64,000 nucleotides of DNA, taken from the IMG/VR virus record IMGVR_UViG_3300015214_000024, positions 9,787-73,786 of that record, one strand, 5' to 3'. A program made the translations under genes and the position numbers. A model generated the notes under the pieces. That model saw only the letters and a list, made by a program, of their open reading frames with translations, made no database searches and was not told the DNA's origin. This DNA is from a virus. Its lineage: Duplodnaviria; Heunggongvirae; Uroviricota; Caudoviricetes. Shown piece after piece: positions 1-64,000 of this stretch. Position 1 is the stretch's first letter. The number at the start of each line of letters is the position of its first letter.

Positions 1-10
1 TAGATGATGG

Positions 11-55
11 TTGACTGGTGGCCAGATTCTGCTAAAAGGATCTGGTAACAAGGAG
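11..55 (+). promoter_or_regulatory. promoter/leader cassette copy A: TTGACT-N16-TGcTAAAAG then conserved leader GGATCTGGTAACAAGGAG carrying the RBS
   Basis: near-identical to cassettes at 2324, 4349 and 9984; -35/-10 spacing 16 nt; palindromic arms CCAGAT/ATCTGG flank the -10. Confidence 0.45.
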
Positions 56-62
56 ACACAAG

Positions 63-311
63 ATGGCAAAGCTTCAGATTGTCGACGGTAGTAAGTTCAC
101 CTGGAAGGGCACTCACGGCACTTCCGAGGCAAGCGACCTGTTGTTCCGGGAATGGCCTGCCAGCTTCTACATTATGTCTCCCAAGACAGGTCAGCAGAAG
201 CTGTTCCTGCAGGGTGAAGCAAAGCGTTGCGGCACTGCTGACAACGAGCTTCAGAGCGTCGACTATTTCAATCCGGGTGGCGGGATCACTGTCACAATCT
301 TCAACGATTGA
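63..311 (+). CDS. hypothetical protein (82 aa)
   Basis: ATG preceded by AAGGAG in conserved leader; intact ORF. Confidence 0.6.
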   Translation: MAKLQIVDGSKFTWKGTHGTSEASDLLFREWPASFYIMSPKTGQQKLFLQGEAKRCGTADNELQSVDYFNPGGGITVTIFND

Positions 312-697
312 TTGGTTGACTTAGCATCAACCAGATGCTAGAAGAAGGAATACAAAGGGGCGGTTGCAAACGTCCTGGAGTTGTCGACAAGCCGAAAGGT
401 TTGGAGCCTGTCGTCTATTAGCCAGCGGTGTTCGAAAGCTTCTGGTTCAGGTAAGACGCCACCTCTTGTATAGGGGAAAAGTGGGGTTCGAAGCCCACCA
501 GGCCTTACGATCTGTGCCCAAGACCACTAGGGCCTTGTTAGGGTGGCACTGAAGGAGAAGGTATTTTTACGTCTTCCCGGAGGTTTTGAAAGGGTGTGTA
601 GAAACCGGCCAGCCATCAATGGCTCGTGGAGGAAGCCTCATCTTAGGTTGAGTGCAGGTACATAGAAGCGTGTGCCGGACCCACTTTTTAGGAGATT

Positions 698-979
698 GTG
701 ATGCGAGTTATTCTTTTTGCTTTGGCAGCACTAGCACTTATCCCAGCAGGGATTTGGCTCGAATTTGTCCATCCGGTCAATTCGATCACTGCTGACTTGG
801 AAGCCGATGGGGTAACTGATATCAATCTCCAGTATCGTATGTTCAGCGGCACGATTTTTACCCGCTGCAACCACGAACACGCAACCATCCGTTCGTTCAC
901 CGGCATCAAAAATGGCCGCTATGTGCAGGGTATTTCCTGCTATGCGCCTCTTTGGGGTTCCACACATTGGTTTGATTGA
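698..979 (+). CDS. hypothetical small protein with hydrophobic N-terminus (93 aa)
   Basis: AGGAG 7 nt upstream; N-terminal signal/TM-like segment. Confidence 0.5.
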   Translation: MMRVILFALAALALIPAGIWLEFVHPVNSITADLEADGVTDINLQYRMFSGTIFTRCNHEHATIRSFTGIKNGRYVQGISCYAPLWGSTHWFD

Positions 980-1026
980 CTAACTTCCAAAACTGTAGTA
1001 TTAAAAGCGGGAAATGGAGGTTAGTT

Positions 1027-1386
1027 ATGTATCAGATTGTCGTCAGCGTAATGCCCAAGTTTTTCGATGCATTCAATGGTCCTGCTGGAAATAGTGGCCG
1101 GCCCCACTCGTGGGTTTCGGCTTCCGGCGATGAACTTCCGGATATGATCCAAAGCCTGCGTAAGCACGCTGCTCGTGATATGAAAATGTCCGATGACGAG
1201 CTGGGCTTGATGGAACGTCTTGTCCTCAATGCTTGGACCAATCAGCTCAAGAACTCCATAGCAGTGTTCAGCAGCGATGAATTTGTCAACATCTCCATAT
1301 TGGATGCTGAAGACATTGCTGCCCGTGATGCAGCCTTGGCTGAGCTTGGCTTTGGTGGGTTCAGCACAGGAGGTACTATCCATTGA
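1027..1386 (+). CDS. hypothetical protein (119 aa from internal ATG)
   Basis: GGAGG RBS before ATG at 1027; track ORF 976..1386. Confidence 0.55.
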   Translation: MYQIVVSVMPKFFDAFNGPAGNSGRPHSWVSASGDELPDMIQSLRKHAARDMKMSDDELGLMERLVLNAWTNQLKNSIAVFSSDEFVNISILDAEDIAARDAALAELGFGGFSTGGTIH

Positions 1387-1571
1387 AAGTGCTGGCAGAT
1401 TTCGAAACCCGTGCTGGGGATTATGAGATCGTCGAATTTCCTGACGGTACTTACAGGATACGATGCGATAGGGTTGACAAGCACGGCATATGCACAGCTA
1501 ATGATGTAATAGCTTGGCTCAGTAATGCTCTGCACAATGCAGAATTCCTACTCAACAAGCACAATATCTAA
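1383..1571 (+). CDS. hypothetical protein (62 aa), non-ATG (TTG/GTG) start overlapping upstream stop
   Basis: ORF with TTGA overlap coupling; no internal ATG; followed by terminator. Confidence 0.35.
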   Translation: MKVLADFETRAGDYEIVEFPDGTYRIRCDRVDKHGICTANDVIAWLSNALHNAEFLLNKHNI

Positions 1572-1572
1572 A

Positions 1573-1593
1573 GGGGCCCAGGCCCCTTTTTTT
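1573..1593 (+). terminator. rho-independent terminator GGGGCC-ca-GGCCCC followed by T7
   Basis: perfect GC hairpin followed by TTTTTTT. Confidence 0.7.
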
Positions 1594-1712
1594 ATTCATC
1601 ACCATTAACTATATCTGTTAAAGTTAATTTTTAGGCATAAATTTGTGACCTTTTTTTGTTGACCGCATCTTTTTTTCTGCTAGAAGGATGGGGTAACGAA
1701 GGAGATGTTAAG

Positions 1713-2120
1713 ATGCTCAATGCTGCTGAAATCGCCGCCCTCGAGAACAACATCGACAACGTGTGGTCGCTGGCTGACTACCTCTCCTACCTCAATGCCG
1801 ATGCGCGCAAGCGTATGGCTGAAACTCCCGGCCTGTGGTGCTCGGAATTCACCGAGGACCTGTCGCACTGGGCTGAAGTTAACATCACCACAGCTCGCGA
1901 TCTCGCGAACTATCTCGACGCTTGCTTCCAGCGAGAAGTTCAGAAGTCAATGTATGACTATGATCGGTTCGATGATGAAATCGAGGCTTCGCGCAAAGAG
2001 CAGGCACGTCGTGATAATGTTGAACGACGTGCCCTGAAAGCCCAATATGTGAATGTGGCACCTGAGCCCAACAATGCTATCGGGAATGCTCTCCTGCAGG
2101 CATTGGGGGTCAAATGCTAA
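1713..2120 (+). CDS. hypothetical protein (135 aa from internal ATG)
   Basis: AAGGAG before ATG 1713; track ORF 1656..2120. Confidence 0.6.
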   Translation: MLNAAEIAALENNIDNVWSLADYLSYLNADARKRMAETPGLWCSEFTEDLSHWAEVNITTARDLANYLDACFQREVQKSMYDYDRFDDEIEASRKEQARRDNVERRALKAQYVNVAPEPNNAIGNALLQALGVKC

Positions 2121-2293
2121 CTAATCCCAAGTTGGGCCAGGAGGTAATCTTCACCTCGCGAATCCGTGGCATCTGCTATAAGCGGGCCATTGTGGTCAGA
2201 GTCGATGGTGCTTGGGCAGTCAAGCTAAAAGAAGACGGTGATACGTTCTTTGTTGATTTGGCTGATGAAATCGAAAATGTGCGTGGTACGTGA
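2114..2293 (+). CDS. hypothetical small protein (59 aa), start overlaps upstream stop (ATGCTAA)
   Basis: uninterrupted frame, GGGGG 8 nt upstream; below ORF-track length cutoff. Confidence 0.3.
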   Translation: MLTNPKLGQEVIFTSRIRGICYKRAIVVRVDGAWAVKLKEDGDTFFVDLADEIENVRGT

Positions 2294-2323
2294 AAAAAAG
2301 ACCTGTTAACTACCTTTTTTTTG

Positions 2324-2351
2324 TCGACCAGGCCAATAATTCTGCTAAAAG
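2324..2351 (+). promoter_or_regulatory. promoter cassette copy D (TcGACC-N16-TGcTAAAAG)
   Basis: same -10 region CTGCTAAAAGGG as copies A/B/C; upstream of 2388 gene. Confidence 0.4.
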
Positions 2352-2387
2352 GGTGGCAGTTAAACGCAAACGCAAGGAGATACGAAG

Positions 2388-2978
2388 ATGGCTACTGCAA
2401 TTGAAAAGCTTCAGAATGTTATCGCCAAGGTCGGTGATGTCGACAACGCCGGCGAGATGATCGCACAGGGCATCAAGGCTCGCAAGAAGGCGGACCTGAA
2501 GGTGTTGGGCTTCACTGCAATGTCGGCGACGGTGGCAACGGACGAAGGCGACACGCTTCGCATCGTGTCCAAGCGTGATGCGGCTGATGCTCAGTTCCAG
2601 GGCTTTACGAAGCGCAAGACGTCCGTTATGTTACCCAAGACCGAGACGGTGGCGGACCTGGATGGTTTCCGGATCGACAAGATCGAGCAGCTGGTGCCGC
2701 TGAAGACTGTCATCGGCGACGACAATGATGCATTCAACAGCTGGCTGGCTCGCTATGCAGGTGCTCGTTCGACGGGCAAGGCAACTCGCGGCGCTCGCGA
2801 TGAAGCTGCTCCGGCATCCGTTCAGAACATCGTCCACGTCGGCAACCTGCGCGGTCTGGTCAACAAGATGGTCCAGTTCAATGCCGGCGCAATGGCGATG
2901 ACGTTCGATCGCTTCTCGGTCCGCGAGAACCAGGACGGCACGAAGCAGATCGTGATTACCGATCCCTTCAACGCCTGA
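2388..2978 (+). CDS. hypothetical protein (196 aa), strong RBS, GC-rich codon usage
   Basis: AAGGAGAT RBS; clean ORF; 9-bp hairpin GGGAGTCAA/TTGACTCCC downstream (2985-3030). Confidence 0.7.
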   Translation: MATAIEKLQNVIAKVGDVDNAGEMIAQGIKARKKADLKVLGFTAMSATVATDEGDTLRIVSKRDAADAQFQGFTKRKTSVMLPKTETVADLDGFRIDKIEQLVPLKTVIGDDNDAFNSWLARYAGARSTGKATRGARDEAAPASVQNIVHVGNLRGLVNKMVQFNAGAMAMTFDRFSVRENQDGTKQIVITDPFNA

Positions 2979-3052
2979 AACAAAATGGGAGTCAATGAAA
3001 TAAAGTAGTTGACTCCCATTCATCCAGGCCATAGAAGACGAATATCAAATGG

Positions 3053-3173
3053 GCCCGCGTAGCACAAGCGGCTAGTGCGCTCTTAGACTTTACCCGAGGT
3101 AGGCCACCGAGGGGCTTGGATAGGCCATCCAATGCGTCTGAGTGAGATTCCAGTTCGAATCTGGACGCGGGCA
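3053..3173 (+). ncRNA. tRNA-like RNA (121 nt): 7-bp acceptor stem, D-arm, T-arm with TTCGAAT loop, but 47-nt insertion in place of anticodon loop
   Basis: GCCCGCG...CGCGGGC acceptor pairing; GCAC/GTGC D-stem with GG loop; TCCAG-TTCGAAT-CTGGA T-arm; 9-bp extended anticodon-like helix 3080-3088/3136-3144. Confidence 0.45.
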
Positions 3174-3332
3174 GCAGTATAGAAGGCCGAAAGGCAGAAG
3201 TAAAACGAGGCGACTGAGCGCGCCTATCCACGGGACGGACGACTACGCGCGGTAGGTAATCAGCCCTTGGAGGACTATACTGGCACCCATATCCGTGGAT
3301 GGGCTTCCACGGAAGCACGTGGATGGAGAACA

Positions 3333-3554
3333 ATGGCGAAGCGATCATTTTGGCAGCCAACTGGTGGCGGCTACAATGTGTTCTATGCGGAATACAGATC
3401 CCGCGAGGATCCTACAATCAAACTGTGGAAACGATGCTCCTCCGGCAAGGAACGTGAGGAGTTCATTCGTGAGCAAAGCTTGATCATTCGGCGGTTTGAG
3501 ACTGAGAAAGAGTATCTGGATTTCTACAACTTTCTGTCGACATTAGTGGCATAG
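3333..3554 (+). CDS. hypothetical protein (73 aa), TAG stop
   Basis: internal ATG with GGAG-like RBS; preceded by TCCGTGGA hairpin; ends in rare TAG. Confidence 0.45.
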   Translation: MAKRSFWQPTGGGYNVFYAEYRSREDPTIKLWKRCSSGKEREEFIREQSLIIRRFETEKEYLDFYNFLSTLVA

Positions 3555-3583
3555 CCTGCTAGTACGATTCAAAGGAGATTCAT

Positions 3584-3934
3584 ATGCAGGTTGAAACTAA
3601 ATTCATCGCCAAGGATGGCAAGAAGTTCGACACTCAGCCTGAAGCTGAAGCCTACGAGGCTGAGCTGGATCGGAAAGCTGATGAGCGCTATACCAAATAT
3701 CTGACCAGCTCTGCTGGCAAGCGGCTGCTCCAGGACCACAGTTCCACGGAAGAGGGTTATTGGCACGCCATTGGAGAGAGCGACGATCCTGGGATTGGCG
3801 GTGGACGAGGACCTGACCTTGGAATCTACAAGGGCCGGCTCGTTGATGTTATTCGCAAGGTAACGGCTATGAATGCCTTCTGGTCCTGGGGTGGCGGTGG
3901 CTACATTACCAAGGTCAATGTGACCGAACTCTAA
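3584..3934 (+). CDS. hypothetical protein (116 aa), Gly-rich C-terminus
   Basis: AAGGAG RBS. Confidence 0.65.
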   Translation: MQVETKFIAKDGKKFDTQPEAEAYEAELDRKADERYTKYLTSSAGKRLLQDHSSTEEGYWHAIGESDDPGIGGGRGPDLGIYKGRLVDVIRKVTAMNAFWSWGGGGYITKVNVTEL

Positions 3935-3993
3935 ATTGACAAAATGTAAACTGAATGTTACCATTCGGTTGAATACTTTTGGAGATTTCAGAG

Positions 3994-4158
3994 ATGGAAA
4001 CTAAGGTTGTCAAGCCTTTTACTAGTTCAGAGCTAGAACGAATCAAGAAGCTTGCGAACGAATACCGACCCTCAATGGATAAAACAGTTGTCCACGCTTG
4101 GGGCGAAGACGTTGCTAAGCTTCTTAGAAGCTATCTCACGCGCATTGGAGAGCAGTGA
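3994..4158 (+). CDS. hypothetical small protein (54 aa)
   Basis: GGAG 9 nt upstream; TGATG coupling to next ORF. Confidence 0.4.
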   Translation: METKVVKPFTSSELERIKKLANEYRPSMDKTVVHAWGEDVAKLLRSYLTRIGEQ

Positions 4159-4346
4159 TGTTCAACGTGTATCCTTGCGAGCTAACGTACACTAGAACTA
4201 CGAAGACGGGCATTCTAGCAGGCATTCCGTGCCCTTGCATTATCGGTGTCGCGTCCAAGAAGGACGGTGAGAAACTGTTTGCTGATTTGGTCAAGAACAA
4301 TCCAGACATCTCATTTACAAATCCAAAGATCAATGAGCGAAAATAA
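4158..4346 (+). CDS. hypothetical protein (62 aa)
   Basis: ATG overlapping upstream TGA. Confidence 0.5.
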   Translation: MFNVYPCELTYTRTTKTGILAGIPCPCIIGVASKKDGEKLFADLVKNNPDISFTNPKINERK

Positions 4347-4348
4347 TT

Positions 4349-4394
4349 CTTGACCTAATTCCAGATCCTGCTAAAAGGGTCTGGTAACAAGGAG
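4349..4394 (+). promoter_or_regulatory. promoter/leader cassette copy B (TTGACC-N16-TGcTAAAAG + GGTCTGGTAACAAGGAG)
   Basis: near-identical to copy A. Confidence 0.45.
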
Positions 4395-4400
4395 AAAGAA

Positions 4401-4718
4401 ATGTCTCGCACTCATCGCCGGCATCATCCTAAGACCACCAAGTGGGCTCGACGCGAAGTCGAAGGTTACACGTTCTGTGGTTGCCGCTATGCTTTCGAGG
4501 ATAACAGCGATATGAGCCAGCGCCACACGCTCAGCATCCTGCGCGGTGATGATGGCCGTATCCGCTACGACAAGTGCGCTGGTGCTGTCTCGGACAACGA
4601 GGGTAACTGGAAGCTCAACACTTGGGACGAGTCCCCTAGCAAGCACAATGATGCCCACCGTCACCGCCGCCGCGCTGACAAGAAGCTCATTCGCAGCCAG
4701 CTCAAAGATATGGATTGA
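4401..4718 (+). CDS. hypothetical basic His/Arg-rich protein (105 aa)
   Basis: conserved leader + RBS. Confidence 0.6.
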   Translation: MSRTHRRHHPKTTKWARREVEGYTFCGCRYAFEDNSDMSQRHTLSILRGDDGRIRYDKCAGAVSDNEGNWKLNTWDESPSKHNDAHRHRRRADKKLIRSQLKDMD

Positions 4719-4751
4719 CAACCCGTGTGTAAGAACGTAATCAAGAACACG

Positions 4752-5492
4752 ATGGCCCGTCTGCCCTGGGAGAAGAAGGCAGAGTTCAATATCCGGCTCA
4801 CGCTAGTGCGGGCTGCTAAGCGGCAGCGGCTCTGGGTAGAGCAAGATGGCAAATGTCACTACTGCGATCAAGAAACAGTATTGCCCAGGCCAGGACAAAA
4901 CAACCGTGGCGGCAATCTGGCAACGTTAGACCACATCATTACACAGAGCAATGGTGGGACTGATAGCCTCAACAATCTGGTCGTCGCCTGCCATACTTGC
5001 AACAGCAACCGCCTTGATATGGATTATGAAATTTTTTATAATCTAATGAAGACTCCTGGTGCTTGGAAAGAACATTGTGCTGAAATGGCCCGGCAGAAAG
5101 CGGCTCGTGATGAAGAACGTCGCAAAGCAAACCTTCGCCGTCACGAAGAACTCCTGGCAATGGAAAAAGCTGCCGCATCTGCTCGCCAAATGGAACGGCT
5201 CCGCAAACACGCTCCGAATGTGATCAAATTTGCTCAGCGTGAGGGTTTTATTCTTCCTACTGATCCTGAAGAGCGTATCCAATGGGCTATCAATTATCAT
5301 CTTGAACAAGCTCGGCTCCACAAAATGTTCGGTCCTAATGGTGACAACCTTTTGAAGGATTGGCTCCATCGATCAAACTTCGCACCACGGAAGGATGGCC
5401 GTGGATGGGTAGCTATCCAGGAATGCTCTTCCAGGGACCCTCTTCCGTGGAGGGACTTGACTGGAGAGACGGAATTCTATATTATGAATTAA
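4752..5492 (+). CDS. HNH homing endonuclease
   Basis: CHYCD...LDHIITQSNGGTDSLNNLVVACHTCNSNR HNH motif; ends 3 nt before tRNA. Confidence 0.7.
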   Translation: MARLPWEKKAEFNIRLTLVRAAKRQRLWVEQDGKCHYCDQETVLPRPGQNNRGGNLATLDHIITQSNGGTDSLNNLVVACHTCNSNRLDMDYEIFYNLMKTPGAWKEHCAEMARQKAARDEERRKANLRRHEELLAMEKAAASARQMERLRKHAPNVIKFAQREGFILPTDPEERIQWAINYHLEQARLHKMFGPNGDNLLKDWLHRSNFAPRKDGRGWVAIQECSSRDPLPWRDLTGETEFYIMN

Positions 5493-5494
5493 TC

Positions 5495-5572
5495 GCAGGC
5501 GTAGTGCTCAGTGGCAGAGCCGGGGTCTCTAAAACCCGTCGGTCGTGGGTTCGATGCCCACCGCTTGCACCA
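5495..5572 (+). tRNA. tRNA with anticodon CUA (candidate amber suppressor), CCA encoded; atypical 4-nt spacer between acceptor and D stems
   Basis: acceptor GCAGGCG/CGCTTGC (one G-U), D-arm GCTC-AGTGGCA-GAGC, anticodon loop CUCUAAA, T-arm GTGGG-TTCGATG-CCCAC, A73-CCA, then T5. Confidence 0.5.
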
Positions 5573-5587
5573 TTTTTAGGAGGTTGA

Positions 5588-5821
5588 ATGGTTGACATTA
5601 AAATCGTTTTTGACCGAAAACTAGACATTGTTGAGCTAGAAGTCTTAGCGGCGAAATTTCGGTCTGGAATGTCAACCCATACTTCTTATAAAAAAAAGCC
5701 ATATGTATCTGGTTTAGCCAACACTGCGGTTATTTCAATACCCAAAAAGCATCTTTATAGTGTTATTAACTATCTTCTTACTTTCCCTGAAATCAAATAT
5801 GCGGATCCAATGTATGACTGA
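5588..5821 (+). CDS. hypothetical protein (77 aa)
   Basis: AGGAGG RBS. Confidence 0.6.
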   Translation: MVDIKIVFDRKLDIVELEVLAAKFRSGMSTHTSYKKKPYVSGLANTAVISIPKKHLYSVINYLLTFPEIKYADPMYD

Positions 5822-6197
5822 AAATGATGTCGTAAACAGTCAAGCATTCAAAGTCATCAACCTGATGATTGACCAGAAGGCTGAAGAACTCAAGCGATAT
5901 ATGCTCGGTCTCAAGGACCGTACTGAGATTCTGTTCCGTGAACAGAAATATCCTCCAGCCGTTCGCACTCGCATCCATTGTGAAAATCCTCGCAATAGTG
6001 GTGCCTACACAGCACTTCCAGCCCACCCCCACGAGGTCAAAGACCTTCAGCACTACCTAGATTCAATCGCCACGTTGGAGAAGGAAATCAACGAACTCCA
6101 GAAGATGAAATGTCGCTTGACTGGCGACTGGGATTTCACTAATGGTGATACATCCGATATGGAAGCCGTTTTTGGCGAAAAGATTGAAGGTATGTGA
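5814..6197 (+). CDS. hypothetical coiled-coil protein (127 aa)
   Basis: ATGACTGA overlap with upstream stop. Confidence 0.5.
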   Translation: MTENDVVNSQAFKVINLMIDQKAEELKRYMLGLKDRTEILFREQKYPPAVRTRIHCENPRNSGAYTALPAHPHEVKDLQHYLDSIATLEKEINELQKMKCRLTGDWDFTNGDTSDMEAVFGEKIEGM

Positions 6198-6772
6198 TGT
6201 ACATCAAGAATTTCCTTAACAAGAATATGTGCTCGAAGTATTTCGAGATGTTCTGGAATGACCTTGATTGGGAGCGTCGTCCGGATGCTCCGCGTCGCGA
6301 ATATTGGACTAACCTGTATGACCGCGATTATACATATGGCCGAGGTGCTGGCATTCGCACCTATCAGGCCCGTGAAGGACACCCAGATATTTGGGCTATC
6401 GGAACCTATTCAGAAATGGAAGCCTTTGACCACGGTATGATGGACAATGGCCAGATGTTTGAGGGGTGCTTCCTCAATGGTTACGAAGGGGCAAGGGACT
6501 GGCTGGGCTGGCACGCCGATGACGATCCAGCTATCGATCACAGTAAGCCTATCGCCATCGTGACACTGTATCGTGAGCCCGAGAAGAAGCCGCGTGTAAT
6601 CCAGTTCAGGGACAATGCTACGCAGACAGTTGAATCTGTCGAACTACACCACGGCTCCTTGTATTTGATGCCGCCCGGTTTTCAGTTTACACATCAGCAT
6701 CGAATCCCTAAAGCGGGATTTGAATGCAGTGACCGGATCTCCCTCACATTCAGGGGCTTAGTAAAAAACTAA
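6197..6772 (+). CDS. alkB: AlkB-like 2OG-Fe(II) dioxygenase (nucleic acid demethylase)
   Basis: HxD (GWHADDD), distal His (FTHQHRIP) and RISLTFR motif; TGATG coupling. Confidence 0.75.
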   Translation: MYIKNFLNKNMCSKYFEMFWNDLDWERRPDAPRREYWTNLYDRDYTYGRGAGIRTYQAREGHPDIWAIGTYSEMEAFDHGMMDNGQMFEGCFLNGYEGARDWLGWHADDDPAIDHSKPIAIVTLYREPEKKPRVIQFRDNATQTVESVELHHGSLYLMPPGFQFTHQHRIPKAGFECSDRISLTFRGLVKN

Positions 6773-6776
6773 GCCC

Positions 6777-6804
6777 TTGACTTTCGCTATAGTTAATGTA
6801 TGCT
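6777..6804 (+). promoter_or_regulatory. sigma70-like promoter TTGACT-N16-TATGCT
   Basis: consensus -35, 16-nt spacer; preceded by hairpin GGGCTTAG/CTAAGCCC (6756-6778). Confidence 0.4.
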
Positions 6805-6833
6805 TGCGTGGAGATAACTACGTGAGGTAAATT

Positions 6834-7145
6834 GTGGCGAAAACCCCATCGTGGAGAAAACGCGAACCCGTCGAGGCTCTAGAAGACCTAAGGGACGACT
6901 GTATCGCAATTGTCATCAATTCGAAGATGACATTCAAGCAAGTCCACGAACAGGGCGGGCCAACTCCTACAACCATCAGCAAATGGCTGTACAGGGAAAC
7001 GAAGTTCCCTAGATTAACGACCATACGGGCAATATTAAATGCCTGTGATCACGATTTAACAATAACATCACGTGGTGATCGTGTCAAGAGATATGGGCAC
7101 GAAGGAATCCAATATCCTCCGAACAAAACTCGTCGCAAAAAATAA
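6834..7145 (+). CDS. HTH-type DNA-binding protein (103 aa), GTG start
   Basis: GAGGT RBS; helix-turn-helix-like segment TISKWLYRETKFPRLTTIRAIL. Confidence 0.45.
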   Translation: MAKTPSWRKREPVEALEDLRDDCIAIVINSKMTFKQVHEQGGPTPTTISKWLYRETKFPRLTTIRAILNACDHDLTITSRGDRVKRYGHEGIQYPPNKTRRKK

Positions 7146-7195
7146 TCATTGACATTTCTCCGTAATCAGCTATCAGTCTGGTGACGGAGGAACAA

Positions 7196-7717
7196 ATGAA
7201 TCTTTTGGCGTACGAAATTCGTGGTGCCCAGGTCCACATCAAAGCAGCCACGAGCGTTAAGAAAGACGGATCGTTCCGCCTCAAGGAAACATACGGGATT
7301 GGTGGTAATCCGCAAGGAGTTCGCGGTTCTGAAAAGCATATCAAAAAGCTGAATCAAGTTTCCACCATCTTCTCAAATGCTACTGGCGATGACTGGGACA
7401 TTGGTGAGTTAGTTTACATTGATTCTCCCCGCCAATATTATGGCTACATTACAAATGGGGAGGATAAACTTCTCTATATGTATATCGCCACCCACGCACC
7501 GGGCAGTGGGCAACAGTATTTCTTCTCACCACATTTAAGCCCGACACGGGTATTGAACTCCAATTTCAATCCCGAACTGGCAGCTTGGATTATCAAAAGT
7601 CGGTTTTCCAAAGATTATCAGAAAATCGGTTGGAATGATCAGCAAATAATGATTGACCTACTCCGCCAAGGTGTTACAGCTGATGTTGTAAACACCGCGC
7701 TTGCCGTAATGCGCTGA
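7196..7717 (+). CDS. hypothetical protein (173 aa)
   Basis: GGAGG 6 nt before ATG. Confidence 0.6.
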   Translation: MNLLAYEIRGAQVHIKAATSVKKDGSFRLKETYGIGGNPQGVRGSEKHIKKLNQVSTIFSNATGDDWDIGELVYIDSPRQYYGYITNGEDKLLYMYIATHAPGSGQQYFFSPHLSPTRVLNSNFNPELAAWIIKSRFSKDYQKIGWNDQQIMIDLLRQGVTADVVNTALAVMR

Positions 7718-7728
7718 GGAGGTTATAA

Positions 7729-8016
7729 ATGAAACCGACGGTTAAGGAACGCACGAAGGTTATTGGTGATACCCGTATCACGTCTTTGGTTTCGACCACC
7801 AAAGCTACCTGGAAGCGAATCTCGACTTACTGGCGATTGCCTTGCGGATGTGTCAATCCAGATATTTGGACCTCGGATGATCTCCACCAGTCAGAATGCA
7901 CGGATTGCGGGCGACGATGGAAGCATATGACCACTACTTGCGAAATGCTCGATGGGCAGCCGCAAGGTCCTGAAGTGTATGTGCTGACTGAAAAGATGAT
8001 CTTCAATGGTGTCTGA
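7729..8016 (+). CDS. hypothetical Cys-rich protein (95 aa)
   Basis: GAGGAGG RBS. Confidence 0.55.
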   Translation: MKPTVKERTKVIGDTRITSLVSTTKATWKRISTYWRLPCGCVNPDIWTSDDLHQSECTDCGRRWKHMTTTCEMLDGQPQGPEVYVLTEKMIFNGV

Positions 8017-8314
8017 GGACTTATCAGCTGGTGATCGGCAGGGTATTATTGATGCCCTGAACAAAGCTATTATGAACCTCTATGAACAAGCGAAGGATTG
8101 TGTAAATGATCCCGAGTTTGCTGACTTGGAGGATATGTATAAGGGCGATGCCTCTGATCACGAAGGAATTCTCGAGCGGTTTATCGCCGGGGATTACAAG
8201 TCAGCAGCCCGTCAATTCCAATATATGGACACTGCATCAAGGGACAATGTGTTCGCGTTCTTCCAAAGCAAACAACACGAGCGGGCATTCATTTACTTTC
8301 TGGAGAACAGTTAA
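8006..8314 (+). CDS. hypothetical protein (102 aa)
   Basis: overlapping start. Confidence 0.5.
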   Translation: MVSEDLSAGDRQGIIDALNKAIMNLYEQAKDCVNDPEFADLEDMYKGDASDHEGILERFIAGDYKSAARQFQYMDTASRDNVFAFFQSKQHERAFIYFLENS

Positions 8315-8592
8315 TGTTCAAATGGGTTGAGGGTCGACAGAACAGTGGCTATTTCAAAATGCTTCTGTTTCGATCCAAACTGCTCAAAATGGATATGTAC
8401 CTTCTCAAATTTGAAGAAGGGGTCGTAGTGCCTTGGCATAAGGACCCTGCCAAAACTGGTCAACATTTTCGTTTCAATTTATATCTCACTCGTCCTGGTG
8501 GTGGCGAGCTTCTAATAGAAAAAAATAAGAAGGCTATTTTTCCAATCGACTTTGTCACCTGTTTCGTGCAGATGATATTCAACACGCAATGA
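8314..8592 (+). CDS. hypothetical protein (92 aa)
   Basis: TAATG coupling. Confidence 0.5.
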   Translation: MFKWVEGRQNSGYFKMLLFRSKLLKMDMYLLKFEEGVVVPWHKDPAKTGQHFRFNLYLTRPGGGELLIEKNKKAIFPIDFVTCFVQMIFNTQ

Positions 8593-8644
8593 CGCAGGTA
8601 GAAGGTGGAACCCTCTATATGCTCTCTATCGGGAAGGTTATATA

Positions 8645-9004
8645 ATGTTTGGCATCATGTTTTTGATCGGTCTTTTTCTGTGTCTAGTTCTATTTGTGTG
8701 CTATACATTTTATGACGGATCAGTATGGCAAGCATCGCGCAACCCGGACAAATATACAGTCATCGACGTCCGAACTGCCAAGACTCCAGTCAAGCATGGA
8801 GTTGCCGTTGTGCAATATGATGCTTGGGGTGACCCATATGTCGACTTTGGTATTTCTGGCAGTTACCCACTCACTGGTACTTTGAAGGTGCTAGAGAACG
8901 GTAAGATCCAGGAGCTGTACCACAACACTGAATGGCGTTTGCGTTCTGGTCCAGAGATCATTTGGCCGAACAATTCTGGCCGCAAAGCATTTGATGGATT
9001 TTAA
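8645..9004 (+). CDS. hypothetical membrane-anchored protein (119 aa)
   Basis: N-terminal TM helix. Confidence 0.55.
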   Translation: MFGIMFLIGLFLCLVLFVCYTFYDGSVWQASRNPDKYTVIDVRTAKTPVKHGVAVVQYDAWGDPYVDFGISGSYPLTGTLKVLENGKIQELYHNTEWRLRSGPEIIWPNNSGRKAFDGF

Positions 9005-9066
9005 TTTTTTCTATTGACTGCTTTCTAAATTTTGCTATTGTCCTGACATAGCAAACGGAGATTCCA

Positions 9067-9783
9067 ATGACTGACCTCAACGCAACCTGGAACGAAGCAC
9101 AGCGTGGTCCACGTATGTCAGAAGCAACTGGCAAGGTAATGTTCAAGTATCAGATGCCCGTTAAGGAACAGTTCACTATGGAACTCCCTACCGGCGCACA
9201 GATTATCCGTATGCAGGATATGGATGGCTTCTTCTGGCTGTGGGCAGTCGTCGATACTGACGCGCCGACCGAGAAGCGTTTCTTTCGTGCGTTCAAGACC
9301 GGCGCCAAGATTCCCGACGATTTCGACACCAGTCACTACGTTGGCTTCTGTGCCGTGTTCGTGCAGATGGAACTGGGCCTCTACATTTTCGAAGATCGTG
9401 CAGCGTATGACCAGCTGAATCGAATCAAGGACCGTTTCCAGGTCGAGGATGCTCCTATCACAAAGAGTGCCACGCTTCGTGAGATCGCACAGAATGCTGG
9501 TAAGAAGGTGATTGACATCAAGCTGTCCAGTCAAAGTGCTGAAGACTTTGCTGGCATTCCCTCTTTTCACGTCAACGAAGAAAACGCCCGCAAGTGGTTC
9601 AAAGAAGCAACCGCTTGGATGTATGAGGATCCGAAGAAGCAACTGAAGCTTGACATTGACGAAGTGCTGTCAGAATTCGAAGATGTACTACGGCCGATCA
9701 TTTTTCCCACTGTTAAAAAGCTGACCCAAAAGCTCATCGACGAAATCGAAGCGGCTGGCGGTTTCGAGGAGGACGAGGAATGA
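9067..9783 (+). CDS. hypothetical protein (238 aa)
   Basis: GGAG RBS; promoter TTGACT-N16-TATTGT upstream. Confidence 0.65.
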   Translation: MTDLNATWNEAQRGPRMSEATGKVMFKYQMPVKEQFTMELPTGAQIIRMQDMDGFFWLWAVVDTDAPTEKRFFRAFKTGAKIPDDFDTSHYVGFCAVFVQMELGLYIFEDRAAYDQLNRIKDRFQVEDAPITKSATLREIAQNAGKKVIDIKLSSQSAEDFAGIPSFHVNEENARKWFKEATAWMYEDPKKQLKLDIDEVLSEFEDVLRPIIFPTVKKLTQKLIDEIEAAGGFEEDEE

Positions 9784-9980
9784 AAGTACATCTCCATTCG
9801 GAACAATTTGACGGCTACTTACACGCCGCCTGTTACCGAGCACCATTTGATCCTCCGGCTCCTGATCCCAGAATTGTCGGCGAAGATGATTTTGAGAAAC
9901 TGCCAAGAGCGGCCAGGTGTCATTACTGCACTCGAATCAATTGGCCGCGTGGTGGAGATCCTATCAACGGTGAAATTTAA
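9780..9980 (+). CDS. hypothetical protein (66 aa)
   Basis: ATGA coupling. Confidence 0.45.
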   Translation: MKVHLHSEQFDGYLHAACYRAPFDPPAPDPRIVGEDDFEKLPRAARCHYCTRINWPRGGDPINGEI

Positions 9981-9983
9981 TTA

Positions 9984-10029
9984 TTGACTCTTATGCCATT
10001 TCCTGTAAAAGGGACTGGTAACAAGGAGG
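9984..10029 (+). promoter_or_regulatory. promoter/leader cassette copy C (TTGACT-N16-TGtAAAAG + GGACTGGTAACAAGGAGG)
   Basis: same architecture as A/B. Confidence 0.45.
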
Positions 10030-10031
10030 CA

Positions 10032-10688
10032 ATGATGCGTTACGGAAATCTTCCCACTGATCTCGGCCTAGTGGATATCTCTCCCAAGGAGATGATGTTC
10101 CATATGTATATGCCAATCAGTCTTCCAGGATCGGATCAAGTATATCTTCCTGAGCACCTCGAAGTGTTCAAGCCCCTCGTTGTCAAGGCGTGGGAAGATG
10201 AGCGCGAACGTTTCCGCGAAGAATATGTTTACCTGACTGCCAAGACCCTTTGGGTCAGCGGCCAGTATATTGGTAATCGGCCCGGATGGCACTCAGATGG
10301 ATTCGGCACAAACGACCTCAATTATATTTGGGCCGATCGAGCGCCGACTGATTTCCTCCACAGCCGCGAGGGTTTTGAATTTGAAGGTCACAATTGTGAC
10401 CACTTCTACACCTTGTGCGATATTATGGAAGAAGATACGTGGCGGCGGGACTGTGGTCGATCCTGGAGTATCAAGCAGTTTGCTGACAAGCATTTGCTCA
10501 AGTTGGATCCGAGCGTGATCCATCGTAGCCCAGTCGACTTTGAAGATGGAATGCGTTCCTTCGCCAAGGTCAGTATCTCTCCTGACCAGTATAATCTGGA
10601 GGGTAATGCCAGCAATTACCTTTTGGATCTTGACTGGAAGATGAAACCGCGTAATGTAGATCGCAATCATCCCAACAAAAGAGACTGA
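10032..10688 (+). CDS. hypothetical protein with HxD...H motif (possible cupin/2OG-oxygenase-like)
   Basis: GWHSDG and downstream His; assignment tentative. Confidence 0.55.
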   Translation: MMRYGNLPTDLGLVDISPKEMMFHMYMPISLPGSDQVYLPEHLEVFKPLVVKAWEDERERFREEYVYLTAKTLWVSGQYIGNRPGWHSDGFGTNDLNYIWADRAPTDFLHSREGFEFEGHNCDHFYTLCDIMEEDTWRRDCGRSWSIKQFADKHLLKLDPSVIHRSPVDFEDGMRSFAKVSISPDQYNLEGNASNYLLDLDWKMKPRNVDRNHPNKRD

Positions 10689-10689
10689 T

Positions 10690-10881
10690 ATGATTTTCAA
10701 AATCACTCCCAAAACTGCGCACGAGCGAAATCGTGTGCGTGAACACGGAAATCTTTGGGAGACCTACTCTGGCAATTGTGTCACCAAAGGTGATTCAAAA
10801 CTCCTAACGTCTACCCAGACTGGATACAGCCGTTGGTGGATGAACGATCAGATAGAAAAAGTAGTTGACAACGAGGGTTGA
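10690..10881 (+). CDS. hypothetical protein (63 aa)
   Basis: overlapping start. Confidence 0.45.
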   Translation: MIFKITPKTAHERNRVREHGNLWETYSGNCVTKGDSKLLTSTQTGYSRWWMNDQIEKVVDNEG

Positions 10882-11065
10882 TTTAGCTACATTGACCTTA
10901 CCAGCGGCGGGGACGCTCAATCAACCCGGTCCTAAGCATCTGCGGACTAAAGAGGATGGCCTTACGGTGTTGGGTGTCAACACTGCCCGGGACACTGGAG
11001 GAAAGTGTGTCGCTTGTTTTGGGATCAAGATTCAAAAACCGAGGGCGAGAGTCCTGGACGAGGCA

Positions 11066-11102
11066 AAAGTCCAAGGGGAGGCAACGTGGTAAACTGCCTC
11101 CC
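11066..11102 (+). terminator. rho-independent terminator GGGGAGGCA...TGCCTCCCC + ATTTTCTT
   Basis: 9-bp GC stem plus T-rich tail. Confidence 0.7.
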
Positions 11103-11148
11103 CATTTTCTTGACTTGACTCCTTGTTGGTTTGTGCTATCAATCAAAT

Positions 11149-11478
11149 ATGAAATATCAATTCATCCTCGTCGAAATGAATGTCCCTCTGGATGACGTGA
11201 TTGGGTTCATACGTGACGATGAACGCAATTATAATCGAGTAGAAGAACCCCTCCAAATCGAAGCCGTGAAGGCTTGGCCTGGGTGTCTGGAATATATGGC
11301 AAAACCATCAAAAGCAGTCCAGGAAGCAGCCATTAGGCACAACCCAATCAACATTGGGCGCATCCGAAAACCGACCAAAGAGATTCAATTACTGGCAGTG
11401 CAGCTAGATCCTAGGGCGATCGAAATGATTGAAAAGCCTTGTGACGAAGCTAAGTCATTGGCAACACTTTTAGCTTGA
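11149..11478 (+). CDS. DUF4116-like repeat protein (109 aa)
   Basis: repeats of P..E.Q..AV...P.ai.yi pattern as in the 27.8-31.1 kb array. Confidence 0.5.
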   Translation: MKYQFILVEMNVPLDDVIGFIRDDERNYNRVEEPLQIEAVKAWPGCLEYMAKPSKAVQEAAIRHNPINIGRIRKPTKEIQLLAVQLDPRAIEMIEKPCDEAKSLATLLA

Positions 11479-11529
11479 CGGGAAATTTGTTTTTGCTATA
11501 AGCCTTGTACCAACTAGAGGAGAATGGTA

Positions 11530-11724
11530 ATGCGTACCCCCGATCAGGTCATTGCAGATCTCAAGAAGGCCGAAAAGACTGTCGAAGATGCTATCGCTGC
11601 TCGAGATCGTCTTAAGCAGGAACTGCTTGATATGGCAAAGCTCGTCAATGATGAAGTTGCGGCTATGAAGCCCAAGCCGGTTCTGGTTGCCCGGAATCAA
11701 GGCCGCACGAAGGCAGCGGCTTGA
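11530..11724 (+). CDS. hypothetical coiled-coil protein (64 aa)
   Basis: GAGGAG RBS. Confidence 0.45.
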   Translation: MRTPDQVIADLKKAEKTVEDAIAARDRLKQELLDMAKLVNDEVAAMKPKPVLVARNQGRTKAAA

Positions 11725-11748
11725 CAAATATCAAATCCGTGTTACAAT
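11721..11748 (+). promoter_or_regulatory. sigma70-like promoter TTGACA-N16-TACAAT
   Basis: near-consensus; ATG of next ORF at about +1 (leaderless). Confidence 0.5.
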
Positions 11749-11754
11749 GGTAAT

Positions 11755-12003
11755 ATGGATTTAAGTGATTTTTATGAAGAGTGCGGGAAATTGTTAGGGG
11801 TTGGCCATCAAGGCCAACCCTTTCCTTATTATAAAAGAACTCGATGGAATAACCGCACGCCTGGTCAGGGTCGATATCCTGGTCGTGGTATAATTCGAGT
11901 TTATGGTGATGTTGTCCACATTGCCCTGCAGAATCCTTCCCTATATAAAATATGCTCTCAACAAGAATGTTTGGACATATTGAGAGCTCTTGACTTGGCT
12001 TAA
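11755..12003 (+). CDS. hypothetical protein (82 aa), possibly leaderless
   Basis: ATG 7 nt after -10. Confidence 0.4.
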   Translation: MDLSDFYEECGKLLGVGHQGQPFPYYKRTRWNNRTPGQGRYPGRGIIRVYGDVVHIALQNPSLYKICSQQECLDILRALDLA

Positions 12004-12042
12004 TTTCTCCATTATGCGATGTGAATCGTAACGGAGATTCGT

Positions 12043-12213
12043 ATGAGCAAAATTTCAAGATCACTAATTATCGGTGCTTGTATGATTGCACCTGGTGGTC
12101 TTATTGCTCTAACTGCATTGGCGGTCGTCGATAAAGAGACAAGAAAGAAACTCATCGATATGAAAGACCAAGCCATCAACTATTTGAAGGAACGTGGAAA
12201 TGACAAAGATTAA
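12043..12213 (+). CDS. small membrane protein (56 aa)
   Basis: GGAG RBS; single TM; below track cutoff. Confidence 0.45.
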   Translation: MSKISRSLIIGACMIAPGGLIALTALAVVDKETRKKLIDMKDQAINYLKERGNDKD

Positions 12214-12964
12214 AGCGGCTGTTGCCATTGCCCTCTTGTGTGTTTCCACTTCTGCTATTGCCAAGAGCAGGGAGTTTTCCGATATGGAACGACTTGCCAG
12301 ACGTGGTGATATGGATGCTGAATATCGAATTGGTCTTGCATATAGGACTGGGACTGATGATGTCAGGGTGAATCCTGAAAGAGCATTGGATTGGATCCGT
12401 AGAGCAGCCCAACAGGGCCATCCAGGTGCTATTGCATTGTACGGGCTAATGCTCTATGAAGGCGATATGAAGGAACAGTCAGAGTACTGGCTTAAGATGG
12501 CTGCAACCAACGGAGATGCTCGCTCTCAGTATGTGCTCGGGCTCGAATACTGGAATGGCGGCATTGTGGAAAAAGACCCGCAAGCTGCTGTCTATTTTTT
12601 GAAACGAGCAAGTGACCAAGGGCTTGAACCAGCGCAAAAGGCTTATAACGAAGTGATGGAGGTCCTTCACCCAACGCCTGTTATCGAAACCCAAGTGGTG
12701 GAACTTGACGACACGTTGGCTGGGCAAACAACTGGCAATTATTATATCCAGCTAGGCGCTTTTAGCATCAAATCAAATGCCACAACATATTGGGATCAAA
12801 TTAAAGCCCAAATTGCTTTTGGCGATCACGAAATGAGAATTGATGACCAACGGCTTCACTTCTTGAGGGTTTACGGCTATCAAGCAGCTCAAGCCCGGAA
12901 CATTTGCAATCAGATCAAATCGCTTGGCAAAGATTGTTTAGTTAACCGCAATAAAAGCAATTGA
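12200..12964 (+). CDS. secreted Sel1-repeat protein with C-terminal SPOR (peptidoglycan-binding) domain
   Basis: signal peptide; Sel1-like repeats (AEYRIGLAY...GHPGA); SPOR-like YYIQLGAF... Confidence 0.65.
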   Translation: MTKIKAAVAIALLCVSTSAIAKSREFSDMERLARRGDMDAEYRIGLAYRTGTDDVRVNPERALDWIRRAAQQGHPGAIALYGLMLYEGDMKEQSEYWLKMAATNGDARSQYVLGLEYWNGGIVEKDPQAAVYFLKRASDQGLEPAQKAYNEVMEVLHPTPVIETQVVELDDTLAGQTTGNYYIQLGAFSIKSNATTYWDQIKAQIAFGDHEMRIDDQRLHFLRVYGYQAAQARNICNQIKSLGKDCLVNRNKSN

Positions 12965-13031
12965 CATTATTAGACACTAATGTAGGTTGGAACTGTAACG
13001 CAGTGTTACACTCTTAGCAAGGAGAAGTTGA

Positions 13032-13244
13032 ATGGAAATTGGTTCGAAGATTGATTACAAGACCCCTGGCAGTGGCCGCGGCCGTCCCTCGAGCGGCACC
13101 ATTACTGGCAAGGGCGATATGCTTACCATCGTTACCCGTCTCGGCGCCACCCTCGAAATCGACCCCAACTGGGTCATCGGAGCACACAAGGGCTCCTATG
13201 CTCGCAAGACGATCGAATCGACGGAAGCTGCGACGGCTGCCTAA
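13032..13244 (+). CDS. hypothetical protein (70 aa)
   Basis: AAGGAG RBS. Confidence 0.5.
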   Translation: MEIGSKIDYKTPGSGRGRPSSGTITGKGDMLTIVTRLGATLEIDPNWVIGAHKGSYARKTIESTEAATAA

Positions 13245-13400
13245 AAACAGCCTCAAATGACGAAGAGGGTCGGTAGAAATGCCGGCCTTTTTTGTGACTA
13301 CGTGATGGATTTGTTAACGTTAATTGATAGGGTTAATGAAAATATCCATTGACTAGACTCCTTATTTTCTTTAATGCTGGCATACAGGAGGAAATTAAGA

Positions 13401-13589
13401 ATGGATAAAGTGAAGGTTACGAACACCAACAATGGGCGGACTGTTGAGGCAGAAGTTCTCCAGCGCTCAGACAAGCGTCTCCGCGTTGTCCTTGTTGGGA
13501 CCAGCATTACCCTCACGATGACCCGAGAGGACACTCGTCGAGCATATGTGGGCAATTCCAACGGCCTCGAATTTACGAGTATGGGCTAA
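13401..13589 (+). CDS. hypothetical protein (62 aa)
   Basis: AGGAGG RBS; TTAACGTTAA palindrome upstream at 13320. Confidence 0.5.
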   Translation: MDKVKVTNTNNGRTVEAEVLQRSDKRLRVVLVGTSITLTMTREDTRRAYVGNSNGLEFTSMG

Positions 13590-13813
13590 TGGAGGAGCCC
13601 AGAACTGACTATAAACACGGAGTGAGCTTAACGCTCGTCGGACTTATGAACCGCTTCGAGCAGGGTGAAGTTACCAAAGAACAATACCTGACTGTCGTCG
13701 ACGCTCTCCAAGCAGTTTCAGTAGACGATCAGCAGAGGGATTTCTTCGACGCCATCAAGGCGCTCCTGGATAAGGTTGAAAAAGCAGTTGCTGGGGTTGA
13801 CACTGACGACTAA
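13589..13813 (+). CDS. hypothetical protein (74 aa)
   Basis: TAATG coupling. Confidence 0.5.
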   Translation: MEEPRTDYKHGVSLTLVGLMNRFEQGEVTKEQYLTVVDALQAVSVDDQQRDFFDAIKALLDKVEKAVAGVDTDD

Positions 13814-13830
13814 TATGTTAGGATGGGATT

Positions 13831-14133
13831 ATGAAAAAATTTGGGCTTATGTTGTTGGTTGTTTGGTCGTGCTATACGACCTTACTATCTATTAAGTTTG
13901 TGTTTTTCACGCACGTTCCAGCCTATAGTCATTCTGACATTGATGAAGAGATAGCAACACAAAACATAAAAAAATTCACAATGGCTACTAAACAAAATGA
14001 TAAATCTTGGGCGTGTGTTTTATCTCGAGATTTATCTGATTATTATATGAGTAAGGTAGATCAACATAATTATGATGTATGGGAAAATAACGAAAAGAAA
14101 TGGTGTGCTGACTTTAACGCATTATCCATCTAA
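13831..14133 (+). CDS. hypothetical membrane/secreted protein in AT-rich island
   Basis: low GC relative to flanks. Confidence 0.4.
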   Translation: MKKFGLMLLVVWSCYTTLLSIKFVFFTHVPAYSHSDIDEEIATQNIKKFTMATKQNDKSWACVLSRDLSDYYMSKVDQHNYDVWENNEKKWCADFNALSI

Positions 14134-14833
14134 ATCCTCCAGCTTTTAATGGATGGCCAGATTTTGTTTTCTTATTAATAGCATTTGAAATGGCGCCTTG
14201 TCCAATCCCTAAGGTTTGAGCTGCTTGTTTCATAGACTCCCATTCCTTTATAACTTCTCCAGATAAATCACACTGATAAACTCTCATACGCTGCGATTGG
14301 GCGTTCTTTCTACACAGTGCCCGAGTTTGTTCTAATTTGGATCCAGAAAGAGGTTGTGCCCAAGTTCCGTTTAAGAGCTTTGTCGCCTTGATTTTGTCTC
14401 TAACAGCTTGCCCCTTAACTGGATCATTATAAGTGGCCCTAACTGAGTCAGATCGTTTTTGAATTATTTTATCACATTCTGGATGATCGCCAATAGTATT
14501 TCCACCAGTTCCTCCTGATGTGATATTCATCAATGTTCCGTTTTTGTCAATACCCTTTCTACCATATTGAGATATCAATTCCATTTCAAAATTTAAGGCT
14601 TGCTCTTTGGATTCAAATTCAGTATAAGAGTATTCAACAGAACGTCCTTCTTTAAGGAGTTTTTTAATCTTGCGAGTTTTTCTTGGATTATAATCTTCCC
14701 CTAACCCATATCCAAGATCCTTGTCGCCCCTGGCGAATTTTTCGTGTGAATACATTCTATCACCAGTGCCGTATCCCACATAGAACGGCGTGCCTTGATC
14801 TGATAAAATATATGTATAATAAACTTTCGCCAT
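14114..14833 (-). CDS. GIY-YIG homing endonuclease with C-terminal DNA-binding region
   Basis: VYYTYIL...PFYVGYGTGDRMYSHE GIY-YIG motif; AT-rich; opposite strand to flanks. Confidence 0.75.
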   Translation of the reverse strand: MAKVYYTYILSDQGTPFYVGYGTGDRMYSHEKFARGDKDLGYGLGEDYNPRKTRKIKKLLKEGRSVEYSYTEFESKEQALNFEMELISQYGRKGIDKNGTLMNITSGGTGGNTIGDHPECDKIIQKRSDSVRATYNDPVKGQAVRDKIKATKLLNGTWAQPLSGSKLEQTRALCRKNAQSQRMRVYQCDLSGEVIKEWESMKQAAQTLGIGQGAISNAINKKTKSGHPLKAGGFRWIMR

Positions 14834-14867
14834 TGACTCAAGTTCCTTTCAATGTTATTGTGTATTT

Positions 14868-15548
14868 ATGACAGAAGTATCCCGCTACCCTCGAACACTA
14901 CACTGGCCAACTAGCCCTGGGGTGCAGTCCGATGACAAGATTCATCGAGACATTGATCGCCTGATCGGGATGCCGGTCACTATCACGGAAAAGATGGACG
15001 GCAGCAACGTAACTCTCTGCAATGGAGAAGTTTATGCTCGTTCCACAGCCGTATCTAGTCAACACGCTTGGCACGGTATGGTGCGAAAGCACCACGCTTG
15101 GAAGACTCAAGAGCTTGGTCCAGACTATAAAATCTGTGGCGAAGATATGTATGCCATCCATTCAATTGAATATGATGGCTTCCGAGAAGATGAGACTTTT
15201 CGAGTCTTTAATATCCTCTACAAAGATACTTGGCTGTCGTTTGCTGATCGAGCTGCTCTTTGCCAACAGCTTGGGCTTATGATGGCCCCTGTTTGGATTA
15301 CTGGGGCCGTGTTCCAGAATCAAAAAGACGTCGACAAATGGTTCGCAAATGTTATGAAGATGGGAAGCAAGCTCGGCCCTGTCAGCGAAGGATTTGTAAT
15401 TCAGATCGAAGACGCCTTTCATAAAGATGATTTTCGAAATTGTGTTGCGAAATACGTTAGGGCTGGCCACGTTCAAACAGATCAACACTGGTCAAGGAAC
15501 TGGAAGCCTTGTAGGCTACTTCGTCCGTCGACGGACTTCCATCCGTGA
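14868..15548 (+). CDS. ATP-dependent RNA ligase-like nucleotidyltransferase (PF09414-type)
   Basis: motif I TEKMDGSN, III GEDMYA, IV EGFVIQ, V KYVRAGH. Confidence 0.6.
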   Translation: MTEVSRYPRTLHWPTSPGVQSDDKIHRDIDRLIGMPVTITEKMDGSNVTLCNGEVYARSTAVSSQHAWHGMVRKHHAWKTQELGPDYKICGEDMYAIHSIEYDGFREDETFRVFNILYKDTWLSFADRAALCQQLGLMMAPVWITGAVFQNQKDVDKWFANVMKMGSKLGPVSEGFVIQIEDAFHKDDFRNCVAKYVRAGHVQTDQHWSRNWKPCRLLRPSTDFHP

Positions 15549-15580
15549 GCTTCCATCCGTGGAAGCTCTTCCACGGAGAC
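15539..15580 (+). promoter_or_regulatory. hairpin/repeat element TCCGTGGAAG-ctc-TTCCACGGA (member of CCACGGA family)
   Basis: perfect inverted repeat just upstream of RBS of 15599 gene. Confidence 0.35.
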
Positions 15581-15598
15581 ACTTGAAAGGAAATGTAG

Positions 15599-15967
15599 AT
15601 GGCATTTTGGGATCGTTCTAAAACCAATCGGCTGAAGAAGCCGAAAGGTGTGAAATTAGCATATATGACTGATCCAAATGTCATCAATAAAACTCGCACT
15701 ACTTTCTACGGCTGTCCTTGGCCAAATCTGGGCGATTATGTGTTTGTCGGTAATAGTCCAAGTGCTGGCACTGTAGGCCGCGTTCGCCGATATGAGACTG
15801 GGTATGAATGCCACGGCGGCCCCGCAATTGAGATTGAAATGCTCTCTGGAGAGATCAAGACTGAATGGGTTTCTTATTCCCTAGTGATTGATTATGCCGC
15901 CGTCCAGGAAGTCAAAGATTTCTACATTGCTGACGGTCGTCCGCAGCGAATTCAAGTGCCTTGGTGA
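15599..15967 (+). CDS. hypothetical protein (122 aa)
   Basis: RBS AAGGAAATG. Confidence 0.55.
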   Translation: MAFWDRSKTNRLKKPKGVKLAYMTDPNVINKTRTTFYGCPWPNLGDYVFVGNSPSAGTVGRVRRYETGYECHGGPAIEIEMLSGEIKTEWVSYSLVIDYAAVQEVKDFYIADGRPQRIQVPW

Positions 15968-16029
15968 TTTTTTCCTGTTGACTGTATAGTCCAAGTGCCG
16001 TATAAGAATACAAATTTTCGGAGGTTTAT

Positions 16030-16689
16030 ATGAGCGTTTTGGACAAGATCAAAGAAGCCAACAAGCAGGGCAAAGTGTATCGTGTAAGTGACCCTTCCGA
16101 ACTGGTTGAACAGCTTCCTGACGGTCGTTCAGTCATCGTTGTCCTTAGCCAGGGCAAGTATGAAGACTCGAATATGAAAACGAGTCGCTATATGGGCCCG
16201 TTCCGCAGCGAACCTGCCGTTTTACTCAAGCCCCTCAAGTATGTTGTCCGCGGCGGCCCAAAGGGTGGCATCACCTCCAAGGGCACGTATCAGGCTGGTG
16301 AAGCAGTGCGTATTATGGGTTGGCCTGGCTTTACGGACAAGACTTGCTGCGATCTCATTACTCTGCTGGGAGACCAAGACCTTCCTAAGGGTGAAGGCGC
16401 CCGCGAGGATCTGTATTCTCGAATCATTTCCTGCAAAGAAGGAACTTACGTTAACCTTCAGGAAGGCGTTGATTTTGAATATACTGGTGCGGCTCCGATC
16501 TCTGCTGCTAAGACGAAAGTCGATGCTATTGCGGTGCGAGATATTGATTACGTGGACGAGATGTTTTGCGATGGTACCATCTATGCAATGACTTCTGTTC
16601 ATCTTTGCACACAGTTCGGCGAAACTTTCCTGGAATACGAAGGAACTCGAATCCTCGACAATCCAGTTGAAGGCGAGGACTACATCTAA
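16030..16689 (+). CDS. hypothetical protein (219 aa)
   Basis: GGAGG RBS; promoter TTGACT-N17-TATAAG upstream. Confidence 0.65.
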   Translation: MSVLDKIKEANKQGKVYRVSDPSELVEQLPDGRSVIVVLSQGKYEDSNMKTSRYMGPFRSEPAVLLKPLKYVVRGGPKGGITSKGTYQAGEAVRIMGWPGFTDKTCCDLITLLGDQDLPKGEGAREDLYSRIISCKEGTYVNLQEGVDFEYTGAAPISAAKTKVDAIAVRDIDYVDEMFCDGTIYAMTSVHLCTQFGETFLEYEGTRILDNPVEGEDYI

Positions 16690-16809
16690 TGTCAGTCTGC
16701 CACGAAGGATACGATACCGTCTGTGGCAAATTCTGTACGTATCCGGAGTGTATGAGACTTCGCCATCTCTCCGATCCAGGCCCGTATGATAAATCCAACG
16801 AGGAAGAAG

Positions 16810-17016
16810 ATGAAAACGTATCAGGATATGTTCAACGGCCCAGTTGATTATGAAGTCGGAGAACTGATCAAACTTCTTCGAAAAAGTCATCTCGAATCTG
16901 GCGGAGATCCTGTTGACTTCCCGGCATTTCTTGCTAAACAAGGGATAACAGCCGTTGGCCCATTCATCAAAATCGATGATAACGCCAAGTCCATTATCGC
17001 TTTGTTGAAGGATTAA
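16810..17016 (+). CDS. small protein (68 aa), paralog of the next gene
   Basis: GAGGAAG RBS; shares RKS.LESGGD..DFP.FL..GI motif with 17022..17228. Confidence 0.5.
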   Translation: MKTYQDMFNGPVDYEVGELIKLLRKSHLESGGDPVDFPAFLAKQGITAVGPFIKIDDNAKSIIALLKD

Positions 17017-17021
17017 ATTTG

Positions 17022-17228
17022 ATGGATCAATTTTTTAGCCAATTCGGAGAGAAAGGTTGTTTTGACCTTAGTGCTAAGGTACGACTCTTCCGCAAGTCGT
17101 TCCTGGAAAGCGGTGGCGATCTTGCCGATTTTCCAAAATTTCTGGAAGAAAATGGTATTAAGGCTGATGGGGCATCGATTACTGTCGACGATCGTGCTAA
17201 TACTCTGGAACAATTTTTGAAGGATTGA
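17022..17228 (+). CDS. small protein (68 aa), tandem paralog of 16810..17016
   Basis: sequence similarity to preceding gene. Confidence 0.5.
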   Translation: MDQFFSQFGEKGCFDLSAKVRLFRKSFLESGGDLADFPKFLEENGIKADGASITVDDRANTLEQFLKD

Positions 17229-17231
17229 AAG

Positions 17232-17702
17232 ATGCTTATTCACGCTAAGGGTAATCTTCTCGCTATGGCCGCCGAAGGCCAATTTGATGTTATCGTCCAC
17301 GGCTGCAACTGTCAGGTTGATATGGGTGGCGGGATTGCTAAGCAAATTGCAGAGCAGTATCCGGAAGTGGCTGATTTGGATGCCAGCTTCAATGAAATGT
17401 TCGTCCACAAAGCTCTAATGCTTGGCAACATTGAATGGACTGATGTCGACGATGATGCTTTTACCATCGTCAACGGATATACCCAATTGATGGGCGGAAG
17501 TGGCACTTTCAGCTATGCTGCTCTGGAACTGGTGCTGATGAAAGTCGGAGCCGTATTTGCCGGTAAGCGCATTGGACTTCCTTACATCGGCTGTGGCATC
17601 GCCGGCGGGGACCAGAACAAAGTCGTTGACTTGTTCGAACTATTTGCTATAAAGGCTGCAAAGGACGGGACGAAAGTGACGCTCGTCGAATTTGCCCCGT
17701 AA
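17232..17702 (+). CDS. macro-domain (ADP-ribose binding/hydrolase)-like protein
   Basis: DVIVHGCNCQ..MGGGIAKQI and IGLPYIGCGIAGG resemble macro motifs. Confidence 0.5.
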   Translation: MLIHAKGNLLAMAAEGQFDVIVHGCNCQVDMGGGIAKQIAEQYPEVADLDASFNEMFVHKALMLGNIEWTDVDDDAFTIVNGYTQLMGGSGTFSYAALELVLMKVGAVFAGKRIGLPYIGCGIAGGDQNKVVDLFELFAIKAAKDGTKVTLVEFAP

Positions 17703-17711
17703 GGAGATAAA

Positions 17712-18206
17712 ATGCCCCATTACCTATACATTCTAACTGTTACGAAGGATATGCCTTCGATGGGTCGCGGTAAGAGCGTTGCTCACGCTGCCCACGCTGC
17801 TAATTTGTTCACGTATGATCATTACGTAACAACGGACAATGACAATCCGCCATTGGATGAAGTAGTGGAATGGCACGAAAGTGCTAATGGTTTCGGCACC
17901 ACCATTGCCTTGGATATTGGCACTGTTGCTGAAATGGAAGCTATTATTGCAGAATCAAAGGGTCACGAATGTCTGTCTGGCATTGTAGTCGATCCCACAT
18001 ATCCGTATTTTGTGGATGCTGAGATCGTATCGCTGATCCAGCCGGAACTCCACACAATGGAACCAATTCGGTTGGATACTGGCTCGTATCTCTGCCACCG
18101 CAAGCAGGCAACTGCTGCTTATATTTTCGGCGACAAGGAGGCTCTTGCGCCGCTGTTGAGCAAATATAATCTGCTGTCCAATGACACAGTGCCTCGCGCT
18201 CGCTGA
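17712..18206 (+). CDS. peptidyl-tRNA hydrolase, PTH2 family-like
   Basis: MGRGKSVAHAAHAA matches PTH2 GKGK..AQ.AHAA motif. Confidence 0.6.
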   Translation: MPHYLYILTVTKDMPSMGRGKSVAHAAHAANLFTYDHYVTTDNDNPPLDEVVEWHESANGFGTTIALDIGTVAEMEAIIAESKGHECLSGIVVDPTYPYFVDAEIVSLIQPELHTMEPIRLDTGSYLCHRKQATAAYIFGDKEALAPLLSKYNLLSNDTVPRAR

Positions 18207-18268
18207 TCGCCTTATGGGGAATTACATCCTGCTCCGTCATTGACGGAGCAGGACCCCTCAATGGTAAG

Positions 18269-18487
18269 ATGACATTTGAGCGTCGATTTAATATGGATCA
18301 CGTTCAGATTGTTGCTGGGGCTGCTCTCAAGAAGCTAGAGGCTGGCGAGCCTCATACTAATGTCGGTGTTGAGTTCATCATTGAGCAGCTACTGGTGGAA
18401 AAAGACTGGGCTGGCTTGGGCCTAGATCCGTATGTGGCTCCTATCAATTACGAAGCCGTTGAGGAACTGAAAAAGTACCTTACTTAA
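18269..18487 (+). CDS. hypothetical protein (72 aa)
   Basis: ORF; 9-bp hairpin CCTGCTCCG/CGGAGCAGG upstream. Confidence 0.45.
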   Translation: MTFERRFNMDHVQIVAGAALKKLEAGEPHTNVGVEFIIEQLLVEKDWAGLGLDPYVAPINYEAVEELKKYLT

Positions 18488-18752
18488 TTTTACCGCCACA
18501 TTCTACAAAGCTGGCTTCAAGTTCAATAACATACTCTTTGAGTTGAGCCAACGATTTTCTCATAACAGTGTTTTGCTCTTCTAAATGCATACCAGTTCGT
18601 GCGCGGTCTAAATCTGTTGATTTTCTTTTAACAGTAACATCACATATTACAACTTGAGCTGTTGGGATTGGTTGCACAACAGGATGACTTTTCGGTGTCG
18701 ATGCACACGCTGCCAGTAAACTAATGACTGGTATGATTATCCATTTTTTCAT
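18480..18752 (-). CDS. lipoprotein (o-spanin-like or exclusion lipoprotein), 90 aa
   Basis: signal peptide with lipobox LLAAC; 4-nt overlap with upstream membrane protein. Confidence 0.55.
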   Translation of the reverse strand: MKKWIIIPVISLLAACASTPKSHPVVQPIPTAQVVICDVTVKRKSTDLDRARTGMHLEEQNTVMRKSLAQLKEYVIELEASFVECGGKIK

Positions 18753-19264
18753 TTATTAGCGCTCCAATCTATGATGAATTGATCATTAATCTGTTCTTCA
18801 GTTTCAACTCGTTGTGCTGGTGTCTTACCACTTGGGGCTGGGCGGCTATATTTTCTAACTAAATGCTGGTAATAAGTCTTTTCTCTGCGTAGCTGGGCTG
18901 CTTCTTGCTTAGATTCAGCTATTTCCTGCTGTAATTGCTGAACCGTTACATTGACTACTTTTACTTTACCAGGAAGCCTAACAGTGCGTTCTTTAACTTT
19001 ATAAGTTTCGATAACTTTAGCTTGTTCCTGGATGATTTTAGTCTTTTCCTGGATAATGTATCTTGTTTCAACCAATGTACCAATAGTAACTACCCAAACA
19101 CAGCAAAGAACTACGGCTAAAGTCATAAGGAATGCTTCTGCTTCTGAAGCTGGTGTTTTAATTATTCGCTTTCGGGCCCATTGCCAGATAGCTTTCAAAA
19201 ATTTCCCCACCATTCGAAATGGAAAAAGTAAAGCTGATAAAACCTTTTTAAAATTTATTTTCAT
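18749..19264 (-). CDS. membrane protein with N-terminal TM and long coiled coil (i-spanin-like), 171 aa
   Basis: GAGGA RBS; TM + coiled coil; paired with lipoprotein. Confidence 0.55.
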   Translation of the reverse strand: MKINFKKVLSALLFPFRMVGKFLKAIWQWARKRIIKTPASEAEAFLMTLAVVLCCVWVVTIGTLVETRYIIQEKTKIIQEQAKVIETYKVKERTVRLPGKVKVVNVTVQQLQQEIAESKQEAAQLRREKTYYQHLVRKYSRPAPSGKTPAQRVETEEQINDQFIIDWSANK

Positions 19265-19349
19265 AAATTTTCCTCGCCTTTCGCGTATTTATTTCATTTG
19301 ACTGGCTGACGCACTTATGCTATTGGTTCAATATACACAAGGAGACAAT

Positions 19350-19424
19350 AATGATTGCTATTAAGTATTATGCTTACCAGGTGGCATTCTTCCTCACAAA
19401 ATATGTCAATCCCTGGTTGCCGTG
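19350..19424 (+). CDS. 24-aa leader ORF, strong RBS, GTGA-coupled to next gene
   Basis: AAGGAG 7 nt upstream of ATG. Confidence 0.25.
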
Positions 19425-19787
19425 AAACAGGTTTACACAATTGGCGGTCTGAATCGTGGATCGTTCAGGCGCAGCCTACAGGCCTACAGTATCCACTATG
19501 TGGAGGACAAAGGTTTGTTAGATAGTCAATTTGTAGTTGACGCAACACCAGCACAGCATCAGGCTATTATGGATCACATCGACCAAATCAATTATCAGGC
19601 AGAATTTTCATTCTTCACTTTCAAAATCAAAAATGGTGGAGAAGCGAACGAATTCGAAGCTTATGTGGAAATGTTTCCAGAAGCAAAGATGACAAAAAAG
19701 AAAGGCTGGTTCAAGACCACCTTTGATATCTTTTGTCATCCGACTAATGCCAAACATTTTCAGAATATGGCATCCGAATTGAGTTGA
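19422..19787 (+). CDS. hypothetical protein (121 aa), GTG start
   Basis: ORF coupled to leader peptide. Confidence 0.45.
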   Translation: MKQVYTIGGLNRGSFRRSLQAYSIHYVEDKGLLDSQFVVDATPAQHQAIMDHIDQINYQAEFSFFTFKIKNGGEANEFEAYVEMFPEAKMTKKKGWFKTTFDIFCHPTNAKHFQNMASELS

Positions 19788-19812
19788 CATCGACGGGTCA
19801 ACTCACTATAAT
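19784..19812 (+). promoter_or_regulatory. consensus sigma70 promoter TTGACA-N17-TATAAT
   Basis: perfect -35 and -10. Confidence 0.6.
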
Positions 19813-19941
19813 GGAATCATAGTGTTGTTGAGCTGGCCTCCAACACTATGAGGGGATGGGGTGGAGTTGAGCTTAGGTTCCTCCACCCCAATGTTTATAA
19901 TTAATAATAAATATTCCTATACTATTAAGGAATATTCCCCT

Positions 19942-20658
19942 ATGAACGACGAAGATTTAGTTAAGCGCGTTGTCAAGATGATTGAGGATTTAAGATCACT
20001 TGGTGGATCTGATCGTCTCTATATCTTCTCGCCTTATTTCAAACCAATCGACATCAGTATGCCAACATTGTTCGGTGCATTGATGAACTTCACCAATTTC
20101 CAGGACTTTTCAGAAGACAAAGTCCAAGGCTTCAAGAAAATTGTCAATGATAATGAAGACATTCTAACTGGATATGTACGCATCGGTAATTCAGTTTATA
20201 AAGCTGAAATGGATCACGAATACAAGACTCTTCCAGAAACAAAAGGCCGCGAACTCATCAAGGCATTAGTAAGCCGCGCTGTTAAAGTTGGCCGCTTTGA
20301 TTTGTCAATGTTAAATCCTGGTTGGCTTAAAAACAACGAAGCGCACAACACGGTCGAAGCAGATCCGCATCATACAATGCAGGAAGCTACTTGGGCGCAC
20401 GATGAAGTTCCTATCCACGATGTAGCTAATGAGCCAGGCGAAGCTGTGCAGACAGCTCTTAAAATGCTAACTGAAGTATTTGGTCAATGCACTCATAACA
20501 ACATACAGGTCCAAGAAATGGAAGAGATGTTGGAAGACGCAGTTGCTCCTTACCACATCGAACTCACTCCTAGCAAAGACGGTATTCAAATCGTTGGTCA
20601 GAATCACGTCGGAGTTATGCTATATAACAACGACGGTGAACTTTACTGGGAATTCTAA
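19942..20658 (+). CDS. hypothetical protein (238 aa)
   Basis: AAGGAA RBS; two hairpins in leader. Confidence 0.55.
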   Translation: MNDEDLVKRVVKMIEDLRSLGGSDRLYIFSPYFKPIDISMPTLFGALMNFTNFQDFSEDKVQGFKKIVNDNEDILTGYVRIGNSVYKAEMDHEYKTLPETKGRELIKALVSRAVKVGRFDLSMLNPGWLKNNEAHNTVEADPHHTMQEATWAHDEVPIHDVANEPGEAVQTALKMLTEVFGQCTHNNIQVQEMEEMLEDAVAPYHIELTPSKDGIQIVGQNHVGVMLYNNDGELYWEF

Positions 20659-20694
20659 TTGACTTCACATTAGTCCACGTGTAAGTTAGACATT

Positions 20695-21537
20695 ATGAAA
20701 TTTGATCTTATGTCTGACCTTCACGTGGACCTTTCTCCGAGTTTTAGACTCGATTATGGTTCTATGGCAACTAGCCCTATTGCAATTGTTGCTGGTGATA
20801 CTTCAAACGATCCAGATACTACAATCTTCGAACTAGAACGAATCGCTTCCCATTATGAGCAAGTATTGTTCATTGACGGGAACCACGAACATTATGATAA
20901 TCGTGATGAGACTCGTCGCCGCTCAGACAGGATGCCTGAGTGGGTATATGCTTACCTGCATAGCAACTTTAGGGATCACCCTAATATCACGTATCTGGGC
21001 TCTGGAATCAAGCCTGTCATTATTGGCACTACCGCATTTGTTGGTGCTAATGGATGGTACGACTTTAATTGGTTGTCTACTCCTCAGGATTATTGCATCC
21101 AGAACTGGTACAGCAAAATGAATGATTCTTATTGGGCGAACATTGATCACGGCTGGGTCTTGAATGAGTGTACAAGGCTAACAAATAACATCGTGCAGAC
21201 AGTCGATCAACTAAACCAAGACCCAGCAATTAAAGATATTGTGTTGGTAACCCACACGATTCCTATTGAAGCTGGGGTTTATTATCACCCCACAGATCCG
21301 ACTTGGAATGCACTCAACGGGTGCTATTTGAACTCACAAATCAAAGCAGCACACAAAGGCAAAGTACGTGTCCATTGCTTTGGACACACTCACAGAAGGC
21401 AATTGTTCAACATCAATGGCATCGACTTTGCCTGCAACCCACGAGGCTATCAAGGCGAGCCTGGATTTGCCAGCTGGACTCCTATGGAGATAGATCTTGG
21501 GAGCTTTAAAGTTTCAGCTTTTGGAGAGATTGAATGA
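20695..21537 (+). CDS. calcineurin-like metallophosphoesterase
   Basis: GDTSND ... GNHEHYD motifs. Confidence 0.7.
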   Translation: MKFDLMSDLHVDLSPSFRLDYGSMATSPIAIVAGDTSNDPDTTIFELERIASHYEQVLFIDGNHEHYDNRDETRRRSDRMPEWVYAYLHSNFRDHPNITYLGSGIKPVIIGTTAFVGANGWYDFNWLSTPQDYCIQNWYSKMNDSYWANIDHGWVLNECTRLTNNIVQTVDQLNQDPAIKDIVLVTHTIPIEAGVYYHPTDPTWNALNGCYLNSQIKAAHKGKVRVHCFGHTHRRQLFNINGIDFACNPRGYQGEPGFASWTPMEIDLGSFKVSAFGEIE

Positions 21538-21701
21538 GCCCGTTTTGGAAAGGATTCTTTAGCATTTTTAGCTTTGGGGCTCCAATGAAAGATCCTTATG
21601 TGAAATACAAACAAAAGGAATTTCAATGGTATCACAAGGGTGAATGGTGGGAACATCCTATGTGGGGCGATACTTGGACAAAGAAAAAGGACCGGGATTA
21701 A
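21534..21701 (+). CDS. small Trp-rich protein (55 aa)
   Basis: ATGA coupling; followed by terminator. Confidence 0.4.
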   Translation: MSPFWKGFFSIFSFGAPMKDPYVKYKQKEFQWYHKGEWWEHPMWGDTWTKKKDRD

Positions 21702-21714
21702 CCGGTCCTTTTTT
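21689..21714 (+). terminator. rho-independent terminator GGACCGG-gattaa-CCGGTCC-T6
   Basis: end of plus-strand block. Confidence 0.75.
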
Positions 21715-21933
21715 ATTGCCTTACTTTACAGTCTCTCGACCTCGCATACTCTACACTAATGGCCATCTAAGGGCTTCACAAGAGCGCTTTTGATCTAACC
21801 AGTAATGCTCGTAACTTAAGGCTTTCCAATACACCAATAGAGGTGGGGATGATTGAAATCATCCCCCACATATCAAAGGGTTGGCTTACTTGATACCCCA
21901 GCCCGTATGCACAGTCTACCTCGAGAAAGGCAA

Positions 21934-22335
21934 TTAACGATCGCGGCGGTAATAACCCCGGCGGCGATCATATTCACGATCACGATTTCGATAGTAGTGA
22001 CGATAGCCGTAGCCATTGTCCTGATACCAACGATCCCGATAATAATAGCCGTCTTCGCGGTAATAGTAGCCCTGATACCAGTAGCATCCTTCTGAGAAAT
22101 AACGACTCTCATAGGGAGAACGTAAATGCTCCCATTGATCATAGCCATCACGCTCACGTTGATTGGATAATGCCAGTCCGAGAATTACACCAGCAACACC
22201 AACTGCAACGACCGTTCCAGCATCTGCACGGCCACGATGATCGTGATATGGATTTTGCTGCCAGCGTTGATGAGCCATAGCAGGAGTTGTCAGTGCTACT
22301 GATGCCATAAGGGCTAAAGCGACGAGTTTTTTCAT
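21934..22335 (-). CDS. secreted low-complexity Arg/Tyr/Gly/Asp-rich protein
   Basis: signal peptide MKKLVALALMASVALTTPAMA; GGAG RBS; YYYRDRWYQDNGYGYRHYY repeats. Confidence 0.55.
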   Translation of the reverse strand: MKKLVALALMASVALTTPAMAHQRWQQNPYHDHRGRADAGTVVAVGVAGVILGLALSNQRERDGYDQWEHLRSPYESRYFSEGCYWYQGYYYREDGYYYRDRWYQDNGYGYRHYYRNRDREYDRRRGYYRRDR

Positions 22336-22392
22336 AAACCTATCTCCTATACGTTTATCGTATATAGTAGCACTGACAACTTTAATCAAGCC

Positions 22393-23076
22393 TTAATTGC
22401 CAGCCTCCATTGCTTCATAATCGAGGTCCAGTTTCAGCTTAGTACGAAGGCCATCAAAGCCGTCGTAAAGCATATATGTGGTATGAAGCTCTGGAGTGAA
22501 TTCGATCTTAATTAGCGTCGTCGCTCCTTCAGTCATTTCCTCAACTTGCTCACCTTGCTTGTTGGTTACCATCACCCAAGCATTGCCGGCAGCAGAAAGA
22601 CGATTCAACTTACCCAGCACTGGTTTGTGGGCGCGTTTGGGCTTGCAAATAACCCAATCACCTACCTTGATAGTGTTGCCCAGCATATCAGGCACAGCCG
22701 TTTCCTTAATAACTGCTTTAGGTTTGCCCTTCTCAAACTTGACGACGTGGCCGCCAGTATAACCGACAAGAAATTTATGATTGTTATGGTATGCTTTGAT
22801 ACCAACTTTGATCTGCTTTGCAGGCTTATCACCTTCTGCAGGCGAAACTTCTACCAATATCGACCGATCCAGATAAACATTTCCTGAATATCCGGTTGTT
22901 TGGAATATAGTAGGATCGACCACCTTAGCAATGGAACCTTCCCGGGCACCATCTTGAAATTCGTACCAAATGTCCTCACCATTATTAGCAGCATCAATCA
23001 GCTTTCGATAAGGATGCTCTTCCGGCTTACCATAATGGTACGTCTGCCGCGCGGTCACAATAACTGATTCAACCAA
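22393..23076 (-). CDS. hypothetical protein, paralog of 49050..49844
   Basis: shared GAR.GSIA.V..P..IF...TGY.G and C-terminal motifs. Confidence 0.6.
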   Translation of the reverse strand: MVESVIVTARQTYHYGKPEEHPYRKLIDAANNGEDIWYEFQDGAREGSIAKVVDPTIFQTTGYSGNVYLDRSILVEVSPAEGDKPAKQIKVGIKAYHNNHKFLVGYTGGHVVKFEKGKPKAVIKETAVPDMLGNTIKVGDWVICKPKRAHKPVLGKLNRLSAAGNAWVMVTNKQGEQVEEMTEGATTLIKIEFTPELHTTYMLYDGFDGLRTKLKLDLDYEAMEAGN

Positions 23077-23371
23077 TTGTTTTCTCCTGAAAATGCCAGA
23101 TCCTTATAGCAAATCTGGCATACATATGCAAGCCAAAACTTATTCTTGGTGTTCTGCAGGGGAGGTTTTGACCTTAATTGATGCCTTTGGGAATTCCTCC
23201 AAAATATTTTTCTTGGCGATTCTTACTTGCTGTTCTGAAAAACAAGTAATTACGTGCAAGACTTCATTATTAGGACCGTAAGCAACTACGGCGTGAATTA
23301 AGGCAGACATCAACAGGCCTCCAGAGGGTTGTAGTTCAATATCTATACTACAGTTTTGTTACAATGTCTAC

Positions 23372-24136
23372 TTAGTTAGTCAATCCGACGTGGAAATGTA
23401 CCGGATAAATGCTCATATCGTGATCAGTCATCTGCATAGCAGTTGCCAGACTTTCATCAACGTCAATTTTAACACCGTAGATAGTGTTGGTAATTTCCTT
23501 GCCGCCGGAATTGAGCCCAACCCGGATAACTGTGCCGCCTTCAGTAGGACGACACCCATTAACTGTGAGGGCGTCGTCGTGCATTTTCACGTAGGTAAAT
23601 TGTGCTTGCTTCTCAGAGCGTTTCCCGGTGTAGCGAAGCATCCTGAACGGGCTTCCAGTTTGCTTTAACTCAAACGGGCCACTATACATAAGGACATAGT
23701 CACCGTCTACAATTTCACGGCCGAAAAAGTCAACCAAGTTTTTGGCTGCGTTCTTTTCCTTCTTGACGATTTCTGTTTGGCGATCACCACCAATGACAAT
23801 CGAGAAAGGGTATTCGCGGCCATAGCGCGGTATTGCTTTCCGGAGACGGAATTGGAAGTTCCGATTAGTTCCTTCAGCAGTTCCTTCCCAATAATGGTCT
23901 TCGTTAATGTTGGGGCCATATTGGACGCTTCTGAACACTTTAGCAAGGTCGGACGGTCGTCGATACTTATTCACCTTCAAGCGCACAGTTGAACCGGCGA
24001 AAGTGCCATATGGTACAGTGAAATATACAGGAACATCTGCCTCGATGGCTTCCTGGATTATCGCATTGATATTCGTCAGATCTTCAATCTTTTTGCGACA
24101 AAAATTACGATCAACGTGAAATACTTTTTCTTCCAT
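23372..24136 (-). CDS. hypothetical protein (254 aa)
   Basis: AAGGAG RBS before MEEKVF; terminator upstream. Confidence 0.6.
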   Translation of the reverse strand: MEEKVFHVDRNFCRKKIEDLTNINAIIQEAIEADVPVYFTVPYGTFAGSTVRLKVNKYRRPSDLAKVFRSVQYGPNINEDHYWEGTAEGTNRNFQFRLRKAIPRYGREYPFSIVIGGDRQTEIVKKEKNAAKNLVDFFGREIVDGDYVLMYSGPFELKQTGSPFRMLRYTGKRSEKQAQFTYVKMHDDALTVNGCRPTEGGTVIRVGLNSGGKEITNTIYGVKIDVDESLATAMQMTDHDMSIYPVHFHVGLTN

Positions 24137-24217
24137 ACCAATCTCCTTTGCATTATTCATACAAAAAGGGCCGGCACGTGTCAATCACGAACCGACCCTA
24201 TTGGAAAGGTAACGATA

Positions 24218-24892
24218 TTAGTCGTTATTGCTGAAAATACCCATAATGCGCAGGATATACAGGAACATATTGACAAAGTCCAGATAAAGCTCGAGAGCGC
24301 CGGAAATTGCCATCACGTCATCGCCGTAACCTTGATTATAAAGGTCCTTGATCTTCTGTGTATCATAAGCTGCAAGTCCGGCAAATAGCAACACGCCAGC
24401 AAAAGAAACAGCAAGTGTAAACACAGTGCTAACGATAAACATATTGAGGATCAAGAGACCAATCATACCAAACAGTGCAATGGTAAAGAAAGATCCAAGG
24501 CTGCTCATATCAATCTTAGTCGTATAACCAAATAGACTCGTACCAGCAAAGCCGACAGCAGTAGCAAAGAATGCCTGAGCGATCAGTCCCAGCTTGTATG
24601 TGAGAAAGATAGTAGACATACTGGCGCCCATTGCTGCCGCCAGAGCAAGAAACAGAGCGCCGTGGACCATTGGATCACGTGGCAAAAGCCACATACCCAA
24701 AAGTGCAGCAAATGGTGACAGGATGACAGCCCAAGTCATTACCGGCGATGCCAGCATCGCAACAGTAGCACCGCTGGTGAACATAGCCCAAGCAACGCCA
24801 CCAGTGAGAACGAGACCAAGTGTCATCCAATTGTAGACCTTGAGCATAAAGCTGCGCAAGCCTGAATCATAGGAAACAGTAGCAGTAGTCAT
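24218..24892 (-). CDS. Bax inhibitor-1/YccA family membrane protein
   Basis: 7-TM; C-terminal AAYDTQKI..LY..G.......ALELYLDF.N.F family signature. Confidence 0.7.
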   Translation of the reverse strand: MTTATVSYDSGLRSFMLKVYNWMTLGLVLTGGVAWAMFTSGATVAMLASPVMTWAVILSPFAALLGMWLLPRDPMVHGALFLALAAAMGASMSTIFLTYKLGLIAQAFFATAVGFAGTSLFGYTTKIDMSSLGSFFTIALFGMIGLLILNMFIVSTVFTLAVSFAGVLLFAGLAAYDTQKIKDLYNQGYGDDVMAISGALELYLDFVNMFLYILRIMGIFSNND

Positions 24893-24906
24893 TTTCAAAT
24901 TCCTCC

Positions 24907-25569
24907 TTAAAGGATAATTGTGCAGATAATCAGTGCAGAGATGCCAGTAGTAATAAGACCGCCAAGTGCGCCGCTCCACCAAATTTCATCGGCATCGCGG
25001 TATTGGTATTCTGTCACATACTTCTTATTCATTAGTCCAAACAACACAGGCTTGGTCTCGAATGCTTTCGGAGTGCGACGAAAAGTATTCCACACCTTAA
25101 AGAAAGCGAACCAAATCGTGATCACGAACGGAATGCCGATGACAATCCCGCCCAGCTTAGACCAGAAAAGATAAATGGTAATGAGGATGCCGGCTGGTGT
25201 GCGAAGGAAGTCATTGACTGCAATGCCTAGTTCCTTTGCAGTCTGCCCAATAGCCGACCCAAACTCCTTGGCAAGGCCTGCCCATTCCCTGACATTATCA
25301 GGACTCAAAGTCTCACCAACAGGGGCGGCTGCCTTGACTGAATCGCAGGCGCGGCGGACATTGATAATGTCCTGATCTGACATCTGGCTGATATCGAGAG
25401 CATTACAATTAAGTGATGCACCGTCTGGCCCTTTAACCATAGCGGTTGCAACCGTACCAACAGCAGCGCCAGCAGCAGCCGAAACAGCAGTAGATGTGTC
25501 ATCAGCAAAAGCTGGAGTGGTGATGGCCATAGCAGCAGCCAACATAGAAATCAGAGCAAACTTACGCAT
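24907..25569 (-). CDS. secreted/membrane-anchored protein (signal peptide + C-terminal TMs)
   Basis: MRKFALISMLAAAMAITTPAFA signal. Confidence 0.55.
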   Translation of the reverse strand: MRKFALISMLAAAMAITTPAFADDTSTAVSAAAGAAVGTVATAMVKGPDGASLNCNALDISQMSDQDIINVRRACDSVKAAAPVGETLSPDNVREWAGLAKEFGSAIGQTAKELGIAVNDFLRTPAGILITIYLFWSKLGGIVIGIPFVITIWFAFFKVWNTFRRTPKAFETKPVLFGLMNKKYVTEYQYRDADEIWWSGALGGLITTGISALIICTIIL

Positions 25570-25625
25570 TTCATCTCCTTGCAAATATTCATTTTATCTA
25601 TACATTGTGTTGGCCCATTAGTCAA

Positions 25626-25979
25626 TCATTTTTGGATGATCAACCTACACCCTTCCTTGCAAGCATCGACTAGCCGATCATAAACGTCAGGCATAATGTT
25701 AATGCATCCATTAGTCACTCGAACTCTGACTGTTGGGTTATTAGCTTGGAGCCTCCAAACTCGACGCTCACTCGGCCTAAGTGTCCAAACACGATGAATA
25801 GCAAAAACTGTGGAAGGAGATTCATCATACTTCAAGACATCGCCACCATATCCAGGCGATTCAGTATAGCGACGGATGATCTGATACGTTCCAGGAGTCG
25901 TGCGATCGCCCACCAATGCTGGGTAGCACTGATGGGCGAAGCATAGGGTCGCAGCAGTTAAGCTAACGAAAATGTCCAA
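25626..25979 (-). CDS. L,D-transpeptidase (YkuD) catalytic-domain protein
   Basis: TPGTYQI...AIHRVW...TNGCINI motif. Confidence 0.6.
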   Translation of the reverse strand: MDIFVSLTAATLCFAHQCYPALVGDRTTPGTYQIIRRYTESPGYGGDVLKYDESPSTVFAIHRVWTLRPSERRVWRLQANNPTVRVRVTNGCINIMPDVYDRLVDACKEGCRLIIQK

Positions 25980-27770
25980 TTACTGGCCCACCGGCTTGGC
26001 TGGGACCTCGCGTTCGACTGGTACATACTTGACAGTACCAACTTCACACTGGGCAACCTGGATGTTAGTGACCAAGCGAGTGTTGCTTGAGCTGGTACCA
26101 AAGCCACCCTGTCCCCAGGATTGGTTGCCACCACCGCCACCAATTGCGAGGTTACCACCACCGCTGATGCCGATCACAGTTGAGAACATCACAACCTGGC
26201 TGCCGAAGAGACGGTAGCCTGAACCATCTGGAAGTGCAACCTGACGGTAGTCGACAATGTTGCCATCCTTGTCAGTGTATGGTGCAAGGTCGTAAGTGAA
26301 TCCCTGGTCAACCTTGGACTTGCCAATGAGACCACTACGGGTTCCGACAATCGGAGTCTTCACGACAGTCTGGAGCGGACCACAAGCAAGGGTTTCCTTG
26401 ATGATGTTACCGATAGCAACCTGGCTTGGCGGAGTTGCTGGAACGACTGGCGGGATGAACAGCGTCTTGCTTGAATAGTTCGTAACACTGCGGTCAGATG
26501 CATCAACGCTGGTGGTGTTACCCTGAGCGGCATTTGACGAATTATTGCCGGCGTTCGTCTGGGTTGACTTGCTGTTATTGCCAGCGTTTGACTGGTTGGT
26601 CGAATTTGACGAATTGTTACCAGCGTTGGTCTGAGATGCCGAAGCATTTTGCGTTGCCTTGCTGTTATTGCCTTCGTTCGTCTGCGACGTAGCACCAGTG
26701 GTCATCGATGCGTTGTTACCAGCATTGGTCTGCGTAGTAGCACCTGTGCTCACAGCAGTGTTCTGCTTATTACTGTTGGCGCTTGATGCATCAACATTGT
26801 TGCGCTGATCAGCAGTAGTGTTGTTAGACACTTCAGTATTCTGACCCTGAGCATTAAGCTGGCCTTGTGTGTTACCACCAGAGTAACTGTTGCCCGAATC
26901 CTTTACAGCACCACCGGCTGAATAGCTGTTGCCACCAGTGAGTGTTTGGTCACCACCAGTTACACGAGTATCGCCTTCGAGGATAGTGGTGTCGACGCCC
27001 AGCTTAACATCCTGGCTACCAGCAACAGTGTTGCCCGAACCGTTACCATTGGCGTTAGCGTTCTGCATCTGGCCCTGGGCGTTACCGAGGGTGTTTCCGC
27101 CGGAGTTGGAACCGCTGATCGACTTAGAGTCGTTGTTGAAGTCGTTGCCTGAACCGTTGCCATTGCCGCTGTTCGCGCCAGCGCCGGCCCCAGCTAGAGC
27201 ACCTGCCCCGGCGCCTGCATATTGACCAGCATTCTGGCCGGCGTTCTGACCAGCTTGAGTGCCAACATTACCGACTGACGAATTACCACCAAAGCCAATA
27301 CCGCCAGTTGCGTTGCCACCTTCAGCCTTGCCACCGGTTACCGTGCCATTGAAGTCGGAAGAGCCGCCATTACCGCCCATACCAACACCAACTCCGAGGC
27401 CGCCTGCGCCACCATTGGCTGTATTAGTGTTATTGATGTCGTTGCTGGAATTTCCAGACCCAATAGTGCCAGAAATGGCGCCGCTGGATGAATTAGATCC
27501 TGCAATTGCCCCTGCAGCCGCGCCAGCATTAGCATTTGATGTACCACCGGCTCCACCGTGACCGCCCTGGCCGCCGGTTCCACCATTACCACCATTACCA
27601 CCATTACCATCAGATGGCGGAGTAGGGGTCTGACAATGAGGATTGCCAGTATGCTTACCGTTACCACAAACGGAATCTGGCTTGTCACTGTCATTACCAT
27701 AAGTTGCATAGGCCGGTGAAGCAACTGCAAGAGCAGCCGTAGAAGCCATAAGAATTAAAATTGATCGCAT
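25980..27770 (-). CDS. large secreted Gly/Asn/Ser/Thr-rich low-complexity protein with structured C-terminal domain (596 aa)
   Basis: signal peptide MRSILILMASTAALAVASPAYA; GGNGGNGGTGG-type repeats; RBS. Confidence 0.6.
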   Translation of the reverse strand: MRSILILMASTAALAVASPAYATYGNDSDKPDSVCGNGKHTGNPHCQTPTPPSDGNGGNGGNGGTGGQGGHGGAGGTSNANAGAAAGAIAGSNSSSGAISGTIGSGNSSNDINNTNTANGGAGGLGVGVGMGGNGGSSDFNGTVTGGKAEGGNATGGIGFGGNSSVGNVGTQAGQNAGQNAGQYAGAGAGALAGAGAGANSGNGNGSGNDFNNDSKSISGSNSGGNTLGNAQGQMQNANANGNGSGNTVAGSQDVKLGVDTTILEGDTRVTGGDQTLTGGNSYSAGGAVKDSGNSYSGGNTQGQLNAQGQNTEVSNNTTADQRNNVDASSANSNKQNTAVSTGATTQTNAGNNASMTTGATSQTNEGNNSKATQNASASQTNAGNNSSNSTNQSNAGNNSKSTQTNAGNNSSNAAQGNTTSVDASDRSVTNYSSKTLFIPPVVPATPPSQVAIGNIIKETLACGPLQTVVKTPIVGTRSGLIGKSKVDQGFTYDLAPYTDKDGNIVDYRQVALPDGSGYRLFGSQVVMFSTVIGISGGGNLAIGGGGGNQSWGQGGFGTSSSNTRLVTNIQVAQCEVGTVKYVPVEREVPAKPVGQ

Positions 27771-27838
27771 TAACAAATACCTTTCCCTGTTACAATCGTC
27801 TGCTCGTATAATTTCTTTCGTATCGTTTGTCAATCGTT

Positions 27839-28513
27839 TTAGGCAACAAAAACGCAATAAGATTTCATTTCTGGGGTCGGACTATTGACATATTGAATAT
27901 ATCTAGGATCGTATTCCAACGCTTTCCATATGTCATCTTCTGTCTGATCAGACAAATATTGGAAATAAGATGTATCGTTTTCAAAGGCTTCGCGGCGAGC
28001 GCGTGGGCACCATTCAATTCTTCGATCACATATTAGTGAAGGCTTCTTGCGAATAGCAATGATTTGGAATTCTTCGTCAGCCGTCGCAGAATTTAAAATA
28101 GTGTCTGGATTTTCTTCAAACAGCAACTTCCAAAGACTACGTGATGGATTTTTGATCTTTTTAAACACCTGACCAGCAGTCAAGGTCCCGTGCTTTGCGG
28201 CTGCCATCTGAACCGTCTCTGTTGGCTCATCAATAAAGCCAATCAGACCAGGGTCTTCATAGATCGCCTTCAGGCATTCATCCTCGGTAGGATTTGCAAT
28301 GTATTGGATATTGGCGTGGTTGATCGCAAGAAGAATCTGTCTCAAAATAGGAGTGCGATCAACCTTTTCTTTTTTCGAAATCCATTCAGTCAGCTTATCA
28401 GCTTCGTGCTTAGTAAGCTGATTTGGCGGGACCATTTTGTTCACCAGATATTCCAGTCCTGCCTCAGGCAGGATGGTTATCATATTAAAAAGATCTCGAA
28501 TGGACATCGTCAT
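27839..28513 (-). CDS. DUF4116-like repeat protein (paralog 1 of 5)
   Basis: repeats; C-terminal PEMKSY motif shared with neighbours. Confidence 0.6.
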   Translation of the reverse strand: MTMSIRDLFNMITILPEAGLEYLVNKMVPPNQLTKHEADKLTEWISKKEKVDRTPILRQILLAINHANIQYIANPTEDECLKAIYEDPGLIGFIDEPTETVQMAAAKHGTLTAGQVFKKIKNPSRSLWKLLFEENPDTILNSATADEEFQIIAIRKKPSLICDRRIEWCPRARREAFENDTSYFQYLSDQTEDDIWKALEYDPRYIQYVNSPTPEMKSYCVFVA

Positions 28514-28544
28514 ACATCACCTATATGGTGACGCGTGTCATATG

Positions 28545-29333
28545 TCAACCACAAATAATAGCAGTAGCAATCATTTCTGGAGTTGGATCGTTTATAAAAT
28601 CAATCGACTTAGGTTGGTTCATAATAGCTGACCACTTGACTGACCGGCTAGGAGATTTAACTCGTGAAATGTTAGATGGGCCGTGCTTGACATATTCTAT
28701 TGATGCTGCCTCTGGCGGGTTTTTGATTTTGAGATAATAGCTAGGGTCATTGGCAATAGCAATAACCATAGCTTCTGGACAAGGACGACGTATTGAACGA
28801 ATAAGATGATGATTCTTATTCATTGCATAAAGTTGTTCAGCTACAGTTGGATTACTAATGTGCTGGATGTTTTCTGGATAACGCTCAAGTGCTATCTTAC
28901 GCACAGTTTTGGTTGGATGCTTGAAGAAACAAAACGACATCGGTGCCGAACGTAATGCAAGCATCTGTAATTCAGTCGTCTGTTGCTTAACAAACTGAAT
29001 TGCGTTACCGTCATTACCTACCGCAGCAAAAATCATCGCCTTCGTAGGATTACGAAAGTTTTGAAGATTCATACCATACAACGCACAAGATTTAACAAGT
29101 GCGTCTGGATGAATGTTCCGAATCATCTTATAAGCATTCTTTGGATCTTTTTCAATAGCAAAGAGCTGAAGATCTGTCTCAGGATAGCGGATGAACTGAA
29201 TTGCTTTCCAGTTGTTAGTTACTGCTACAAGCTGGACTGGTCGTGGAGGATTCTTCATCCACTTGATAGCGAGCGGATCAGAAGCCAATTTCAGTATAGC
29301 TTGCTCAATCTCCGTCTGAGACCAGCTTTGCAT
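28545..29333 (-). CDS. DUF4116-like repeat protein (paralog 2)
   Basis: NPPRPVQLVAV..NWKAIQFI repeats. Confidence 0.6.
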   Translation of the reverse strand: MQSWSQTEIEQAILKLASDPLAIKWMKNPPRPVQLVAVTNNWKAIQFIRYPETDLQLFAIEKDPKNAYKMIRNIHPDALVKSCALYGMNLQNFRNPTKAMIFAAVGNDGNAIQFVKQQTTELQMLALRSAPMSFCFFKHPTKTVRKIALERYPENIQHISNPTVAEQLYAMNKNHHLIRSIRRPCPEAMVIAIANDPSYYLKIKNPPEAASIEYVKHGPSNISRVKSPSRSVKWSAIMNQPKSIDFINDPTPEMIATAIICG

Positions 29334-30048
29334 AGCTTACCATCTCCGGTGAAGGATTTCGAATCTTCTTGATGAGAGTCCCATCAGCGTAGAGAGCAGC
29401 CCAACAGCATTCTTCAGTCTGATTGACCATAAGCTCAATCTGATCAGGGTATTCAGTAATATGACGCAGAGCAATGTCTTCGTCAATCTCGTTCAAATAA
29501 TGGATGCCATCATCTGGACGTTCTTTGAGGATGAATTCCTGATGATCACGATGAGGATGCTTAACCCATTCAATTGAACAAGGATTTTCCTTGATCATCA
29601 TCGCGACCATTTCATATGTAGGCTCATTGATGAACTGAGCATTTTTGTGATCGTGTCCAATCGCAATTACTTGCAACACGTGATCTGGATTCTGAATGTG
29701 CTTGATGGCATCACCATCACGAGTAACTGCTCGATGCTGTTGAGCGTACGAAGGATTTTCGATGAGGCTAATACAATTGCCATTGATACTAATGGCTGAA
29801 TCAAGGACCTTCTGATCAATGTCAGAGATCATTTCGACCAATTCAAAGATACCATCGCGATCGATATAGCCCTGTGCCTTGATGGCTTCCTGCTGCTCAA
29901 GCACAGTAGGATTATCAAAATACTGGATAGCTGTAGGAGAACGCTGGATAGCCGCCATACGGAAATCTTCGTCAATTAGATCCTTGGGGACCATCCTGAC
30001 GAGGTTACCATTTTGTTTGATCAAGTTCAGGGCGTATTCGCGGTCCAT
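29305..30048 (-). CDS. DUF4116-like repeat protein (paralog 3)
   Basis: LIKQNGNLVRMVP...AIQRSPTAIQYF repeats. Confidence 0.6.
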   Translation of the reverse strand: MDREYALNLIKQNGNLVRMVPKDLIDEDFRMAAIQRSPTAIQYFDNPTVLEQQEAIKAQGYIDRDGIFELVEMISDIDQKVLDSAISINGNCISLIENPSYAQQHRAVTRDGDAIKHIQNPDHVLQVIAIGHDHKNAQFINEPTYEMVAMMIKENPCSIEWVKHPHRDHQEFILKERPDDGIHYLNEIDEDIALRHITEYPDQIELMVNQTEECCWAALYADGTLIKKIRNPSPEMVSYAKLVSDGD

Positions 30049-30096
30049 AACAATTCCTCTAAATTTCCATATCTATACTGGATTAATTGTTATGCG

Positions 30097-30750
30097 TCAA
30101 CCACAAAGTATAGCGTAGCTTTTCTGTTCTTTGGTCAGGTTCATAATTCCATATTCTTGCGGGAATTCTTGAACCAAATCCCACCATTGATCAGTGGTTA
30201 GATTGTGATTCTTGAGATCAATTTTGCCGCGGCGGAATGATTGATTCTTACCCATAGCTATTGCCAGCTTGATAGCATAGACATCGGCATTAACAACCTC
30301 ATTGATTAAAGAATAATTATCATCCAATGCCAATAGTTGGGCATCAAGGCACGGATGTTTGATTCGAGTTATAGCTTTCGAAATGTTGGCTACTGCTGCC
30401 TTTTGAACAGTTTCAGACGGTTCTACGATCAAACCAACTAAAAGGCCATTCTTTGAAATAGCCTCAAGCTGGACTTCTTCATCCGGATCTGGAATATATT
30501 TGAGAGCTCGGGGGTCATTCCTGACAGCAAAGAGCTCAATAGACTTATCCTGTTTCGGGAGGCCACGCAAAGCAACGATATTTCGTTTGATGGCCAACTT
30601 GACCAATTCGGGACTCGGATTGTCCAGATGCCAAATGACCTGATAATTGATTTCAACAGCCTTAACCAGGAACTCTGGCGAGGGGTTTTGTATTCGAGAA
30701 ATTTGGGTCGGATCATTCCGTATCCGACCCAGCTGTAACGTTTTCAACAT
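30097..30750 (-). CDS. DUF4116-like repeat protein (paralog 4)
   Basis: repeats; C-terminal EQKSYAILCG. Confidence 0.6.
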   Translation of the reverse strand: MLKTLQLGRIRNDPTQISRIQNPSPEFLVKAVEINYQVIWHLDNPSPELVKLAIKRNIVALRGLPKQDKSIELFAVRNDPRALKYIPDPDEEVQLEAISKNGLLVGLIVEPSETVQKAAVANISKAITRIKHPCLDAQLLALDDNYSLINEVVNADVYAIKLAIAMGKNQSFRRGKIDLKNHNLTTDQWWDLVQEFPQEYGIMNLTKEQKSYAILCG

Positions 30751-30751
30751 A

Positions 30752-31144
30752 TTAACTCATGATGGTGGCTGCGGCTTTCATTTCCTCGGAAATGTTCTGC
30801 ACGTGGTCAGCCAGGGAAGGATCTGCACACAATACGGCCCAAACCGTATCATCGCTGGGCTTCTTGATGAAACGGATAACTGAGGCATTTTGAAGGACAG
30901 CTCGGTGCCACATTTCATCAGTAGCCGTATCTCGGAACTGGAGGATAGCCAAGCCCTGCACATCAACGAGAGCAAGTCGAACTGCTTCATTTTCCTGCAA
31001 TGCTTCAGGCAGGTAGCGGAACGAATCTATATCCGTCTGTACGGCGAGGACCGCAGCATCTTCCGTAAGGTTACCAATGTTGGCAACAGCAAACGGATTG
31101 GCAGTGATCTTCTTGATCTGGACCTCAGGCTTGTAATTGCGCAT
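30752..31144 (-). CDS. DUF4116-like repeat protein (paralog 5, short)
   Basis: EDAAVLAVQTD...EAVRLALVDVQGLAILQF. Confidence 0.55.
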   Translation of the reverse strand: MRNYKPEVQIKKITANPFAVANIGNLTEDAAVLAVQTDIDSFRYLPEALQENEAVRLALVDVQGLAILQFRDTATDEMWHRAVLQNASVIRFIKKPSDDTVWAVLCADPSLADHVQNISEEMKAAATIMS

Positions 31145-31199
31145 TGTTATCTCCTTTACCTCCGCACAATAGCACGAAACGTACCGCAGTCAAGAAAAA

Positions 31200-31481
31200 T
31201 TAGGTGAAAATTTCACCATAACACATTGTGAAGACCATCTTATCCTGAGGGTCTGTAAAATAGAACACAACGTCCTTGGTATGATCAGTCCAGCTTCGAC
31301 GCTCTTTAGTGATATAAAAAGGCGAAATGCAATTGGCTTCCAGCCATTTCACAATAGGTCTAAGCTGCTCTTTAATTTGGGCTTGCGTAGGGCGCACGTC
31401 GACTGGGCGGCGATGAAAGCTTTCTTTACCAAACTGTTTACACAGTTGTTCAAATTGTGCAGTTGTTAACTGGCTAACCAT
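31200..31481 (-). CDS. hypothetical protein (93 aa)
   Basis: AAAGGTGA RBS before internal ATG. Confidence 0.5.
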   Translation of the reverse strand: MVSQLTTAQFEQLCKQFGKESFHRRPVDVRPTQAQIKEQLRPIVKWLEANCISPFYITKERRSWTDHTKDVVFYFTDPQDKMVFTMCYGEIFT

Positions 31482-31582
31482 TCGTTCACCTTTCACAGGA
31501 CGATTTATGTGTTAGCAAAAGTATGGTTTTTAGTCAAGAAAAAAGGGCGGGGTTACCGCCCTTAATTCCAAAGCCCCAGGGC

Positions 31583-32413
31583 TTACTTAATGTTGATGAA
31601 CGGGGTCGTTCCAGGACCAGCAATGACCTGCGGCACATCGCCGTTCCACTTCTTGATCGCTTCCTGCTGGAGGATCTCAGGATTGGTGCGGATAGCTTCA
31701 CCGCGGACTCGCATAGCTTCAGCCTCACCAGTTGCTTCTGCAACCTTCGATTCTGCTTCTGCCTTCGCCTTAGCGACGTTTGCCTGAGCAGCAAGAGCAG
31801 CCTGTTCGTTGGCGATCTTCTGGTTGATCTGAGCCTGCACCTGCTTCGGCATACGAATGTCCGACGCCCAATACAGTTCGTCAACTACCAGGCCTTGCTT
31901 GGCGAAGTATGCACGAACCCTCACCAGGGCCTTCGCGATCAGCTCAGCCTTACGAGGACCATAAATTTCCTCAACGCCCATCTGCGATGCTTCCTGCACA
32001 ATCGCATTGCGGATGTTATTGCGCATCGGGCCGGCGACCAAGCGATCCATTTCCATACGATATGTAGTGAACAGCTTTGGAGCCAGGGCAGGATCGACTC
32101 GATAGGCCACCGAAACATCAGCGCTCAGGCCGAGACCGTTCTTGTCCTGGAACGTGAATGCTTCGCTGTTCGGGCTCTGGTCAGTTGAATCAGCTGTCCA
32201 GGCGTAAGTGTTGGTGAAGGTCGGATATTCGTACATATTCACGCCTGGAGGGGTGAAGTACCAACCAACACCCTTGGCGACTTCGTCAACGCCACCGCCG
32301 AGGTTGCTGACCTTGATACCAACATAGCCCGGAGTGACTCGGGTAAAGCTGCACGAACCGACGAGCAGCACGATAAAAAGTGCAATAGCACCAAGAACAA
32401 ACTTAAAATTCAC
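31583..32413 (-). CDS. SPFH/band-7 (prohibitin/HflC-like) membrane protein
   Basis: N-terminal TM, SPFH core, C-terminal Ala/Glu-rich coiled coil. Confidence 0.65.
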   Translation of the reverse strand: MNFKFVLGAIALFIVLLVGSCSFTRVTPGYVGIKVSNLGGGVDEVAKGVGWYFTPPGVNMYEYPTFTNTYAWTADSTDQSPNSEAFTFQDKNGLGLSADVSVAYRVDPALAPKLFTTYRMEMDRLVAGPMRNNIRNAIVQEASQMGVEEIYGPRKAELIAKALVRVRAYFAKQGLVVDELYWASDIRMPKQVQAQINQKIANEQAALAAQANVAKAKAEAESKVAEATGEAEAMRVRGEAIRTNPEILQQEAIKKWNGDVPQVIAGPGTTPFINIK

Positions 32414-32416
32414 GTG

Positions 32417-32644
32417 TTAACCTTCCTTGGATTTGTCAGCAAAATCCTGGGCAATAACTTTAAGTGCAGGAGTGAGCCGACGGGCAGAGATATATGCAGT
32501 GACAGGGATGCTAATGATCCACATCAAAGCAAGCGGTACGAGGATCGATCCGTGACTGGAGAGCATCCCCATAATTGTAAATATTGCCACAGCGTGGTAC
32601 ACAACCACTACTGCCAGCAATATATAACTTCTAAGAAGAGACAT
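32417..32644 (-). CDS. small 2-TM membrane protein, SPFH partner candidate
   Basis: immediately upstream of SPFH gene, same strand. Confidence 0.5.
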   Translation of the reverse strand: MSLLRSYILLAVVVVYHAVAIFTIMGMLSSHGSILVPLALMWIISIPVTAYISARRLTPALKVIAQDFADKSKEG

Positions 32645-32795
32645 TAATTTTCCTTCGTCTTCAAATGTGACGTTGGCTTTATGATATCTTTCAATTTATG
32701 TCAATGGAAAAAGGGAAGAACTGAATAAGTTTTTAGAATCTGAAAACTTCCTAATGTGGTGGTGATTGGTCTCGAACTGCCAACCGATAAATAAG

Positions 32796-32870
32796 TGGTG
32801 CGGGGTGAGGGATTCGAACCCCCAACCTACCGGTTATGAGCCAGCTGCTCTACCGTTGAGCTAACCCCGC
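32796..32870 (-). tRNA. tRNA-Met (anticodon CAU; elongator or Ile-lysidine type)
   Basis: cloverleaf: GCGGGGT acceptor, D GCTC/GAGC, loop CUCAUAA, T-loop TTCGAAT, CCA encoded. Confidence 0.85.
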
Positions 32871-32904
32871 ATCGTATGTTTATTTATACTGGAAAACCTT
32901 AACA

Positions 32905-33351
32905 ATGTCAACGTGCCATCACCCAAATTGTGAAAAAGTTTTATCTGGCCATCAAAAGAAATATTGCTCTAAAAGTTGTGCTACAAAAATGAATAATACT
33001 GGGAAACGGCGACACGGAAAACCAGTCAACATTTGCCCAGTTTGTTTATCACCTACAAAAAGATCATCAAGCACTTATTGTTCAAACAAATGCCAAAATT
33101 CGGTAAGAAGAAAATCCGAAAAAGAATTATTATCAAATAATGCTGCTCGACAATCAACATACCGAGCGAAAGGCTACAGAGCCATTGCCCCCAATGCTGA
33201 TCGTGATTTAATTAAAGAAATATATAAAAACTGCCCTGAAGGATATGAAGTGGATCACATCACACCAGTATCAAAAGGTGGTTTACACCACCAAGATAAT
33301 CTTCAATATCTAACGATTAGTGGAAATCGTGCTAAAGGAAATCGAATTTAA
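32905..33351 (+). CDS. HNH endonuclease
   Basis: EVDHITPVSKGG..HH.DNLQ HNH motif; adjacent to tRNA. Confidence 0.7.
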   Translation: MSTCHHPNCEKVLSGHQKKYCSKSCATKMNNTGKRRHGKPVNICPVCLSPTKRSSSTYCSNKCQNSVRRKSEKELLSNNAARQSTYRAKGYRAIAPNADRDLIKEIYKNCPEGYEVDHITPVSKGGLHHQDNLQYLTISGNRAKGNRI

Positions 33352-33629
33352 CGTCTTGTTGCGACTTTTTCAGTAAATTTGGTTTTTTGTATGCGTAGTA
33401 TTTCTGCGGTAATTGCTTTAAGCTCTTGGATTGTATTTTCCAAGTCGCTAGTTTTATCACACAATTCGTCAAACTTCTTATCGCATTTTTTCACAGATTC
33501 ATTCCTTTTAGGAATATCGATGTTTCTATTTATTATTTTTTTAAGCGATATACTCTTCCAGCGCCAGCATTTTAAGTTGAACACGATCCAGATCGTGCTG
33601 ACACGCATTACGCTCACGAAGCTCAGCAT
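33348..33629 (-). CDS. hypothetical coiled-coil protein; start uncertain (overlaps 3' end of HNH gene)
   Basis: ORF only. Confidence 0.3.
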   Translation of the reverse strand: MLSFVSVMRVSTIWIVFNLKCWRWKSISLKKIINRNIDIPKRNESVKKCDKKFDELCDKTSDLENTIQELKAITAEILRIQKTKFTEKVATRR

Positions 33630-34005
33630 ACCAAAGAGCCATCTTATAATATTTATTGATCAAAACTTGGCGACATTTGTACCGACGAGTAGACGGATCA
33701 TAGCCTAGCTTTTCATTAACTCTCTCGAGCATCTCGATCTCGAAATCAGTCGGCAAACGTTCGCCTTTATCCTGATTGCAGTCATAATGACTGAGTAGTA
33801 GATTACCAGCATTGACTTGATACAAATGAAGAGGATAGACGTGATCAACCGTGACATCGTTTGATACAAGTCGTTCTCTGCAAATCGGACAGGTATGATC
33901 CTGCGCTTTAAGCATCAAAGGAACACCAACATTGGCTACAATCAATCGAGCCTGGTGCCGAAGCTTCCTATACTTTGCTTGGTTTATCTTTGCCATAGCA
34001 CACAA
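33541..34005 (-). CDS. HNH endonuclease
   Basis: CPICRERL...VDHVYPL...NLLLSHYDCNQDKG. Confidence 0.65.
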   Translation of the reverse strand: MCAMAKINQAKYRKLRHQARLIVANVGVPLMLKAQDHTCPICRERLVSNDVTVDHVYPLHLYQVNAGNLLLSHYDCNQDKGERLPTDFEIEMLERVNEKLGYDPSTRRYKCRQVLINKYYKMALWYAELRERNACQHDLDRVQLKMLALEEYIA

Positions 34006-34041
34006 CTATGGCAAAGATATAAGTCAGTCAAGTCCTACTTT

Positions 34042-34551
34042 TCAATATCCTTTAGAAAAATAGTCATCAATCAACTCTTGGACCATCTCAACCATTCGGA
34101 TATCTCCGTCGCGCAAAACCTCCAAGAGATCACGCTTCTCACGGAAATAAACTTTGGCGAAATTCGGATCGCTGACCCGAATATCCTTCAAGTTATCGTA
34201 AGAATCAATCAGCTTAACTGTCTTAATAACAGTCGGTGCCTGAGCGATATGGTTCTTATCGATCAGCTTTCGGGCTTTGCGATTTCCATCTTCCGGCTTG
34301 GATTGGTCACTCAGCCACCACACACCTTGAGATGCATCGTTGCCGAACAAGACTGACAAAAGCTCAAACGGAACATCTTGATCCTCGTGACTGTCGTGCA
34401 AATATGCTGCAATAACAGCCCACTCTGTAAGTCCCAGCCACATAGCCATATCGCCCACAGCCTCAGTGTGAGTCGTATATGCCTTACCAGTGAACTTACG
34501 AACCTGGTCGCGGTGGACATAACGTCCAAACAGGATAGCATTTTGAATCAT
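34042..34551 (-). CDS. HD-domain phosphohydrolase resembling SpoT/RelA (p)ppGpp hydrolase domain (small alarmone hydrolase-like)
   Basis: RYVHRDQ...H...LHDSHEDQD HD motifs. Confidence 0.55.
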   Translation of the reverse strand: MIQNAILFGRYVHRDQVRKFTGKAYTTHTEAVGDMAMWLGLTEWAVIAAYLHDSHEDQDVPFELLSVLFGNDASQGVWWLSDQSKPEDGNRKARKLIDKNHIAQAPTVIKTVKLIDSYDNLKDIRVSDPNFAKVYFREKRDLLEVLRDGDIRMVEMVQELIDDYFSKGY

Positions 34552-34581
34552 ACCTCCTATTAGGACATTTCCAGGACAGTG

Positions 34582-34773
34582 TCAACCCGGAATGAAGAAA
34601 CTTACCTCGACTTGAATTATGTTACCATTGCTGGCAAAACGATTCGTCTTTGCACCGCGGTACGTTTTGAATGTGCGAGCAGATTCAATGTGCCGAGTCA
34701 TTCGACCGCGGCGATGACAGGTGACATACCCTTGTGGGGTTTTAATCACATACCGGGTGTAAGTTTCATTCAT
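34582..34773 (-). CDS. hypothetical basic protein (63 aa)
   Basis: GGAG RBS. Confidence 0.35.
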   Translation of the reverse strand: MNETYTRYVIKTPQGYVTCHRRGRMTRHIESARTFKTYRGAKTNRFASNGNIIQVEVSFFIPG

Positions 34774-34782
34774 TCTCCAGCC

Positions 34783-35058
34783 TCAATAACTAGTGTGTGA
34801 TACTCGCTCAGAAATAAAGAGCTCAGTATCATCAACAATGCCTTCATCGTTCAAAAGATGAAGTTCGTCCGGACAATCACGGATCGAAGCTGCCTCGACT
34901 TCAAAAGTGACCATAACTTCTGACGGCTCAATAACATCCATCTCGATGAATTCCATATCAGTATTTTCATACTCAGACAGATATGCTTCCAGGTCTGACA
35001 GATCAATATCACTGTCGTCGCGAGTCTTGACTGAGAAGGTAAGTTCAAAAGTTTTCAT
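34783..35058 (-). CDS. hypothetical acidic protein (91 aa)
   Basis: ORF, coupled. Confidence 0.45.
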   Translation of the reverse strand: MKTFELTFSVKTRDDSDIDLSDLEAYLSEYENTDMEFIEMDVIEPSEVMVTFEVEAASIRDCPDELHLLNDEGIVDDTELFISERVSHTSY

Positions 35059-35488
35059 AAGTCTCCTGTATATGCTTTAAATTTGGAATCTGGTCGCTTG
35101 GCCAACAAGGCTCAAGGGTGAAATCAATTACTTCTTGGGGGGTTCTCAGTCGTGCTACAATGTCCTCCCAAAAATATTCTTTAGCCCTACGCCGGCTCAT
35201 TACAATAACATCAGGTATGTATTTGTCACTACCATATCGAAATTGAGTTGCGGTAACATCAATAACGTGGTGTTGAGTCATCACAAATGCGTGTTGGCCA
35301 CCAGGAATTTTTGAGATAGCCACATACGCATTGATTGATTCTTCCTGGAGGCGATGGAGAATGTAAGTAGATGCCCAAGCGCAAGCCCCACAAAAGTCTT
35401 TACCAAAATTACTACGACTGAGATTTCTTTCAATCCAACTACGCCCCTTCATCGCAGCAATGTTGACTTTTGAACGCACCTCTGACAC
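35045..35488 (-). CDS. hypothetical protein (147 aa)
   Basis: ORF. Confidence 0.5.
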   Translation of the reverse strand: MSEVRSKVNIAAMKGRSWIERNLSRSNFGKDFCGACAWASTYILHRLQEESINAYVAISKIPGGQHAFVMTQHHVIDVTATQFRYGSDKYIPDVIVMSRRRAKEYFWEDIVARLRTPQEVIDFTLEPCWPSDQIPNLKHIQETYENF

Positions 35489-35780
35489 TTTTCATCCTCG
35501 CTAAAGAACGTTGAAACCATACCAAATCGGATTTGTGGTACATAAGCAAATGTTTGGAAACTGTCAACGCCAAGTTAATGTTTTTCTGAACTTTTGACAC
35601 AGTTTCATCATCAAAGACTGTTAGAAATTCGTCAGCCATCTGAGCAACTGGTTCCCTGTTCACACAGCATTTGAACACAAACGAGTCTGGATCAATTTTC
35701 ATATCCCACGTGATGAGAATGGGCATATCCTGACGAAGGATATTGTAGAACAGGGGTCGGTTGATAGTCTTACTAATCAT
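35439..35780 (-). CDS. hypothetical protein (113 aa)
   Basis: ATGA coupling with upstream gene. Confidence 0.45.
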   Translation of the reverse strand: MISKTINRPLFYNILRQDMPILITWDMKIDPDSFVFKCCVNREPVAQMADEFLTVFDDETVSKVQKNINLALTVSKHLLMYHKSDLVWFQRSLARMKSVRGAFKSQHCCDEGA

Positions 35781-36160
35781 TTCAGGATATGGAAAAGAAC
35801 AGCGCCGCTATCAATTGCGTCATTCACAGTCTTTTCATCCATTACTGCACTGTCTTCGAACCAGTGTTCCGTTGCACCAGTTTCTTCAGAAGTCCAAGAT
35901 GCATTATTAGTTACTTCAAATGGGCCGTAGAAATTGATTATTGACCCAGAATCATACGCACTGATGGGAGTTTCTTTTTTATAACGTTCCCTCAATCCAT
36001 AGCAGTAGGCCAGCAATTCTTCTTTAGTATCTCGGGTGATGACTTCAGTCTCATTAAATTCATTGACAGAATGATAGCGCGAGTCTGAGTTCTCACGAAC
36101 ATTAACCAGCACAGTAATCATCATCCAAGATGTTGTGCGAGTCACGCAAACTGTGACCAA
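35777..36160 (-). CDS. hypothetical protein (127 aa)
   Basis: ORF. Confidence 0.5.
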   Translation of the reverse strand: MVTVCVTRTTSWMMITVLVNVRENSDSRYHSVNEFNETEVITRDTKEELLAYCYGLRERYKKETPISAYDSGSIINFYGPFEVTNNASWTSEETGATEHWFEDSAVMDEKTVNDAIDSGAVLFHILK

Positions 36161-36408
36161 TTTTCGTCAATGTATGATTTGATATCATAGGGAGTGACTA
36201 CGTGGCGTTCGATCGGATTGCGAGGATAGCCCATCAATTCGCTGGTAGTGATCTCAATAGATTTGCGAATATCTTTGATAATCACAACAAACCCATCAGT
36301 CATCCAGAACAGTTCTCGGCCATTGACTTCAATAGACCTGTATCCTTTGGGCTTTTTCATCCGGTTCAGGTTAGGATCATCACCACGAACTTTACGACGT
36401 TTTTCCAT
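36142..36408 (-). CDS. hypothetical protein (88 aa)
   Basis: ORF. Confidence 0.45.
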   Translation of the reverse strand: MEKRRKVRGDDPNLNRMKKPKGYRSIEVNGRELFWMTDGFVVIIKDIRKSIEITTSELMGYPRNPIERHVVTPYDIKSYIDENWSQFA

Positions 36409-36409
36409 T

Positions 36410-36760
36410 TCACTTCCTTATATAAGTTGGCTTCGGTGAAGTCGGTTTCACATATTCCCACTTACCTAAAAGGCCAGGAACACTTGCTACTTTTTTCTCC
36501 ACATATGGCGCCGCCAACAAGTCATATTCACCATTAGCACCATATCGGTTCGGATTCAACCAAAAAGCTGATGGATTTTCAAGATATAGTTCTTTTTCTC
36601 GTTGATCATCAGCAGCCGTCCAGAGATCAGGTAGTGCTGGAGTTGGGGAGGATTTAAGCTCTGTCTCTAAAGTGTCCGCAATATTGAGCAATGGCAACAA
36701 ATAGGATAAAGCGAGAGATCCTATAACCACTGCGGTGAATATAAAAACGAACGTAAGCAC
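36410..36760 (-). CDS. hypothetical protein with N-terminal TM/signal (116 aa)
   Basis: hydrophobic N-terminus. Confidence 0.5.
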   Translation of the reverse strand: MLTFVFIFTAVVIGSLALSYLLPLLNIADTLETELKSSPTPALPDLWTAADDQREKELYLENPSAFWLNPNRYGANGEYDLLAAPYVEKKVASVPGLLGKWEYVKPTSPKPTYIRK

Positions 36761-36866
36761 AAGATCCTCATAAAAAAGGACATTTTCATCAACCCCTCCC
36801 TCCTTGAGGGGTCAGCGACCTGTATGTCCAAACGCAAACTTGATTTATTATATTTGGATCACCGTG

Positions 36867-37415
36867 TCAAGCACAAATCGTCATAGCCATCTTTTGATCT
36901 TCAGATAGTGTTTGGTGGAATGACGAGGGCATAACTGGACCTATACCAGCCATAATGATTTTGTAAATCAATTCGTCGTCATATTTGATCAAAGTCGACA
37001 CTCGTTCAAAATACAGCATCTCACTTTGGATCTTGTAAGCAACCATATCTGGATCGTGTGACCAATTTGTCAAGAATTGCTCAAGAGCCCACCGAGCAAC
37101 TACAGGACATTGAAGAATCCTGGATCCAAGAAAATGAGATGAGCTTAAATTATATTCGTGAATCAAATCCAAAGGAGGGAAACGGCAATAGAGGATAGGG
37201 TTAGTGTCCAAAGGACGTAATGCGCTCCTGGTGCCGTTCACGGTGCGATGTTCCCAGCACTCCAAGGCGTGCTTGAGCAGGTGGCGGTGCTCATTATCCT
37301 TGTAGATGGCAAGCATATATGGATGTAGTTCAACATCCTTCAGTTTTTCACGCATACCAACCATTAGAATATTCCCGCCTTCTGTAACATACTGTTCCAC
37401 TGATCTTCGACCCAT
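36867..37415 (-). CDS. hypothetical protein (182 aa)
   Basis: ORF. Confidence 0.5.
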   Translation of the reverse strand: MGRRSVEQYVTEGGNILMVGMREKLKDVELHPYMLAIYKDNEHRHLLKHALECWEHRTVNGTRSALRPLDTNPILYCRFPPLDLIHEYNLSSSHFLGSRILQCPVVARWALEQFLTNWSHDPDMVAYKIQSEMLYFERVSTLIKYDDELIYKIIMAGIGPVMPSSFHQTLSEDQKMAMTICA

Positions 37416-37696
37416 TTCTGGATTTCAGTGTAGTCACCAAGCATAGCTGCGGTGCCGATTCGTTTATATGCGACAGGATTGCCAAGATATGTGGCAAAGT
37501 TTTTGCGGGTTTTAATCACAGCAGACGTGGCAGAAAGTTCATTGAAGTGGCGATCACCGCCTTCATCGTAAAAGAATGATGCATTGATCCACCCAATACG
37601 AAAATCTTTGACCCAAGCTTCAAAGATCAGAGTTTCATAAAGGGCGCGATCGCCCTTTTGGGTCTTAGCAGGTAACGCCTTCCAATGAATCTTCAC
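37364..37696 (-). CDS. hypothetical protein (110 aa)
   Basis: ORF. Confidence 0.45.
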   Translation of the reverse strand: MKIHWKALPAKTQKGDRALYETLIFEAWVKDFRIGWINASFFYDEGGDRHFNELSATSAVIKTRKNFATYLGNPVAYKRIGTAAMLGDYTEIQKWVEDQWNSMLQKAGIF

Positions 37697-37714
37697 TGCT
37701 ACGTTTTCCTAAAT

Positions 37715-37797
37715 TGGTGCCCCTGGCCGGACTCGAACCAGCACTCCGAAGAATTCGATTTTGAGTCGAACGCGTCTACCAATTTCACCACAGGGGC
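37715..37797 (-). tRNA. tRNA-Leu (anticodon CAA), long variable arm
   Basis: acceptor GCCCCTG/CAGGGGC, anticodon arm TTCGA-CUCAAAA-TCGAA, T-loop TTCGAGT, CCA encoded. Confidence 0.8.
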
Positions 37798-37840
37798 TCT
37801 GTGTCTGTTGTCCCCATATTAGTTGAACAGGGAGCATCAG

Positions 37841-38566
37841 TCAACCAAATTCTTTAAGCGTTTCCTCAATGTATTCAAGGGCATTGACTCGTTGCTTTTG
37901 TGAACGGCGAGTCATAAAATCAACCATATCGCCAGTATATTCCAATCCATATGCCGCAGAGAACGCTTCATCGCTTTCATAGCGATCACGCTGTTTGTAC
38001 ATATCAGCCAAATACTGTGCATCTTTTTGAGGCTTGTCTGAAGGGTAAGCGCCCCAATATCGGTTACTGTCCGGGGACAAAAACCAATCACGGCATTTAC
38101 CATAATACCAAACAGCAGCGTTAACCCACTCGTCTCCAGCAACCTTGCGAAAATTTGGAAACCAAATGGCTGAGTATTGCTTTTGGAAATTTGGATACGG
38201 TGTCCATCGGCAATAGCTACATTCCATCCAATGTTTGACTTCCGGATGCTCGTCGCGTTCCCAATCGCCAACAGTAATAGATTCACCTTCCCCAATGGGG
38301 AAATCGCCAATCATTCTGACCTCAAGGTAGCCATAATAGGCCTGCTCGCCATTACAGAATCGAATGGCCCGCTCTCGATCAAATTGGTGAGCTTTGAGTT
38401 CAGCTGCCAGTTCATCTTCATCCCGGATGCCATTACCAATGACATTGAAGAACTGGTCATAGACCCGAAGCTTCGCTTCATCAAAAGTCTTGGCCGAATA
38501 CAATGAAGGATATTGATCCACACGGGCCAACACCATTTCCTCAGGTGTAAAAATCTTCCTTGCCAT
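37841..38566 (-). CDS. hypothetical protein (241 aa)
   Basis: TGATG coupling with upstream small ORF. Confidence 0.6.
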   Translation of the reverse strand: MARKIFTPEEMVLARVDQYPSLYSAKTFDEAKLRVYDQFFNVIGNGIRDEDELAAELKAHQFDRERAIRFCNGEQAYYGYLEVRMIGDFPIGEGESITVGDWERDEHPEVKHWMECSYCRWTPYPNFQKQYSAIWFPNFRKVAGDEWVNAAVWYYGKCRDWFLSPDSNRYWGAYPSDKPQKDAQYLADMYKQRDRYESDEAFSAAYGLEYTGDMVDFMTRRSQKQRVNALEYIEETLKEFG

Positions 38567-38745
38567 CAGAGTTCCTTGATAAAGACGCGGTGGCAGCAAA
38601 TGTCCAACTTAGGGCTGAACATTGCATTGACCCAAGCAGCACGGGCAAGCTCATAAGTCTCGAATGGACCATAATGCTCTTCAGTGCCTGGCTCCAGGTC
38701 TTTGAATTCCGTCGATGTATAAATTCCGCCTTCGACGATATACAT
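38566..38745 (-). CDS. hypothetical small protein (59 aa) not in ORF track
   Basis: GAGGA RBS 8 nt upstream; MYIVEGGIYTSTEFKDLEPG... Confidence 0.45.
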   Translation of the reverse strand: MYIVEGGIYTSTEFKDLEPGTEEHYGPFETYELARAAWVNAMFSPKLDICCHRVFIKEL

Positions 38746-38746
38746 T

Positions 38747-38974
38747 TCAATTCCTCTTTTTCAGTCGGACATCAAGCTGGCGAAGATTTCGCCGGCGGCG
38801 GAAAGGACGAGTGAGCTTTTCATAAACGTAGGCCAGGAGGATCAAACAAAATCCACCAACTGCGGCGGCGATCAATGCAAGCATCCCAAGCAGTATGACC
38901 CACAGCGGCCACGTAATATAAACTGCTATGATCACAACAGCAATTGCAATAACAGTCGTCGGGTCCATCAACAA
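38747..38974 (-). CDS. small 2-TM membrane protein, holin candidate
   Basis: 75 aa, two TM helices, charged C-terminus, directly downstream of endolysin. Confidence 0.5.
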   Translation of the reverse strand: MLMDPTTVIAIAVVIIAVYITWPLWVILLGMLALIAAAVGGFCLILLAYVYEKLTRPFRRRRNLRQLDVRLKKRN

Positions 38975-39021
38975 TTCCTTTCAACGACGGAACTATATGA
39001 TAGCCAGCACCTTGTCAACGG

Positions 39022-39504
39022 TTATCTTTTGAAGATGTGAGCGCCAATAATTGCAGTAGTCTGCCGATGGCGACCAAGATTTGGTGAAACTCGTCGATTG
39101 TGAAAATACAATGCGCCGTTGGATGGGTCATCGTACTTAGCTGATAAAATTTGACGAGCAAGTGCAATACTGCGGGCCCAAGCAACTGGATTCAATTTAA
39201 CGCCGCGGCGCACTGATGGTTGTATCCACGAGAATTGGCTACGTTGAAAGACAACTCCGCATACTGTTGACGGGAATTGTGGATTTTCAACTCGATTCAT
39301 CACAACAGCACCAACAGCCAGACGGCCTTGCTCGCTCTCGCCTCGGGCTTCATAATAAATCACGCAAGCCATACAGGACAAATCATTTCCTGTATTATAT
39401 GGACAATCTCTAAAAACTAATGTGTTATCTACTTCTTGCGCAAACGCGGACGTCGACGCAAACAACATTAAGATTGCCATCATTGTTGAAATGATGGTTC
39501 TCAT
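39022..39504 (-). CDS. secreted cell wall hydrolase, SleB/CwlJ family (endolysin candidate)
   Basis: AAGGAG RBS; signal peptide; CMACVIYYEARGE...AVGAVVMNR family signature. Confidence 0.7.
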   Translation of the reverse strand: MRTIISTMMAILMLFASTSAFAQEVDNTLVFRDCPYNTGNDLSCMACVIYYEARGESEQGRLAVGAVVMNRVENPQFPSTVCGVVFQRSQFSWIQPSVRRGVKLNPVAWARSIALARQILSAKYDDPSNGALYFHNRRVSPNLGRHRQTTAIIGAHIFKR

Positions 39505-39885
39505 AATTCTTTCTCCTTTTCTCAAAGGACGAAGATAGCTAAACGCCAGCAAGACAGAGTCTTACTGGGTTGAAAGGCCTATATTCAAACGCTTTGATGA
39601 AGGAGAATTCCTTCTACGAACGGATCCCGGACAAGCCGGTCAGGAGAGTTCAAGTCCTATGACACTTCAGTGTTCCGCACGATTTCTTGGTTGTAAGGGC
39701 TAACCCTAACTGGCTGTCTATCAGTTACCTGTTAGACAATTGCGTTTTCATCGCCAAGCAATCTATGTTTCATCCTTAGTTGTTTCGGTAACAGTTATAT
39801 TTATACGATATTGACGTGAGTTAGTCAAGTAGATATTGCGTCGCAGCAAATAGGATCAAACATTCGAACGTTAAATCAGCACGGT

Positions 39886-40452
39886 CTATCTTTTCTTTTT
39901 TTGCTTCTTATCCAAAATGCGAGCCATACGGGCATTTCGATATTCTTTCAGGTGAGTAACTTCTTCACCCAGCCAGAATGGAATTCGTATAAACCGATCA
40001 GGCTTATCGAGCTCAATCTCAGCTAATGCCAGGCCTTTAAACTCTGGATTAAGGAACTCATCAACTTCCCAAGCGAATCGTCGCTCTTCACCATATGTGA
40101 TGCGATGACGATTTTTAATCAATGCCGGAGTGGTAAGAGTGCGGTCTTTGGCCAAAAACTTGAAAGACTTTTTATCAATCTTTTCTTCAAGCTCAATTGA
40201 AGTGCGATCATCAATCCGCTTCTTCATAGTCTGATAATAATGGTAAACTTCTTCACCATTGAGCCACTCTTTGATCTGGCGCACACGGATTGCCCAATCA
40301 CCAGTCTTTTTTAGATAGTGTTGAGTTATTTCCGTTGTGATCCAGATCTCACCGTGCTGGCCATCATAAAGGTCGCTGTTAGTATTGGTCGCCTGTATCA
40401 GGTAATCAATATCAACGTTGACCTTAAATTTGCGTTCGATTTCGTGACTCAT
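39886..40452 (-). CDS. CYTH (CyaB/thiamine triphosphatase-like triphosphate tunnel) domain protein
   Basis: N-terminal HEIERKFKV (ExExK) signature. Confidence 0.6.
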   Translation of the reverse strand: MSHEIERKFKVNVDIDYLIQATNTNSDLYDGQHGEIWITTEITQHYLKKTGDWAIRVRQIKEWLNGEEVYHYYQTMKKRIDDRTSIELEEKIDKKSFKFLAKDRTLTTPALIKNRHRITYGEERRFAWEVDEFLNPEFKGLALAEIELDKPDRFIRIPFWLGEEVTHLKEYRNARMARILDKKQKKKR

Positions 40453-40817
40453 CTTGTAATCTTCCACCAAATCCGACCCGGGGCCATCCAAAGTTCAGCC
40501 ACCACAACCAATACAAGCCAAGTTACAGACCCGGCTGCAATTGACATAAGAATGCAGTAGAACGGATTGATCATAAAGCCCGCAATGCCATAAGAGAAAA
40601 CAATCCCTAATAGCCAAAAGACCACACAGGCCCCATAAAGTGTAAACACTCTAACGAAAAACTTAATCAGGATGGCAGCACCGAAGATATAAACGAATGC
40701 CATCAACCAGGAGGGGTCAAAGTTATCCAGTTCCTCCCAATGGATTTGTGGGATAGGATCAGCCTGCGACACTGTCGCGTGATGCTGTTCAACCCGGGGT
40801 ATCTGATATTCAGTCAT
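40449..40817 (-). CDS. membrane protein (3-4 TM), 122 aa
   Basis: ATGA coupling to CYTH gene. Confidence 0.5.
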   Translation of the reverse strand: MTEYQIPRVEQHHATVSQADPIPQIHWEELDNFDPSWLMAFVYIFGAAILIKFFVRVFTLYGACVVFWLLGIVFSYGIAGFMINPFYCILMSIAAGSVTWLVLVVVAELWMAPGRIWWKITR

Positions 40818-41082
40818 TGTGCTCTCGTATCTTGATAAAATCGATTACGACATCATCATACACGAAATCATCTGGGATGCCAATAGGAAAATTCAAACCA
40901 GATTTACGAATCAATTCCAGCTCTGCTTTAAGCTCTGCTCTATCTGTGAATTCGTAAACTTCCGGATCAAATGCATCTGGACGCCAAAAGGTCATCTCGT
41001 CAGCAGCCGGGTCACAATCAGAGCCTTCCCAGCCAGCGAAATAGTATTCTTCATTGCCATCATCAACGACAATAACGTACAT
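40810..41082 (-). CDS. hypothetical acidic protein (90 aa)
   Basis: AAGGA RBS before MYVIVVDD. Confidence 0.45.
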   Translation of the reverse strand: MYVIVVDDGNEEYYFAGWEGSDCDPAADEMTFWRPDAFDPEVYEFTDRAELKAELELIRKSGLNFPIGIPDDFVYDDVVIDFIKIREHND

Positions 41083-41113
41083 ACAGTTGCATCCTTTCAA
41101 TGAAAGAAGTAGC

Positions 41114-41392
41114 CTATTTCTCGTTGTCAGTCAAGTTACGAAGCCAAGGCGTCTCTAACATTTCAATTTCTTCTTCCATCCATTCCAAAAACTTATTTTG
41201 GTCAAAGGATGAATCAATGATTGCCAAGCCAGGTAACATATGCTTAATAAAATTAAGCAAGAAGCCCGCCTCGCGTTCTGTTTCTGTTGACTTAAAGAAG
41301 GATATGGCTACAACTTTAGCCAACTGTTTATAAAACTGATCGCCTTTGTCGCCAGAGGGCATCGTGTCGTGATGGATTTTATAATTACTCAC
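41114..41392 (-). CDS. hypothetical protein (92 aa)
   Basis: ORF. Confidence 0.45.
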   Translation of the reverse strand: MSNYKIHHDTMPSGDKGDQFYKQLAKVVAISFFKSTETEREAGFLLNFIKHMLPGLAIIDSSFDQNKFLEWMEEEIEMLETPWLRNLTDNEK

Positions 41393-41799
41393 GTGTGAAC
41401 CACCTTCTTAATTCCATAGTGATGGATCGCTGCTGCGCATCCAGTGCAAGGCTTGGCGGTGCCAATGTGTTCCATATCTTCACCAAAGACCCGTCCAACA
41501 TACAACGTCGCATTAACCAAATCTTCTGGATCATTGTTACGAAGAAAATTCACCAAACAATTGATTTCAGCGTGTTGAAAGATGGCATCTGGACGCCGGG
41601 CAAATCTCTTCTGCAAAGGATGGGTCTTGTACATATTTTGACCCATTGATACAACCCGGTTACCAATAACCAACAAAGCGCCCAGGCGTGCTCCACCCAC
41701 ACGCTCTCCAGCCCTTGCAAGCTGGAGAGCTTCATCAATGTACTTAGTGTCGCGTTGGTTCATATGTCGCACGGTAGACATTTTCATCACCATAGTCAA
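41389..41799 (-). CDS. CDA-fold nucleotide/nucleoside deaminase (dCMP/cytidine deaminase-like)
   Basis: HAEINCL ... PCTGCAAAI zinc-binding motifs. Confidence 0.65.
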   Translation of the reverse strand: MTMVMKMSTVRHMNQRDTKYIDEALQLARAGERVGGARLGALLVIGNRVVSMGQNMYKTHPLQKRFARRPDAIFQHAEINCLVNFLRNNDPEDLVNATLYVGRVFGEDMEHIGTAKPCTGCAAAIHHYGIKKVVHT

Positions 41800-42990
41800 T
41801 TACTGAAGTTCAGTCGTTTCACCCTTGCGTGTCAGATAATCAGGTGATACCATCTTAAGCATCTTGCGGCCAATGAAGCCAGTATCAGCATTGTCGTCAT
41901 CACGGATGACAATACCTTCCTTGAGAGTCTTACCGTCAATTGACGACTTGCCATCACGCAGTGTGATCAGGTCAGCATCACCATATCGGCCCTTGAACAG
42001 TAGCGGAACCGTTTCAACACCCAAGCTCTTGGTGACTTTTTCAAAATTCCGATATGAATCAACCTCGCCGTCAGACACTGTATCAAATGCCAGGAACTTC
42101 GGCGGAGTGCTGTAGCCAAGATCCTGAATGCCTTGGCCAAAAGTTTCGCCAAGAATCAGGAATGCTGATTCGTTTTCAGTCTCACCATACAGGTTAGCAA
42201 GCTGCTCAGAGGTTCGCGAATCAAGGAACGTCTTGAGCGACCTCATATAGAGATTCTTGGCCAAGTTCGTTTCGTTGGCCCTGAAGCAGAGCCCCTTAGA
42301 ACCAAGGCCCTTACTATATGCAGTAGCATACAAGGTGCCTTCCTCAGTCACAACTTCCAAGAAATCTTCACGCTTTTCAGTCGTAAAGATGAAACCGGTA
42401 AAAGTGCCGTGAAGCTTTTCAGTAATATTCACAATGTCGTCAGGGAAGAAGACATTTTCGAACTTCTGAGCATTTTCAATGTCGAACTTGTAGATGAGAT
42501 CATACGAATGACTGAACACTTCACCACCCATACTGGCTGGAATAGGCGGCTCATACTTCGTGATGCCAAGCTGTTCAGCAACGTCCCAGCCGATGCCCAC
42601 CTTGTGGATTTCGCCATCAGCCATACGCATCCACTTGCGGTAATGCGTACCAGTTTCTTCGTTAGTGATGCCACAGCAGGGATAGATAACACCCTGGCTC
42701 AAGATGCCGCGCAGCCGCATTGCCTTGATACGATCGCCGTTAGATCCGTTAAGACGGCCTTTGCCCTTCTCATCGTCCCAAAAATCCAACTCCTTGAGGA
42801 GCCATTCAGGAAGCACTGAGCCTTCCGGGATATATGCAACAGGATCACCATCCTTATAGCGATGGCTCCCATCTTCCAGCTTCGCGCTAATACACGTAAA
42901 GCCGTTGATATCAAGAAGGCTTAGCCTGTCAGCATTCGGATGATCACGAACGTTCTTGACCTGCTCAACCAGCACTTCAAACTTAGACAT
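41800..42990 (-). CDS. RNA ligase (Rnl2/PF09414 family) fused to N-terminal tRNA-binding (EMAP/Myf-like) domain
   Basis: N-term VEQVKNVRDHPNADRLSLLDI...MRLRGILSQG; ligase motifs I EKLHGT, III LILGETFG, IV EGIVIR, V KMLKMV. Confidence 0.7.
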   Translation of the reverse strand: MSKFEVLVEQVKNVRDHPNADRLSLLDINGFTCISAKLEDGSHRYKDGDPVAYIPEGSVLPEWLLKELDFWDDEKGKGRLNGSNGDRIKAMRLRGILSQGVIYPCCGITNEETGTHYRKWMRMADGEIHKVGIGWDVAEQLGITKYEPPIPASMGGEVFSHSYDLIYKFDIENAQKFENVFFPDDIVNITEKLHGTFTGFIFTTEKREDFLEVVTEEGTLYATAYSKGLGSKGLCFRANETNLAKNLYMRSLKTFLDSRTSEQLANLYGETENESAFLILGETFGQGIQDLGYSTPPKFLAFDTVSDGEVDSYRNFEKVTKSLGVETVPLLFKGRYGDADLITLRDGKSSIDGKTLKEGIVIRDDDNADTGFIGRKMLKMVSPDYLTRKGETTELQ

Positions 42991-43096
42991 ATAAACTCCT
43001 CAAATTTCCTGTCCGCTTATATATGAAGGAGTGGCAGTGTCAACCCAAAAAGTTTAGGCTTGACGGTTTTTTTCCACTTACGTAAAAGCAGGACCT

Positions 43097-43654
43097 ATGG
43101 TAATGCGTAATCCCTCCTTGGCTGCCAGAGCCCTTGCCCAACTAGTAGATGGGTGGTCCATCTACAGCCACGGCGAGCACCTTTCTGGACATCTCAGTTT
43201 GGCTGGGTTTGAAGTAGTTAACCACGGAAATTTTGCATCAGTGGTGAACGGTTTGCCTAATCAGGTAATCAAGATTTTTGGTTTGAATGATATTGGCTAT
43301 CAGCAGTTGCTTCACGAATTCATCCATAACAAATCAGATCATTATCCAGCAGTGTACTCTTTTACTACCAGCGGTAATTATGGCATCGTGGAAATGGAAA
43401 AGCTAACACACAACACTAAAACGGCTGTTGCTATTTCAAATTACGCAGATCGTCTGAAGAGCGGTTGCTCACTTAAAAGCCATAAATGGGGAATTACGTT
43501 CAAGGATGCAGTGTTGCATCTTGATATGAAAAGTAAAGAATACAATAAGAAGCTCAAAGCAGTACAGCTTCATTGGGATGGTCACGAAGACAATATTATG
43601 TTTCGTGGAACCATCCCTGTGTTGTGTGACGTATTCTATGGTGAAAAAAATTAA
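43097..43654 (+). CDS. small protein-kinase-fold protein (PK-like; substrate unknown)
   Basis: Gly-rich loop VNHGNFASVV, Lys in VIKIFG, catalytic HxDxxxxN (HWDGHEDN), DVF(Y)G. Confidence 0.45.
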   Translation: MVMRNPSLAARALAQLVDGWSIYSHGEHLSGHLSLAGFEVVNHGNFASVVNGLPNQVIKIFGLNDIGYQQLLHEFIHNKSDHYPAVYSFTTSGNYGIVEMEKLTHNTKTAVAISNYADRLKSGCSLKSHKWGITFKDAVLHLDMKSKEYNKKLKAVQLHWDGHEDNIMFRGTIPVLCDVFYGEKN

Positions 43655-44142
43655 TTAGCGATTTGGGTATGATACTTGTTTGCTACAAGATATAGTGAAC
43701 GAGCATAATCCATCAAGGTCACAATTGATTCGTTGGATATTTTAAAAGTTCCAAGACTTGAATTAAAAGCGTGTTCTGGTTCTTTAGCGTTGTGGTACAT
43801 ACCAGTCGATTGTTTGACTACTCTGTCAGGGATCTGTTTTGTTTTAACACTTTCAATATGCACTAAGAAATCTTCCAACATCCTTTTAACTAATTCTGGA
43901 TCAAGATCAAAACTTTCTTTCATAACTTGATCAGCAGCACTCTTGATTGCCTTGACTGGTATCGGCACCTTGACATTTAAAATATTGTTGATTTTATGGA
44001 TACCGGCGCGTGCAGCCTTAGTCTTAATTGCTTGAACCAAATTCTTCACACCTTGCTTTTTGGCAATAGGATCAGCAGCCCATTCAGATTCAGGTATGCT
44101 TGCACTTACGATTTTTGTCAATTCAACTAATGGGTGCTTCAT
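43651..44142 (-). CDS. hypothetical protein (163 aa)
   Basis: ORF. Confidence 0.5.
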   Translation of the reverse strand: MKHPLVELTKIVSASIPESEWAADPIAKKQGVKNLVQAIKTKAARAGIHKINNILNVKVPIPVKAIKSAADQVMKESFDLDPELVKRMLEDFLVHIESVKTKQIPDRVVKQSTGMYHNAKEPEHAFNSSLGTFKISNESIVTLMDYARSLYLVANKYHTQIAN

Positions 44143-44513
44143 TTTACAGTTCCTGCCTTTTAGTTTTATTTATTTTCACAAGATATAGTAAAAAACAGCC
44201 GATTTAAACACAATCAGTAGATTATCTACTACATTTAGTAGTATGACACTACATCTATGTACTACATATAGTAGTGGCTCAAATAATTAAAATTCTTGCA
44301 TTTTTCACGTATCGATACATAGGATTTTTGACATTTTTTACCACATACTATATGTTGTGGTGAATAGTGCTGATTCAACACGATATAGCACAAGATATAG
44401 TAGCTAGATCTAGTTTTTGGCTTATTTCAATTTTTTTTCGTCATATTAGAAAAATCTGTTGACTCGTTCCGGCATTCATATAGAAGGGCTTGGTAATCCA
44501 AGAAGGAATCAAA

Positions 44514-45686
44514 ATGTTCAAGTTTGTCCACATTTACCACCTCGACGACGTGCGTCACGCGATCTCGGAAGACTTCTTCCTGGCAGAGCGCGATTGGGGA
44601 TATGTGATCAACTATCACATCAACGCTTTTCCGGAAATCAAGGACGAGATGAGCGACGAGGAAAAGGCGCTTGAATATGCTCGTCGTGAATTCCGCGGCA
44701 TCAAGTTTGCCAAGGATGGTACGCTGCTGGCTCGTCCGTTCCACAAGTTTTTCAACTGGGGTGAGAAGGAAGCTGAGATGGCTCAGTTCGACTTCGATAT
44801 GCCTTTCGTGATTATGGACAAGCTGGATGGTTCGATGATCCATCCGATGTTGGTGGATAACAAGATCGTGTGGTGCTCCAAGATGGGCCCGACGGATGTT
44901 GCCCTACAGGCCGAAGCGTTTGTGGGAACCCATCCGGAATATGTGGAGTTTGTGCTGGCTGCTATGGGCGGCGGCTATACTCCGATTTTTGAATGGTGCT
45001 CGCGTAAGCAGCGCATTGTGGTCGACTATCCGGAAGATGCACTGATCCTGACTGCCATCCGCGACAACCGGACTGGCGAATATGTGGGTATGCCGTCAAT
45101 GAAAGCGAAGGCTGAGCATTACGGTATCCCGGTGGTGAAGACCTGGAATGGCACCTTCAACGGCATCACGGACTTTATGGAAGCCGTTGGTGGTGAAGAG
45201 CAGTGTGAGGGTTATATCATCCGGTTCGAGAATGGCCATATGGTCAAGCTCAAGAACGCCTGGTACTTGAATCTGCACCGTGCCAAGGATCAGCTGAGCA
45301 ACGAAAAGAATGTCTACCGTCTAGTGCTCAGCGAGCATCACGATGACCTCTTGCCGCAGTTGGATCCGGATACCCGCAAGGCTCTGGAAAACTTTGCTTC
45401 TGACCTGAGCAACGCTGTGAAGGTACAAGCTGCTACGCTGGCCAACGCTGTGGCTGAGAATTGGAAGCTCTACAGCAACCGCCGTGATTTTGCTCTCAAC
45501 TTTGGTAGCAAACAGGAACTCTCCGCCGTGGTCTTCAAGATCCTGGATGGTAAGGATTCCTACGAAGCTCTTGTTGATTGGCTGCTGGCTCAGACGTCGA
45601 CTCAAGCCAAGCTGGATGCTGCTAAGAAGAAGTTCGGTCAGCTCAACTGGTCGGAATATTATTACGCGGTGGATATGGATGGCTAA
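44514..45686 (+). CDS. rnlA: RNA ligase 1 (T4 RnlA-like)
   Basis: collinear similarity to T4 Rnl1: FRGIKFA, PFHKFFNWGE, motif I IMDKLDGSM, DNRTGEY, EGYIIRFENGHMVKLKNAWY. Confidence 0.8.
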   Translation: MFKFVHIYHLDDVRHAISEDFFLAERDWGYVINYHINAFPEIKDEMSDEEKALEYARREFRGIKFAKDGTLLARPFHKFFNWGEKEAEMAQFDFDMPFVIMDKLDGSMIHPMLVDNKIVWCSKMGPTDVALQAEAFVGTHPEYVEFVLAAMGGGYTPIFEWCSRKQRIVVDYPEDALILTAIRDNRTGEYVGMPSMKAKAEHYGIPVVKTWNGTFNGITDFMEAVGGEEQCEGYIIRFENGHMVKLKNAWYLNLHRAKDQLSNEKNVYRLVLSEHHDDLLPQLDPDTRKALENFASDLSNAVKVQAATLANAVAENWKLYSNRRDFALNFGSKQELSAVVFKILDGKDSYEALVDWLLAQTSTQAKLDAAKKKFGQLNWSEYYYAVDMDG

Positions 45687-45745
45687 GGCTCGAGCCTTTA
45701 TGCTTAATGTGATGATGGTCATTATTGTGGTCATCATCACATTCA
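45676..45745. repeat. two palindromes: AAGGCTCGAGCCTT and 12-bp arms AATGTGATGATG/CATCATCACATT
   Basis: perfect inverted repeats downstream of rnlA stop. Confidence 0.45.
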
Positions 45746-46086
45746 TATTCTAATCTATAAGAGATAATGATTCATTATATCAGATCGAATGTTATCGATC
45801 TGTCAGAGTCAAATGTCGAGTGATCTGTGTGAGTGAATCAGTAAGATGAGTGTATGATTATATTCGAATCAATGGTCCTGCTCAACACCGTATCAAAAAA
45901 TATAAAATTTTTTTCACGGCCCGCAGGCCCATTATACAGTATGAAAAAATACTGTCAATAAAAAAAGGCAAAGAAAATAGAGCTTTATTCACTTTTTTTA
46001 GCAGAATTTCGAACTTTAGTCAATAAAATACGCTGGATGAATACAACTTTTTCATCCAGTCAAACTTTTAGTAATGCGAGGAAAAA

Positions 46087-46160
46087 TGTTGGTCAATGTT
46101 AGTAGATGGTGGCCAATGTTAGTAGGTGTTAGTAGAACAGAGTAGGTGTTAGTAAGTACA
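46087..46160. repeat. iteron cluster: about 5 direct repeats of GTTAGTAG
   Basis: CAATGTTAGTAG x2, GTGTTAGTAG, AGAGTAG, GTGTTAGTAAG. Confidence 0.45.
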
Positions 46161-46244
46161 TTATTATATAGCACGTCTGAAGGAAATATTTCAACCTTGT
46201 TAACGTTATTTTGTAGGGTTAACGAAAAAAAATGAAAAAAGTCA

Positions 46245-46277
46245 TTGACGGCCCTTGGTACATTTTATATAAGGGCG
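46245..46277 (+). promoter_or_regulatory. sigma70-like promoter TTGACG-N17-TATAAG(GGCG)
   Basis: upstream of MoxR-type gene. Confidence 0.4.
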
Positions 46278-46390
46278 ATGTAACGACGCAGATGCACTAA
46301 AAAATTTGCAAAATGCAAAATTAGGTGCTGACGCAGAGTTACCGAATGCGTATAACGCAATTGTTCAACCATTGAGAAGGAAGAAGTTTA

Positions 46391-47512
46391 ATGCGTCCCA
46401 TCGAAGTTTCTGAAGCAATTAGCGTTTACGCTACTGCTAACGTCCCCGTTATGCTGTGGGGACAGCCGGGCGTTGGCAAGTCGGACGTTGTCCGCCAGCT
46501 TGCTGCCAAGACCCCGGGCAAGTTCCTCAACCCGCTGACGGGCAAGAAGGAACGCAAGGTTTTCGACGTTCGCCTCGCACTGCTGGATCCGACCGACCTG
46601 CGCGGCATTCCCTACTACGACCCCGAGATGAAGACCGCCCGCTGGGGCCAGTCCTGCATCCTTCCGATGATGGGCCGTGAGGAAGACGAGGATGCTATCC
46701 TGTTCCTCGACGAGATCAACTCCGCTCCCCCGGTTATCCAGGCAGCCGCTTACCAGCTTGTCCTCGACCGCAAGGTTGGCGAATACGAGCTTCCGAAGGG
46801 CGTGACGATTATCGCTGCTGGTAACCGCCAGTCCGACAAGGGCGTGGTGTTCCAGATGCCCACTCCGCTGCTCAACCGCTTTGCCCACATTGACTTTACG
46901 GTCAGCAACGACGACTGGATCGAATTCGCGGTCGGCGCCGGCATCCACCCCAGCATCATCGGCTTCATCAACTTCAAGAAGGATATGCTCAACAAGTTCG
47001 ACAGCCGTGGCAAGAACTCCGCGTTCGCTACCCCGCGCGCCTGGGCGTTCCTGGACCGCGTTATCCGGGCTGCTGAAGCTGCTGGCACCAAGGACACGAT
47101 GATCCGCAAGCTCGCAGACGGCGTGGTTGGTGAAGGCGCTGCTGTTGAGTTTATGAGCTACCGCAAGTCCGCGGAGAAGCTTCCGAACCCGGACAGCATC
47201 CTCGATGGAACGCTGAAGAAGCTTCCGGAAGATGTCAAGCAGGATATCAGCATCCACTTTGCGCTCGTGACCAGCCTGGTTGCGGCCATCAAGGAACGCT
47301 TCGAGAACGCCAACAAGAACCCCAAGGACGAGAAGTTCGCGAAGGCTGGTGGTAACTTCCTCAAGTTCCTTAACACGGAACTCAAGGACGAGCTGACGCT
47401 GTTTGGCATCCGTTCAGCAATGAAGACTCACCAGGTTATGCTTGCTACTCTTCCCGAGTTCCGCACTGACGTTAACCAGAAGTTCCAGAAGGTGCTCTCA
47501 ATGGTTGGCTAA
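46391..47512 (+). CDS. MoxR/CbbQ/CobS-type AAA+ ATPase (AAA_5)
   Basis: Walker A GQPGVGKS, Walker B ILFLDEIN, sensor AAGN. Confidence 0.8.
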   Translation: MRPIEVSEAISVYATANVPVMLWGQPGVGKSDVVRQLAAKTPGKFLNPLTGKKERKVFDVRLALLDPTDLRGIPYYDPEMKTARWGQSCILPMMGREEDEDAILFLDEINSAPPVIQAAAYQLVLDRKVGEYELPKGVTIIAAGNRQSDKGVVFQMPTPLLNRFAHIDFTVSNDDWIEFAVGAGIHPSIIGFINFKKDMLNKFDSRGKNSAFATPRAWAFLDRVIRAAEAAGTKDTMIRKLADGVVGEGAAVEFMSYRKSAEKLPNPDSILDGTLKKLPEDVKQDISIHFALVTSLVAAIKERFENANKNPKDEKFAKAGGNFLKFLNTELKDELTLFGIRSAMKTHQVMLATLPEFRTDVNQKFQKVLSMVG

Positions 47513-47526
47513 TCCCCAACTATGTT

Positions 47527-47562
47527 GAGGGGTGGGGTTAATTTCTCCACCCCTCCTTTTTT
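47527..47562 (+). terminator. rho-independent terminator GAGGGGTGG...CCACCCCTC-T6
   Basis: 9-bp GC stem plus T-run. Confidence 0.75.
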
Positions 47563-47565
47563 GTA

Positions 47566-47594
47566 TTGACTGAGTTGGCTTGTCACTGTATAAG
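47566..47594 (+). promoter_or_regulatory. sigma70-like promoter TTGACT-N17-TATAAG
   Basis: upstream of vWA gene. Confidence 0.5.
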
Positions 47595-47622
47595 ATAAGT
47601 CTAACAAGCAAAGGAACGCTAA

Positions 47623-48870
47623 ATGAGTAATCCTACCGCATCCGAGATTATGACCGCAGGCCGGTTTTTTATGATGCAGAAGTTTCCGTTCTTCGCTTAC
47701 CTGCTCTTCAACCTCGAAGTTATTGAGCTCGGCGAGGATAACAATCCCTGGAAGCTTCAGACCGCTGCTGTTGACGGAAAGCGCTTCTGGTATAACCCTA
47801 GCTTCATCCAGGAAATTTACCAGGAAGGGCTCAAGGAGAGCAAGGAAATTGGTAACCACAAGGTGGCCTTCCTTTGCGCCCACGAAGTGATGCACTGTGC
47901 CCTTGGTCACTTGGGCCGCCGAATCGACCGCGATCCTGAAATCTGGAACCAGGCGGCAGACTACGCCATCAACGCGATGCTCGTTGAGGCGAAGCTCACT
48001 ATGCCCAAAATTGGTCTGTATGACAAGAAATACAGCGGTTGGTCGGCAGAAGAGATTTATGACGACCTGCTCAAGAATCCGGACAAGACCAAAGGTAAGT
48101 CCACGCTGGACGTTCACGCTGGCCAACCTGGCTTCCCTGGCGAGGGTGATGGCCAGGGCCAGGATCCTAATGGCGGCGGCGACCCGGCTGATGCCCTGAG
48201 CCCTGAAGAGCTTCAGGACCTCAAGGACCAGTGGGAAGAGAATATGGTCCAGGCTGCCCAAAACTGCAAGGACGCTGGTAACATTCCGGCCGGCTTTGAG
48301 CGACTGATCAAGAAGATCACTGAGCCCAAGGTTAAGTGGAACGAATATATCGAGACTGTCATCAAGTCGCTCGTGCGTTCGGACTACACCTGGCGCATTC
48401 CGAACAAGCGGGTGTTCGCTAACGGCATTACTATGCCCAGCTTGGACTATGATGACTCCGTGGAGATTGGCATTGCGATCGATATGAGCGGATCCATTAG
48501 CGACGAAGAAGCGGCTGTTTTCCTTGGGGAAATTAAGTCCATTATGGGACAGTTCACTAACTTCAAGATCCACATCGCTTGCTTCGATAGCGCTCTCCAC
48601 GCGCCCGCAACGCTGGAGAGTGAGGAAGACCTGGATAACTACGAACCCAAGGGCGGTGGCGGTACCACCCCTATGGCGTGGTGGAACTGGGCTATGAAGC
48701 AGGATTGGTACGATACGGTCGGTACTGTGATTATGTTCACGGACGGCTACATTGGTGGTCCAGAGCACTGGGGTCCGGGTGAGGAGAAGAGCCCTAACAC
48801 GATTTGGCTCGTGAAGGGCAGTGACTACGAGGGCCCATACGGTACCACGATCCTCTACGAAAAGCTCTAA
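47623..48870 (+). CDS. vWA-domain protein with N-terminal zincin-like HExxH domain (DUF2201/CobT-like partner of MoxR ATPase)
   Basis: HEVMHCALGH; MIDAS-like IAIDMSGSISDEE. Confidence 0.7.
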   Translation: MSNPTASEIMTAGRFFMMQKFPFFAYLLFNLEVIELGEDNNPWKLQTAAVDGKRFWYNPSFIQEIYQEGLKESKEIGNHKVAFLCAHEVMHCALGHLGRRIDRDPEIWNQAADYAINAMLVEAKLTMPKIGLYDKKYSGWSAEEIYDDLLKNPDKTKGKSTLDVHAGQPGFPGEGDGQGQDPNGGGDPADALSPEELQDLKDQWEENMVQAAQNCKDAGNIPAGFERLIKKITEPKVKWNEYIETVIKSLVRSDYTWRIPNKRVFANGITMPSLDYDDSVEIGIAIDMSGSISDEEAAVFLGEIKSIMGQFTNFKIHIACFDSALHAPATLESEEDLDNYEPKGGGGTTPMAWWNWAMKQDWYDTVGTVIMFTDGYIGGPEHWGPGEEKSPNTIWLVKGSDYEGPYGTTILYEKL

Positions 48871-49049
48871 CGGGCTCTCCATAGGGGCTTTCCCGTGCGC
48901 AAGTTAGCGTGGATGGGGCTGGCAGGTAACTGTCGGCCCCATCGTTTTGGCTTGTGCTTTATCCACAGAAATGCACAACTCGCCCTAAAATACTCATTGA
49001 CTCGTCGTTGGCATCTGCTATGTAGAAGATGCGTAGGAGGCGCACATCA

Positions 49050-49844
49050 ATGGATAATAAAGAATACAGTCTTAAAATTTTGACTAAGACTGGGAGTAAC
49101 ATTTTAGATCCAGATTATTTCGGATATAAGTCGCTGGAAAGGAAGCTCGGACGCGCCCCTATCCTCTCAGATTTTGATCGGTTTAGTCTCAACTCGTATG
49201 CTGAATATCAGGCAATCAATGAGCTCAAAGCCATATTGTCTGATCCCAGCAACACTATTCACATTCGTTTCAACCACGGTGCCCGCGCCGGATCGATTGC
49301 TCGCGTGTCTAACCCTGCTGATATTTTCAGGTCAGATACTACTGGGTATCGTGGCAGCGTTATGTTGGATTGGGATTGCAAGCTGGAAGTCGTCTGGGAC
49401 GACAAGAAAACTTGGAAGTTCAAGTTCACTCGCCACGTTGATGACAAGGTTATTGGTGAAGGCAAGCATCACGATTTCTTGATCAATTACGCCGGGCCTA
49501 GCGTCAAATCCTTTGAAAAGAAGGAACGAGTCGAACTCCCGCCAGCGTATGTTGAAGACGCATATGGTCGTGAAATCCAAGTAGGCACTTGGGTTTTGGA
49601 CAACCGGTTCAAGCTGGGCCGCATTGAGCGGATCAGTCACGCAGGCACCCTGTGGATTGATTTCCTCCAGCAATCTCTTGGATCCAAGTATGCAGTCAAG
49701 GGCCACGTGCAACAGTTTGGGCGTTCCCCTAGGGAATTGCTGGTGATGGAATTGCCTGATGGTTTCGAGACTACTGCAATCATTATGGACAAGGACATTC
49801 GGGATTTCGTAATCACGCCCACATTCAAGTTTGGCTACGAATGA
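49050..49844 (+). CDS. hypothetical protein, paralog of 22393..23076
   Basis: AGGAGG RBS; shared motifs. Confidence 0.55.
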   Translation: MDNKEYSLKILTKTGSNILDPDYFGYKSLERKLGRAPILSDFDRFSLNSYAEYQAINELKAILSDPSNTIHIRFNHGARAGSIARVSNPADIFRSDTTGYRGSVMLDWDCKLEVVWDDKKTWKFKFTRHVDDKVIGEGKHHDFLINYAGPSVKSFEKKERVELPPAYVEDAYGREIQVGTWVLDNRFKLGRIERISHAGTLWIDFLQQSLGSKYAVKGHVQQFGRSPRELLVMELPDGFETTAIIMDKDIRDFVITPTFKFGYE

Positions 49845-50224
49845 CCAAGGAAGAATTCCTTGAGAAATACGAACACCGGAGACCATTCCTAGAATGGTGC
49901 TCCGGTGGGATGGATGGTGGCAATTGCTGGGGTGACGAGGCCACTGAAATCTACCCGGATGAAGAACCCAAAATTGACGATGCCATCTGGGATTTCTTGA
50001 ATCTATTCACAGACAATGTATCTGACCAGGAGTTTGCGGCTATTAAATATGCGCCCGGGCTTGAGGTAGAAAAGGAATGGACAGATAACGAGTATTATGG
50101 TAACTATTACTACCGCCATTCTAAAACTATTGACCTTGAGGTAATTTGGCCCTTCATTGAATTAATCATTGACGTGCCTGAATCAGATGCTAGAAAGGCG
50201 CATTATATTTTGATGGAGGATTGA
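49841..50224 (+). CDS. hypothetical acidic protein (127 aa)
   Basis: ATGA coupling. Confidence 0.5.
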   Translation: MTKEEFLEKYEHRRPFLEWCSGGMDGGNCWGDEATEIYPDEEPKIDDAIWDFLNLFTDNVSDQEFAAIKYAPGLEVEKEWTDNEYYGNYYYRHSKTIDLEVIWPFIELIIDVPESDARKAHYILMED

Positions 50225-50225
50225 T

Positions 50226-50510
50226 ATGAAGAAATACAATCGGAATATCAATGTGAAAATTTACCACTCTGTGGAAGAAATTTATGACTCCGTCAACAAC
50301 GACCCCAAGCGCCCTGGCTTCCAGATAGCTTATCTGGATCGCTCCTCTAACACTAAAACCAAACAAGCCTGGATGCAGCACCTTATTCAAAATGGTTACT
50401 CTGTTGCAGAGATAGCAGAGAAACGGCCCCACCTCGGTAACGAGGAATATGTCGCACTCATCATCAAGGCTGGCCCTGCTGATGTGCTGGCTTTGAAATT
50501 TTGTTTCTGA
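50226..50510 (+). CDS. hypothetical protein (94 aa)
   Basis: coupled. Confidence 0.5.
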   Translation: MKKYNRNINVKIYHSVEEIYDSVNNDPKRPGFQIAYLDRSSNTKTKQAWMQHLIQNGYSVAEIAEKRPHLGNEEYVALIIKAGPADVLALKFCF

Positions 50511-50574
50511 TTTTTGTTGACGCTCGTAGCAAAAACAAATAGACGGGTGGCATAGCAAGCAAGGAGTAATTGAA

Positions 50575-51411
50575 ATGGCACGTATGAATTTCGTTACCGC
50601 AGTCAAGACCGGCCTCACGATCGACCAGATCCGCGAAGCCGCCCCCTCAGTGTTCAACCTTCACGCTCACGAAAGCCGTAGCGAGCGTTACAATGTGGCG
50701 CCCACTGTCGAGGTCGTGGAAGCTATGATGGCTGATGGCTTCAAGGTTGTCCTTGCAGGGCAGCAGCGGAGCCGCTCTGCAGACAAGCTGCTCTTCACTC
50801 GCCACGTGCTGCGCCTCCGTAAAGACGGCGTCCACAGCATCAATGATTGCTTCCCTGAAGTGATCCTCACTAACAGCCACGATGGCTCCTCGAGCTATCG
50901 CCTGATGTTCGGTATGTTCCGCTCGCTTTGCCAGACCCAGCTGTCGGTAGGTGATGCGACGATTGCCGGCCAGAAGGTCACTCATAGCGCCAAGGACACT
51001 GCTGAAAAAGTGGTTGAAGGTGCAAATGATGTGCTGGCCAAGACCCCTGTCCTCAAGGAAGCTATGGACAAGTGGCTGGGTATTGACCTCACGGAGAAGG
51101 AGCAGGAACTCCTTGCCAAGCAGGCACTGACTCTCCACTATGGCGATCGCGTCCCTCCGATTACTGAGCACGAAGTCCTGCGCGCGACTACTCGTTACGA
51201 TGAAGGCGCCAGCCTCTGGAACACCTTTCTCCGGATCCAGAAGAATCTCACGGAGGGCGGCATTGTTTACCAGCGCACTGGTGGTAAGCACAAGCGCGGC
51301 ACCACTCGTGGCATCCGGGGCATTCACCGTAGCCTCCAGTTCAACCGCAAGCTCTGGGACCTGGCATCGGCTACTGCTGAGATGGCGCCGTCTTCGACTC
51401 CAGCAGTATAA
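50575..51411 (+). CDS. DUF932-like phage/plasmid protein
   Basis: NSHDGSSSY signature; AAGGAG RBS. Confidence 0.5.
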   Translation: MARMNFVTAVKTGLTIDQIREAAPSVFNLHAHESRSERYNVAPTVEVVEAMMADGFKVVLAGQQRSRSADKLLFTRHVLRLRKDGVHSINDCFPEVILTNSHDGSSSYRLMFGMFRSLCQTQLSVGDATIAGQKVTHSAKDTAEKVVEGANDVLAKTPVLKEAMDKWLGIDLTEKEQELLAKQALTLHYGDRVPPITEHEVLRATTRYDEGASLWNTFLRIQKNLTEGGIVYQRTGGKHKRGTTRGIRGIHRSLQFNRKLWDLASATAEMAPSSTPAV

Positions 51412-51420
51412 CAATTAAAA

Positions 51421-51447
51421 AGGAGGGTTAACGCCCTCCTTTTTTTC
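51421..51447 (+). terminator. rho-independent terminator AGGAGGG-ttaacg-CCCTCCT-T7
   Basis: stem plus T-run. Confidence 0.75.
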
Positions 51448-51572
51448 TGATCATCCATCTGTTAACTTTACTAATTAACGTTAACAAAAATCAGAAGGTT
51501 TTTTCGTCGCAAAAACAAATTAGGATTGACTCTGCTTCGAATTAGCTTATAACTCTTGAACAAGGAGATTTT

Positions 51573-52313
51573 ATGAGCACCCTCGAACGTTTAAAGGCGC
51601 AGTTCAATGTGATGGAGGATATCGTTGGCAAAGTTGCCTCCGGTAACCTCCGCGGGCTCATCATTACTGGTCCTGCTGGCATTGGTAAAACCTTCAACGT
51701 CCTCAAAACCCTCAAGGATTATCAGCTCTATGTCGCTCCCCTAGCTGGCATCCAGGCTGAGATTGAGGTTTGTGCCGGGCATATGACGACCGTAGGGCTA
51801 GTGCAAGCGCTGTGGCGTAATCGCCAAGAGGCTAACACCTTAGTGCTTGATGATATCGACACTGTGCTTGATACGCTCGATGCTATCAACATTCTCAAGG
51901 CGGCGCTTGATACTGGCAGTCAGCGTCACGTGTCGTATATGACTCAGAATGCTGCATTGCGTAAAGCAGGCATCCCTCAGCATTTCAATTTCAATGGTGC
52001 AATTATCTTGATCACAAACCAGGATATGGAAAATTGCAAGGGCAAGATGGCTCCCCATTTCAAGGCATTGGTGAGCCGCTGCTTCTATTTCGATCTCGGC
52101 TTTGAGGGTCGTGAAGACTGTATGACTTGGATCCAGCACGTTTCCGAAACTACTGGTATGCTGGGTGATGCAAAGAAAACTTCGGATATCCTCCGTTATA
52201 TGCGTCGCAACTTGAAGGACATTCGCGAGCTTAGCTTGCGCACTGCCGTCAAGCTTTCGTCCATTTACGGCAAAGGCTGGAAGGAAGTGGCTGATTTTAC
52301 GGTGTTGACATAG
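51573..52313 (+). CDS. AAA-family ATPase (P-loop NTPase)
   Basis: Walker A GPAGIGKT, Walker B LVLDDID. Confidence 0.6.
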   Translation: MSTLERLKAQFNVMEDIVGKVASGNLRGLIITGPAGIGKTFNVLKTLKDYQLYVAPLAGIQAEIEVCAGHMTTVGLVQALWRNRQEANTLVLDDIDTVLDTLDAINILKAALDTGSQRHVSYMTQNAALRKAGIPQHFNFNGAIILITNQDMENCKGKMAPHFKALVSRCFYFDLGFEGREDCMTWIQHVSETTGMLGDAKKTSDILRYMRRNLKDIRELSLRTAVKLSSIYGKGWKEVADFTVLT

Positions 52314-52361
52314 GATTCAAAATATTATATCAGCCGTGATATTGCTACAAGGAAAGGAAAT

Positions 52362-52520
52362 ATGAAGTACAATTATCGCCAGTACGATGAGGAAGATTAC
52401 AGCCTGGGTGATGAATACCGGGATAGTAAGCGTTCCCGTCGTGACAAGCGCGCTCGTGGCAAATATCGCCGCGACTCATTTGAAGGTCGTGATCGCGATG
52501 ATGATTGGGGATGGAACTGA
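52362..52520 (+). CDS. small highly charged Arg/Asp/Tyr-rich peptide (52 aa)
   Basis: AAGGAAAGGAAA RBS; TGATG coupling to next gene. Confidence 0.35.
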   Translation: MKYNYRQYDEEDYSLGDEYRDSKRSRRDKRARGKYRRDSFEGRDRDDDWGWN

Positions 52521-52987
52521 TGGAAATCGTCCCCAGCCCGCCAATTCCAGCCCCTGAGCTGCCACCGGTCAAGGTGTACAAACATCCTTTCCTTATGAGA
52601 ACGATGTTCGCTCTCGGACTGGGTTTGATCGGCGCGGCGATAACTTTCGCATTTGGATACTATTTGGTCCTAGGTGCAGCACCATTGATGATGAACTATG
52701 TCATCACGATGTCTGGTATTGCTTTTGTGCTGATGGGCTCAATGTATTTTTGGATGGATCTCTCCAAGCCTACAGTTACCCTGGAAGAGATGTGGTTCCG
52801 TAAACGCTTGGATCAAGCCCGCCATTGCGACACTCGTGTTGCTCAACTCAAAGCAGACTATGCTTTGCTGGAAGCGGCTGCTGATAGTCTGTATAATTCC
52901 CTAGGCAAGGAAGGCTTTGCAAAGCTGAAGGATGCTGACATCATCAATCACGCTGTCGAACTTGCTCGCAAAAAAACTGTTGACTGA
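52520..52987 (+). CDS. membrane protein (3 TM)
   Basis: hydrophobic helices. Confidence 0.5.
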   Translation: MEIVPSPPIPAPELPPVKVYKHPFLMRTMFALGLGLIGAAITFAFGYYLVLGAAPLMMNYVITMSGIAFVLMGSMYFWMDLSKPTVTLEEMWFRKRLDQARHCDTRVAQLKADYALLEAAADSLYNSLGKEGFAKLKDADIINHAVELARKKTVD

Positions 52988-53041
52988 CATTTCTGCCCTG
53001 CTATAAGGGCAAGGTATTCCACGCTAAACAAAGGATTAGTA

Positions 53042-55354
53042 ATGAAGATTGAAGAAGCAGGCGTTGAGACTTTCTCGCTTGGTCAGAAGGAAGTTTCCGT
53101 TGCCAAGATCCAAGCAAGTGCCAAAGCGTTTGAGATCCTGAGCTCAAGCCTTTATTCCAACAACATTCTCGCAATCATCCGTGAGCTTTCTGCAAATGCG
53201 AAGGACTCGCACAAGGCTGCTGGCTGCCCTGAGAAGCCGTTTGACATTCAGCTGCCCAATAAGCTGGACCCTAGCTTCAAGGTTCGTGACTACGGTGTAG
53301 GTATGGATCATCAATTCGTGATGACTCGCCTGAACACTTACTTCGATTCTACCAAGAACGACAGTAATGAAGAAATCGGCGGCTTCGGTCTCGGCATCAA
53401 GTCAGGCTTCAGCTATACTTCCAGCTATATGATCGTCACATTCGACGGCACGACACGCCGTGTCTACGCTTTCCAGATCGGCGCCAGCGGACTTCCTGAG
53501 ATCAGCTTCCTGGCTGAAACTCCGTCGACTGAGCCTCGCGGTGTTGAGCTCAGCATTCCGGTTATGGACAAGGACTATGACCGCTTCCGCGAAGAAGCTA
53601 TCGAAGCTCTGACGTTCTACGAACCCAAGCCCAACATCAGCGGCGTTGATGCTTCCGCGTTCGACATTAAGCCTTTGTTCCAAGGCACTGGCTGGAAGAT
53701 TTACCAGAATCCTGGCCGCCTCAAGAATGAAAACTATGTCGAGATGGGCAATGTGATCTATCCGGTCATTGAAGAAAACAATCCTTACGACGAATCTCGC
53801 CACTACCGCCACCATCGCCGCGGCCGCGGCGCAGATATGATTATGGTCTATAGCGCCGGCATTGGTGAGATTGACATCACTCCGAACCGCGAGCAGATCA
53901 AGCTGACCGATCGATCCAAGGCCCGAATCACCAAGTTTGAAGAAACGGTAACTGAAGAATTGATGGCCACTATCCAAGGCTGGCTGGATAAGGAAACTGG
54001 TACGCTTTGGGAAGTCCTGCGCGGCGATACGGTGCGCCGTATCCACGACCAGTCCTACTTCTTCGAGAGCCGCAAGGTTGATCTGAAGAAGCTCAAGTAT
54101 AAGGGCTATCAGATTATGGTCGGCGAGTTCCGTTATACTGAAAAGAGCCCGGCTGCTGACAAGGTGGTAAAAGGTCACACCTTGCAAGAGCAGTATGGCG
54201 AGATTCGTATGGATGAGCATCGGATGGCTCATTATGGCATCCAAATCTCAGCCCGGCATTCGGAAAGCGTTGGTATCATTATTGGCACTCCTGGTTGGAC
54301 GGCGAAACTGAACCAAGCCGGCGCTCGTAAGTTGATCAATCAGACAAAGAAGGTGCTTTATCTGCTCGACGTCAAGGCTGCTGATCAGGCCGATGTTATT
54401 GCCGGTCTCAATAAAACCTTCCCGGACTTTGCTGATAACATTTACAATTGGGATGATTTCAAAGCTGGGATCAAGGCAGCCAAGCCGGAAAATGACTACT
54501 ATACTTATGACCTGAAGGATGGTAACTCACGTTATTATAATGAAGGTAATAAGAAGGAGTTCAATATCAAGGACTTCAGCAAGAAGAAGACCATTTATTA
54601 TGGCACGTATAAGCCTAAGGCAAATAACCTTAGGAATTACCATTACAACCGCGAGTCGACGCGAATTCAGGAAATCTTGAGTAGCTGTTATGACGAGACC
54701 TATGATGAGATCCTGGCCAAGCTGAACGGCGAGAAGGTTGTATATGCTTTCCTTGAATCCCAGGTCAAGGAACTGGAAGCTGCAGGATTCAAGCTGGTGG
54801 ACTTTGTTACCACTTTCGAAGAACTGCTCCATCAGGTCGCCGTTGAATTTGCTGCTGAACGTCCTACAATGACGCTGAAGGAATACCTGAAGCCGTTGCA
54901 GGAAAAGAACCCTGAGATTAGCATCTCCACGTTCTACAAGGCAGTGAAGCGTTGGGCCCGCGAATGCGGTATGGAGGACGAGTATCAGCTTCTCCTCAAG
55001 CTGAACGACCCGTCATCATCCTCTTACCGTGCCTCGGCTAATGACCAGCTGTTCCGCCAGGTTCACAAGATGACCATCAAGGAATATGTGAAGAAGCACA
55101 ACCTCAAGCCGGCCAAGCCGACCAGTAACCAGTTCGCGATCGACCTCCGTGACAAGGCCCCGCTGCTCAGCTACTTGATCACTCGCTATAGCGTCCCTGA
55201 TGTTATTGATTATGTGAAGAAGGAAGTGGCTGGTATTGTGAAGGCTCCTGCTCCGGCTGCTACCGTGAAGGCTCCGCCAAAGCGTAAGCCTAGGCCGCAA
55301 CCGGTGGTGATTCAGACCATCAACCCGTTGTCGCTTATCCCGACAGCACAGTAA
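53042..55354 (+). CDS. rIIA: rIIA-like protein (GHKL ATPase N-domain), paralog 1 (770 aa)
   Basis: collinear with T4 rIIA: ASAKAFEILSSSLYSN, IRELSANAKDS (N-box), VRDYGVGM (G1), IGGFGLGIKS (G2). Confidence 0.8.
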   Translation: MKIEEAGVETFSLGQKEVSVAKIQASAKAFEILSSSLYSNNILAIIRELSANAKDSHKAAGCPEKPFDIQLPNKLDPSFKVRDYGVGMDHQFVMTRLNTYFDSTKNDSNEEIGGFGLGIKSGFSYTSSYMIVTFDGTTRRVYAFQIGASGLPEISFLAETPSTEPRGVELSIPVMDKDYDRFREEAIEALTFYEPKPNISGVDASAFDIKPLFQGTGWKIYQNPGRLKNENYVEMGNVIYPVIEENNPYDESRHYRHHRRGRGADMIMVYSAGIGEIDITPNREQIKLTDRSKARITKFEETVTEELMATIQGWLDKETGTLWEVLRGDTVRRIHDQSYFFESRKVDLKKLKYKGYQIMVGEFRYTEKSPAADKVVKGHTLQEQYGEIRMDEHRMAHYGIQISARHSESVGIIIGTPGWTAKLNQAGARKLINQTKKVLYLLDVKAADQADVIAGLNKTFPDFADNIYNWDDFKAGIKAAKPENDYYTYDLKDGNSRYYNEGNKKEFNIKDFSKKKTIYYGTYKPKANNLRNYHYNRESTRIQEILSSCYDETYDEILAKLNGEKVVYAFLESQVKELEAAGFKLVDFVTTFEELLHQVAVEFAAERPTMTLKEYLKPLQEKNPEISISTFYKAVKRWARECGMEDEYQLLLKLNDPSSSSYRASANDQLFRQVHKMTIKEYVKKHNLKPAKPTSNQFAIDLRDKAPLLSYLITRYSVPDVIDYVKKEVAGIVKAPAPAATVKAPPKRKPRPQPVVIQTINPLSLIPTAQ

Positions 55355-55433
55355 AAATAGTTCAATTTAAGGCTTGCAATTGGTGCCCCGTCCTGTATAA
55401 GGGCGGGGTAAACCATTCAACAAGGGATTAGAA

Positions 55434-57608
55434 ATGAAGATTGAAGAGCAGAAGGTTCCCACGTTCAATGTTGGACGCAAGGAAACGGCAGTTGCCTCGA
55501 TCCAGGCCAGTGCGAAGGCTTTTGAAATCCTTAGCTCGGGCCTCTACAGCGATGCTGAGTTTGCCATCGTGCGCGAGATTGCTGCTAACGCTTGGGATAG
55601 CCACAAGGCTGCTGGTTGCCCCGAGAAGCCCTTCAAAGTGCAGGTCCCTAACGGACTTGATCCTCGTTTCTGTGTCCGCGACTACGGCACAAGTATGTCA
55701 CACGAGTTTATGATGACTCGGGTTAACCGCTATTTCGATTCTACGAAGGCGGAAAACAACGACGAAATTGGCGGCTTTGGACTTGGCATCAAGAGTGTGT
55801 TCAGCTATGCCTCCAGCTTTATGATTTCCTGCTATATGGACAGCGTCCGCCGCGTTTATGTTTACCAGATTGGCGAAAGTGGCCTGCCTGAGATCAGCTT
55901 GATGGCTGAGACTGAGACTGACGAGCCAAATGGCGTGGAAGTCAGCATTCCGGTCAAGAGCGAAGACTATCAGAAGTTTTCAATCGCTATCCAGAAAACG
56001 TTTGCCTTTTATAAGGTCAAGCCTGAAATTGCTGGCGTGGAACTGGCCATTCCGGAATTTGACAAGCTTCTGGAAGCTGACGACTGGTTCGTTTGCCGTT
56101 GTCAGAGCATTTTCAATAAGGCTTCTTATATCGAGATGGGCGGCATTGCTTATCCGCTGGACGAACAGCTGACTGGCCTGCGTTCCTATTACAGTAACCA
56201 CCACACTCTGTTCATCAAGGCAGAGATTGGCGATGTTGATATCACTCCGAACCGTGAACAGATCAAGATGACTGAGCGCACTCGCAGATTTGTCAAGGAC
56301 AAGTTGAAGACCATTAACGACCAGGCTGAGAGCATTATCCAGGATCTGATCGATGCCCAAGGCCACACGTATTATTGGGACTTCATTGCTGAAGTGGTCA
56401 AGTATGATATTGATCTGCTCCGCAGCATCGGCTTCTCCAAATCCAAGATCACGTTCAATGGAAAGAAGTTTGACGACAATACGTTCACTATCCGTATTGC
56501 TCCCAAGCCGGCTCCTGAAGATCCAATGGATCCTAATTCGCCGATCAAGCAGCCTACCCTTACGCCGGAAATGGTCGAAGGCATCACCCGCTTTGGTGAA
56601 TGGTCACTGCACGATAGTGGTCGAGTTAAGAAGGATGAAGATCGCTGGAGTTATCAGAATGCTTGGAATTTTGATCGCTTCAACAAGCCGCGTCCGATTG
56701 TGGTCGCTGACGAAGCTTCAGTTCGTCGTATTGCCCCTTGGATGCGTTACAGCGATACTGACAAGATCATCCTGGTCAAAGTCGAGCCCGGTAAGATCAC
56801 TGATGTGATGGCCGCAATCAAGGAGCGTCTTCAGGACTTCAACAACATCCACGATGCTTCCACCGTGCATTTCGAGAAGGCACCGAGGGCTGCGGCTGCT
56901 GAGCGCAAGTATTATATGTACCACACCAGCACTTGGAATGAAGTTGTCCGCAAGGAAATGGATCTCGGTTCACTACCTAATGAGATCTACTATTTCCAGA
57001 CCGATGGCCGCCAGCGTAGTGAAGTGTTTGGCCGCACTACGGACTTTAACAAGGATGCGTCATTCATTGCAGTGGCTAGGACTTGGATCCCGAATGTTAG
57101 CTTTTACTTCCTCACAGAAGCAATGATCAAGAAGATTGAAAAGGCCAATCCTTCGGCAGTTTTGATCGAAACATCTGCCAAGCTGGCTGAAATGCTTGAC
57201 GACAAGGTTCGTGAAGCTGGGCAGAATTATGTTTCCCGCAGCCTTGAGGATATCAAGGCACCATTTGCTCGCTCGGGCGGCAGCTGGCGGACAGCATCTG
57301 CTCTTGACTTTTGGGCCAAAGAGTTCAATTTGTCCGATTATGAACAGGCAAAGAAGGATCTCGAAACCCACAAGCCGGATAGCAGCCTTGAGAAGATGTG
57401 CAAGCTGATCAAAGGCAAGACCATCTTCGAAATGTTCACAGAGCTTGGTGTCAATACGCGCAACGTCACTGTACCGAGCTTTGATAATATGCTGGCAAAG
57501 ATGCCTTATGTCTTTGCAATGGTTGATGACTATTCCGAGGAAGAAGTTGTGAACCATATTGGCGAAACGATGGGCTGGAAAAGAAACACCCAGCCTGTCA
57601 CAATTTGA
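55434..57608 (+). CDS. rIIA: rIIA-like protein, paralog 2 (724 aa)
   Basis: same GHKL motifs; similarity to paralog 1 is strongest in the N-terminal region that was compared. Confidence 0.8.
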   Translation: MKIEEQKVPTFNVGRKETAVASIQASAKAFEILSSGLYSDAEFAIVREIAANAWDSHKAAGCPEKPFKVQVPNGLDPRFCVRDYGTSMSHEFMMTRVNRYFDSTKAENNDEIGGFGLGIKSVFSYASSFMISCYMDSVRRVYVYQIGESGLPEISLMAETETDEPNGVEVSIPVKSEDYQKFSIAIQKTFAFYKVKPEIAGVELAIPEFDKLLEADDWFVCRCQSIFNKASYIEMGGIAYPLDEQLTGLRSYYSNHHTLFIKAEIGDVDITPNREQIKMTERTRRFVKDKLKTINDQAESIIQDLIDAQGHTYYWDFIAEVVKYDIDLLRSIGFSKSKITFNGKKFDDNTFTIRIAPKPAPEDPMDPNSPIKQPTLTPEMVEGITRFGEWSLHDSGRVKKDEDRWSYQNAWNFDRFNKPRPIVVADEASVRRIAPWMRYSDTDKIILVKVEPGKITDVMAAIKERLQDFNNIHDASTVHFEKAPRAAAAERKYYMYHTSTWNEVVRKEMDLGSLPNEIYYFQTDGRQRSEVFGRTTDFNKDASFIAVARTWIPNVSFYFLTEAMIKKIEKANPSAVLIETSAKLAEMLDDKVREAGQNYVSRSLEDIKAPFARSGGSWRTASALDFWAKEFNLSDYEQAKKDLETHKPDSSLEKMCKLIKGKTIFEMFTELGVNTRNVTVPSFDNMLAKMPYVFAMVDDYSEEEVVNHIGETMGWKRNTQPVTI

Positions 57609-57663
57609 TTGACGCATTAAACAAAATGCCGTATTACGGTAGCACCAACTAAGGAGGTTTTGA

Positions 57664-59184
57664 ATGACAATTCTTGCAGTTTCTTTTTCGGGTGGCACGG
57701 AAAAGGCTATCGGTAGCCTTGTAGTCACCACCGACTCCCGAGTGTTTACGCTCACAAATGATCACAAGGATTTCGACGATATCCTTGCTCTGCTCAAGTC
57801 AGGCGATCACGCCCAGGCTGAACTTCGTCTGGACCGCGCTATGCACGTTCGCGCCGCAGTTGCCGACACGGCATTCAGCATTAACGGCAACGTCGTTACT
57901 TACAACGGCCGCCAGTTGCCGGCGGTGATGGCGCAGTACATTATCCGACTCAATACTGAAGGTTTCGACCTCTCGCCGCTCGAGAAGTTCACCGCCAATC
58001 TGTTCGCCAACCCCAGCTATCGCGCCACGCAGGAATGCTTCAAGTTCCTCGAAGCCAATGAGATGCCGATCACGGAAGACGGCTGCTTTATCGCTTACCG
58101 CTCTGTTACGCTGGACTACAAGGATCACCGCACTGGTACGTTCGACAATAGCGTCGGCGCCGTTTGTAAGGAAGACCGCAACCTGGTCGATGAAGATCCG
58201 AACAACACCTGTTCCAAGGGTCTGCACGTTTGCGCTCTCGGCTACATCCACGGCCCTGAATCGCACGGCTACGGCGGCAGCCGTTCGCACTGGGTGATTG
58301 TCAAGGTCAACCCGCGTGATGTGGTCGCTGTACCGCACGATTACAAGAACACCAAGATGCGCGTTTGCGAATTTGAAGTGGTCGGCCAGCTGGACAAGAG
58401 CAAGATCGCTCCTACGGCCAAGAAGTCCTACGCTGAAGACAATGTGGTCTACAAGCCGGCACCGAAGGCTGCTCCTGCTGCTCCAAAGGCTGAATCCGAT
58501 CAGTCGATGATCCAAGCTGGTAAGTTCTACGAACTCGGCCAGAAGCACGCCGCTCGTAATGACGAGCGCGGTAGCGGTGATCCGCTCACGTCGGTCAGCT
58601 TCAATAGCAGCACCAGCTATGAACTTTATATGGCCGGCTACGAAGGTCGTCCCCGACCGACTGCGGTGATGACGGCTGTCCCGGCTGCCGGCGGCAACGC
58701 AGGCATTGCCCGTCAGATGTTCAACGAGGGCCGCTATACTGACCTGATGCGTTTCAAGAAGGAAAAGCGCGTTGGTTTTGGGCGCCTCGGCTTTACGGCT
58801 GCTGAAGAGGCGATCATTGAGCAGAACCGTAATCAGAACGGCACTGTCTCATCGCCTGCCACCTACACCGACTCGCTGGGCTTTATTGTTCCCGCCAAGC
58901 TGGTGTTCGATGCTCACGGCTATGATCAGTTCGGCTTCCGCCGCTCGGGTAAGAACCGCAAGGGACAGACCCGCGGTGATCTTGGCTTTACCCGCACCAC
59001 TGCACCGCTTGCTCAGGTAAGCACCACAATCGCTTCGCCGGCTGCTACTTCTAATCAGTCAGCCAAGTATCAGGAAGGCTACCGTGATGGTCAGGCTGCT
59101 ACCAGCTTCAAGCCTCTCCAGGTTGGTAATGAATACTGGTCAGGCTACACGGCTGCTTGGAATGTGAATCCGAATCGCAAGTAA
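57664..59184 (+). CDS. rIIB: rIIB-like protein with long low-complexity C-terminal extension (506 aa)
   Basis: ITEDGCFIAYRSV..TFDNSVG..CSKGLHVC..VKVNPRDVVAVPHDY..KMRVCEFEVV matches T4 rIIB core. Confidence 0.75.
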   Translation: MTILAVSFSGGTEKAIGSLVVTTDSRVFTLTNDHKDFDDILALLKSGDHAQAELRLDRAMHVRAAVADTAFSINGNVVTYNGRQLPAVMAQYIIRLNTEGFDLSPLEKFTANLFANPSYRATQECFKFLEANEMPITEDGCFIAYRSVTLDYKDHRTGTFDNSVGAVCKEDRNLVDEDPNNTCSKGLHVCALGYIHGPESHGYGGSRSHWVIVKVNPRDVVAVPHDYKNTKMRVCEFEVVGQLDKSKIAPTAKKSYAEDNVVYKPAPKAAPAAPKAESDQSMIQAGKFYELGQKHAARNDERGSGDPLTSVSFNSSTSYELYMAGYEGRPRPTAVMTAVPAAGGNAGIARQMFNEGRYTDLMRFKKEKRVGFGRLGFTAAEEAIIEQNRNQNGTVSSPATYTDSLGFIVPAKLVFDAHGYDQFGFRRSGKNRKGQTRGDLGFTRTTAPLAQVSTTIASPAATSNQSAKYQEGYRDGQAATSFKPLQVGNEYWSGYTAAWNVNPNRK

Positions 59185-59190
59185 GCCTCC

Positions 59191-59721
59191 TTAGCTTGTG
59201 CGAGTGTGATGGGGTGGGACAAAATCCTGCCCCATCTTTTTTCTGTATTCGATTTGATGAATCGTTAACCCAGTGGCTACTGCTAATTCAGTCTTGGTCA
59301 AGTATTGACCATTATAAAAGAACGTTCTATATCGGTCCCTAAGTTTTTCTTTGTGATTTGACGACAATGTTCTACCAGCCATTGCTTTGGAAATTTTAGA
59401 TTTATGATCATCATCCATAGCCCCTCTCGTATAGCCACCGTTTCCTTTTCCTTTAGACTGGCCTTTATTATGTGCTGGCTTTCCTCGTTTTGCTTTTGAT
59501 ATTTTATTTCTAATTTCATTATTTTGGATAATGGCTCCGCTGACATTTTTATTTAACCATCGTTGATCTGATAGAAAATTATAAAATTCAGTCATTACTC
59601 GGAGCTCATTATGTAAAGCTTCTTCAGCAGTGGCGCAAGGAAATGACCATTTTACGTCAGGTAAACCATACTGCTCAATCATATTGTGGACATAAGTAGA
59701 CGATGTAAAATAAGTAGTCAT
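59191..59721 (-). CDS. homing-endonuclease-like protein with NUMOD3 repeats (possibly degenerate)
   Basis: ISKAKRGKPAHNKG and ISKAMAGRTLSSNHKEKL NUMOD3-like; AT-rich; opposite strand. Confidence 0.45.
   Translation of the reverse strand: MTTYFTSSTYVHNMIEQYGLPDVKWSFPCATAEEALHNELRVMTEFYNFLSDQRWLNKNVSGAIIQNNEIRNKISKAKRGKPAHNKGQSKGKGNGGYTRGAMDDDHKSKISKAMAGRTLSSNHKEKLRDRYRTFFYNGQYLTKTELAVATGLTIHQIEYRKKMGQDFVPPHHTRTS
59208..59242 (+). terminator. rho-independent terminator GATGGGG...CCCCATC-T6
   Basis: stem plus T-run after rIIB. Confidence 0.6.
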
Positions 59722-59921
59722 TAAATCTTTCGGGTTAGCTTTCTGCTTACCGTTAGTAATTCGACAACCAACATACCAGCGGTCTATCAGACCAACCGAT
59801 TATATAGAAATATGGTATATAAATATTCATAGCTGATGCTCCCTAAAGCATTAGGGCCCTTGGATGTTGACGCATCGCGAAGGGCATTTCATACCTATTT
59901 ATCTATTGACTCTTCCTTCGT

Positions 59922-60383
59922 ATGTGTTATTCGTCGCAATATCAAATGGAGGTTGAATTGGCTACTAGCTTGGTTGATGATTATGTTTTGAACTCGCGGG
60001 TGTATCGCGATGTTAAGGCTGACATCAAACTCCAAGATGACAGTAGCCGACTCTGTTACGATGCTGAAGGCATCATCTGGGCAACAGAGCAGATCGACTC
60101 AGACATTTATTGTCCGCTCCAAGCTCTGCAGATCGACAAGGGCATTATGTATAGTGATGCTGAGGTGGATGATTCCACATATATGGCAGAACTGATGGTC
60201 AACCTAGCCACTCTTTGTGGGGGCAATTTTGCACAAGATACCTTGTGCCAATATATGTTTGATTCTGAAATGCGTGTTTGCCAAATGCGAGTAGCTGAGT
60301 CATATAAACATTTCTTTGACAAAGTATCAGATCGCAGTACAGTGTTTCCTGAGGTAGAAAGCTATCTAAAGGTGATGTCGTGA
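59922..60383 (+). CDS. hypothetical acidic protein (153 aa)
   Basis: ORF. Confidence 0.45.
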   Translation: MCYSSQYQMEVELATSLVDDYVLNSRVYRDVKADIKLQDDSSRLCYDAEGIIWATEQIDSDIYCPLQALQIDKGIMYSDAEVDDSTYMAELMVNLATLCGGNFAQDTLCQYMFDSEMRVCQMRVAESYKHFFDKVSDRSTVFPEVESYLKVMS

Positions 60384-60760
60384 CCCCGGGACAAATACAG
60401 CTCATTGTGCATAGAAGCTTGCTTCACAAGCGCACACATCGTGAAATTCAAAACAGCGAAACTATTAACTGCAATGTAAGCATTTTATTCCAGCTAATGG
60501 TTGGTGATGCTGCTGCGGTGTTTCCTGATGCAGACCATACTGCAATATTTGACCAAAGCCCATTCATTTTAGATTATGTTGATAAAATTTGTGCTCAGAG
60601 CGATCACCGCTCGGCGAAAGAGTTTATCGTCGATTTAGGATATCTTGGTTTCTACAATTTACATTATAATCTGGTATGTAAGTGGCACCAAGCCTTTAGC
60701 AAATATGAGTTTCAAAAATTACAAGAAGAAGCTCGCAATCTGATGGTGTTGATCCGATGA
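60380..60760 (+). CDS. hypothetical protein (126 aa)
   Basis: coupled. Confidence 0.5.
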   Translation: MTPGQIQLIVHRSLLHKRTHREIQNSETINCNVSILFQLMVGDAAAVFPDADHTAIFDQSPFILDYVDKICAQSDHRSAKEFIVDLGYLGFYNLHYNLVCKWHQAFSKYEFQKLQEEARNLMVLIR

Positions 60761-61101
60761 ACCCTCAGACGATTGATATGATCAATGATTGGTATGATCA
60801 TTTACCTAATGGCTACCAGGCAACATCGTCTGAATCAATCAATGAGCTTCTAGGCCTGATTGACCACTGTGTTACAGTTCTTGATCCAGACCATTCCGTA
60901 TGGCGCGAACTTGACGAATGTGAAGACTTTGTCGAGTTTATCAGTGTTGTTTCTTCCTACTGTAATATAGAAGGCACCCAATGTCTGGCAATTTTTTGCC
61001 TTGACAGGGGTCTGTCAAACTGCCAGATGGAATTTCACGAAGAAATTTACCCAGAGTATTGGTGCTCTGAAGTAGCAACGTATAGGAAGCTAGTTAGCTA
61101 A
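60757..61101 (+). CDS. hypothetical Cys-rich protein (114 aa)
   Basis: coupled. Confidence 0.5.
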   Translation: MNPQTIDMINDWYDHLPNGYQATSSESINELLGLIDHCVTVLDPDHSVWRELDECEDFVEFISVVSSYCNIEGTQCLAIFCLDRGLSNCQMEFHEEIYPEYWCSEVATYRKLVS

Positions 61102-61102
61102 G

Positions 61103-61495
61103 ATGAACAAGGACAGATTGTTTGAGCGTATGCAAGGCTTACAAGACGACATTTTCGCTCGTCTGAAAGCTTCTGACAAGCGTCACGGTGGCGATCCTTA
61201 CCCTATGATAGGGCGCAAGTTTGATAATCTTATCAACTTTATGAAATCGCTCAACATTGATCCGGATACTGATGAAAATTTTACCGTGCTGGTAGACACG
61301 CTCGGACAGACGGTTTCGCGTGAGAAGTATATGGGCCCCACTGCAATGCTAGTTTGGGTTCTGACGCTCTTAGACAAGCATTCGCTATATGAACAGATGT
61401 GGTACGTGTACCAACATTCGGATGCAAAGCATCAGCCCTCATTAGTATCGTTCCTGCCTCCGCATTATCAATCTGCTGCGATTGTTATGCGATGA
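61103..61495 (+). CDS. hypothetical protein (130 aa)
   Basis: ORF. Confidence 0.5.
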   Translation: MNKDRLFERMQGLQDDIFARLKASDKRHGGDPYPMIGRKFDNLINFMKSLNIDPDTDENFTVLVDTLGQTVSREKYMGPTAMLVWVLTLLDKHSLYEQMWYVYQHSDAKHQPSLVSFLPPHYQSAAIVMR

Positions 61496-61881
61496 AAGCA
61501 GACAAAATCATCTCAATGCTGTTGACGCAAAACCAGCAATCCTGGAAGCGACGACAGCTCTGGGGTCAAGTTCAAATTCTGGAACGGGCTATGAGCCAGT
61601 GGGAGAACCTCAAAAAGGTTTCTCCCCGCCAGCATCACATATGGTCAAAGAAATTTTGGGATATGTGCGAATGGTTTTGCATTGAGTTGACTGACCACCT
61701 TGAAATCTACAAGGCGGCTCAATTTAAAGCCCCAGGGCGGCAGCCGCCCAACTATCCCCGTTTCCTGAAAAAGCTCTACGAATTCGACTCTGACAGAGCG
61801 CATCAGCTTATGATGAAACAACCTCTTGCCTTCTCTATTGTAGAAGAGGATTGGGCGCTCTGGACCAGGATCGTTATATGA
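61492..61881 (+). CDS. hypothetical protein, tandem paralog of next gene
   Basis: shared C-terminal LYEFD...LMM..P.A motif. Confidence 0.5.
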   Translation: MKADKIISMLLTQNQQSWKRRQLWGQVQILERAMSQWENLKKVSPRQHHIWSKKFWDMCEWFCIELTDHLEIYKAAQFKAPGRQPPNYPRFLKKLYEFDSDRAHQLMMKQPLAFSIVEEDWALWTRIVI

Positions 61882-62291
61882 CGCAAGATATAGTTGAGTT
61901 AGCCTGGAAGGATCTTGATCAGATAGTTGGCCGCTATTACCGCGAGTCATTAAATGACCAAAGATTTCGCTATACCGTAGCAAAGCTGATGCCTCATATG
62001 ATTCAAATAATTGATTGGTATGGGGATCACAAAGACTACGTTGATTTCAAAACCTATCTCATAATGACGGGCGTGATAATCACTAACTACGTTGAAGTTC
62101 TTGGTGCTGCTAAAAACCTCTGTCTGGAACGTGATGGAGCGATATCAAGTCACATTAGATCCCACGATGCTCTGCTGGAACTCCTTTACGAGTTTGACGA
62201 GCAATACAGCCTTGAGCTTATGATGCAATATCCTAAAGCATATGTGGGCATCAAAGGCGAATGGGTCAATCCAGCAAAGTTCTGCCTCTAA
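61878..62291 (+). CDS. hypothetical protein, tandem paralog of previous gene
   Basis: ATGA coupling; shared motif. Confidence 0.5.
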   Translation: MTQDIVELAWKDLDQIVGRYYRESLNDQRFRYTVAKLMPHMIQIIDWYGDHKDYVDFKTYLIMTGVIITNYVEVLGAAKNLCLERDGAISSHIRSHDALLELLYEFDEQYSLELMMQYPKAYVGIKGEWVNPAKFCL

Positions 62292-62294
62292 TTT

Positions 62295-62615
62295 TTTCCT
62301 GATCAGATTAACTATATTTGTTAACGTTAACCTTTAATCCTGATTGTTAACGTTAATAAGTAACGTTAACAAAAAACCGGCTTGACTTCCAGAAAAATCC
62401 TGCTAGGCTGGACCAATGAGCTCAATCTGGGCTCGTTAACTATTGGCATTAAGGATTGGTATGGTCTGATTAACTATATTGGTTAACGCTAATGAACAGG
62501 GTTAACACAGACCGTGGTCTGATTAACTATATTGGTTAATAGTAAACGTTAACTATTAACGTTAAGGACCGCCCCTATAGTTAACCACCGCCCGATCGCC
62601 CGATCGCCCCTTGAC
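62295..62615. repeat. iteron/operator cluster: multiple TTAACGTTAA palindromes, two 24-bp direct repeats GGTCTGATTAACTATATTGGTTAA (plus a 25-bp variant with one extra T), and a CGCCCGAT triplet
   Basis: repeats visible directly; 320-bp noncoding region. Confidence 0.5.
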
Positions 62616-62968
62616 TGACTTGTAATTAATTAATTATTTTCGGCCAGCGAAGCTCTGGCCCACTTCCTGCTTGGGATGTTGAAAAGGAAAGCCCCAGAAG
62701 AACGAATGTCCTCTGGGGCTCCTTAGCAAGGAGGTTGTCACACTTGACGCTATCATTTTTCCTTAAAAGGTAATGTTTAGCTATGACTCCTACAATATAT
62801 GGCAACCTTTGAAGTCTGTCAAATAGATTTTCACCTTTTATTATTTTGAAAATAAAGAATAAAGTCGCCACCAGTCTGACTTAATTTTCGTCGCAAAAAC
62901 AAATCTACATTTAAATCAGTCAATACAGTCATTGACACACAAATCATTTTCCTATATAGGAAGCTGTA

Positions 62969-63205
62969 ATGATTGGTGTATTTTTATATGAATGGTTGAC
63001 TGATATGATTAGAAAAAGTGATGCTGAGAAAATTATAAGAAAAGTGTCTTTAAACTCAGCTCGGTCTTCAGGACGCAAAATCAATACTTGGGTTTCCAAT
63101 ATAATTAATAATGCCAGCTGGCCGCCCACGGAGGCGGGCTCCTCCACGGAAGGGCCTCCACGGATGGACACGTCTCCACGGAAGAGCCTCAATGGAGACG
63201 TATGA
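62969..63205 (+). CDS. hypothetical protein (78 aa); C-terminal part coincides with CCACGGA direct repeats
   Basis: GGAAG RBS; promoter TTGACA-N17-TATAGG. Confidence 0.35.
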   Translation: MIGVFLYEWLTDMIRKSDAEKIIRKVSLNSARSSGRKINTWVSNIINNASWPPTEAGSSTEGPPRMDTSPRKSLNGDV

Positions 63206-63611
63206 ACCCATATTCACCCAAGTTGATGTAGCTGGGGAGGTTATAGATTGCCCCCAGACAGAACACGAATGGCTCTACCCAGATGAGTATGTGGGAAAGA
63301 ACATAATTTGGTTTATGGCCCATCACATTTGTTTAAACGATTTTGTCAGCACGGAAACGATTAACCGTTTTTTCCGAGTAGAAGGAAGTTGGAAACTTTT
63401 AAGTCAGATTCTTTCAATGGCCAATGGTCACGAATATCTTAATATAATTGACAATGCAAGAGAACACGTGACTGATTTGGATTTGCAGGAGCCATTGATT
63501 AGGATTATACTGGACAAACACAATTCAGGTTTGTACGAAGTATTTGTCAAAATGACAAAAAACCCATATTTAAAAACCGCTCGCCACAACATATGGAATT
63601 TCTTGAAATGA
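63192..63611 (+). CDS. hypothetical protein (139 aa)
   Basis: GGAAGAG RBS; 4x CCACGGA repeats immediately upstream. Confidence 0.5.
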   Translation: METYEPIFTQVDVAGEVIDCPQTEHEWLYPDEYVGKNIIWFMAHHICLNDFVSTETINRFFRVEGSWKLLSQILSMANGHEYLNIIDNAREHVTDLDLQEPLIRIILDKHNSGLYEVFVKMTKNPYLKTARHNIWNFLK

Positions 63612-63859
63612 ATGAGGAAGATGCAAACAAAATACTTTTCTACAATGGTTTCACGTGGGAATTTAATAAAGAATATCCGTCCACAATCAGTCTTCAGACG
63701 GTAATGGAATTGACTGATCCAAACATACAGGAAGGTATTGTCCACATTCTAAAGGCAAGTTTTAATGAGCCCAGAATAATTGAAAAATTTATTGACCAAC
63801 TTTCTCCCACGGAAGAACTAAAACAACTGAGGATGACTATATGGCAAATGATTCGCTAG
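63608..63859 (+). CDS. hypothetical protein (83 aa), TAG stop
   Basis: coupled; rare TAG terminator. Confidence 0.45.
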   Translation: MNEEDANKILFYNGFTWEFNKEYPSTISLQTVMELTDPNIQEGIVHILKASFNEPRIIEKFIDQLSPTEELKQLRMTIWQMIR

Positions 63860-63873
63860 AAGGACATATTTTG

Positions 63874-64000
63874 ATGGCTTGGATTAATGATCCAAGTTTT
63901 ATACAGGATACTGATAAGCAGGAACATTTTGCTGAACGATTCCTACATTGTCCCTTCACGGATCAATATAAGCTTATGGCCCATATGTTCAGTAATTTGA
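63874..64000 (+). CDS. hypothetical protein, 5' partial (runs off window)
   Basis: AAGGA RBS; open to window end. Confidence 0.35.
   Translation, partial: MAWINDPSFIQDTDKQEHFAERFLHCPFTDQYKLMAHMFSNL

Follow-up and report, generated by a model that had tools for sequence, protein, structure and literature searches.

Amber-suppressor tRNA genes have been described in several phages that use the standard genetic code. XacN1, a cultured standard-code jumbo phage of Xanthomonas, carries CUA suppressors in a genome with 18 amber stops, and no read-through targets were found (PMC5852040). RsoM2USA, a standard-code jumbo phage of Ralstonia, also has a CUA suppressor tRNA (PMC8504454), and a tRNA of the Sinorhizobium phage Phosso is annotated as tRNA-Pyl(cta) (GenBank PV764938). 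A second group of CUA tRNAs belongs to the code-15 phages, which reassign TAG to glutamine (crAss-like, Lak, and other gut phages; bioRxiv 10.1101/2021.08.26.457843; PMC9523058; PMC13037316). The laboratory amber suppressors (E. coli supE, supF, and su7; T4 psu1+) likewise have a CUA anticodon that competes with release factor 1 (RF1), and they are selected mutants of sense tRNA genes. Free-standing homing endonucleases occur in phage tRNA regions, T4 SegB and the HNH genes of T5 being examples.

This work concerns a candidate CUA tRNA gene in a 64,000-nucleotide stretch of a Caudoviricetes genome (referred to here as the window, whose numbering is used throughout). We put the probability at roughly 0.65 that positions 5495 to 5572 hold a tRNA gene of the amber-suppressor type that is genuine, under selection, and probably functional. 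A clade of ∼465-kb phages retains the family to which it belongs at a single locus, with an AlkB-like gene downstream, and the code is standard in every region seen. CUA tRNAs are thus already known from standard-code giant phages, and the window copy adds an unusual but conserved shape.

The likeness to XacN1, RsoM2USA, and Phosso is close in several respects: all are jumbo phages with a standard code, a CUA anticodon in a loop with A36-A37-A38, few amber stops, and no identified target. The GenBank suppressor tRNAs are 82 to 84% similar to the window tRNA, and the best GenBank matches are themselves annotated suppressors (Phosso, 83.8%; XacN1, 81.7%). In addition, XacN1-type phages share an AlkB homolog (∼40%) and a domain of the 625-amino-acid open reading frame (ORF) of the window. 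The tRNAs of these phages differ in being canonical cloverleafs with a 2-nucleotide connector between acceptor and D stems, and they sit in large tRNA arrays with no recognizable HNH gene adjoining, whereas the window tRNA adjoins one. In XacN1, the suppressors are paired in tandem within the terminal repeats, with differing acceptor stems and discriminators. At the genome level, these phages are only remotely related to the window phage, which has no near match among GenBank phages and is absent from the GTDB representative genomes; the Phosso ATPase is 36% identical, and no genes are shared near the Phosso tRNA.

A CUA tRNA gene with an expanded core

ARAGORN called a 78-nucleotide tRNA with anticodon CTA at exactly 5495 to 5572. 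Random sequence matched in dinucleotide composition (9.6 Mb) yielded one tRNA call and no CTA call by the same program, so the call lies far beyond chance. Together with orthology to canonical CUA tRNAs, this bears out the original prediction of a tRNA that has CUA as its anticodon and a CCA end specified by the gene. The gene and its parts are as follows.

5495..5572, + strand: tRNA gene, anticodon CUA, 78 nucleotides, CCA encoded (ARAGORN and syntenic orthologs)
5495..5501, + strand: acceptor 5' strand GCAGGCG, paired with 5562-5568 (pair probabilities, 0.94 to 1.0)
5502..5505, + strand: connector UAGU, i.e., canonical U8 and A9 plus a 2-nucleotide insert (GU), from alignment with relatives
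5506..5520, + strand: D arm, stem GCUC/GAGC and loop AGUGGCA, with A14, G15, G18, G19, and A21 present in the sequence
5521..5521, + strand: position 26, a C; in the family table, C26 is found only in the two tRNAs with a 4-nucleotide connector
5522..5538, + strand: anticodon arm, stem GGGGU/ACCCG with a G27.G43 mismatch and loop CUCUAAA (sequence and folds)
5529..5531, + strand: anticodon CUA, reading UAG (sequence and ARAGORN)
5539..5544, + strand: variable loop UCGGUC, 6 nucleotides (family table)
5545..5561, + strand: T arm GUGGG-UUCGAUG-CCCAC (pair probabilities, 0.98 to 0.99)
5562..5572, + strand: acceptor 3' strand CGCUUGC, discriminator A73, and CCA (sequence)

The acceptor stem (GCAGGCG/CGCUUGC) has 7 base pairs, including one G.U, and the anticodon arm has a 5-base-pair stem (four Watson-Crick pairs and G27.G43) that closes a 7-nucleotide loop. 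Within this loop, U33 precedes CUA and A37 follows it, as had been described. On the fold originally proposed, the set of core nucleotides is complete (U8, A14, R15, G18G19, A21, U33, R37, Y48, G53-T54-psi55-C56, A58, and C61).

In the energetically preferred fold, the expected 2-nucleotide connector (U8, N9) is replaced by one of 4 nucleotides: with UAGU as the connector, the D stem GCUC/GAGC is perfect and the fold has an energy of -26.9 kcal/mol. ARAGORN drew an alternative with a 2-nucleotide connector and a GUGC/GAGC stem containing a G.A mismatch, at -19.8 kcal/mol. Because of its better energy, we judge the 4-nucleotide spacer, which the original prediction had flagged for confirmation, to be real. 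A further pair, between C26 and the inserted G (5504), would be possible and is energy-neutral (-27.0 versus -26.9 kcal/mol). Assembly error was considered as the origin of the 2-nucleotide insert and rejected, since ENA and Logan assemblies of other samples carry it unchanged. A fold with a sense anticodon was also looked for, and none was found; the minimum free energy (MFE), ARAGORN, and cloverleaf folds all keep the same anticodon hairpin. The MFE fold of the window tRNA is not a cloverleaf and competes with the D stem. Such MFE folds are common for tRNAs.

Covariance-model scores

On the general tRNA model of Rfam (RF00005), canonical orthologs of the window tRNA score 61 to 73 bits, and that of locus L051, described below, scores 37.6 bits. 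The window copy falls more than 30 bits under its canonical orthologs and below the gathering score of 29 bits, a failure that we attribute to the 4-nucleotide connector and the 6-nucleotide variable loop. To our knowledge, a 4-nucleotide acceptor-D connector has no precedent among functional bacterial-type tRNAs. A pattern search retrieved no further tRNAs with such a connector from IMG/VR, where the window tRNA itself had no match, and one chance match in a Kribbella chromosome, at a site with no tRNA.

The best match within the Rfam clan is tRNA-Sec (RF01852), at 30.8 bits, where the gathering score is 47; this model scores best because it can accommodate additional nucleotides near the D arm. 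Identity as tRNA-Sec, which has a UCA anticodon, a long variable arm, and 8/5 or 9/4 acceptor/T geometry, was rejected on the CUA anticodon, the lack of a long variable arm, the 7/5 geometry, and the subthreshold score. tRNA-Pyl was rejected as well. That tRNA has a 3-nucleotide variable loop, a 6-base-pair anticodon stem, a small D loop, a 1-nucleotide connector, and neither G18G19 nor T-psi-C; the window tRNA has a 6-nucleotide variable loop, a 5-base-pair anticodon stem, a normal D loop with G18G19, T-psi-C, and a 4-nucleotide connector. The "Pyl" label is nominal, as ARAGORN gives it to any CTA anticodon.

The low RF00005 score, the abnormal connector length, and an MFE fold that competes with the D stem would all fit a decaying copy, in which the family is functional while the window allele, crippled by the 2-nucleotide and 1-nucleotide insertions and the G.G mismatch, is a pseudogene or a very weak suppressor. 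Against this stand the comparison with relatives and the intact state of the anticodon loop, the CCA end, and every universally conserved tRNA nucleotide.

Conservation among relatives

Relatives were found via two syntenic anchors, the AlkB-like gene and the HNH gene, and their loci are labeled L0nn. Wherever the AlkB is at least 55% identical and the flank is long enough, a CTA tRNA is present at the syntenic site. Independent assemblies of other samples (L044, L045, and L048) carry the tRNA sequence of the window without change. Through an exact protein match, the genome of the window phage was traced to a contig of 465,559 bp, k141_1276970 of ENA ERZ27247376, where the window lies on the reverse strand at roughly 144.7 to 208.7 kb. 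The contig is deposited as a Gammaproteobacteria metagenome-assembled genome, but it is a phage genome. A search for HNH paralogs elsewhere in this genome gave none.

Across 11 distinct sequences, 222 of 231 stem cells are paired (96%), with two to five pair types at most positions. The syntenic tRNA of L007 is 79% identical to that of the window and differs from it by three double compensatory changes and no disruptive ones; compensation is seen at 3:70 and 6:67 in the acceptor stem, and 31:39 is U-A in the window and A-U in L007. Position 27:43 is mismatched in the closest, L007-type orthologs too (C.A). The D arm is identical or nearly so among the 11 family members, and A73 and CCA are present in all 11. 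CUA, U33, and A37 are invariant in the family while the tRNA bodies diverge to ∼70% identity, and the anticodon is CUA in the XacN1 and Phosso homologs as well.

Most relatives have a variable loop of 5 nucleotides; it has 6 in L051 and L013, as in the window. The connector is UA in canonical relatives and UAGA, at the same place, in L051, which therefore shares connector length, C26, and the 6-nucleotide variable loop with the window. The two loci are well diverged: the HNH of L051 is only 61% identical, and its tRNA has ∼11 other differences, including double compensatory changes at 5:68, in the acceptor stem, and at 28:42. Since independent assemblies agree on the connector and the variable loop, and the diverged L051 shows both features again, we regard them as a conserved variant and not as decay. 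The latter is further opposed by the absence of stem-disrupting substitutions relative to L007, and we consider a decaying copy unlikely. Rejection by a covariance model had been named at the outset as grounds for abandoning the tRNA. Such rejection was formally obtained on RF00005, but we do not accept it as a refutation, because the two insertions are conserved in L051, with compensatory stem changes there. A genuine suppressor gene is thus the reading that we carry forward, and the variant shared by the window and L051 (2 extra connector nucleotides, C26, and a 6-nucleotide variable loop) is taken to be functional.

The endonuclease gene and other neighbors

The gene is flanked on the same strand by the following features.

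4725..5492, + strand: HNH endonuclease ORF, 255 amino acids from a GTG start (246 amino acids, 4752-5492, in the ENA gene call); Pfam HNH, E = 1.6e-8, and PHROG HNH families
5457..5485, + strand: sigma-70-like promoter TTGACT-17-TATTAT (scan), in the 3' end of the HNH ORF and 10 nucleotides before the tRNA
5588..5821, + strand: 77-amino-acid ORF with ribosome-binding site AGGAGG (5578-5583), 16 nucleotides after the tRNA; an insertion relative to L010
6194..6772, + strand: AlkB-like 2OG-Fe(II) dioxygenase, the syntenic anchor; Pfam PF13532, E = 1.4e-9

The predicted HNH gene next to the tRNA was upheld by the Pfam match, with the correction that its TAA ends at 5492 and leaves a gap of 2 nucleotides, not 3. 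Orthologs of this HNH, at 50 to 97% identity, directly precede a CUA tRNA in every locus examined. The 77-amino-acid ORF had no family match. In the promoter scan, the count of sigma-70-like sites did not exceed that in shuffled sequences. The -35 hexamer and the spacing are invariant in L004, L005, L007, and L010, a conservation that may instead reflect coding constraint on the HNH gene.

The original prediction had seen a mobile pair of tRNA and homing endonuclease here. No presence/absence polymorphism of the window-type HNH was found in the orthologous loci recovered via the AlkB and HNH anchors; it is fixed in all of those seen, with no sign of recent mobility. What does move in relatives is a different element, a cassette of a zf-HNH gene and a CUA tRNA, which interrupts the resident tRNA in L004 and, in L049 and L050, stands in its place. 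The zf-HNH cassette of L004 and that of L049/L050 each bring a different CUA tRNA. The arrangement resembles T4 SegB and the T5 tRNA region in that endonuclease genes are interleaved with tRNA genes and in that the relatives' zf-HNH and tRNA move as a unit and disrupt the resident allele. It differs in that the window HNH is fixed and the cassette swaps one suppressor tRNA for another. We count this resupply of a CUA tRNA by the cassettes as evidence of selection for suppressor function.

The neighborhood also bears on whether the tRNA decodes at all. It might serve as a tRNA-Lys-like decoy or substrate for tRNA-targeting defenses (PrrC, RloC, or PARIS-type) or as a recognition or immunity element for a homing endonuclease, with CUA being incidental to translation. 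tRNA-Lys is a classic target of anticodon nucleases, and the Lys-like body of the window tRNA would suit such a decoy, as would the RNA-repair arsenal of the window (three RNA ligase genes and AlkB); the tRNA gene is, moreover, demonstrably a target of an HNH cassette. However, if the tRNA lured a Lys-specific nuclease, a UUU or CUU anticodon should have been retained, and C34-U35-A36 is strictly invariant across very different tRNA bodies, including the cassette-borne ones, which argues for selection on UAG decoding. We therefore give a nondecoding function little credence and retain the reading of a suppressor that decodes UAG.

Genetic code and use of TAG

A suppressor raises the question of what UAG means to the phage. 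Independently called genes of the window phage (n = 53, over ∼41 kb) end in TGA (26), TAA (26), and TAG (1), the sole TAG-terminated gene being an AAA ATPase at 51573-52313. Cruder ORF calls gave 8 TAG stops in 106, several of them spurious. For example, a TAG-terminated ORF at 47509-48882 from a greedy caller was discarded as a spurious antisense call, the real gene there being a DUF2201 gene on the + strand. The claim that TAG is rarely a stop thus stands, minus one of its examples, the ORF at 3333-3554, which is not called in independent assemblies. In ordinary genomes, ∼7% of genes stop at TAG, and the 1 in 53 seen here is not clearly below that share.

Two marks of code 15 were looked for, in-frame TAG codons and a higher coding density with TAG read as sense. 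Coding coverage was 85.5% with the standard code and 85.4% with TAG as sense, the called genes were intact, and no in-frame TAG signal was found in ∼70 kb of the 465,559-bp genome or in ∼150 kb of related loci. ORF joins created by reading TAG as sense were almost all antisense to real genes. An all-frame BLAST comparison between loci, scored for TAG-to-X changes, was swamped by conservation of noncoding frames. No RF2 or aminoacyl-tRNA synthetase occurred among the window ORFs scanned, and no ribozyme, the theta ribozyme included, matched in 5400-5680. The initial statement that the genome as a whole is not recoded can accordingly be made for the ∼70 kb seen, where the code is standard.

A competing reading is a code switch like that of the code-15 phages (crAss-like, Lak, and others): late genes for structure and lysis, in the ∼400 kb outside the window, would have TAG recoded to sense with the help of the suppressor, and early genes would remain standard. 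Recoded phages have their suppressor tRNA and replication genes in standard-code regions and the in-frame stops in late genes (bioRxiv 10.1101/2021.08.26.457843), and code-15 jumbo phages with CTA tRNAs have been reported (PMC13037316). The window likewise combines a CUA tRNA in a standard-code region with a depleted stop codon, and rare TAG stops are a proposed precursor state of recoding. The genes of the window are exclusively of accessory and early type, and as such could not reveal recoding of late genes. Unlike code-15 phages, however, the window phage has no in-frame TAG in the genes seen and no RF2, synthetase, or theta ribozyme nearby. Its GC content is 46%, whereas Borges et al. tied recoding to low GC, and its tRNA has a Lys-like body, not a Gln-like one. 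In addition, TAG is the bona fide stop of the conserved ATPase, and the most similar GenBank tRNAs are from cultured standard-code phages such as XacN1, with its amber stops and no targets. On balance, there is a rather small chance of a code switch.

Programmed read-through, proposed in the original prediction, would yield C-terminally extended isoforms of selected TAG-terminated phage proteins. The ATPase at 51573-52313 offers a candidate, since it is in frame with the next ORF and read-through would give a 315-amino-acid fusion. This candidate was rejected: all AAA ATPase homologs end at the same C terminus, and in relatives, the ATPase ends in TAA or TGA while the small ORF lies in another frame with its own ribosome-binding site. 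The authors of the XacN1 study found no targets either (PMC5852040). With the only TAG-terminated gene in the ∼41 kb of independent calls eliminated, read-through of phage genes seems very improbable. The AlkB of L013 also ends in TAG. Given TAG stops in at least one real gene of the window phage and in the L013 AlkB, suppression cannot be both efficient and harmless.

A possible role for the suppressor

The preferred reading, a genuine amber suppressor in a standard-code phage, suggests the following course of events. Transcription would start at the sigma-70-like promoter within the 3' part of the HNH ORF, or the tRNA would be one member of the + strand operon around it. Its release from the transcript would rely on RNase P of the host and on processing of the 3' end, where CCA is already encoded. 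Charging would fall to a host aminoacyl-tRNA synthetase, with lysine as the most likely amino acid and glutamine as the alternative.

Three points favor lysine: the tRNA-Lys-like body, the presence of A73 and U35, on which LysRS chiefly relies, and a CUCUAAA loop that a single mutation separates from the tRNA-Lys(CUU) loop. Among sense tRNAs, the closest to the window tRNA are phage tRNA-Lys (74 to 79%), and similarity to annotated tRNA-Lys in GenBank phages reaches 85.5% and 82.6%. G1-C72 and A73 are poor features for GlnRS by E. coli identity rules. The lysine assignment draws on modest sequence similarity, and an ancestral tRNA-Trp(CCA), likewise one substitution away, as in su7, would give an identical loop. 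The window suppressor is a wild-type, phylogenetically conserved gene and not a laboratory mutant.

Once charged, the tRNA would compete with RF1 at UAG, and the phage would be largely insulated because its own genes almost never end in TAG. Since the phage is TAG-poor, we favor as a role, over recoding of phage genes, the read-through of UAG in mRNAs of the host or of co-infecting competitors during takeover; action on host amber codons had been suggested in the original prediction. Taken on its own, this host-directed role is a tentative proposal. A broader version is more doubtful still: the window and L051 would represent an undescribed functional architecture, in which an inserted G-C26 pair is compensated by the 6-nucleotide variable loop; invading cassettes would have to carry a replacement CUA tRNA; and the suppressor would selectively sabotage UAG termination in the host or competitor, with the TAG-poor phage insulated.

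Implications for suppressor tRNAs in phages

Natural amber suppressors in phages that do not recode are a documented puzzle. To this, the locus adds comparative evidence of selection on suppressor function: an invariant anticodon, a single syntenic site, and resupply by cassettes. Since generic covariance models miss the 4-nucleotide-connector variant, suppressor tRNAs are probably undercounted in phage surveys. The matched natural alleles, one canonical and one with an expanded core, would lend themselves to testing how far translation tolerates deviation from the cloverleaf, and such alleles could serve as orthogonal suppressor scaffolds.

Gene call and fold of the window tRNA

The original prediction placed a tRNA with a CUA anticodon and an encoded CCA at 5495-5572, and both the sequence and ARAGORN confirm it. 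Run on the window, ARAGORN placed a tRNA of 78 nt, anticodon CTA, at precisely this position (the label "Pyl" is its default print for CTA), along with two sense tRNAs:

5495-5572 (+), candidate amber-suppressor tRNA: GCAGGCG UAGU GCUC AGUGGCA GAGC C GGGGU CUCUAAA ACCCG UCGGUC GUGGG UUCGAUG CCCAC CGCUUGC A CCA
32796-32870, tRNA-Met(CAT)
37715-37797, tRNA-Leu(CAA)

In 9.6 Mb of random sequence generated by a first-order Markov process modelled on the window, a single tRNA was called, and its anticodon was not CTA, so the window call lies far beyond chance. At Rfam gathering thresholds, the Met and Leu tRNAs were retrieved from the window (69.9 and 54.7 bits) and the suppressor candidate was absent; a permissive scan gave tRNA-Sec as its best tRNA-clan match, at 30.8 bits against a gathering score of 47. 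Canonical members of its family, on the other hand, score 61-73 bits on RF00005, the Rfam tRNA model. The collapsed score of the window copy is due to a UAGU connector between the acceptor and D stems and a 6-nt variable loop, where most relatives have UA and a 5-nt loop.

Folds of the window tRNA
Predicted cloverleaf: -26.9 kcal/mol; 4-nt connector, fully paired D stem (GCUC/GAGC), D loop canonical (A14, G15, G18, G19, A21)
ARAGORN's fold: -19.8 kcal/mol; 2-nt connector, D stem containing G.A
Minimum free energy fold: -31.6 kcal/mol; other D pairing, anticodon stem lengthened using the variable loop

The 4-nt connector originally proposed is thus favored over the 2-nt alternative (-26.9 versus -19.8 kcal/mol). 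The hairpin GGGU[CUCUAAA]ACCC is common to all three folds, with pair probabilities of 0.73-0.78, and none of them yields a sense anticodon.

A conserved family with a variant architecture

Relatives of graded divergence were recovered using two anchors, the AlkB-like 2OG-Fe(II) dioxygenase gene (6194-6772, +) and the HNH endonuclease gene just upstream of the tRNA. By ARAGORN, a CTA tRNA occupies the syntenic position in every locus of three groups:

AlkB-anchored, 79-81% AlkB identity: loci L004, L005 and L007-L011
AlkB-anchored, 55-57% AlkB identity: loci L001 (on a 465,259-bp IMG/VR contig) and L013-L016
HNH-anchored, 59-97% HNH identity: loci L048-L052

At remoter AlkB loci the site either lacks a tRNA or holds a different one: L002 has Glu(TTC), and L022 and L028 have Lys(CTT/TTT). 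In a structural alignment of 11 distinct family sequences, made by hand, 222 of 231 stem cells hold standard pairs, with two to five pair types at most stem positions; U33-C34-U35-A36-A37, A73 and CCA are invariant in all 11. Relative to its ortholog in L007, which has the canonical tRNA (79% identity), the window copy displays three double compensatory changes (3:70, 6:67 and 31:39) plus a single G.U-compatible change, and lacks disruptive ones; 27:43 is mismatched, as G.G in the window and C.A in the L007 type. The window element genuinely belongs to a conserved phage amber-suppressor tRNA family.

The unusual connector recurs in L051, a diverged relative with just 61% identity to the window in its HNH protein. 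Its tRNA(CUA) (L051:4771-4848) has a UAGA connector, a 6-nt variable loop and C26, a base found in these two tRNAs and in no canonical member, and reaches 37.6 bits on RF00005 only with a mis-registered (shifted) acceptor stem. Among the ∼11 differences between the two copies are two double compensatory changes, at 5:68 and 28:42. Since compensated stems imply that pairing has been maintained since the insert arose, we read the window allele as a conserved noncanonical structural variant rather than as decay. From these two sequences, the inserted connector G could pair with C26; this extra pair is energetically neutral. A variant-specific pattern search turned up no others in IMG/VR, and in GTDB genomes nothing but a chance match. 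An assembly artefact as the origin of the insert was ruled out, because the tRNA, connector included, is base-for-base the same in ENA ERZ27247376, Logan SRR8449813 and Logan SRR22388272.

The HNH neighbor and a mobile cassette

The tRNA had been described as lying 3 nt after an HNH homing endonuclease in a typical mobile arrangement. The adjacent ORF (4725-5492) does encode an HNH endonuclease (Pfam E=1.6e-8), with a TAA that ends 2 nt, not 3 nt, before the tRNA. Mobility is not evident for this gene, which is fixed in all orthologous loci recovered; it is seen for a different protein, a zf-HNH endonuclease that travels with its own tRNA in relatives:

L004:1118-1854, cassette (compare the intact L010:5408-5482)
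L049:10802-11468 and L050:2212-2878, cassettes

The flanks of L004 are 97-98% identical to those of L010, yet its resident tRNA is split into a 16-nt 5' end (1118-1133) and a 34-nt 3' end (1821-1854), with 25 nt lost, anticodon arm included. The 687-bp insert holds a different, complete CTA tRNA (61.8 bits, RF00005) together with an ORF of 185 aa that combines an HNH motif with a C2H2 zinc finger at its N-terminus. In L049 and L050, whose HNH is closest to the window HNH (74%), a homologous 179-aa ORF with both domains above Pfam thresholds follows a CTA tRNA that is different again, and the resident tRNA is almost wholly gone. By its sequence signature, this is a mobile tRNA(CUA) plus zf-HNH cassette that invades the resident suppressor gene, always with a replacement CUA tRNA. 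Such unfailing replacement provides an indirect but strong argument that amber suppression is under selection.

Directly 3' of the window tRNA, ∼250 bp (5588-5837) encoding a 77-aa ORF without a family match are absent from L010 and L007, in which a ∼130-aa gene directly follows the tRNA. A sigma-70-like promoter match, TTGACT-17-TATTAT, inside the HNH coding sequence ends 10 nt upstream of the tRNA. Four relatives share the same -35 hexamer and spacing, but the number of such matches is at shuffle level. Given a strong RBS and ATG 16 nt past the CCA, the tRNA is probably part of a + strand operon from whose transcript it is processed.

Genetic code and TAG stops

Coding coverage of the window by greedy ORFs is 85.5% under the standard code versus 85.4% with TAG as sense, and the code comparison was alike at related loci; the predicted lack of genome-wide recoding therefore holds within the window. 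The predicted rarity of TAG stops was borne out by independent gene calls.

TAG stops among independent gene calls
Window phage: 1/53 (26 TGA, 26 TAA)
L007: 2/24
L010: 1/31
L046: 1/24
L047: 3/21

Programmed read-through of selected genes, also proposed originally, had one candidate to test, the AAA ATPase that is the sole TAG-terminated called gene of the window phage (51573-52313). It is in frame with the next ORF (52 aa, highly charged), and read-through would give a 315-aa fusion (51573-52520). We rejected this candidate and regard the in-frame arrangement as coincidental, because its homologs all end at the same C-terminus and the relatives' genes stop at TAA or TGA, with the small ORF in other frames behind its own RBS. 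Extensions downstream of TAG were not shorter than those after TAA/TGA. A 457-aa TAG-terminated ORF (47509-48882, -) proved to be an antisense artefact of a DUF2201 gene (47623-48870, +), a caution for stop-codon counts based on longest-ORF calls. In some relatives TAG remains a stop next to the suppressor: the AlkB gene of L013 (L013:3223-3807), ∼1 kb 3' of that tRNA, ends in TAG.

Late-gene TAG recoding such as Borges et al. reported (bioRxiv 10.1101/2021.08.26.457843) could reside in the ∼400 kb outside the window, but we consider this improbable: window GC is not low (46%), no RF2, synthetase or theta ribozyme lies nearby, and the closest GenBank tRNA homologs belong to cultured phages to which the standard code is assigned.

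Source genome and gene content

No GenBank phage is a near match to the window. Through an exact protein match the window was traced to ENA contig ERZ27247376 k141_1276970 (465,559 bp) and to Logan contigs from other runs, with 99.98-99.99% identity over 20.7 and 14.7 kb. The ENA contig bears the NCBI name "MAG: Gammaproteobacteria bacterium" and is probably a mis-binned phage genome, with the rIIA, rIIB, T4-type RNA ligases, HNH genes, tRNAs and small ORFs of a huge phage. Window genes include further AAA ATPases, a metallophosphoesterase, many small ORFs and the following; virion, release-factor and synthetase genes were not found among the window ORFs scanned.

14868-15548 (+), 41800-42990 (-) and 44490-45686 (+), RNA ligases (PF09414 type, Rnl2-like and Rnl1/T4-like)
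53042-55354, 55434-57608 and 57664-59184 (+), two rIIA paralogs in tandem (770 aa, 724 aa), then rIIB; ∼30% identical to T4-like counterparts
28545-30750 (-), three adjacent paralogous ORFs with DUF4116 repeats
24218-24982, Bax1-I family membrane protein, near the DUF4116 ORFs
31583-32413, SPFH/Band-7 membrane protein, near the DUF4116 ORFs

Three RNA ligases and an AlkB-like dioxygenase in 64 kb suggest a strong RNA/tRNA repair capacity, possibly directed against tRNA-targeting host defences.

Identity, precedent and proposed role

The closest sense tRNAs are phage tRNA-Lys, at 74-79% among the compared loci and 85.5% and 82.6% for annotated tRNA-Lys of GenBank phages. A single substitution separates the loop CUCUAAA from that of tRNA-Lys(CUU), and the same holds for tRNA-Trp(CCA). 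Throughout the family, G1-C72 and A73 are present and a long variable arm is absent. By the identity rules of E. coli, LysRS is favored by U35 and A73, and G1-C72 with A73 disfavors GlnRS; lysine is thus our best guess for the amino acid carried, at low confidence.

The top GenBank matches of the window tRNA include the annotated suppressors of Phosso (a 469-kb Sinorhizobium phage; 83.8%) and XacN1 (tRNA-Sup; 81.7%), and an unannotated site in Xoo-sp13 (84.5%); for the L007-type tRNA, Aeromonas and Stenotrophomonas phages give further matches, annotated "tRNA-TERM/Pyl/OTHER". In Phosso, 1.3 kb directly after tRNA(cta) (L041:12068-13363; Phosso 446807-448102) lack annotated genes and hold no long ORF under the standard or TAG-sense code. 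The tandem tRNA-Sup pair of XacN1 (L054:3909-4067; XacN1 36047-36205) has identical D, anticodon and T arms, unrelated acceptor stems and differing discriminators (A73 in one, G73 in the other), as though a single core were joined to two acceptor identities.

XacN1 has two CUA suppressors per terminal repeat and 18 amber stops, with no read-through targets found (PMC5852040), and RsoM2USA has one CUA suppressor (PMC8504454). Both are standard-code jumbo phages with an amber-suppressor tRNA, so that this combination is already known; the added interest here lies in the variant tRNA architecture and the cassette replacement. Once aminoacylated, the CUA tRNA would compete with RF1 at UAG in a phage that itself largely avoids TAG stops. 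Its most likely role would be to perturb termination in the host or a competitor.

Follow-up and report, generated by a model that had tools for sequence, protein, structure and literature searches.

A described relative of the first gene considered here is tk.4 (= adfM) of bacteriophage T4, which is required for DarTG2 resistance and whose knockout sensitised the phage (bioRxiv 10.1101/2025.11.20.689424); T4 Tk.4 itself is annotated as "phosphatase, A1pp motif". Three other kinds of macrodomain serve as points of reference. In DarG and TARG1 the catalytic residue is an equivalent lysine (Lys80 in Thermus DarG, Lys84 in TARG1), and in SCO6735 of Streptomyces coelicolor the same position is held by Gln85, which is needed for activity; SCO6735 frees DNA of ADP-ribose attached to thymidine and gives protection from DarT (PMC9411070). 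A phage macrodomain with Poa1p as its nearest characterised homologue turns ADP-ribose-1''-phosphate into ADP-ribose and overcomes aRES, and the phage macrodomain Adpp is located in NARP1 operons (bioRxiv 10.64898/2026.01.28.702374).

The second gene recalls the archaeal and eukaryotic Pth2 enzymes, for which structures from Sulfolobus (1XTY), Methanocaldococcus (2ZV3), and human (Bit1/PTRH2, 1Q7S) are available. PTH2 has been annotated in phages since 2013, RaK2 among them (PMC3622015), and is discussed in a survey of jumbo phages (PMC7824862); its presence in large phages is of a known kind. Annotated examples, mostly short forms, occur in Klebsiella phage RaK2 (ORF188), Sinorhizobium phage phiN3, Agrobacterium phage Atu_ph07, and Mycobacterium phage Myrna; no phage PTH2 is known to have been characterised. 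Bacterial Pth detoxifies tRNA-acetylating toxins (PMC4942678).

The locus and its surroundings

We analysed a stretch of 64 kb (hereafter the window) from an uncultured, large phage with rIIA and rIIB genes. The following features bear on the two genes.

14868..15548, + strand: small RNA ligase (PF09414), 226 aa; in the window's clade it always precedes the macrodomain gene
16030..16689, + strand: 219-aa ORF, always between the ligase and the macrodomain gene
17232..17702, + strand: predicted stand-alone macrodomain gene, 156 aa, stop TAA; Tk.4/AdfM family, ALC1/TARG1/Poa1p-like class
17701..17706, + strand: AAGGAG Shine-Dalgarno of the PTH2-like gene, read from the sequence
17712..18206, + strand: predicted PTH2-fold gene, 164 aa, stop TGA; long viral variant with an insertion of approximately 33 residues
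18181..18487, + strand: small ORF downstream of the PTH2-like gene, recurring in relatives
18227..18253, + strand: perfect 12-bp hairpin with a 3-nt loop, just 3' of the PTH2 stop codon
20695..21537, + strand: 280-aa metallophosphoesterase of calcineurin-like type, 3' of the PTH2-like gene

Both ORFs are real genes, not chance ORFs, because many homologues of the two proteins are found in metagenomes at 40-97% identity. They lie on the same (+) strand, separated by 9 nt, and the Shine-Dalgarno sequence of the second overlaps the stop codon of the first, 5 nt upstream of the PTH2-like ATG. A megablast search of positions 14800-18500 against 50,697 phage records returned no match and hence no close isolate; promoter and terminator scans gave background levels only. 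The window contains three tRNA genes and three ORFs matching RNA-ligase families. Homologues of the 219-aa ORF occur in this clade alone, have no Pfam family, and bear only the JGI name "hypothetical protein". The metallophosphoesterase is present in three of four lineages of the window's extended clade; in L058/59, whose flank is shorter, it was not found.

Close relatives have the small downstream ORF directly 3' of their PTH2-like genes, and so does a distant jumbo-phage cluster; in relatives its ATG start falls within the 3'-terminal part of the PTH2 gene. An insertion of 1 nt near 18233 breaks its frame in the window, leaving a 72-aa ORF from the ATG at 18269; the ORF has no Pfam or PDB match. 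The hairpin has no U-tract and is partly created by this 1-nt insertion; folding of positions 18200-18275 gave a free energy of -32.6 kcal/mol (z = -4.3).

A macrodomain of the Tk.4/AdfM family

Profile searches and a confident structure model identify the product of 17232..17702 as a macrodomain-fold protein. Pfam Macro (PF01661) scores just above threshold (E = 8.9e-5, 22.9 bits against a cut-off of 22) and over the N-terminal 25 residues only; PHROG 335, "phosphatase", matches with E = 2e-33. The AlphaFold model (mean pLDDT 89) has 224 PDB matches at E <= 1e-3, with Poa1p, DarG, BT1257, TARG1, and SCO6735 as the best folds (TM 0.70-0.80); among the 50 matches listed, the natural proteins are all macrodomains and the remainder are designed hydrolases on a macrodomain scaffold. 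The ADP-ribose-binding loops are HGCNCQVDMGGGIA (residues 22-35) and LPYIGCGIAGGD (residues 116-127), within which MGGGIA and GCGIAGG are invariant across the family.

On sequence comparison the protein is a full-length homologue of T4 Tk.4 (BLASTP E = 3e-14 over residues 4-156, 25% identity; E = 2.8e-21 with a family HMM). The first-pass annotation, which held that neither protein is "a standard T4 function", was therefore mistaken for the macrodomain: it is a standard T4-type gene. Both proteins are stand-alone macrodomains of approximately 155 aa that match PHROG 335. Three motifs recur in both: the loops HGCNC..MG.G and P.IG.G, and N.YTQ, whose Gln occupies the position of the catalytic lysine. 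The genomic setting differs, T4 tk.4 overlapping vs and lying near regB; no homologue of the T4 neighbours (vs, vs.1, regB, tk, tk.1-3, rI) was found in the window or its relatives. The family is widespread, with tblastn relatives of the macrodomain in about 1980 phage records, 946 of them Escherichia phages, as against 17 records with a PTH2-like gene.

Gln85 is invariant in 46 family members. In an HMM alignment it lies opposite the catalytic Lys84 of TARG1, and Ala124 lies opposite TARG1 Asp125; by alignment the protein is thus of SCO6735 type, having Gln where the catalytic lysine would be and lacking the Lys/Asp dyad, through a link that is transitive via TARG1. SCO6735 (PDB 5E3B) belongs to the same macrodomain class (TM 0.74-0.77) and likewise has neither TARG1 dyad residue, but it is a bacterial protein of approximately 20% identity, and the Gln correspondence comes through TARG1 rather than from direct alignment. 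A PDB search with the C-terminal 97 residues, aimed at an alignment with SCO6735, gave only chance matches to pectate lyases.

DarG (PDB 5M3E, 5M3I) shares fold and class with the viral protein (TM 0.73-0.78), and DarG models match it weakly (PADLOC, E = 3.5e-5; NCBIfam, E = 0.0032 with a score of 16.8 against a cut-off of 250). We considered and rejected a DarG antitoxin of a type II toxin-antitoxin system (DarTG2): the catalytic Lys is replaced by Gln85, the protein has 156 aa rather than approximately 340 and lacks the C-terminal DarT-binding domain, and there is no adjacent darT. Around the gene lie an ORFan, the PTH2-like gene, and two small paralogues.

Among solved structures, the macrodomain matches Poa1p best by sequence (E = 1.6e-5; profile E = 3.9e-8); Poa1p also ties for the best fold match, and His22 corresponds to Poa1p His23. 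Three of four sampled relatives at approximately 50% identity sit between Nmnat/Nudix and Nampt genes, near rIIA/rIIB, a setting that points to soluble ADP-ribose derivatives, not DNA adducts, and that resembles the placement of Adpp in NARP1 operons. The protein may accordingly be a phosphatase of ADP-ribose-1''-phosphate like Adpp and Poa1p, or may hydrolyse other soluble ADP-ribose derivatives, serving NAD+ reconstitution against defences that degrade NAD+, such as aRES; the activity of the Poa1p-like phage enzyme speaks for this. We hold it a lesser but tangible possibility. Against it, the window lacks NAD+ reconstitution genes (homologues of Nampt, Nmnat, and PRPP synthetase were not found in its 64 kb), Poa1p Ser30 is replaced by Asp30 in the window's clade (Thr in most relatives), and Phe152 by Ala124. 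These Poa1p residues were chosen as those mutated in deposited PDB entries, their importance being judged from that alone. Poa1p also has Ser opposite the invariant Gln85, a position at which SCO6735, BT1257, and Tk.4 all have Gln, and Tk.4, the family member tested genetically, acts against DarTG2.

The reading that we prefer for this protein is a Tk.4/AdfM-family hydrolase. ADP-ribose would be held by the two glycine-rich loops and the bond at its 1'' carbon cleaved by a water positioned by Gln, not by Lys as in DarG and TARG1. The most likely substrate would be ADP-ribose placed on thymidine of phage DNA by DarT2-type toxins, with ADP-ribose-1''-phosphate as the main alternative. The 25% identity to Tk.4, the rank of Poa1p as best solved match, and the NAD+ setting of relatives argue against this reading. 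The anti-DarTG2 phenotype is known for T4 alone and is only predicted for the window protein. The earlier suggestion that the macrodomain reverses DarT-type ADP-ribosylation nonetheless fits the T4 tk.4/adfM genetics (bioRxiv 10.1101/2025.11.20.689424); the joint role with PTH2 that was attached to it does not stand.

A long viral variant of the PTH2 fold

The neighbouring gene (17712..18206) encodes a PTH2-fold protein, as judged from profile searches and a confident structure model. The GxGK..AQ.AHAA motif on which this assignment had first been based is present as MGRGKSVAHAAHAAN. As a single sequence, the protein scores below the Pfam PTH2 (PF01981) cut-off (18.1 bits against 23, E = 0.0032) and finds no match in the PDB; PADLOC and NCBIfam gave nothing useful. 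Detection requires a profile: one built from 40 homologues matches Pth2 chains with E values from 8.7e-7 to 1.3e-2, among them Ta0108 (8.7e-7), Sulfolobus Pth2 (2.8e-5), and human Bit1 (5.8e-3). The model (pLDDT 91.5) has Pth2 structures as all of its top 12 PDB matches (probability 1.0, target-normalised TM 0.65-0.76), and its BFVD matches include proteins named peptidyl-tRNA hydrolase and reach TM 0.79-0.83 for an uncultured Caudovirales protein. Both folds proposed in the first-pass annotation are thus borne out, the macrodomain by Pfam, PHROG 335, its model, and PDB matches, and PTH2 by the 40-homologue profile, its model, and the 12 best PDB matches; structure prediction, which could have placed the proteins elsewhere, puts each inside its fold.

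The likeness to Pth2 extends from the fold to the GxGK..A(Q/H)AAHAA motif and to two aligned residues. In the profile alignment Lys21 and Asp94 correspond to Lys18 and Asp86 of Sulfolobus Pth2, which we take to be catalytic residues. All 40 homologues keep Gly20, His28, Ala29, Asn31, and Asp94, and at least 90% of them keep Lys21. For Thr90 of the Sulfolobus enzyme, presumably its third catalytic residue, no counterpart was mapped, because the DAGxT motif reads DPTYP in the phage protein. The viral protein further differs from archaeal and eukaryotic Pth2 in identity (13-19%), in length (164 aa against about 115-120), and in an insertion between the last two strands. This insertion, of approximately 33 residues (about residues 99-131), lengthens both strands and is absent from short phage PTH2 forms and from the canonical enzymes of approximately 115 aa; it might alter the substrate of the protein.

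Taken with the sub-threshold Pfam score, the small ORF that recurs directly downstream, and NAD+ salvage genes within 10 kb of the PTH2-like gene in seven of 26 lineages (about 350 nt away or less in L028 and L030), the insertion could suggest that the protein is not a peptidyl-tRNA hydrolase, the insertion and a small downstream partner suiting some other ester or binding role, possibly linked to NAD+ or ADP-ribose. We consider this highly improbable: the Lys18/Asp86 counterparts and the GxGK..AHAAN motif hold throughout the family, and relatives at 32-56% identity, short forms of the same family among them, do exceed the Pfam cut-off. Relatives of 208-469 aa have no recognisable second domain, so that fusions offer no hint of another substrate, and in several lineages the gene lies among tRNA genes or RNA ligases.

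As a PTH2-type esterase, the protein would free tRNA of a peptidyl or N-acyl-aminoacyl group and so return it to the pool during infection, which fits the RNA ligases, phosphoesterase, and tRNA genes of the window. The NAD+ salvage genes near PTH2 are not explained by plain tRNA recycling.

Pairing of the two genes

The macrodomain-PTH2 pairing is not conserved, and the adjacency is a local accident. In relatives, one with a PTH2-like protein of 92% identity among them, the two genes are kept apart by a conserved ORF of 104 aa, homologous in L001, L013, and L058; in L058 four genes intervene. Of the 26 lineages with a PTH2-like gene that were surveyed, five have a macrodomain within 10 kb, Tk.4-type in each case, four of these being the window's extended clade and the fifth another contig. 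These observations undo the inference, made from adjacency, that the two proteins work together. In Atu_ph07, Phosso, and L004 the genes just before PTH2 were also tried as candidate macrodomains and are not macrodomains; in Atu_ph07 and Phosso, whose PTH2 proteins are 35-40% identical to that of the window (tblastn), the gene lies among structural genes. In the huge phage LR756500 a macrodomain is found 6 kb from an RNA ligase plus an HD/kinase pair, a proximity to which we give little weight because unrelated genes intervene.

RNA ligase or tRNA genes lie near the PTH2-like gene in nine of 26 lineages, and in Ruegeria phage RpAliso the PTH2 gene is inside a cluster of 16 tRNA genes. An alternative is a single RNA-repair pathway, of a scheme already proposed for jumbo phages (PMC7824862), in which the phosphoesterase would heal broken tRNA ends, the upstream ligase would seal them, PTH2 would strip peptide from damaged peptidyl-tRNA, and the macrodomain would remove ADP-ribose, either placed on RNA or left over from NAD+-dependent removal of 2'-phosphates. 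The order ligase, 219-aa ORF, macrodomain, PTH2 is kept in the window's clade down to 49% macrodomain identity, with the phosphoesterase following in the three lineages noted above. An unrelated contig, L024, has PTH2 and a macrodomain in the same 10 kb as two RNA ligases, a metallophosphoesterase, and a P-loop protein, and the small ligase and the PTH2-like gene co-occur in Atu_ph07/Phosso and in Caulobacter jumbo phages. In the jumbo phages having both, however, ligase and PTH2 are tens of kilobases apart; 21 of 26 lineages have no macrodomain near PTH2; and across relatives from zero to four ORFs, homing endonucleases included, separate the two genes. Neither Tpt1/KptA nor polynucleotide kinase was seen among the 25 of 31 Pfam families of the window that were listed, and the T4 Tk.4 phenotype is DNA-related. 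A common pathway is decidedly unlikely.

We read the macrodomain and PTH2-like genes instead as two independent accessory genes in an island of counter-defence and RNA maintenance. The explanation we favour, with moderate rather than strong confidence, is that a Tk.4/AdfM-family hydrolase and a PTH2-type esterase have come to lie side by side in a plastic early region, their tight abutment probably reflecting local loss of the intervening ORF and no operon-level partnership. Folds, homology, residue correspondences, and neighbourhood statistics are established directly; from them we infer both activities and both substrates.

A more specific proposal, which we think unlikely, is that the viral long-form PTH2-like enzymes and their recurring downstream ORF constitute a dedicated counter-defence module and not a spare for housekeeping, rescuing toxin-N-acylated tRNA or trapped peptidyl-tRNA, or else acting on an ester linked to NAD+ or ADP-ribose metabolism. 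Either role would explain why macrodomains, tRNA clusters, RNA ligases, and NAD+ salvage genes recur as neighbours of the PTH2 gene.

The macrodomain-PTH2 pair should not be catalogued as a system. What the locus adds is a divergent member of the Tk.4/AdfM family, at a time when that family is becoming tied to DarTG2 evasion, together with alignments suggesting for this family a Gln-type active site like that of SCO6735. For phage PTH2 the neighbourhood survey provides a concrete handle, in the form of NAD+ salvage genes (7/26 lineages), ligase or tRNA genes (9/26), and the downstream ORF. If the PTH2-like protein is an active esterase, it would give phages a means of keeping tRNA usable under defences that target translation.

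Location and setting of the two genes

Both the macrodomain and the PTH2-like ORF lie on the plus strand at exactly the coordinates reported in the first-pass annotation, separated by a gap of 9 nt, and their predicted structures best match macrodomains and Pth2 proteins, respectively, confirming the folds proposed there.

17232..17702, plus strand: macro ORF, 156 aa
17701-17706, plus strand: AAGGAG ribosome-binding site of the PTH2-like gene, overlapping the macro stop codon
17712..18206, plus strand: PTH2-like ORF, 164 aa

Because homologues of both are found at 40-97% identity in metagenomic assemblies, we regard the two ORFs as genuine genes; both belong to kinds already known.

The window is best regarded as a plastic early region of a large uncultured phage that is probably related to T4. 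Two full-length rIIA-like genes in tandem (53042-55354 and 55434-57608; PHROG 612, E=4e-107 and 2e-114) are followed by an rIIB-like gene (57664-59184), with the closest isolated phages by rIIA at about 33% identity, and no recognizable virion genes were found among the window genes scanned. Three ORFs match RNA-ligase families in Pfam:

14868-15548: RNA-ligase-family ORF
41800-42990: RNA-ligase-family ORF
44490-45686: probable RNA-ligase-family ORF

Among them are an ORF with an OB-fold domain (PHA02142) and one with a match to the T4 Rnl1 family (8e-28). Homologues of 44490-45686 adjoin PTH2-like genes in two contigs from other phages (L040 and L024).

Three tRNA genes are present in the window. 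ARAGORN labels a tRNA at 5495-5572 (anticodon CUA, CCA end encoded) as tRNA-Pyl; it would be of the amber-suppressor type, and only six of the 85 ORFs called in the window end in TAG. Immediately upstream of the macro gene, two adjacent small ORFs (16786-17016, 76 aa, and 17019-17228, 69 aa) are paralogues that align over 55 residues and share the motif KS.LESGGD..DFP.FL; relatives carry a single ORF of 67-68 aa in their place. On the minus strand, a 90-aa ORF (18480-18752), whose N-terminus resembles that of a lipoprotein (…LLAACAS), and the end of a 171-aa ORF (18749-19264) overlap. The 171-aa product contains a hydrophobic segment, and its tail is charged and looks helical; judged by sequence, the two look like a spanin pair.

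Class and probable substrate of the macrodomain

The macro ORF barely passes the Pfam Macro model (22.9 bits against a cut-off of 22, over the N-terminal 25 residues only) and matches PHROG 335 ("phosphatase") at 2e-33. A structure model built from 46 sequences (mean pLDDT 89) has as its best PDB matches, at TM 0.70-0.80, yeast Poa1p, the DarG macrodomains of Mycobacterium and Thermus, Bacteroides BT1257, human TARG1, and Streptomyces SCO6735, and on this model the protein is assigned to the ALC1/TARG1-like class. By tblastn, 1980 phage records contain a relative, and Escherichia phages account for 946 of these. The T4 member of the family, Tk.4, annotated as "phosphatase; contains A1pp phosphatase motif," aligns with the window protein over its whole length (BLASTP, E=3e-14, 25% identity) and is scored at 2.8e-21 by the family HMM. 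Given this homology and the Escherichia phage records, the macrodomain is therefore a standard T4-type function, and the earlier statement that it is not was wrong for this gene. In a T4 transposon library grown on a DarTG2 host, tk.4 was the sole significant gene, and a clean knockout was sensitized to DarTG2, according to a 2025 preprint that renames the gene adfM (bioRxiv 10.1101/2025.11.20.689424).

Gln85 is invariant across the 46 sequences of the family, and the N.YTQ motif is common to Tk.4 and the window macrodomain. HMM alignment with TARG1 (using a sequence identical at every residue to PDB chain 2LGR) places Gln85 opposite the catalytic Lys84, and Ala124 opposite Asp125. In SCO6735, which strips thymidine-linked ADP-ribose off DNA and protects against DarT, Gln85 occupies the position of DarG Lys80 and TARG1 Lys84, and activity is abolished by both Q85A and Q85E (PMC9411070). 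With its glutamine at this position, the window macrodomain fits a Gln-type mechanism like that of SCO6735. Unlike DarG, it has neither the catalytic lysine nor the C-terminal DarT-binding domain, and no darT gene neighbors it, so it does not qualify as a DarG. It would remove ADP-ribose adducts, most likely thymidine-linked ones made by DarT2.

A competing reading is that the protein is an ADP-ribose-1''-phosphate phosphatase of the Adpp/Poa1p type. Adpp, a macrodomain of Vibrio phage Gary whose closest characterized homologue is Poa1p, removes the phosphate from ADP-ribose-1''-phosphate, a product of the RES-domain defence aRES (2026 preprint, bioRxiv 10.64898/2026.01.28.702374). Poa1p is also the best solved match of the window macrodomain by sequence, and three of four sampled relatives at about 50% identity are flanked by Nmnat/Nudix and Nampt genes, near rIIA/rIIB (loci L052-L057). 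However, no homologues of Nampt, Nmnat, or PRPP synthetase occur in the 64-kb window, the window's clade has Asp where Poa1p has Ser30, and the invariant Gln of the family is Ser in Poa1p. We favor the AdfM-like reading, with the phosphatase as a less likely alternative.

Contig L055, with rIIB, Nmnat/Nudix, macro, and Nampt genes, also encodes a 397-aa product with a RuBisCO large-subunit Pfam match (8262-9455; also in L056). The 462-kb uncultured phage LR756500 (L014, 8905-11388) encodes an 826-aa protein with major-vault-protein shoulder and repeat domains, flanked by a macrodomain gene and by an RNA ligase and HD/kinase pair.

A viral branch of PTH2

As a single sequence the PTH2-like protein misses the Pfam PTH2 cut-off (18.1 bits against 23); a profile built from 40 homologues and run against solved structures matches Pth2 from Thermoplasma (Ta0108, 8.7e-7), Sulfolobus (2.8e-5), and human (Bit1, 5.8e-3). 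The 12 best PDB matches of the structure model (pLDDT 91.5) are all Pth2 (target-normalized TM 0.65-0.76). Lys21 and Asp94 align in the profile with Lys18 and Asp86 of Sulfolobus Pth2, which we take from the mutagenesis literature to be catalytic; all of the 40 homologues share Asp94, and nearly all share Lys21. Relative to short phage forms and canonical enzymes of about 115 aa, an insertion of about 33 residues lengthens the last two strands. The protein would be catalytically active, as an esterase whose substrate is peptidyl-tRNA or N-acyl-aminoacyl-tRNA. There is precedent in the detoxification of the tRNA-acetylating toxin TacT by bacterial Pth (PMC4942678).

The family numbers 1232 representatives (E<=1e-3) among 1.84 billion proteins. 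Isolated phages carrying it are rare, with 17 records, all infecting alphaproteobacteria (e.g., Atu_ph07, Phosso, and the Caulobacter Bertelyvirus group). A PTH2 gene was recorded in RaK2 in 2013 (PMC3622015), jumbo-phage PTH2 proteins were discussed in 2021 as possible ribosome-rescue and RNA-repair factors (PMC7824862), and several BFVD entries are named peptidyl-tRNA hydrolase. Our literature search found no experimental work on phage PTH2 genes.

Directly 3' of the PTH2-like gene, an ORF of about 105 aa, with no match in Pfam or PDB, is found in the window, in loci L013 and L003, and in an eleven-locus jumbo-phage cluster.

18181-18487: region of the small downstream ORF
18227-18253: perfect 12-bp hairpin

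In L013 and L003 this ORF begins at an ATG within the 3' end of PTH2. That frame is disrupted in the window by an insertion of 1 nt near 18233, which simultaneously completes the hairpin. The insertion may have produced a pseudogene or altered regulation, or it may be an error of assembly.

Pairing and recurring neighbors

The first-pass annotation took the two genes together to suggest reversal of host or defence modifications. Its fold identities stand, and a link to DarT fits the genetics of the T4 homologue; the paired action does not hold, since adjacency is not conserved across relatives. Gene order in the window's clade is RNA ligase, (122-aa ORF), 219-aa ORF, small ORF, macro, PTH2, with a metallophosphoesterase downstream of PTH2 in three of four lineages. 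A homologous 104-aa ORF separates macro from PTH2 in L001, in L013 (whose PTH2-like protein is 92% identical to the window's), and in the deeper-branching L058, where four genes intervene, including a homing endonuclease; in L003 the intervening ORF is a different one, of 67 aa. As no copy of the 104-aa ORF was found in the window, the 9-nt abutment would most simply represent secondary loss of an intervening ORF. About 2 kb downstream of its PTH2-like gene, L058 encodes a cREC_REC domain protein (9678-10013), a family for which cyclic-phosphate processing has been proposed.

We surveyed 10 kb around 52 PTH2-like loci, which fall into 26 clusters when grouped at 70% identity. Five clusters have a Tk.4-type macrodomain within this radius: four make up the extended clade of the window, and the other is the outside contig L024. 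The two genes are not a unit, and their products would act independently. NAD+ salvage genes (Nampt, Nmnat/Nudix, PRPP synthetase) are within 10 kb in seven of the 26 clusters (L009, L024, L028, L030/31, L038, L040, L041/42), the nearest within about 350 nt in L028 and L030, and RNA ligases or tRNA genes in nine; in Ruegeria phage RpAliso the PTH2-like gene sits in a cluster of 16 tRNAs. Within less than 20 kb, L024 brings together Nmnat, Nampt, PRPP synthetase, a histidine phosphatase, PTH2, a metallophosphoesterase, a P-loop protein, a macrodomain, and two RNA ligases. These associations are raw counts, and we present them as leads rather than proof. They are consistent with both genes belonging to islands that serve counter-defence and the maintenance of RNA or NAD+, and the main interest lies in an uncharacterized viral branch of PTH2 and its recurring neighbors.

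Follow-up and report, generated by a model that had tools for sequence, protein, structure and literature searches.

The closest described counterparts of the locus reported here are the anchoring of Lpp by LdtA, LdtB and LdtC in Escherichia coli and the 'Lpp box' of OutB in Dickeya dadantii (PMC12274547), in which a YkuD-type L,D-transpeptidase (LDT) is likewise combined with an envelope protein carrying a short C-terminal lysine tail. In Lpp-type anchoring the C-terminal residue is itself the reactive Lys, and Lpp boxes with a C-terminal Lys are enough for LDTs to attach other proteins (PMC12274547). In Brucella, Agrobacterium, Coxiella and Legionella, lineages without Lpp, LDTs tether outer-membrane β-barrel proteins and lipoproteins covalently to mDAP (PMC12729407); the proteins, ordinary in other respects, are joined through N-terminal residues or an internal Lys, and neither a sorting-type tail nor an adjacent dedicated enzyme has been described for them. 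Short C-terminal signals on unrelated cargos, with a Cys transpeptidase often encoded nearby, are also found in the sortase/LPXTG and exosortase/PEP-CTERM systems.

The locus lies in a 64,000-nucleotide stretch of a Caudoviricetes record (the window), in which positions 21934-27770 comprise eight minus-strand ORFs (Table 1). The initial annotation saw here six consecutive genes with signal peptides or multiple transmembrane (TM) segments. The ORFs it claimed are all present, on the minus strand and at its coordinates, but the description does not hold: by hydropathy, a classical signal peptide or TM segments are found in four of the eight, three (22393-23076, 23140-23313 and 23372-24184) are soluble and devoid of any hydrophobic segment, and the YkuD protein is leaderless. 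The soluble ORFs are kept in related phage contigs. An envelope-directed role is plausible. The likely true starts are 27770 for the 596-aa protein, 25569 for the 220-aa protein (an ATG behind AAGGAG) and 22335 for the 133-aa protein. What the region contains is a conserved two-gene cassette of a Gly/Asn-rich protein (the cargo) and a small YkuD-type enzyme (mini-YkuD), a connection that had been missed; the BI-1, 220-aa and R/Y/G-rich proteins are separate accessory membrane genes of the phage lineage, outside the cassette.

Table 1. Features of the region 21934-27770, in window positions
Feature	Position	Strand	Basis
Gly/Asn-rich cargo gene, 596 aa	25980..27770	-	ORF, composition, homologues upstream of mini-YkuD
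Cargo conserved C-terminal domain, last 179 aa	25983..26519	-	
Cargo C-terminal tail, VEREVPAKPVGQ-COOH	25983..26018	-	counts over 60 cargo tails, enrichment against background ORFs
Mini-YkuD, 117 aa, bare L,D-transpeptidase catalytic domain	25626..25979	-	Pfam, AF2, Foldseek, PHROGs
Membrane protein, 220 aa	24907..25569	-	hydropathy; phrog_19575, E 1.6e-21
BI-1/TMBIM-family inner-membrane protein, 224 aa	24218..24892	-	PF01027, E 4e-52
Three soluble ORFs (270, 57, 227 aa), no signal peptide or TM	22393..24184	-	Pfam, PHROGs, hydropathy
R/Y/G-rich protein, 133 aa	21934..22335	-	hydropathy, composition

Of 50,697 phage records, 13 carry the cargo gene and the same 13 carry the mini-YkuD gene, adjacent in every case; the pair is also present in IMG/VR contigs. 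It is found too in ordinary chromosomes of Sphingomonadaceae, Caulobacteraceae, Burkholderia, Neisseriaceae and others, in settings that are not prophages; the loci examined have housekeeping and metabolic genes around them, and none for a secretion system was seen at these chromosomal loci. The window's cargo family stands directly upstream of the enzyme at 23 of 31 bacterial loci, with an overlap or gap of -4 to +57 nt at these 23 (one cargo being cut by a contig end), and in the window the cargo gene's TAA stop is immediately followed by the TTG start of mini-YkuD. Some 10-15% of enzyme loci have no adjacent tailed cargo. The cassette, mobile between phages and bacteria, resembles Brucella-type tethering in occurring mostly in lineages without Lpp (Alpha- and Betaproteobacteria, and phages of Xanthomonadales) but differs in having both a C-terminal tail and an adjacent enzyme. 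Neither of its genes has a Pfam or NCBIfam family.

The window's cargo consists of 19.6% Gly, 12.6% Asn and 11.2% Ser. A signal peptide (residues 1-22, MRSILILMASTAALAVASPAYA|T) is followed by a small Cys loop (C35..C46), a middle part of about 380 residues of low complexity rich in Gly, Asn, Ser, Ala and Thr, and an all-β C-terminal domain with long hairpins, one Gly-rich hairpin and two invariant Cys, for which a search of 5.8 billion proteins gave only 23 relatives. The low complexity is compositional, with no DNA tandem array beyond one 9-bp x 3.3 repeat. The initial annotation also suggested that it might be a virion fibre or adhesin. Phage fibres do include Gly-rich low-complexity proteins, but such a role is unlikely and we give it hardly any weight, since the protein has a cleavable-type Sec signal peptide and its gene sits among non-structural accessory genes and is invariably accompanied by that of the enzyme; in XacN1, in DLP_5 and in bacterial chromosomes a homologue immediately precedes mini-YkuD, the chromosomal loci being non-prophage. 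Nor do ORF390 and ORF391 appear in the main text of the XacN1 paper.

That the downstream protein is of the YkuD type, as first annotated, is supported from several sides. It scores 21.5 bits against Pfam YkuD, slightly below the cut-off of 23.4, and matches phrog_38499 (E 8e-44); its AF2 model (pLDDT 94.7) has B. subtilis YkuD (1y7m) as best Foldseek match (E 8e-7, TMq 0.67), and its best PDB matches are L,D-transpeptidases throughout. The catalytic residues, whose loss was named beforehand as grounds for abandoning the initial reading, are retained on alignment, His62 (codon 25794-25796) in 180 of 181 family members and Cys92 (codon 25704-25706; motif T-N-G-C-I-N) in 173 of 173, with G91 and N94 likewise invariant or almost so. 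Whereas LdtA/B/C are multi-substrate housekeeping LDTs, this enzyme is a bare catalytic domain encoded beside its putative substrate. The fold and the intact His/Cys pair would also suit the general peptidoglycan remodelling originally proposed, with the upstream gene a mere neighbour and the enzyme making 3-3 cross-links, acting as an L,D-carboxypeptidase or endopeptidase on the sacculus, or working on recycled muropeptides in the cytoplasm. A related YkuD domain also occurs in giant polyvalent proteins that carry LPD38 and probably act on the wall at entry, which points the same way. We nevertheless regard this as improbable, as it leaves unexplained both the strict adjacency in all 13 phages and the occurrence of one C-terminal tail on unrelated upstream proteins (see below). 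Since the real unit is cargo plus mini-YkuD, the enzyme is more likely to be a ligase dedicated to joining its neighbour to peptidoglycan than one that makes 3-3 cross-links in general.

The cytoplasmic variant of general remodelling draws on ElsL (LdtK) of Acinetobacter baumannii, a leaderless YkuD protein proven to be a cytoplasmic L,D-carboxypeptidase of muropeptide recycling (PMC8649774). Mini-YkuD is similarly small, single-domain and leaderless, a likeness of features that speaks against export of the window's enzyme. A classical leader is missing from it: the first 20 residues are modelled as strands 1-3 of the fold (pLDDT 97), so that export is predicted rather than read from a signal. 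Against a cytoplasmic role, 18 orthologue clusters bear Sec or lipoprotein signals, and the family differs from ElsL further in its secreted neighbour, its signal-like N-terminal hydropathy and its invariant hairpin pair Cys13 and Cys18, which suggests a disulfide. In the leaderless clusters (n=92) the first 13 residues average 2.14 on the Kyte-Doolittle scale with 0.7 charged residues, as hydrophobic as a signal-peptide core, compared with 0.97 and 2.8 charges for the equivalent segment of the N-terminally extended clusters (n=21, 18 of them with a signal; p 5e-9). From these features we infer a periplasmic location for the leaderless enzymes, including that of the window, although AF2 places the N-terminus inside the fold.

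The secreted or lipoprotein cargos found immediately upstream of the enzyme fall into at least four unrelated families, all ending in a common tail, roughly V-x-E-V-P-x-K-[KR]-[I]-[RGK]-[EQ]-COOH. Among 60 cargo tails, Lys occupies position -5 in 52 (Lys592 in the window, codon 25995-25997), Glu or Gln position -1 in 49, Val position -8 in 36 and Glu position -9 in 31. A strict form of the motif is present in 43 of 65 upstream proteins against 3 of 1896 other ORFs, a comparison that is circular in that the motif was first defined on loci later counted. In a hold-out test, which removes this circularity only partly, a motif learnt from the window's cargo family alone was found in 12 of 35 unrelated cargos against 2 of 1484 background ORFs (p 2e-19), and Lys at -5 in 30 of 35 non-homologous cargos against 62 of 1484 (p 5e-34). 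The Neisseriaceae cargo, like Lpp an outer-membrane-type lipoprotein, has a BamE domain; it resembles the N-terminal part of TpgA and ends in the common tail, where TpgA has an OmpA-like wall-binding domain. We propose that the tail, Lys592 included, is the recognition and attachment signal. Its Lys is four residues from the end rather than C-terminal as in Lpp and OutB, so that it falls outside the definition of an Lpp box; it is also longer, with a core E-V-P-x-K, and is carried by diverse cargos, whose attachment is putative.

The same layout, varied cargos beside one enzyme, is that of sortase and exosortase systems, and mini-YkuD might accordingly use the tail as acyl donor, cleaving in or after K-x-I-R-Q and joining the C-terminus so created to an amine of peptidoglycan, a lipid or another subunit, or else trimming the last four residues so that an exposed C-terminal Lys is then anchored. 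The fixed distance from Lys to C-terminus and the Glu or Gln at the end (49/60) suggest that the C-terminal carboxylate is read, as is the leaving D-Ala of ordinary donors, and cleavage would be needed in the apparent cargo-tail-enzyme fusions P0064 (...EIKEEPKK-DVFVNL) and P0078 (...TIEVPPAP...), although these may be gene-calling artefacts. However, the bond on which YkuD enzymes act joins an L-centre to D-Ala, none of them is known to take an all-L ribosomal peptide as donor, and the most conserved tail residue is Lys, the classical acceptor; we therefore consider this unlikely. The cassette further differs from sortase and exosortase systems in the YkuD fold of its enzyme, the lack of a TM helix past the motif and its setting in the Gram-negative periplasm, and its chemistry is probably reversed, the tail being acceptor and not donor.

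A leaderless YkuD-like enzyme with a secreted neighbour also recalls the type VI pair Tlde1/Tldi1, and a wall-damaging mini-YkuD could be blocked by its partner's Lys tail lying in the active site, a pseudo-substrate able to ride on any scaffold. We think such an effector-immunity pair very doubtful. Many orthologues of the enzyme bear a Sec or lipoprotein signal, which sets them apart from contact-delivered effectors; cargos of such size and variety, among them a BamE lipoprotein and proteins with long linkers or low-complexity regions, would be odd immunity proteins; the genomic surroundings described above are those of housekeeping and metabolic genes, with secretion-system genes absent from the loci looked at; and the Tlde1 family gave no match in the Pfam search.

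To our preferred reading we give about an even chance: a dedicated periplasmic L,D-transpeptidase couples the tail Lys to peptidoglycan in the manner of Lpp, and by this means the phage tethers a large protein of low complexity in the envelope of its host. Sec would export the cargo with its short tail, and the minimal enzyme, translationally coupled to the cargo gene, would act in the periplasm. By analogy with Lpp and LdtA/B/C, Cys92 would form an acyl-enzyme with the peptidoglycan tetrapeptide stem, which the ε-amine of the tail Lys would resolve, leaving the cargo covalently on the sacculus. Bacterial cassettes may anchor various envelope proteins to the wall in this way, including the outer-membrane BamE-domain lipoprotein of Neisseriaceae. 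In the phage, a large, disordered Gly/Asn-rich protein would be fixed in the periplasm of the infected host; if the tethering is true, plausible purposes are to reinforce the envelope or to keep out competing phages.

The BI-1 family assignment made at the outset stands (177 bits against a PF01027 cut-off of 34). Like E. coli YccA, an FtsH modulator, the 224-aa protein is a clear member of the BI-1/YccA family with multiple TM segments, but it is not an orthologue of YccA, the NCBIfam equivalog scoring 22 bits against a cut-off of 353. Identity is 60-97% within a phage clade and then falls to about 50%, at which level the relatives with a source name come from Sphingopyxis, Sphingomonas and Edaphosphingomonas; the gene was probably acquired from a sphingomonad, and the phage host is probably one also. 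In alignment the phage clade lacks the N-terminal 17 or so cytoplasmic residues of the sphingomonad homologues, a shortening that would fit an FtsH-resistant form. BI-1 stands beside the pair in the closest relatives (L007-L009) only, and is missing from L011, XacN1 and DLP_5. It is not a constant partner of the pair, and with three of the eight ORFs soluble the idea of six exported proteins cooperating as one cluster finds no support.

By hydropathy, the 220-aa protein has a signal peptide followed by some 110 periplasmic residues and then two or three TM segments. Its homologue adjoins the pair in L007-L009 and, in a different order, in L011, and lies far from it in XacN1, so that it neighbours the pair in the window's phage lineage only. 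The 133-aa protein is rich in Arg and Tyr (15% each), as first noted, but is not simply secreted: after its signal peptide come one Gly-rich TM segment (residues 39-57) and a 75-aa tail rich in Arg, Tyr, Asp and Gly, and the positive-inside rule makes a membrane anchor with a cytoplasmic Arg-rich tail probable. It has no match in isolated phages, Pfam, PHROGs or NCBIfam; relatives turned up only in L007-L009, at 79% identity.

The real unit of the interval 21934-27770 is a pair of genes, encoding the 596-aa Gly/Asn-rich protein (here the cargo) and a 117-aa L,D-transpeptidase-like protein (mini-YkuD); we refer to the pair as the cassette. The interval contains eight co-directional minus-strand ORFs, the topology of which was judged by hydropathy and inspection of N-termini (see table). 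The initial annotation saw here six consecutive exported proteins acting on the host envelope. That observation stands in part, four of the products being classical envelope proteins and three soluble, with mini-YkuD a special case, and the interpretation is likewise partly supported. The accompanying suggestion that the cargo could be a virion fibre or adhesin is disfavoured by its signal peptide, by neighbours that are accessory genes and by the existence of chromosomal homologues. Scans for tandem repeats, promoters and terminators returned nothing informative.

Features of the window discussed in the text
Feature	Position	Strand	Length	Properties
tRNA with anticodon CTA	5495-5572	+		reads amber stop UAG; labelled tRNA-Pyl by ARAGORN
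R/Y/G protein	21934-22335 (ATG at 22335)	-	133 aa	signal peptide, one Gly-rich TM, Arg/Tyr-rich tail (hydropathy)
Three soluble ORFs	within 21934-27770	-	227, 57 and 270 aa	no hydrophobic segment (hydropathy)
BI-1	24218-24892	-	224 aa	multi-TM (hydropathy)
220-aa membrane protein	24907-25569	-	220 aa	signal peptide, TMs at C-terminal end (hydropathy)
Mini-YkuD	25626-25979	-	117 aa	no TM-like window (hydropathy)
Cargo	25980-27770	-	596 aa	signal peptide; Gly 19.6%, Asn 12.6%
Four consecutive paralogous genes	27839-30750	-	224, 262, 247 and 217 aa	directly upstream of the cassette
Paralogue of that set	27839-28513	-		matches phrog_5925 and phrog_17056; weak DUF4116 match
Paralogue of that set	28545-29333	-		matches phrog_5925 and phrog_17056
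Tandem full-length rIIA paralogues, then rIIB	53042-59184	+	770 and 724 aa; 506 aa	

The two genes travel together. Searched by tblastn, the enzyme has matches in 13 phage records. These phages, of Xanthomonas, Stenotrophomonas and 'Erwinia', include siphoviruses of 96 kb at one extreme and XacN1, with 385 kb, at the other. A tblastn search with the C-terminal domain of the cargo retrieved exactly the same 13 and, in 13/13, the enzyme gene has the cargo gene immediately upstream, an arrangement examined in detail in XacN1 and DLP_5. The domain is a rare one (23 clusters among 5.8 billion proteins) and is found on long bacterial contigs also. On a 588-kb scaffold its neighbours are a TonB-dependent receptor on one side and an M28 peptidase on the other, with purM, purN and ndk nearby; in Sphingomonas crusticola it sits amid metabolic genes. 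In both, the cargo gene and a mini-YkuD gene (115-116 aa) overlap by 4 bp. Scanning one genome per species yielded 31 loci, distributed among Sphingomonadaceae, Erythrobacteraceae, Caulobacteraceae, Burkholderia, Oxalobacteraceae, Neisseriaceae, Acinetobacter and Cellvibrionaceae, and IMG/VR gave 39 viral contigs. The IMG/VR contig L043 carries the enzyme gene twice, in each case with a tailed ORF of its own directly upstream (2433-3052 and 5577-6342); the tails are …PPKKKKKG and …EVKKKGQ. This conserved cassette of tailed cargo and mini-YkuD, common to bacteria and their phages, is the result that stands out, and it has no family model. Neither protein matches an NCBIfam entry, and our literature searches found nothing specific on the cassette, on phage YkuD genes or on XacN1 ORF390/391.

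In the window, the TAA stop codon of the cargo is followed immediately by the TTG start of the enzyme. Read-through fusion of the two by way of the tRNA with anticodon CTA was considered and rejected, given that the stop is TAA; the spacing of the genes, which varies among loci (-4, -1, 0 or +50-60 nt), also counts against it.

Many loci have, upstream of the enzyme, a gene without homology to the window cargo, yet its product is almost always an exported protein. The cargo families comprise the window type (signal peptide, low-complexity region and beta-rich domain), a type of 130-150 aa whose core reads LGSGTPG...PTAATIWPR, a lipoprotein of Neisseriaceae (lipobox LAAC|GN) with a BamE domain (PF04355, E 2.6e-15) and a resemblance to the N-terminal part of TpgA, proteins with a different Cys-rich domain (loci L052 and L066) and a Pro-Thr-repeat protein (L061). 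BamE is the only Pfam family matched by any cargo, and no fold relative of the beta-rich domain of the window cargo was detected.

All these families have a common ending. Over 60 cargos, Lys is found at -5 in 52, Lys or Arg at -4 in 42, Ile at -3 in 37, Arg, Gly or Lys at -2 in 52 and Glu or Gln at -1 in 49, with V-x-E-V-P ahead. The window cargo, alone among the proteins of the window in carrying the tail, ends ...VPAKPVGQ. A strict end-anchored pattern matched 43 of 65 distinct upstream proteins but only 3 of the 1896 other ORFs of at least 100 aa from the same loci. Because that pattern was composed after seeing the data, the test was repeated with one drawn from the window cargo family only: this matched 12/35 non-homologous cargos against 2/1484 in the background (Fisher p 2e-19). 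Even a plain Lys at -5 was present in 30/35 such cargos, compared with 62/1484 (p 5e-34).

The enzyme had initially been annotated as an L,D-transpeptidase of the YkuD type and its predicted structure bears this out, despite a Pfam score for PF03734 (21.5 bits) under the gathering threshold of 23.4. The AF2 model has a pLDDT of 94.7 across all 117 residues and, in a Foldseek search of the PDB, the top 39 matches were all L,D-transpeptidases, with 34 matches at E<=1e-3 and the best, 1y7m, at E 8e-7 and TMq 0.67; mini-YkuD has the YkuD beta-sandwich fold. PF03734 is matched at E<=0.01 by 18 of 33 family members; the family is a divergent YkuD subfamily. A profile search of PDB sequences with the family produced chance matches to ribosomal L28 only. 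Possible loss of the catalytic residues was checked by alignment and both are kept, His62 in 180/181 and Cys92 in 173/173 sequences, as are G91 (173/173) and N94 (171/173). The Cys motif reads T-N-G-C-I-N in the window enzyme and T/S-x-G-C-I/V-N in the family, the reference YkuD form being (S/T)-x-G-C-(I/V)-(R/N).

The cassette raises the question of how a protein without a classical leader is exported. Residues 2-20 of the window mini-YkuD are strands of the fold in the AF2 model and, in our reading of the family alignment, correspond to the start of the YkuD domain, 'I-x-V-d-L-s-x-q-x-L...YP-V-x-x-G'. A full-library profile search with the enzyme family gave 422 representatives at E<=1e-3 (131 at E<=1e-10), and N-termini were compared in the 119 of these for which the Cys13/Cys18 motif could serve as anchor. 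Ninety-two begin directly with the fold; 21 have an N-terminal extension of at least 15 residues, which in 18 is a clear Sec or lipoprotein signal. The segment matching residues 2-14 has a Kyte-Doolittle value of 2.14 +/- 0.32 and 0.7 charged residues in leaderless members, resembling a signal-peptide core in its hydropathy, compared with 0.97 +/- 0.60 and 2.8 charges in extended members (Mann-Whitney p 5e-9 for hydropathy). The three extended members lacking a signal-like stretch retain the hydrophobic segment, which fits mis-called starts. From the export signals in 18 members and the opposite hydropathy of the two groups we infer a periplasmic site of action for the family, the first strands standing in for a signal peptide where a leader is lacking. 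Cys13 and Cys18, an invariant pair across a tight hairpin, would fit a disulfide.

The opposite localisation has a precedent in ElsL, a cytoplasmic YkuD enzyme that is also leaderless (PMC8649774). ElsL is an L,D-carboxypeptidase. A cytoplasmic role for mini-YkuD would be argued against by orthologues with Sec or lipoprotein signals, by the Cys13/Cys18 pair and by linkage to a secreted cargo. Two further ideas were rejected: a lipobox at the N-terminus of the enzyme, given the L or I at -1 before Cys13, and Tat hitch-hiking, there being no twin arginine in the cargo signal peptides.

The search also revealed a YkuD domain akin to the mini-enzyme, minus its first two strands, lying mid-chain in giant proteins of 1,200-3,700 aa (family members P0164, P0169, P0170, P0179, P0180, P0182, P0189-P0191 and others). 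Three of the four examined contain the LPD38 'large polyvalent protein' domain; these giants are probably injected by phages or conjugative elements. Separately, P0064 and P0078 look like single chains of lipoprotein signal, Pro-rich linker, EEPKK/IEVPP tail-like segment and enzyme; they are either real fusions, implying self-processing, or gene-calling artefacts.

The cassette is most likely a dedicated wall-tethering system. We hold with high confidence that tail and enzyme are functionally linked, and with moderate confidence that the specific chemistry is Lys-to-mDAP. On the simplest reading, a peptidoglycan tetrapeptide would serve as acyl donor of the enzyme, in the manner of Lpp and OutB, and the tail lysine as acceptor; for the phage, the product would be a largely disordered, Gly/Asn-rich protein of ~570 residues fixed in the periplasm. 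The phage might plausibly use it to stabilise the envelope or to exclude other phages. The Lpp-like reading draws support by analogy from the Neisseriaceae cargo, an outer-membrane-type lipoprotein bearing the C-terminal tail; related proteins have a non-covalent OmpA-like wall-binding domain in the tail's position. In Dickeya, a six-residue 'Lpp box' is sufficient for wall attachment of a reporter protein (PMC12274547). The reactive Lys of that box is the C-terminal residue, whereas the cassette tail has its lysine four residues before the end and a conserved last residue, and a minimal enzyme adjoins the substrate gene. Lpp, moreover, has an N-terminal outer-membrane lipid anchor, while the signal peptide of the window cargo is of type I, with no lipobox.

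It is these features of the tail, together with the minimal adjacent enzyme, that make a sortase-like or trimming reaction possible as an alternative to Lpp-like transfer. Sortase and exosortase signals consist of a motif, a TM helix and a basic cluster, whereas the cassette tail combines a motif with basic residues and lacks a hydrophobic helix; the likeness is limited to the cargo-plus-enzyme logic. A still broader reading, which taken as a whole we think rather unlikely, would have an unrecognised Gram-negative periplasmic sorting system with a portable E-V-P-x-K-x-I-R-Q-COOH tail, a 115-aa YkuD and possibly sortase-like cleavage. The tail would mark any exported protein for covalent fixation by the dedicated enzyme, which in most members would reach the periplasm with no cleavable leader, its first two beta-strands doubling as Sec signal, and repeated capture of the system by phages would serve rebuilding of the host envelope.

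To our knowledge, the only envelope proteins covalently tethered to peptidoglycan are Lpp and a handful of others, in every case through housekeeping L,D-transpeptidases, and we know of no sorting signal for it beyond a terminal lysine. A mobile cassette, in which one minimal enzyme accompanies a tail recurring on unrelated cargos, would alter this picture. If wall tethering is indeed its function, there would be a genomic rule by which to predict wall-anchored proteins in many Lpp-less bacteria, sphingomonads, Caulobacteraceae, Burkholderia and Neisseriaceae among them, and a compact tag-and-ligase pair for periplasmic protein anchoring; phages of several types, jumbo and siphoviral, virulent or temperate, would decorate the host wall with proteins of their own.

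The other envelope proteins of the interval, BI-1, the 220-aa membrane protein and the R/Y/G protein, were rejected as cassette members, being absent beside the pair outside the closest relatives of the window phage. BI-1 accompanies the pair only in three metagenomic contigs (L007-L009). The 220-aa protein (phrog_19575) adjoins it in these and, in a different order, in a fourth contig, L011, and is encoded elsewhere in the XacN1 genome; the three soluble ORFs, too, are conserved in these relatives. The R/Y/G protein has no relatives beyond L007-L009 and no tblastn match among phages. Its TM is Gly-zipper-like (GTVVAVGVAGVILGLALS) and its 75-aa tail, of Arg, Tyr, Asp and Gly, would face the cytoplasm by the positive-inside rule.

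The initial assignment of BI-1 was sound: the protein matches PF01027 with 177.3 bits (E 4e-52; threshold 34.1) over profile positions 1-207 of 207, and its several TM-like hydropathy peaks agree with a full-length multi-TM protein. Orthology to E. coli YccA is not indicated, the YccA equivalog model NF007765 scoring 22 bits against a cut-off of 353. Phage sequences form a clade of 17 clusters at 60-97% identity, beyond which identity falls sharply to ~50% and the source-named matches are all from Sphingomonadales, a pattern that points to a sphingomonad as host of the window phage. In alignment A3, ~17 N-terminal cytoplasmic residues shared by all the sphingomonad homologues compared (241-247 aa) are missing from the phage proteins. 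To begin degrading a membrane protein, FtsH requires an N-terminal tail of about 20 residues, and N-terminally shortened YccA, as in the E. coli yccA11 allele, resists it. If that requirement holds here, the truncated phage BI-1 may be FtsH-resistant and could be a stable FtsH modulator.

The window is part of a large virulent-type phage genome, with two rIIA paralogues, rIIB, RNA ligases and three tRNAs. TAG stops 10 of the 96 non-overlapping ORFs in the window, and some genes could extend by read-through. No close DNA relative was found by megablast among 50,697 phage records, the nearest relatives being L007-L009 and L011. Of the four paralogous genes upstream of the cassette, two were scanned, and both match the same two repeat families (see table). 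L011 (CAZCMS010000007.1), a 25-kb contig from a 'Candidatus Saccharibacteria' MAG bin, shares with the window phage a syntenic set of genes, for a repeat protein (weak DUF4116 match), the 220-aa membrane protein, cargo, mini-YkuD and the products of the three soluble ORFs; the contig is probably that of a phage, placed in the wrong bin.
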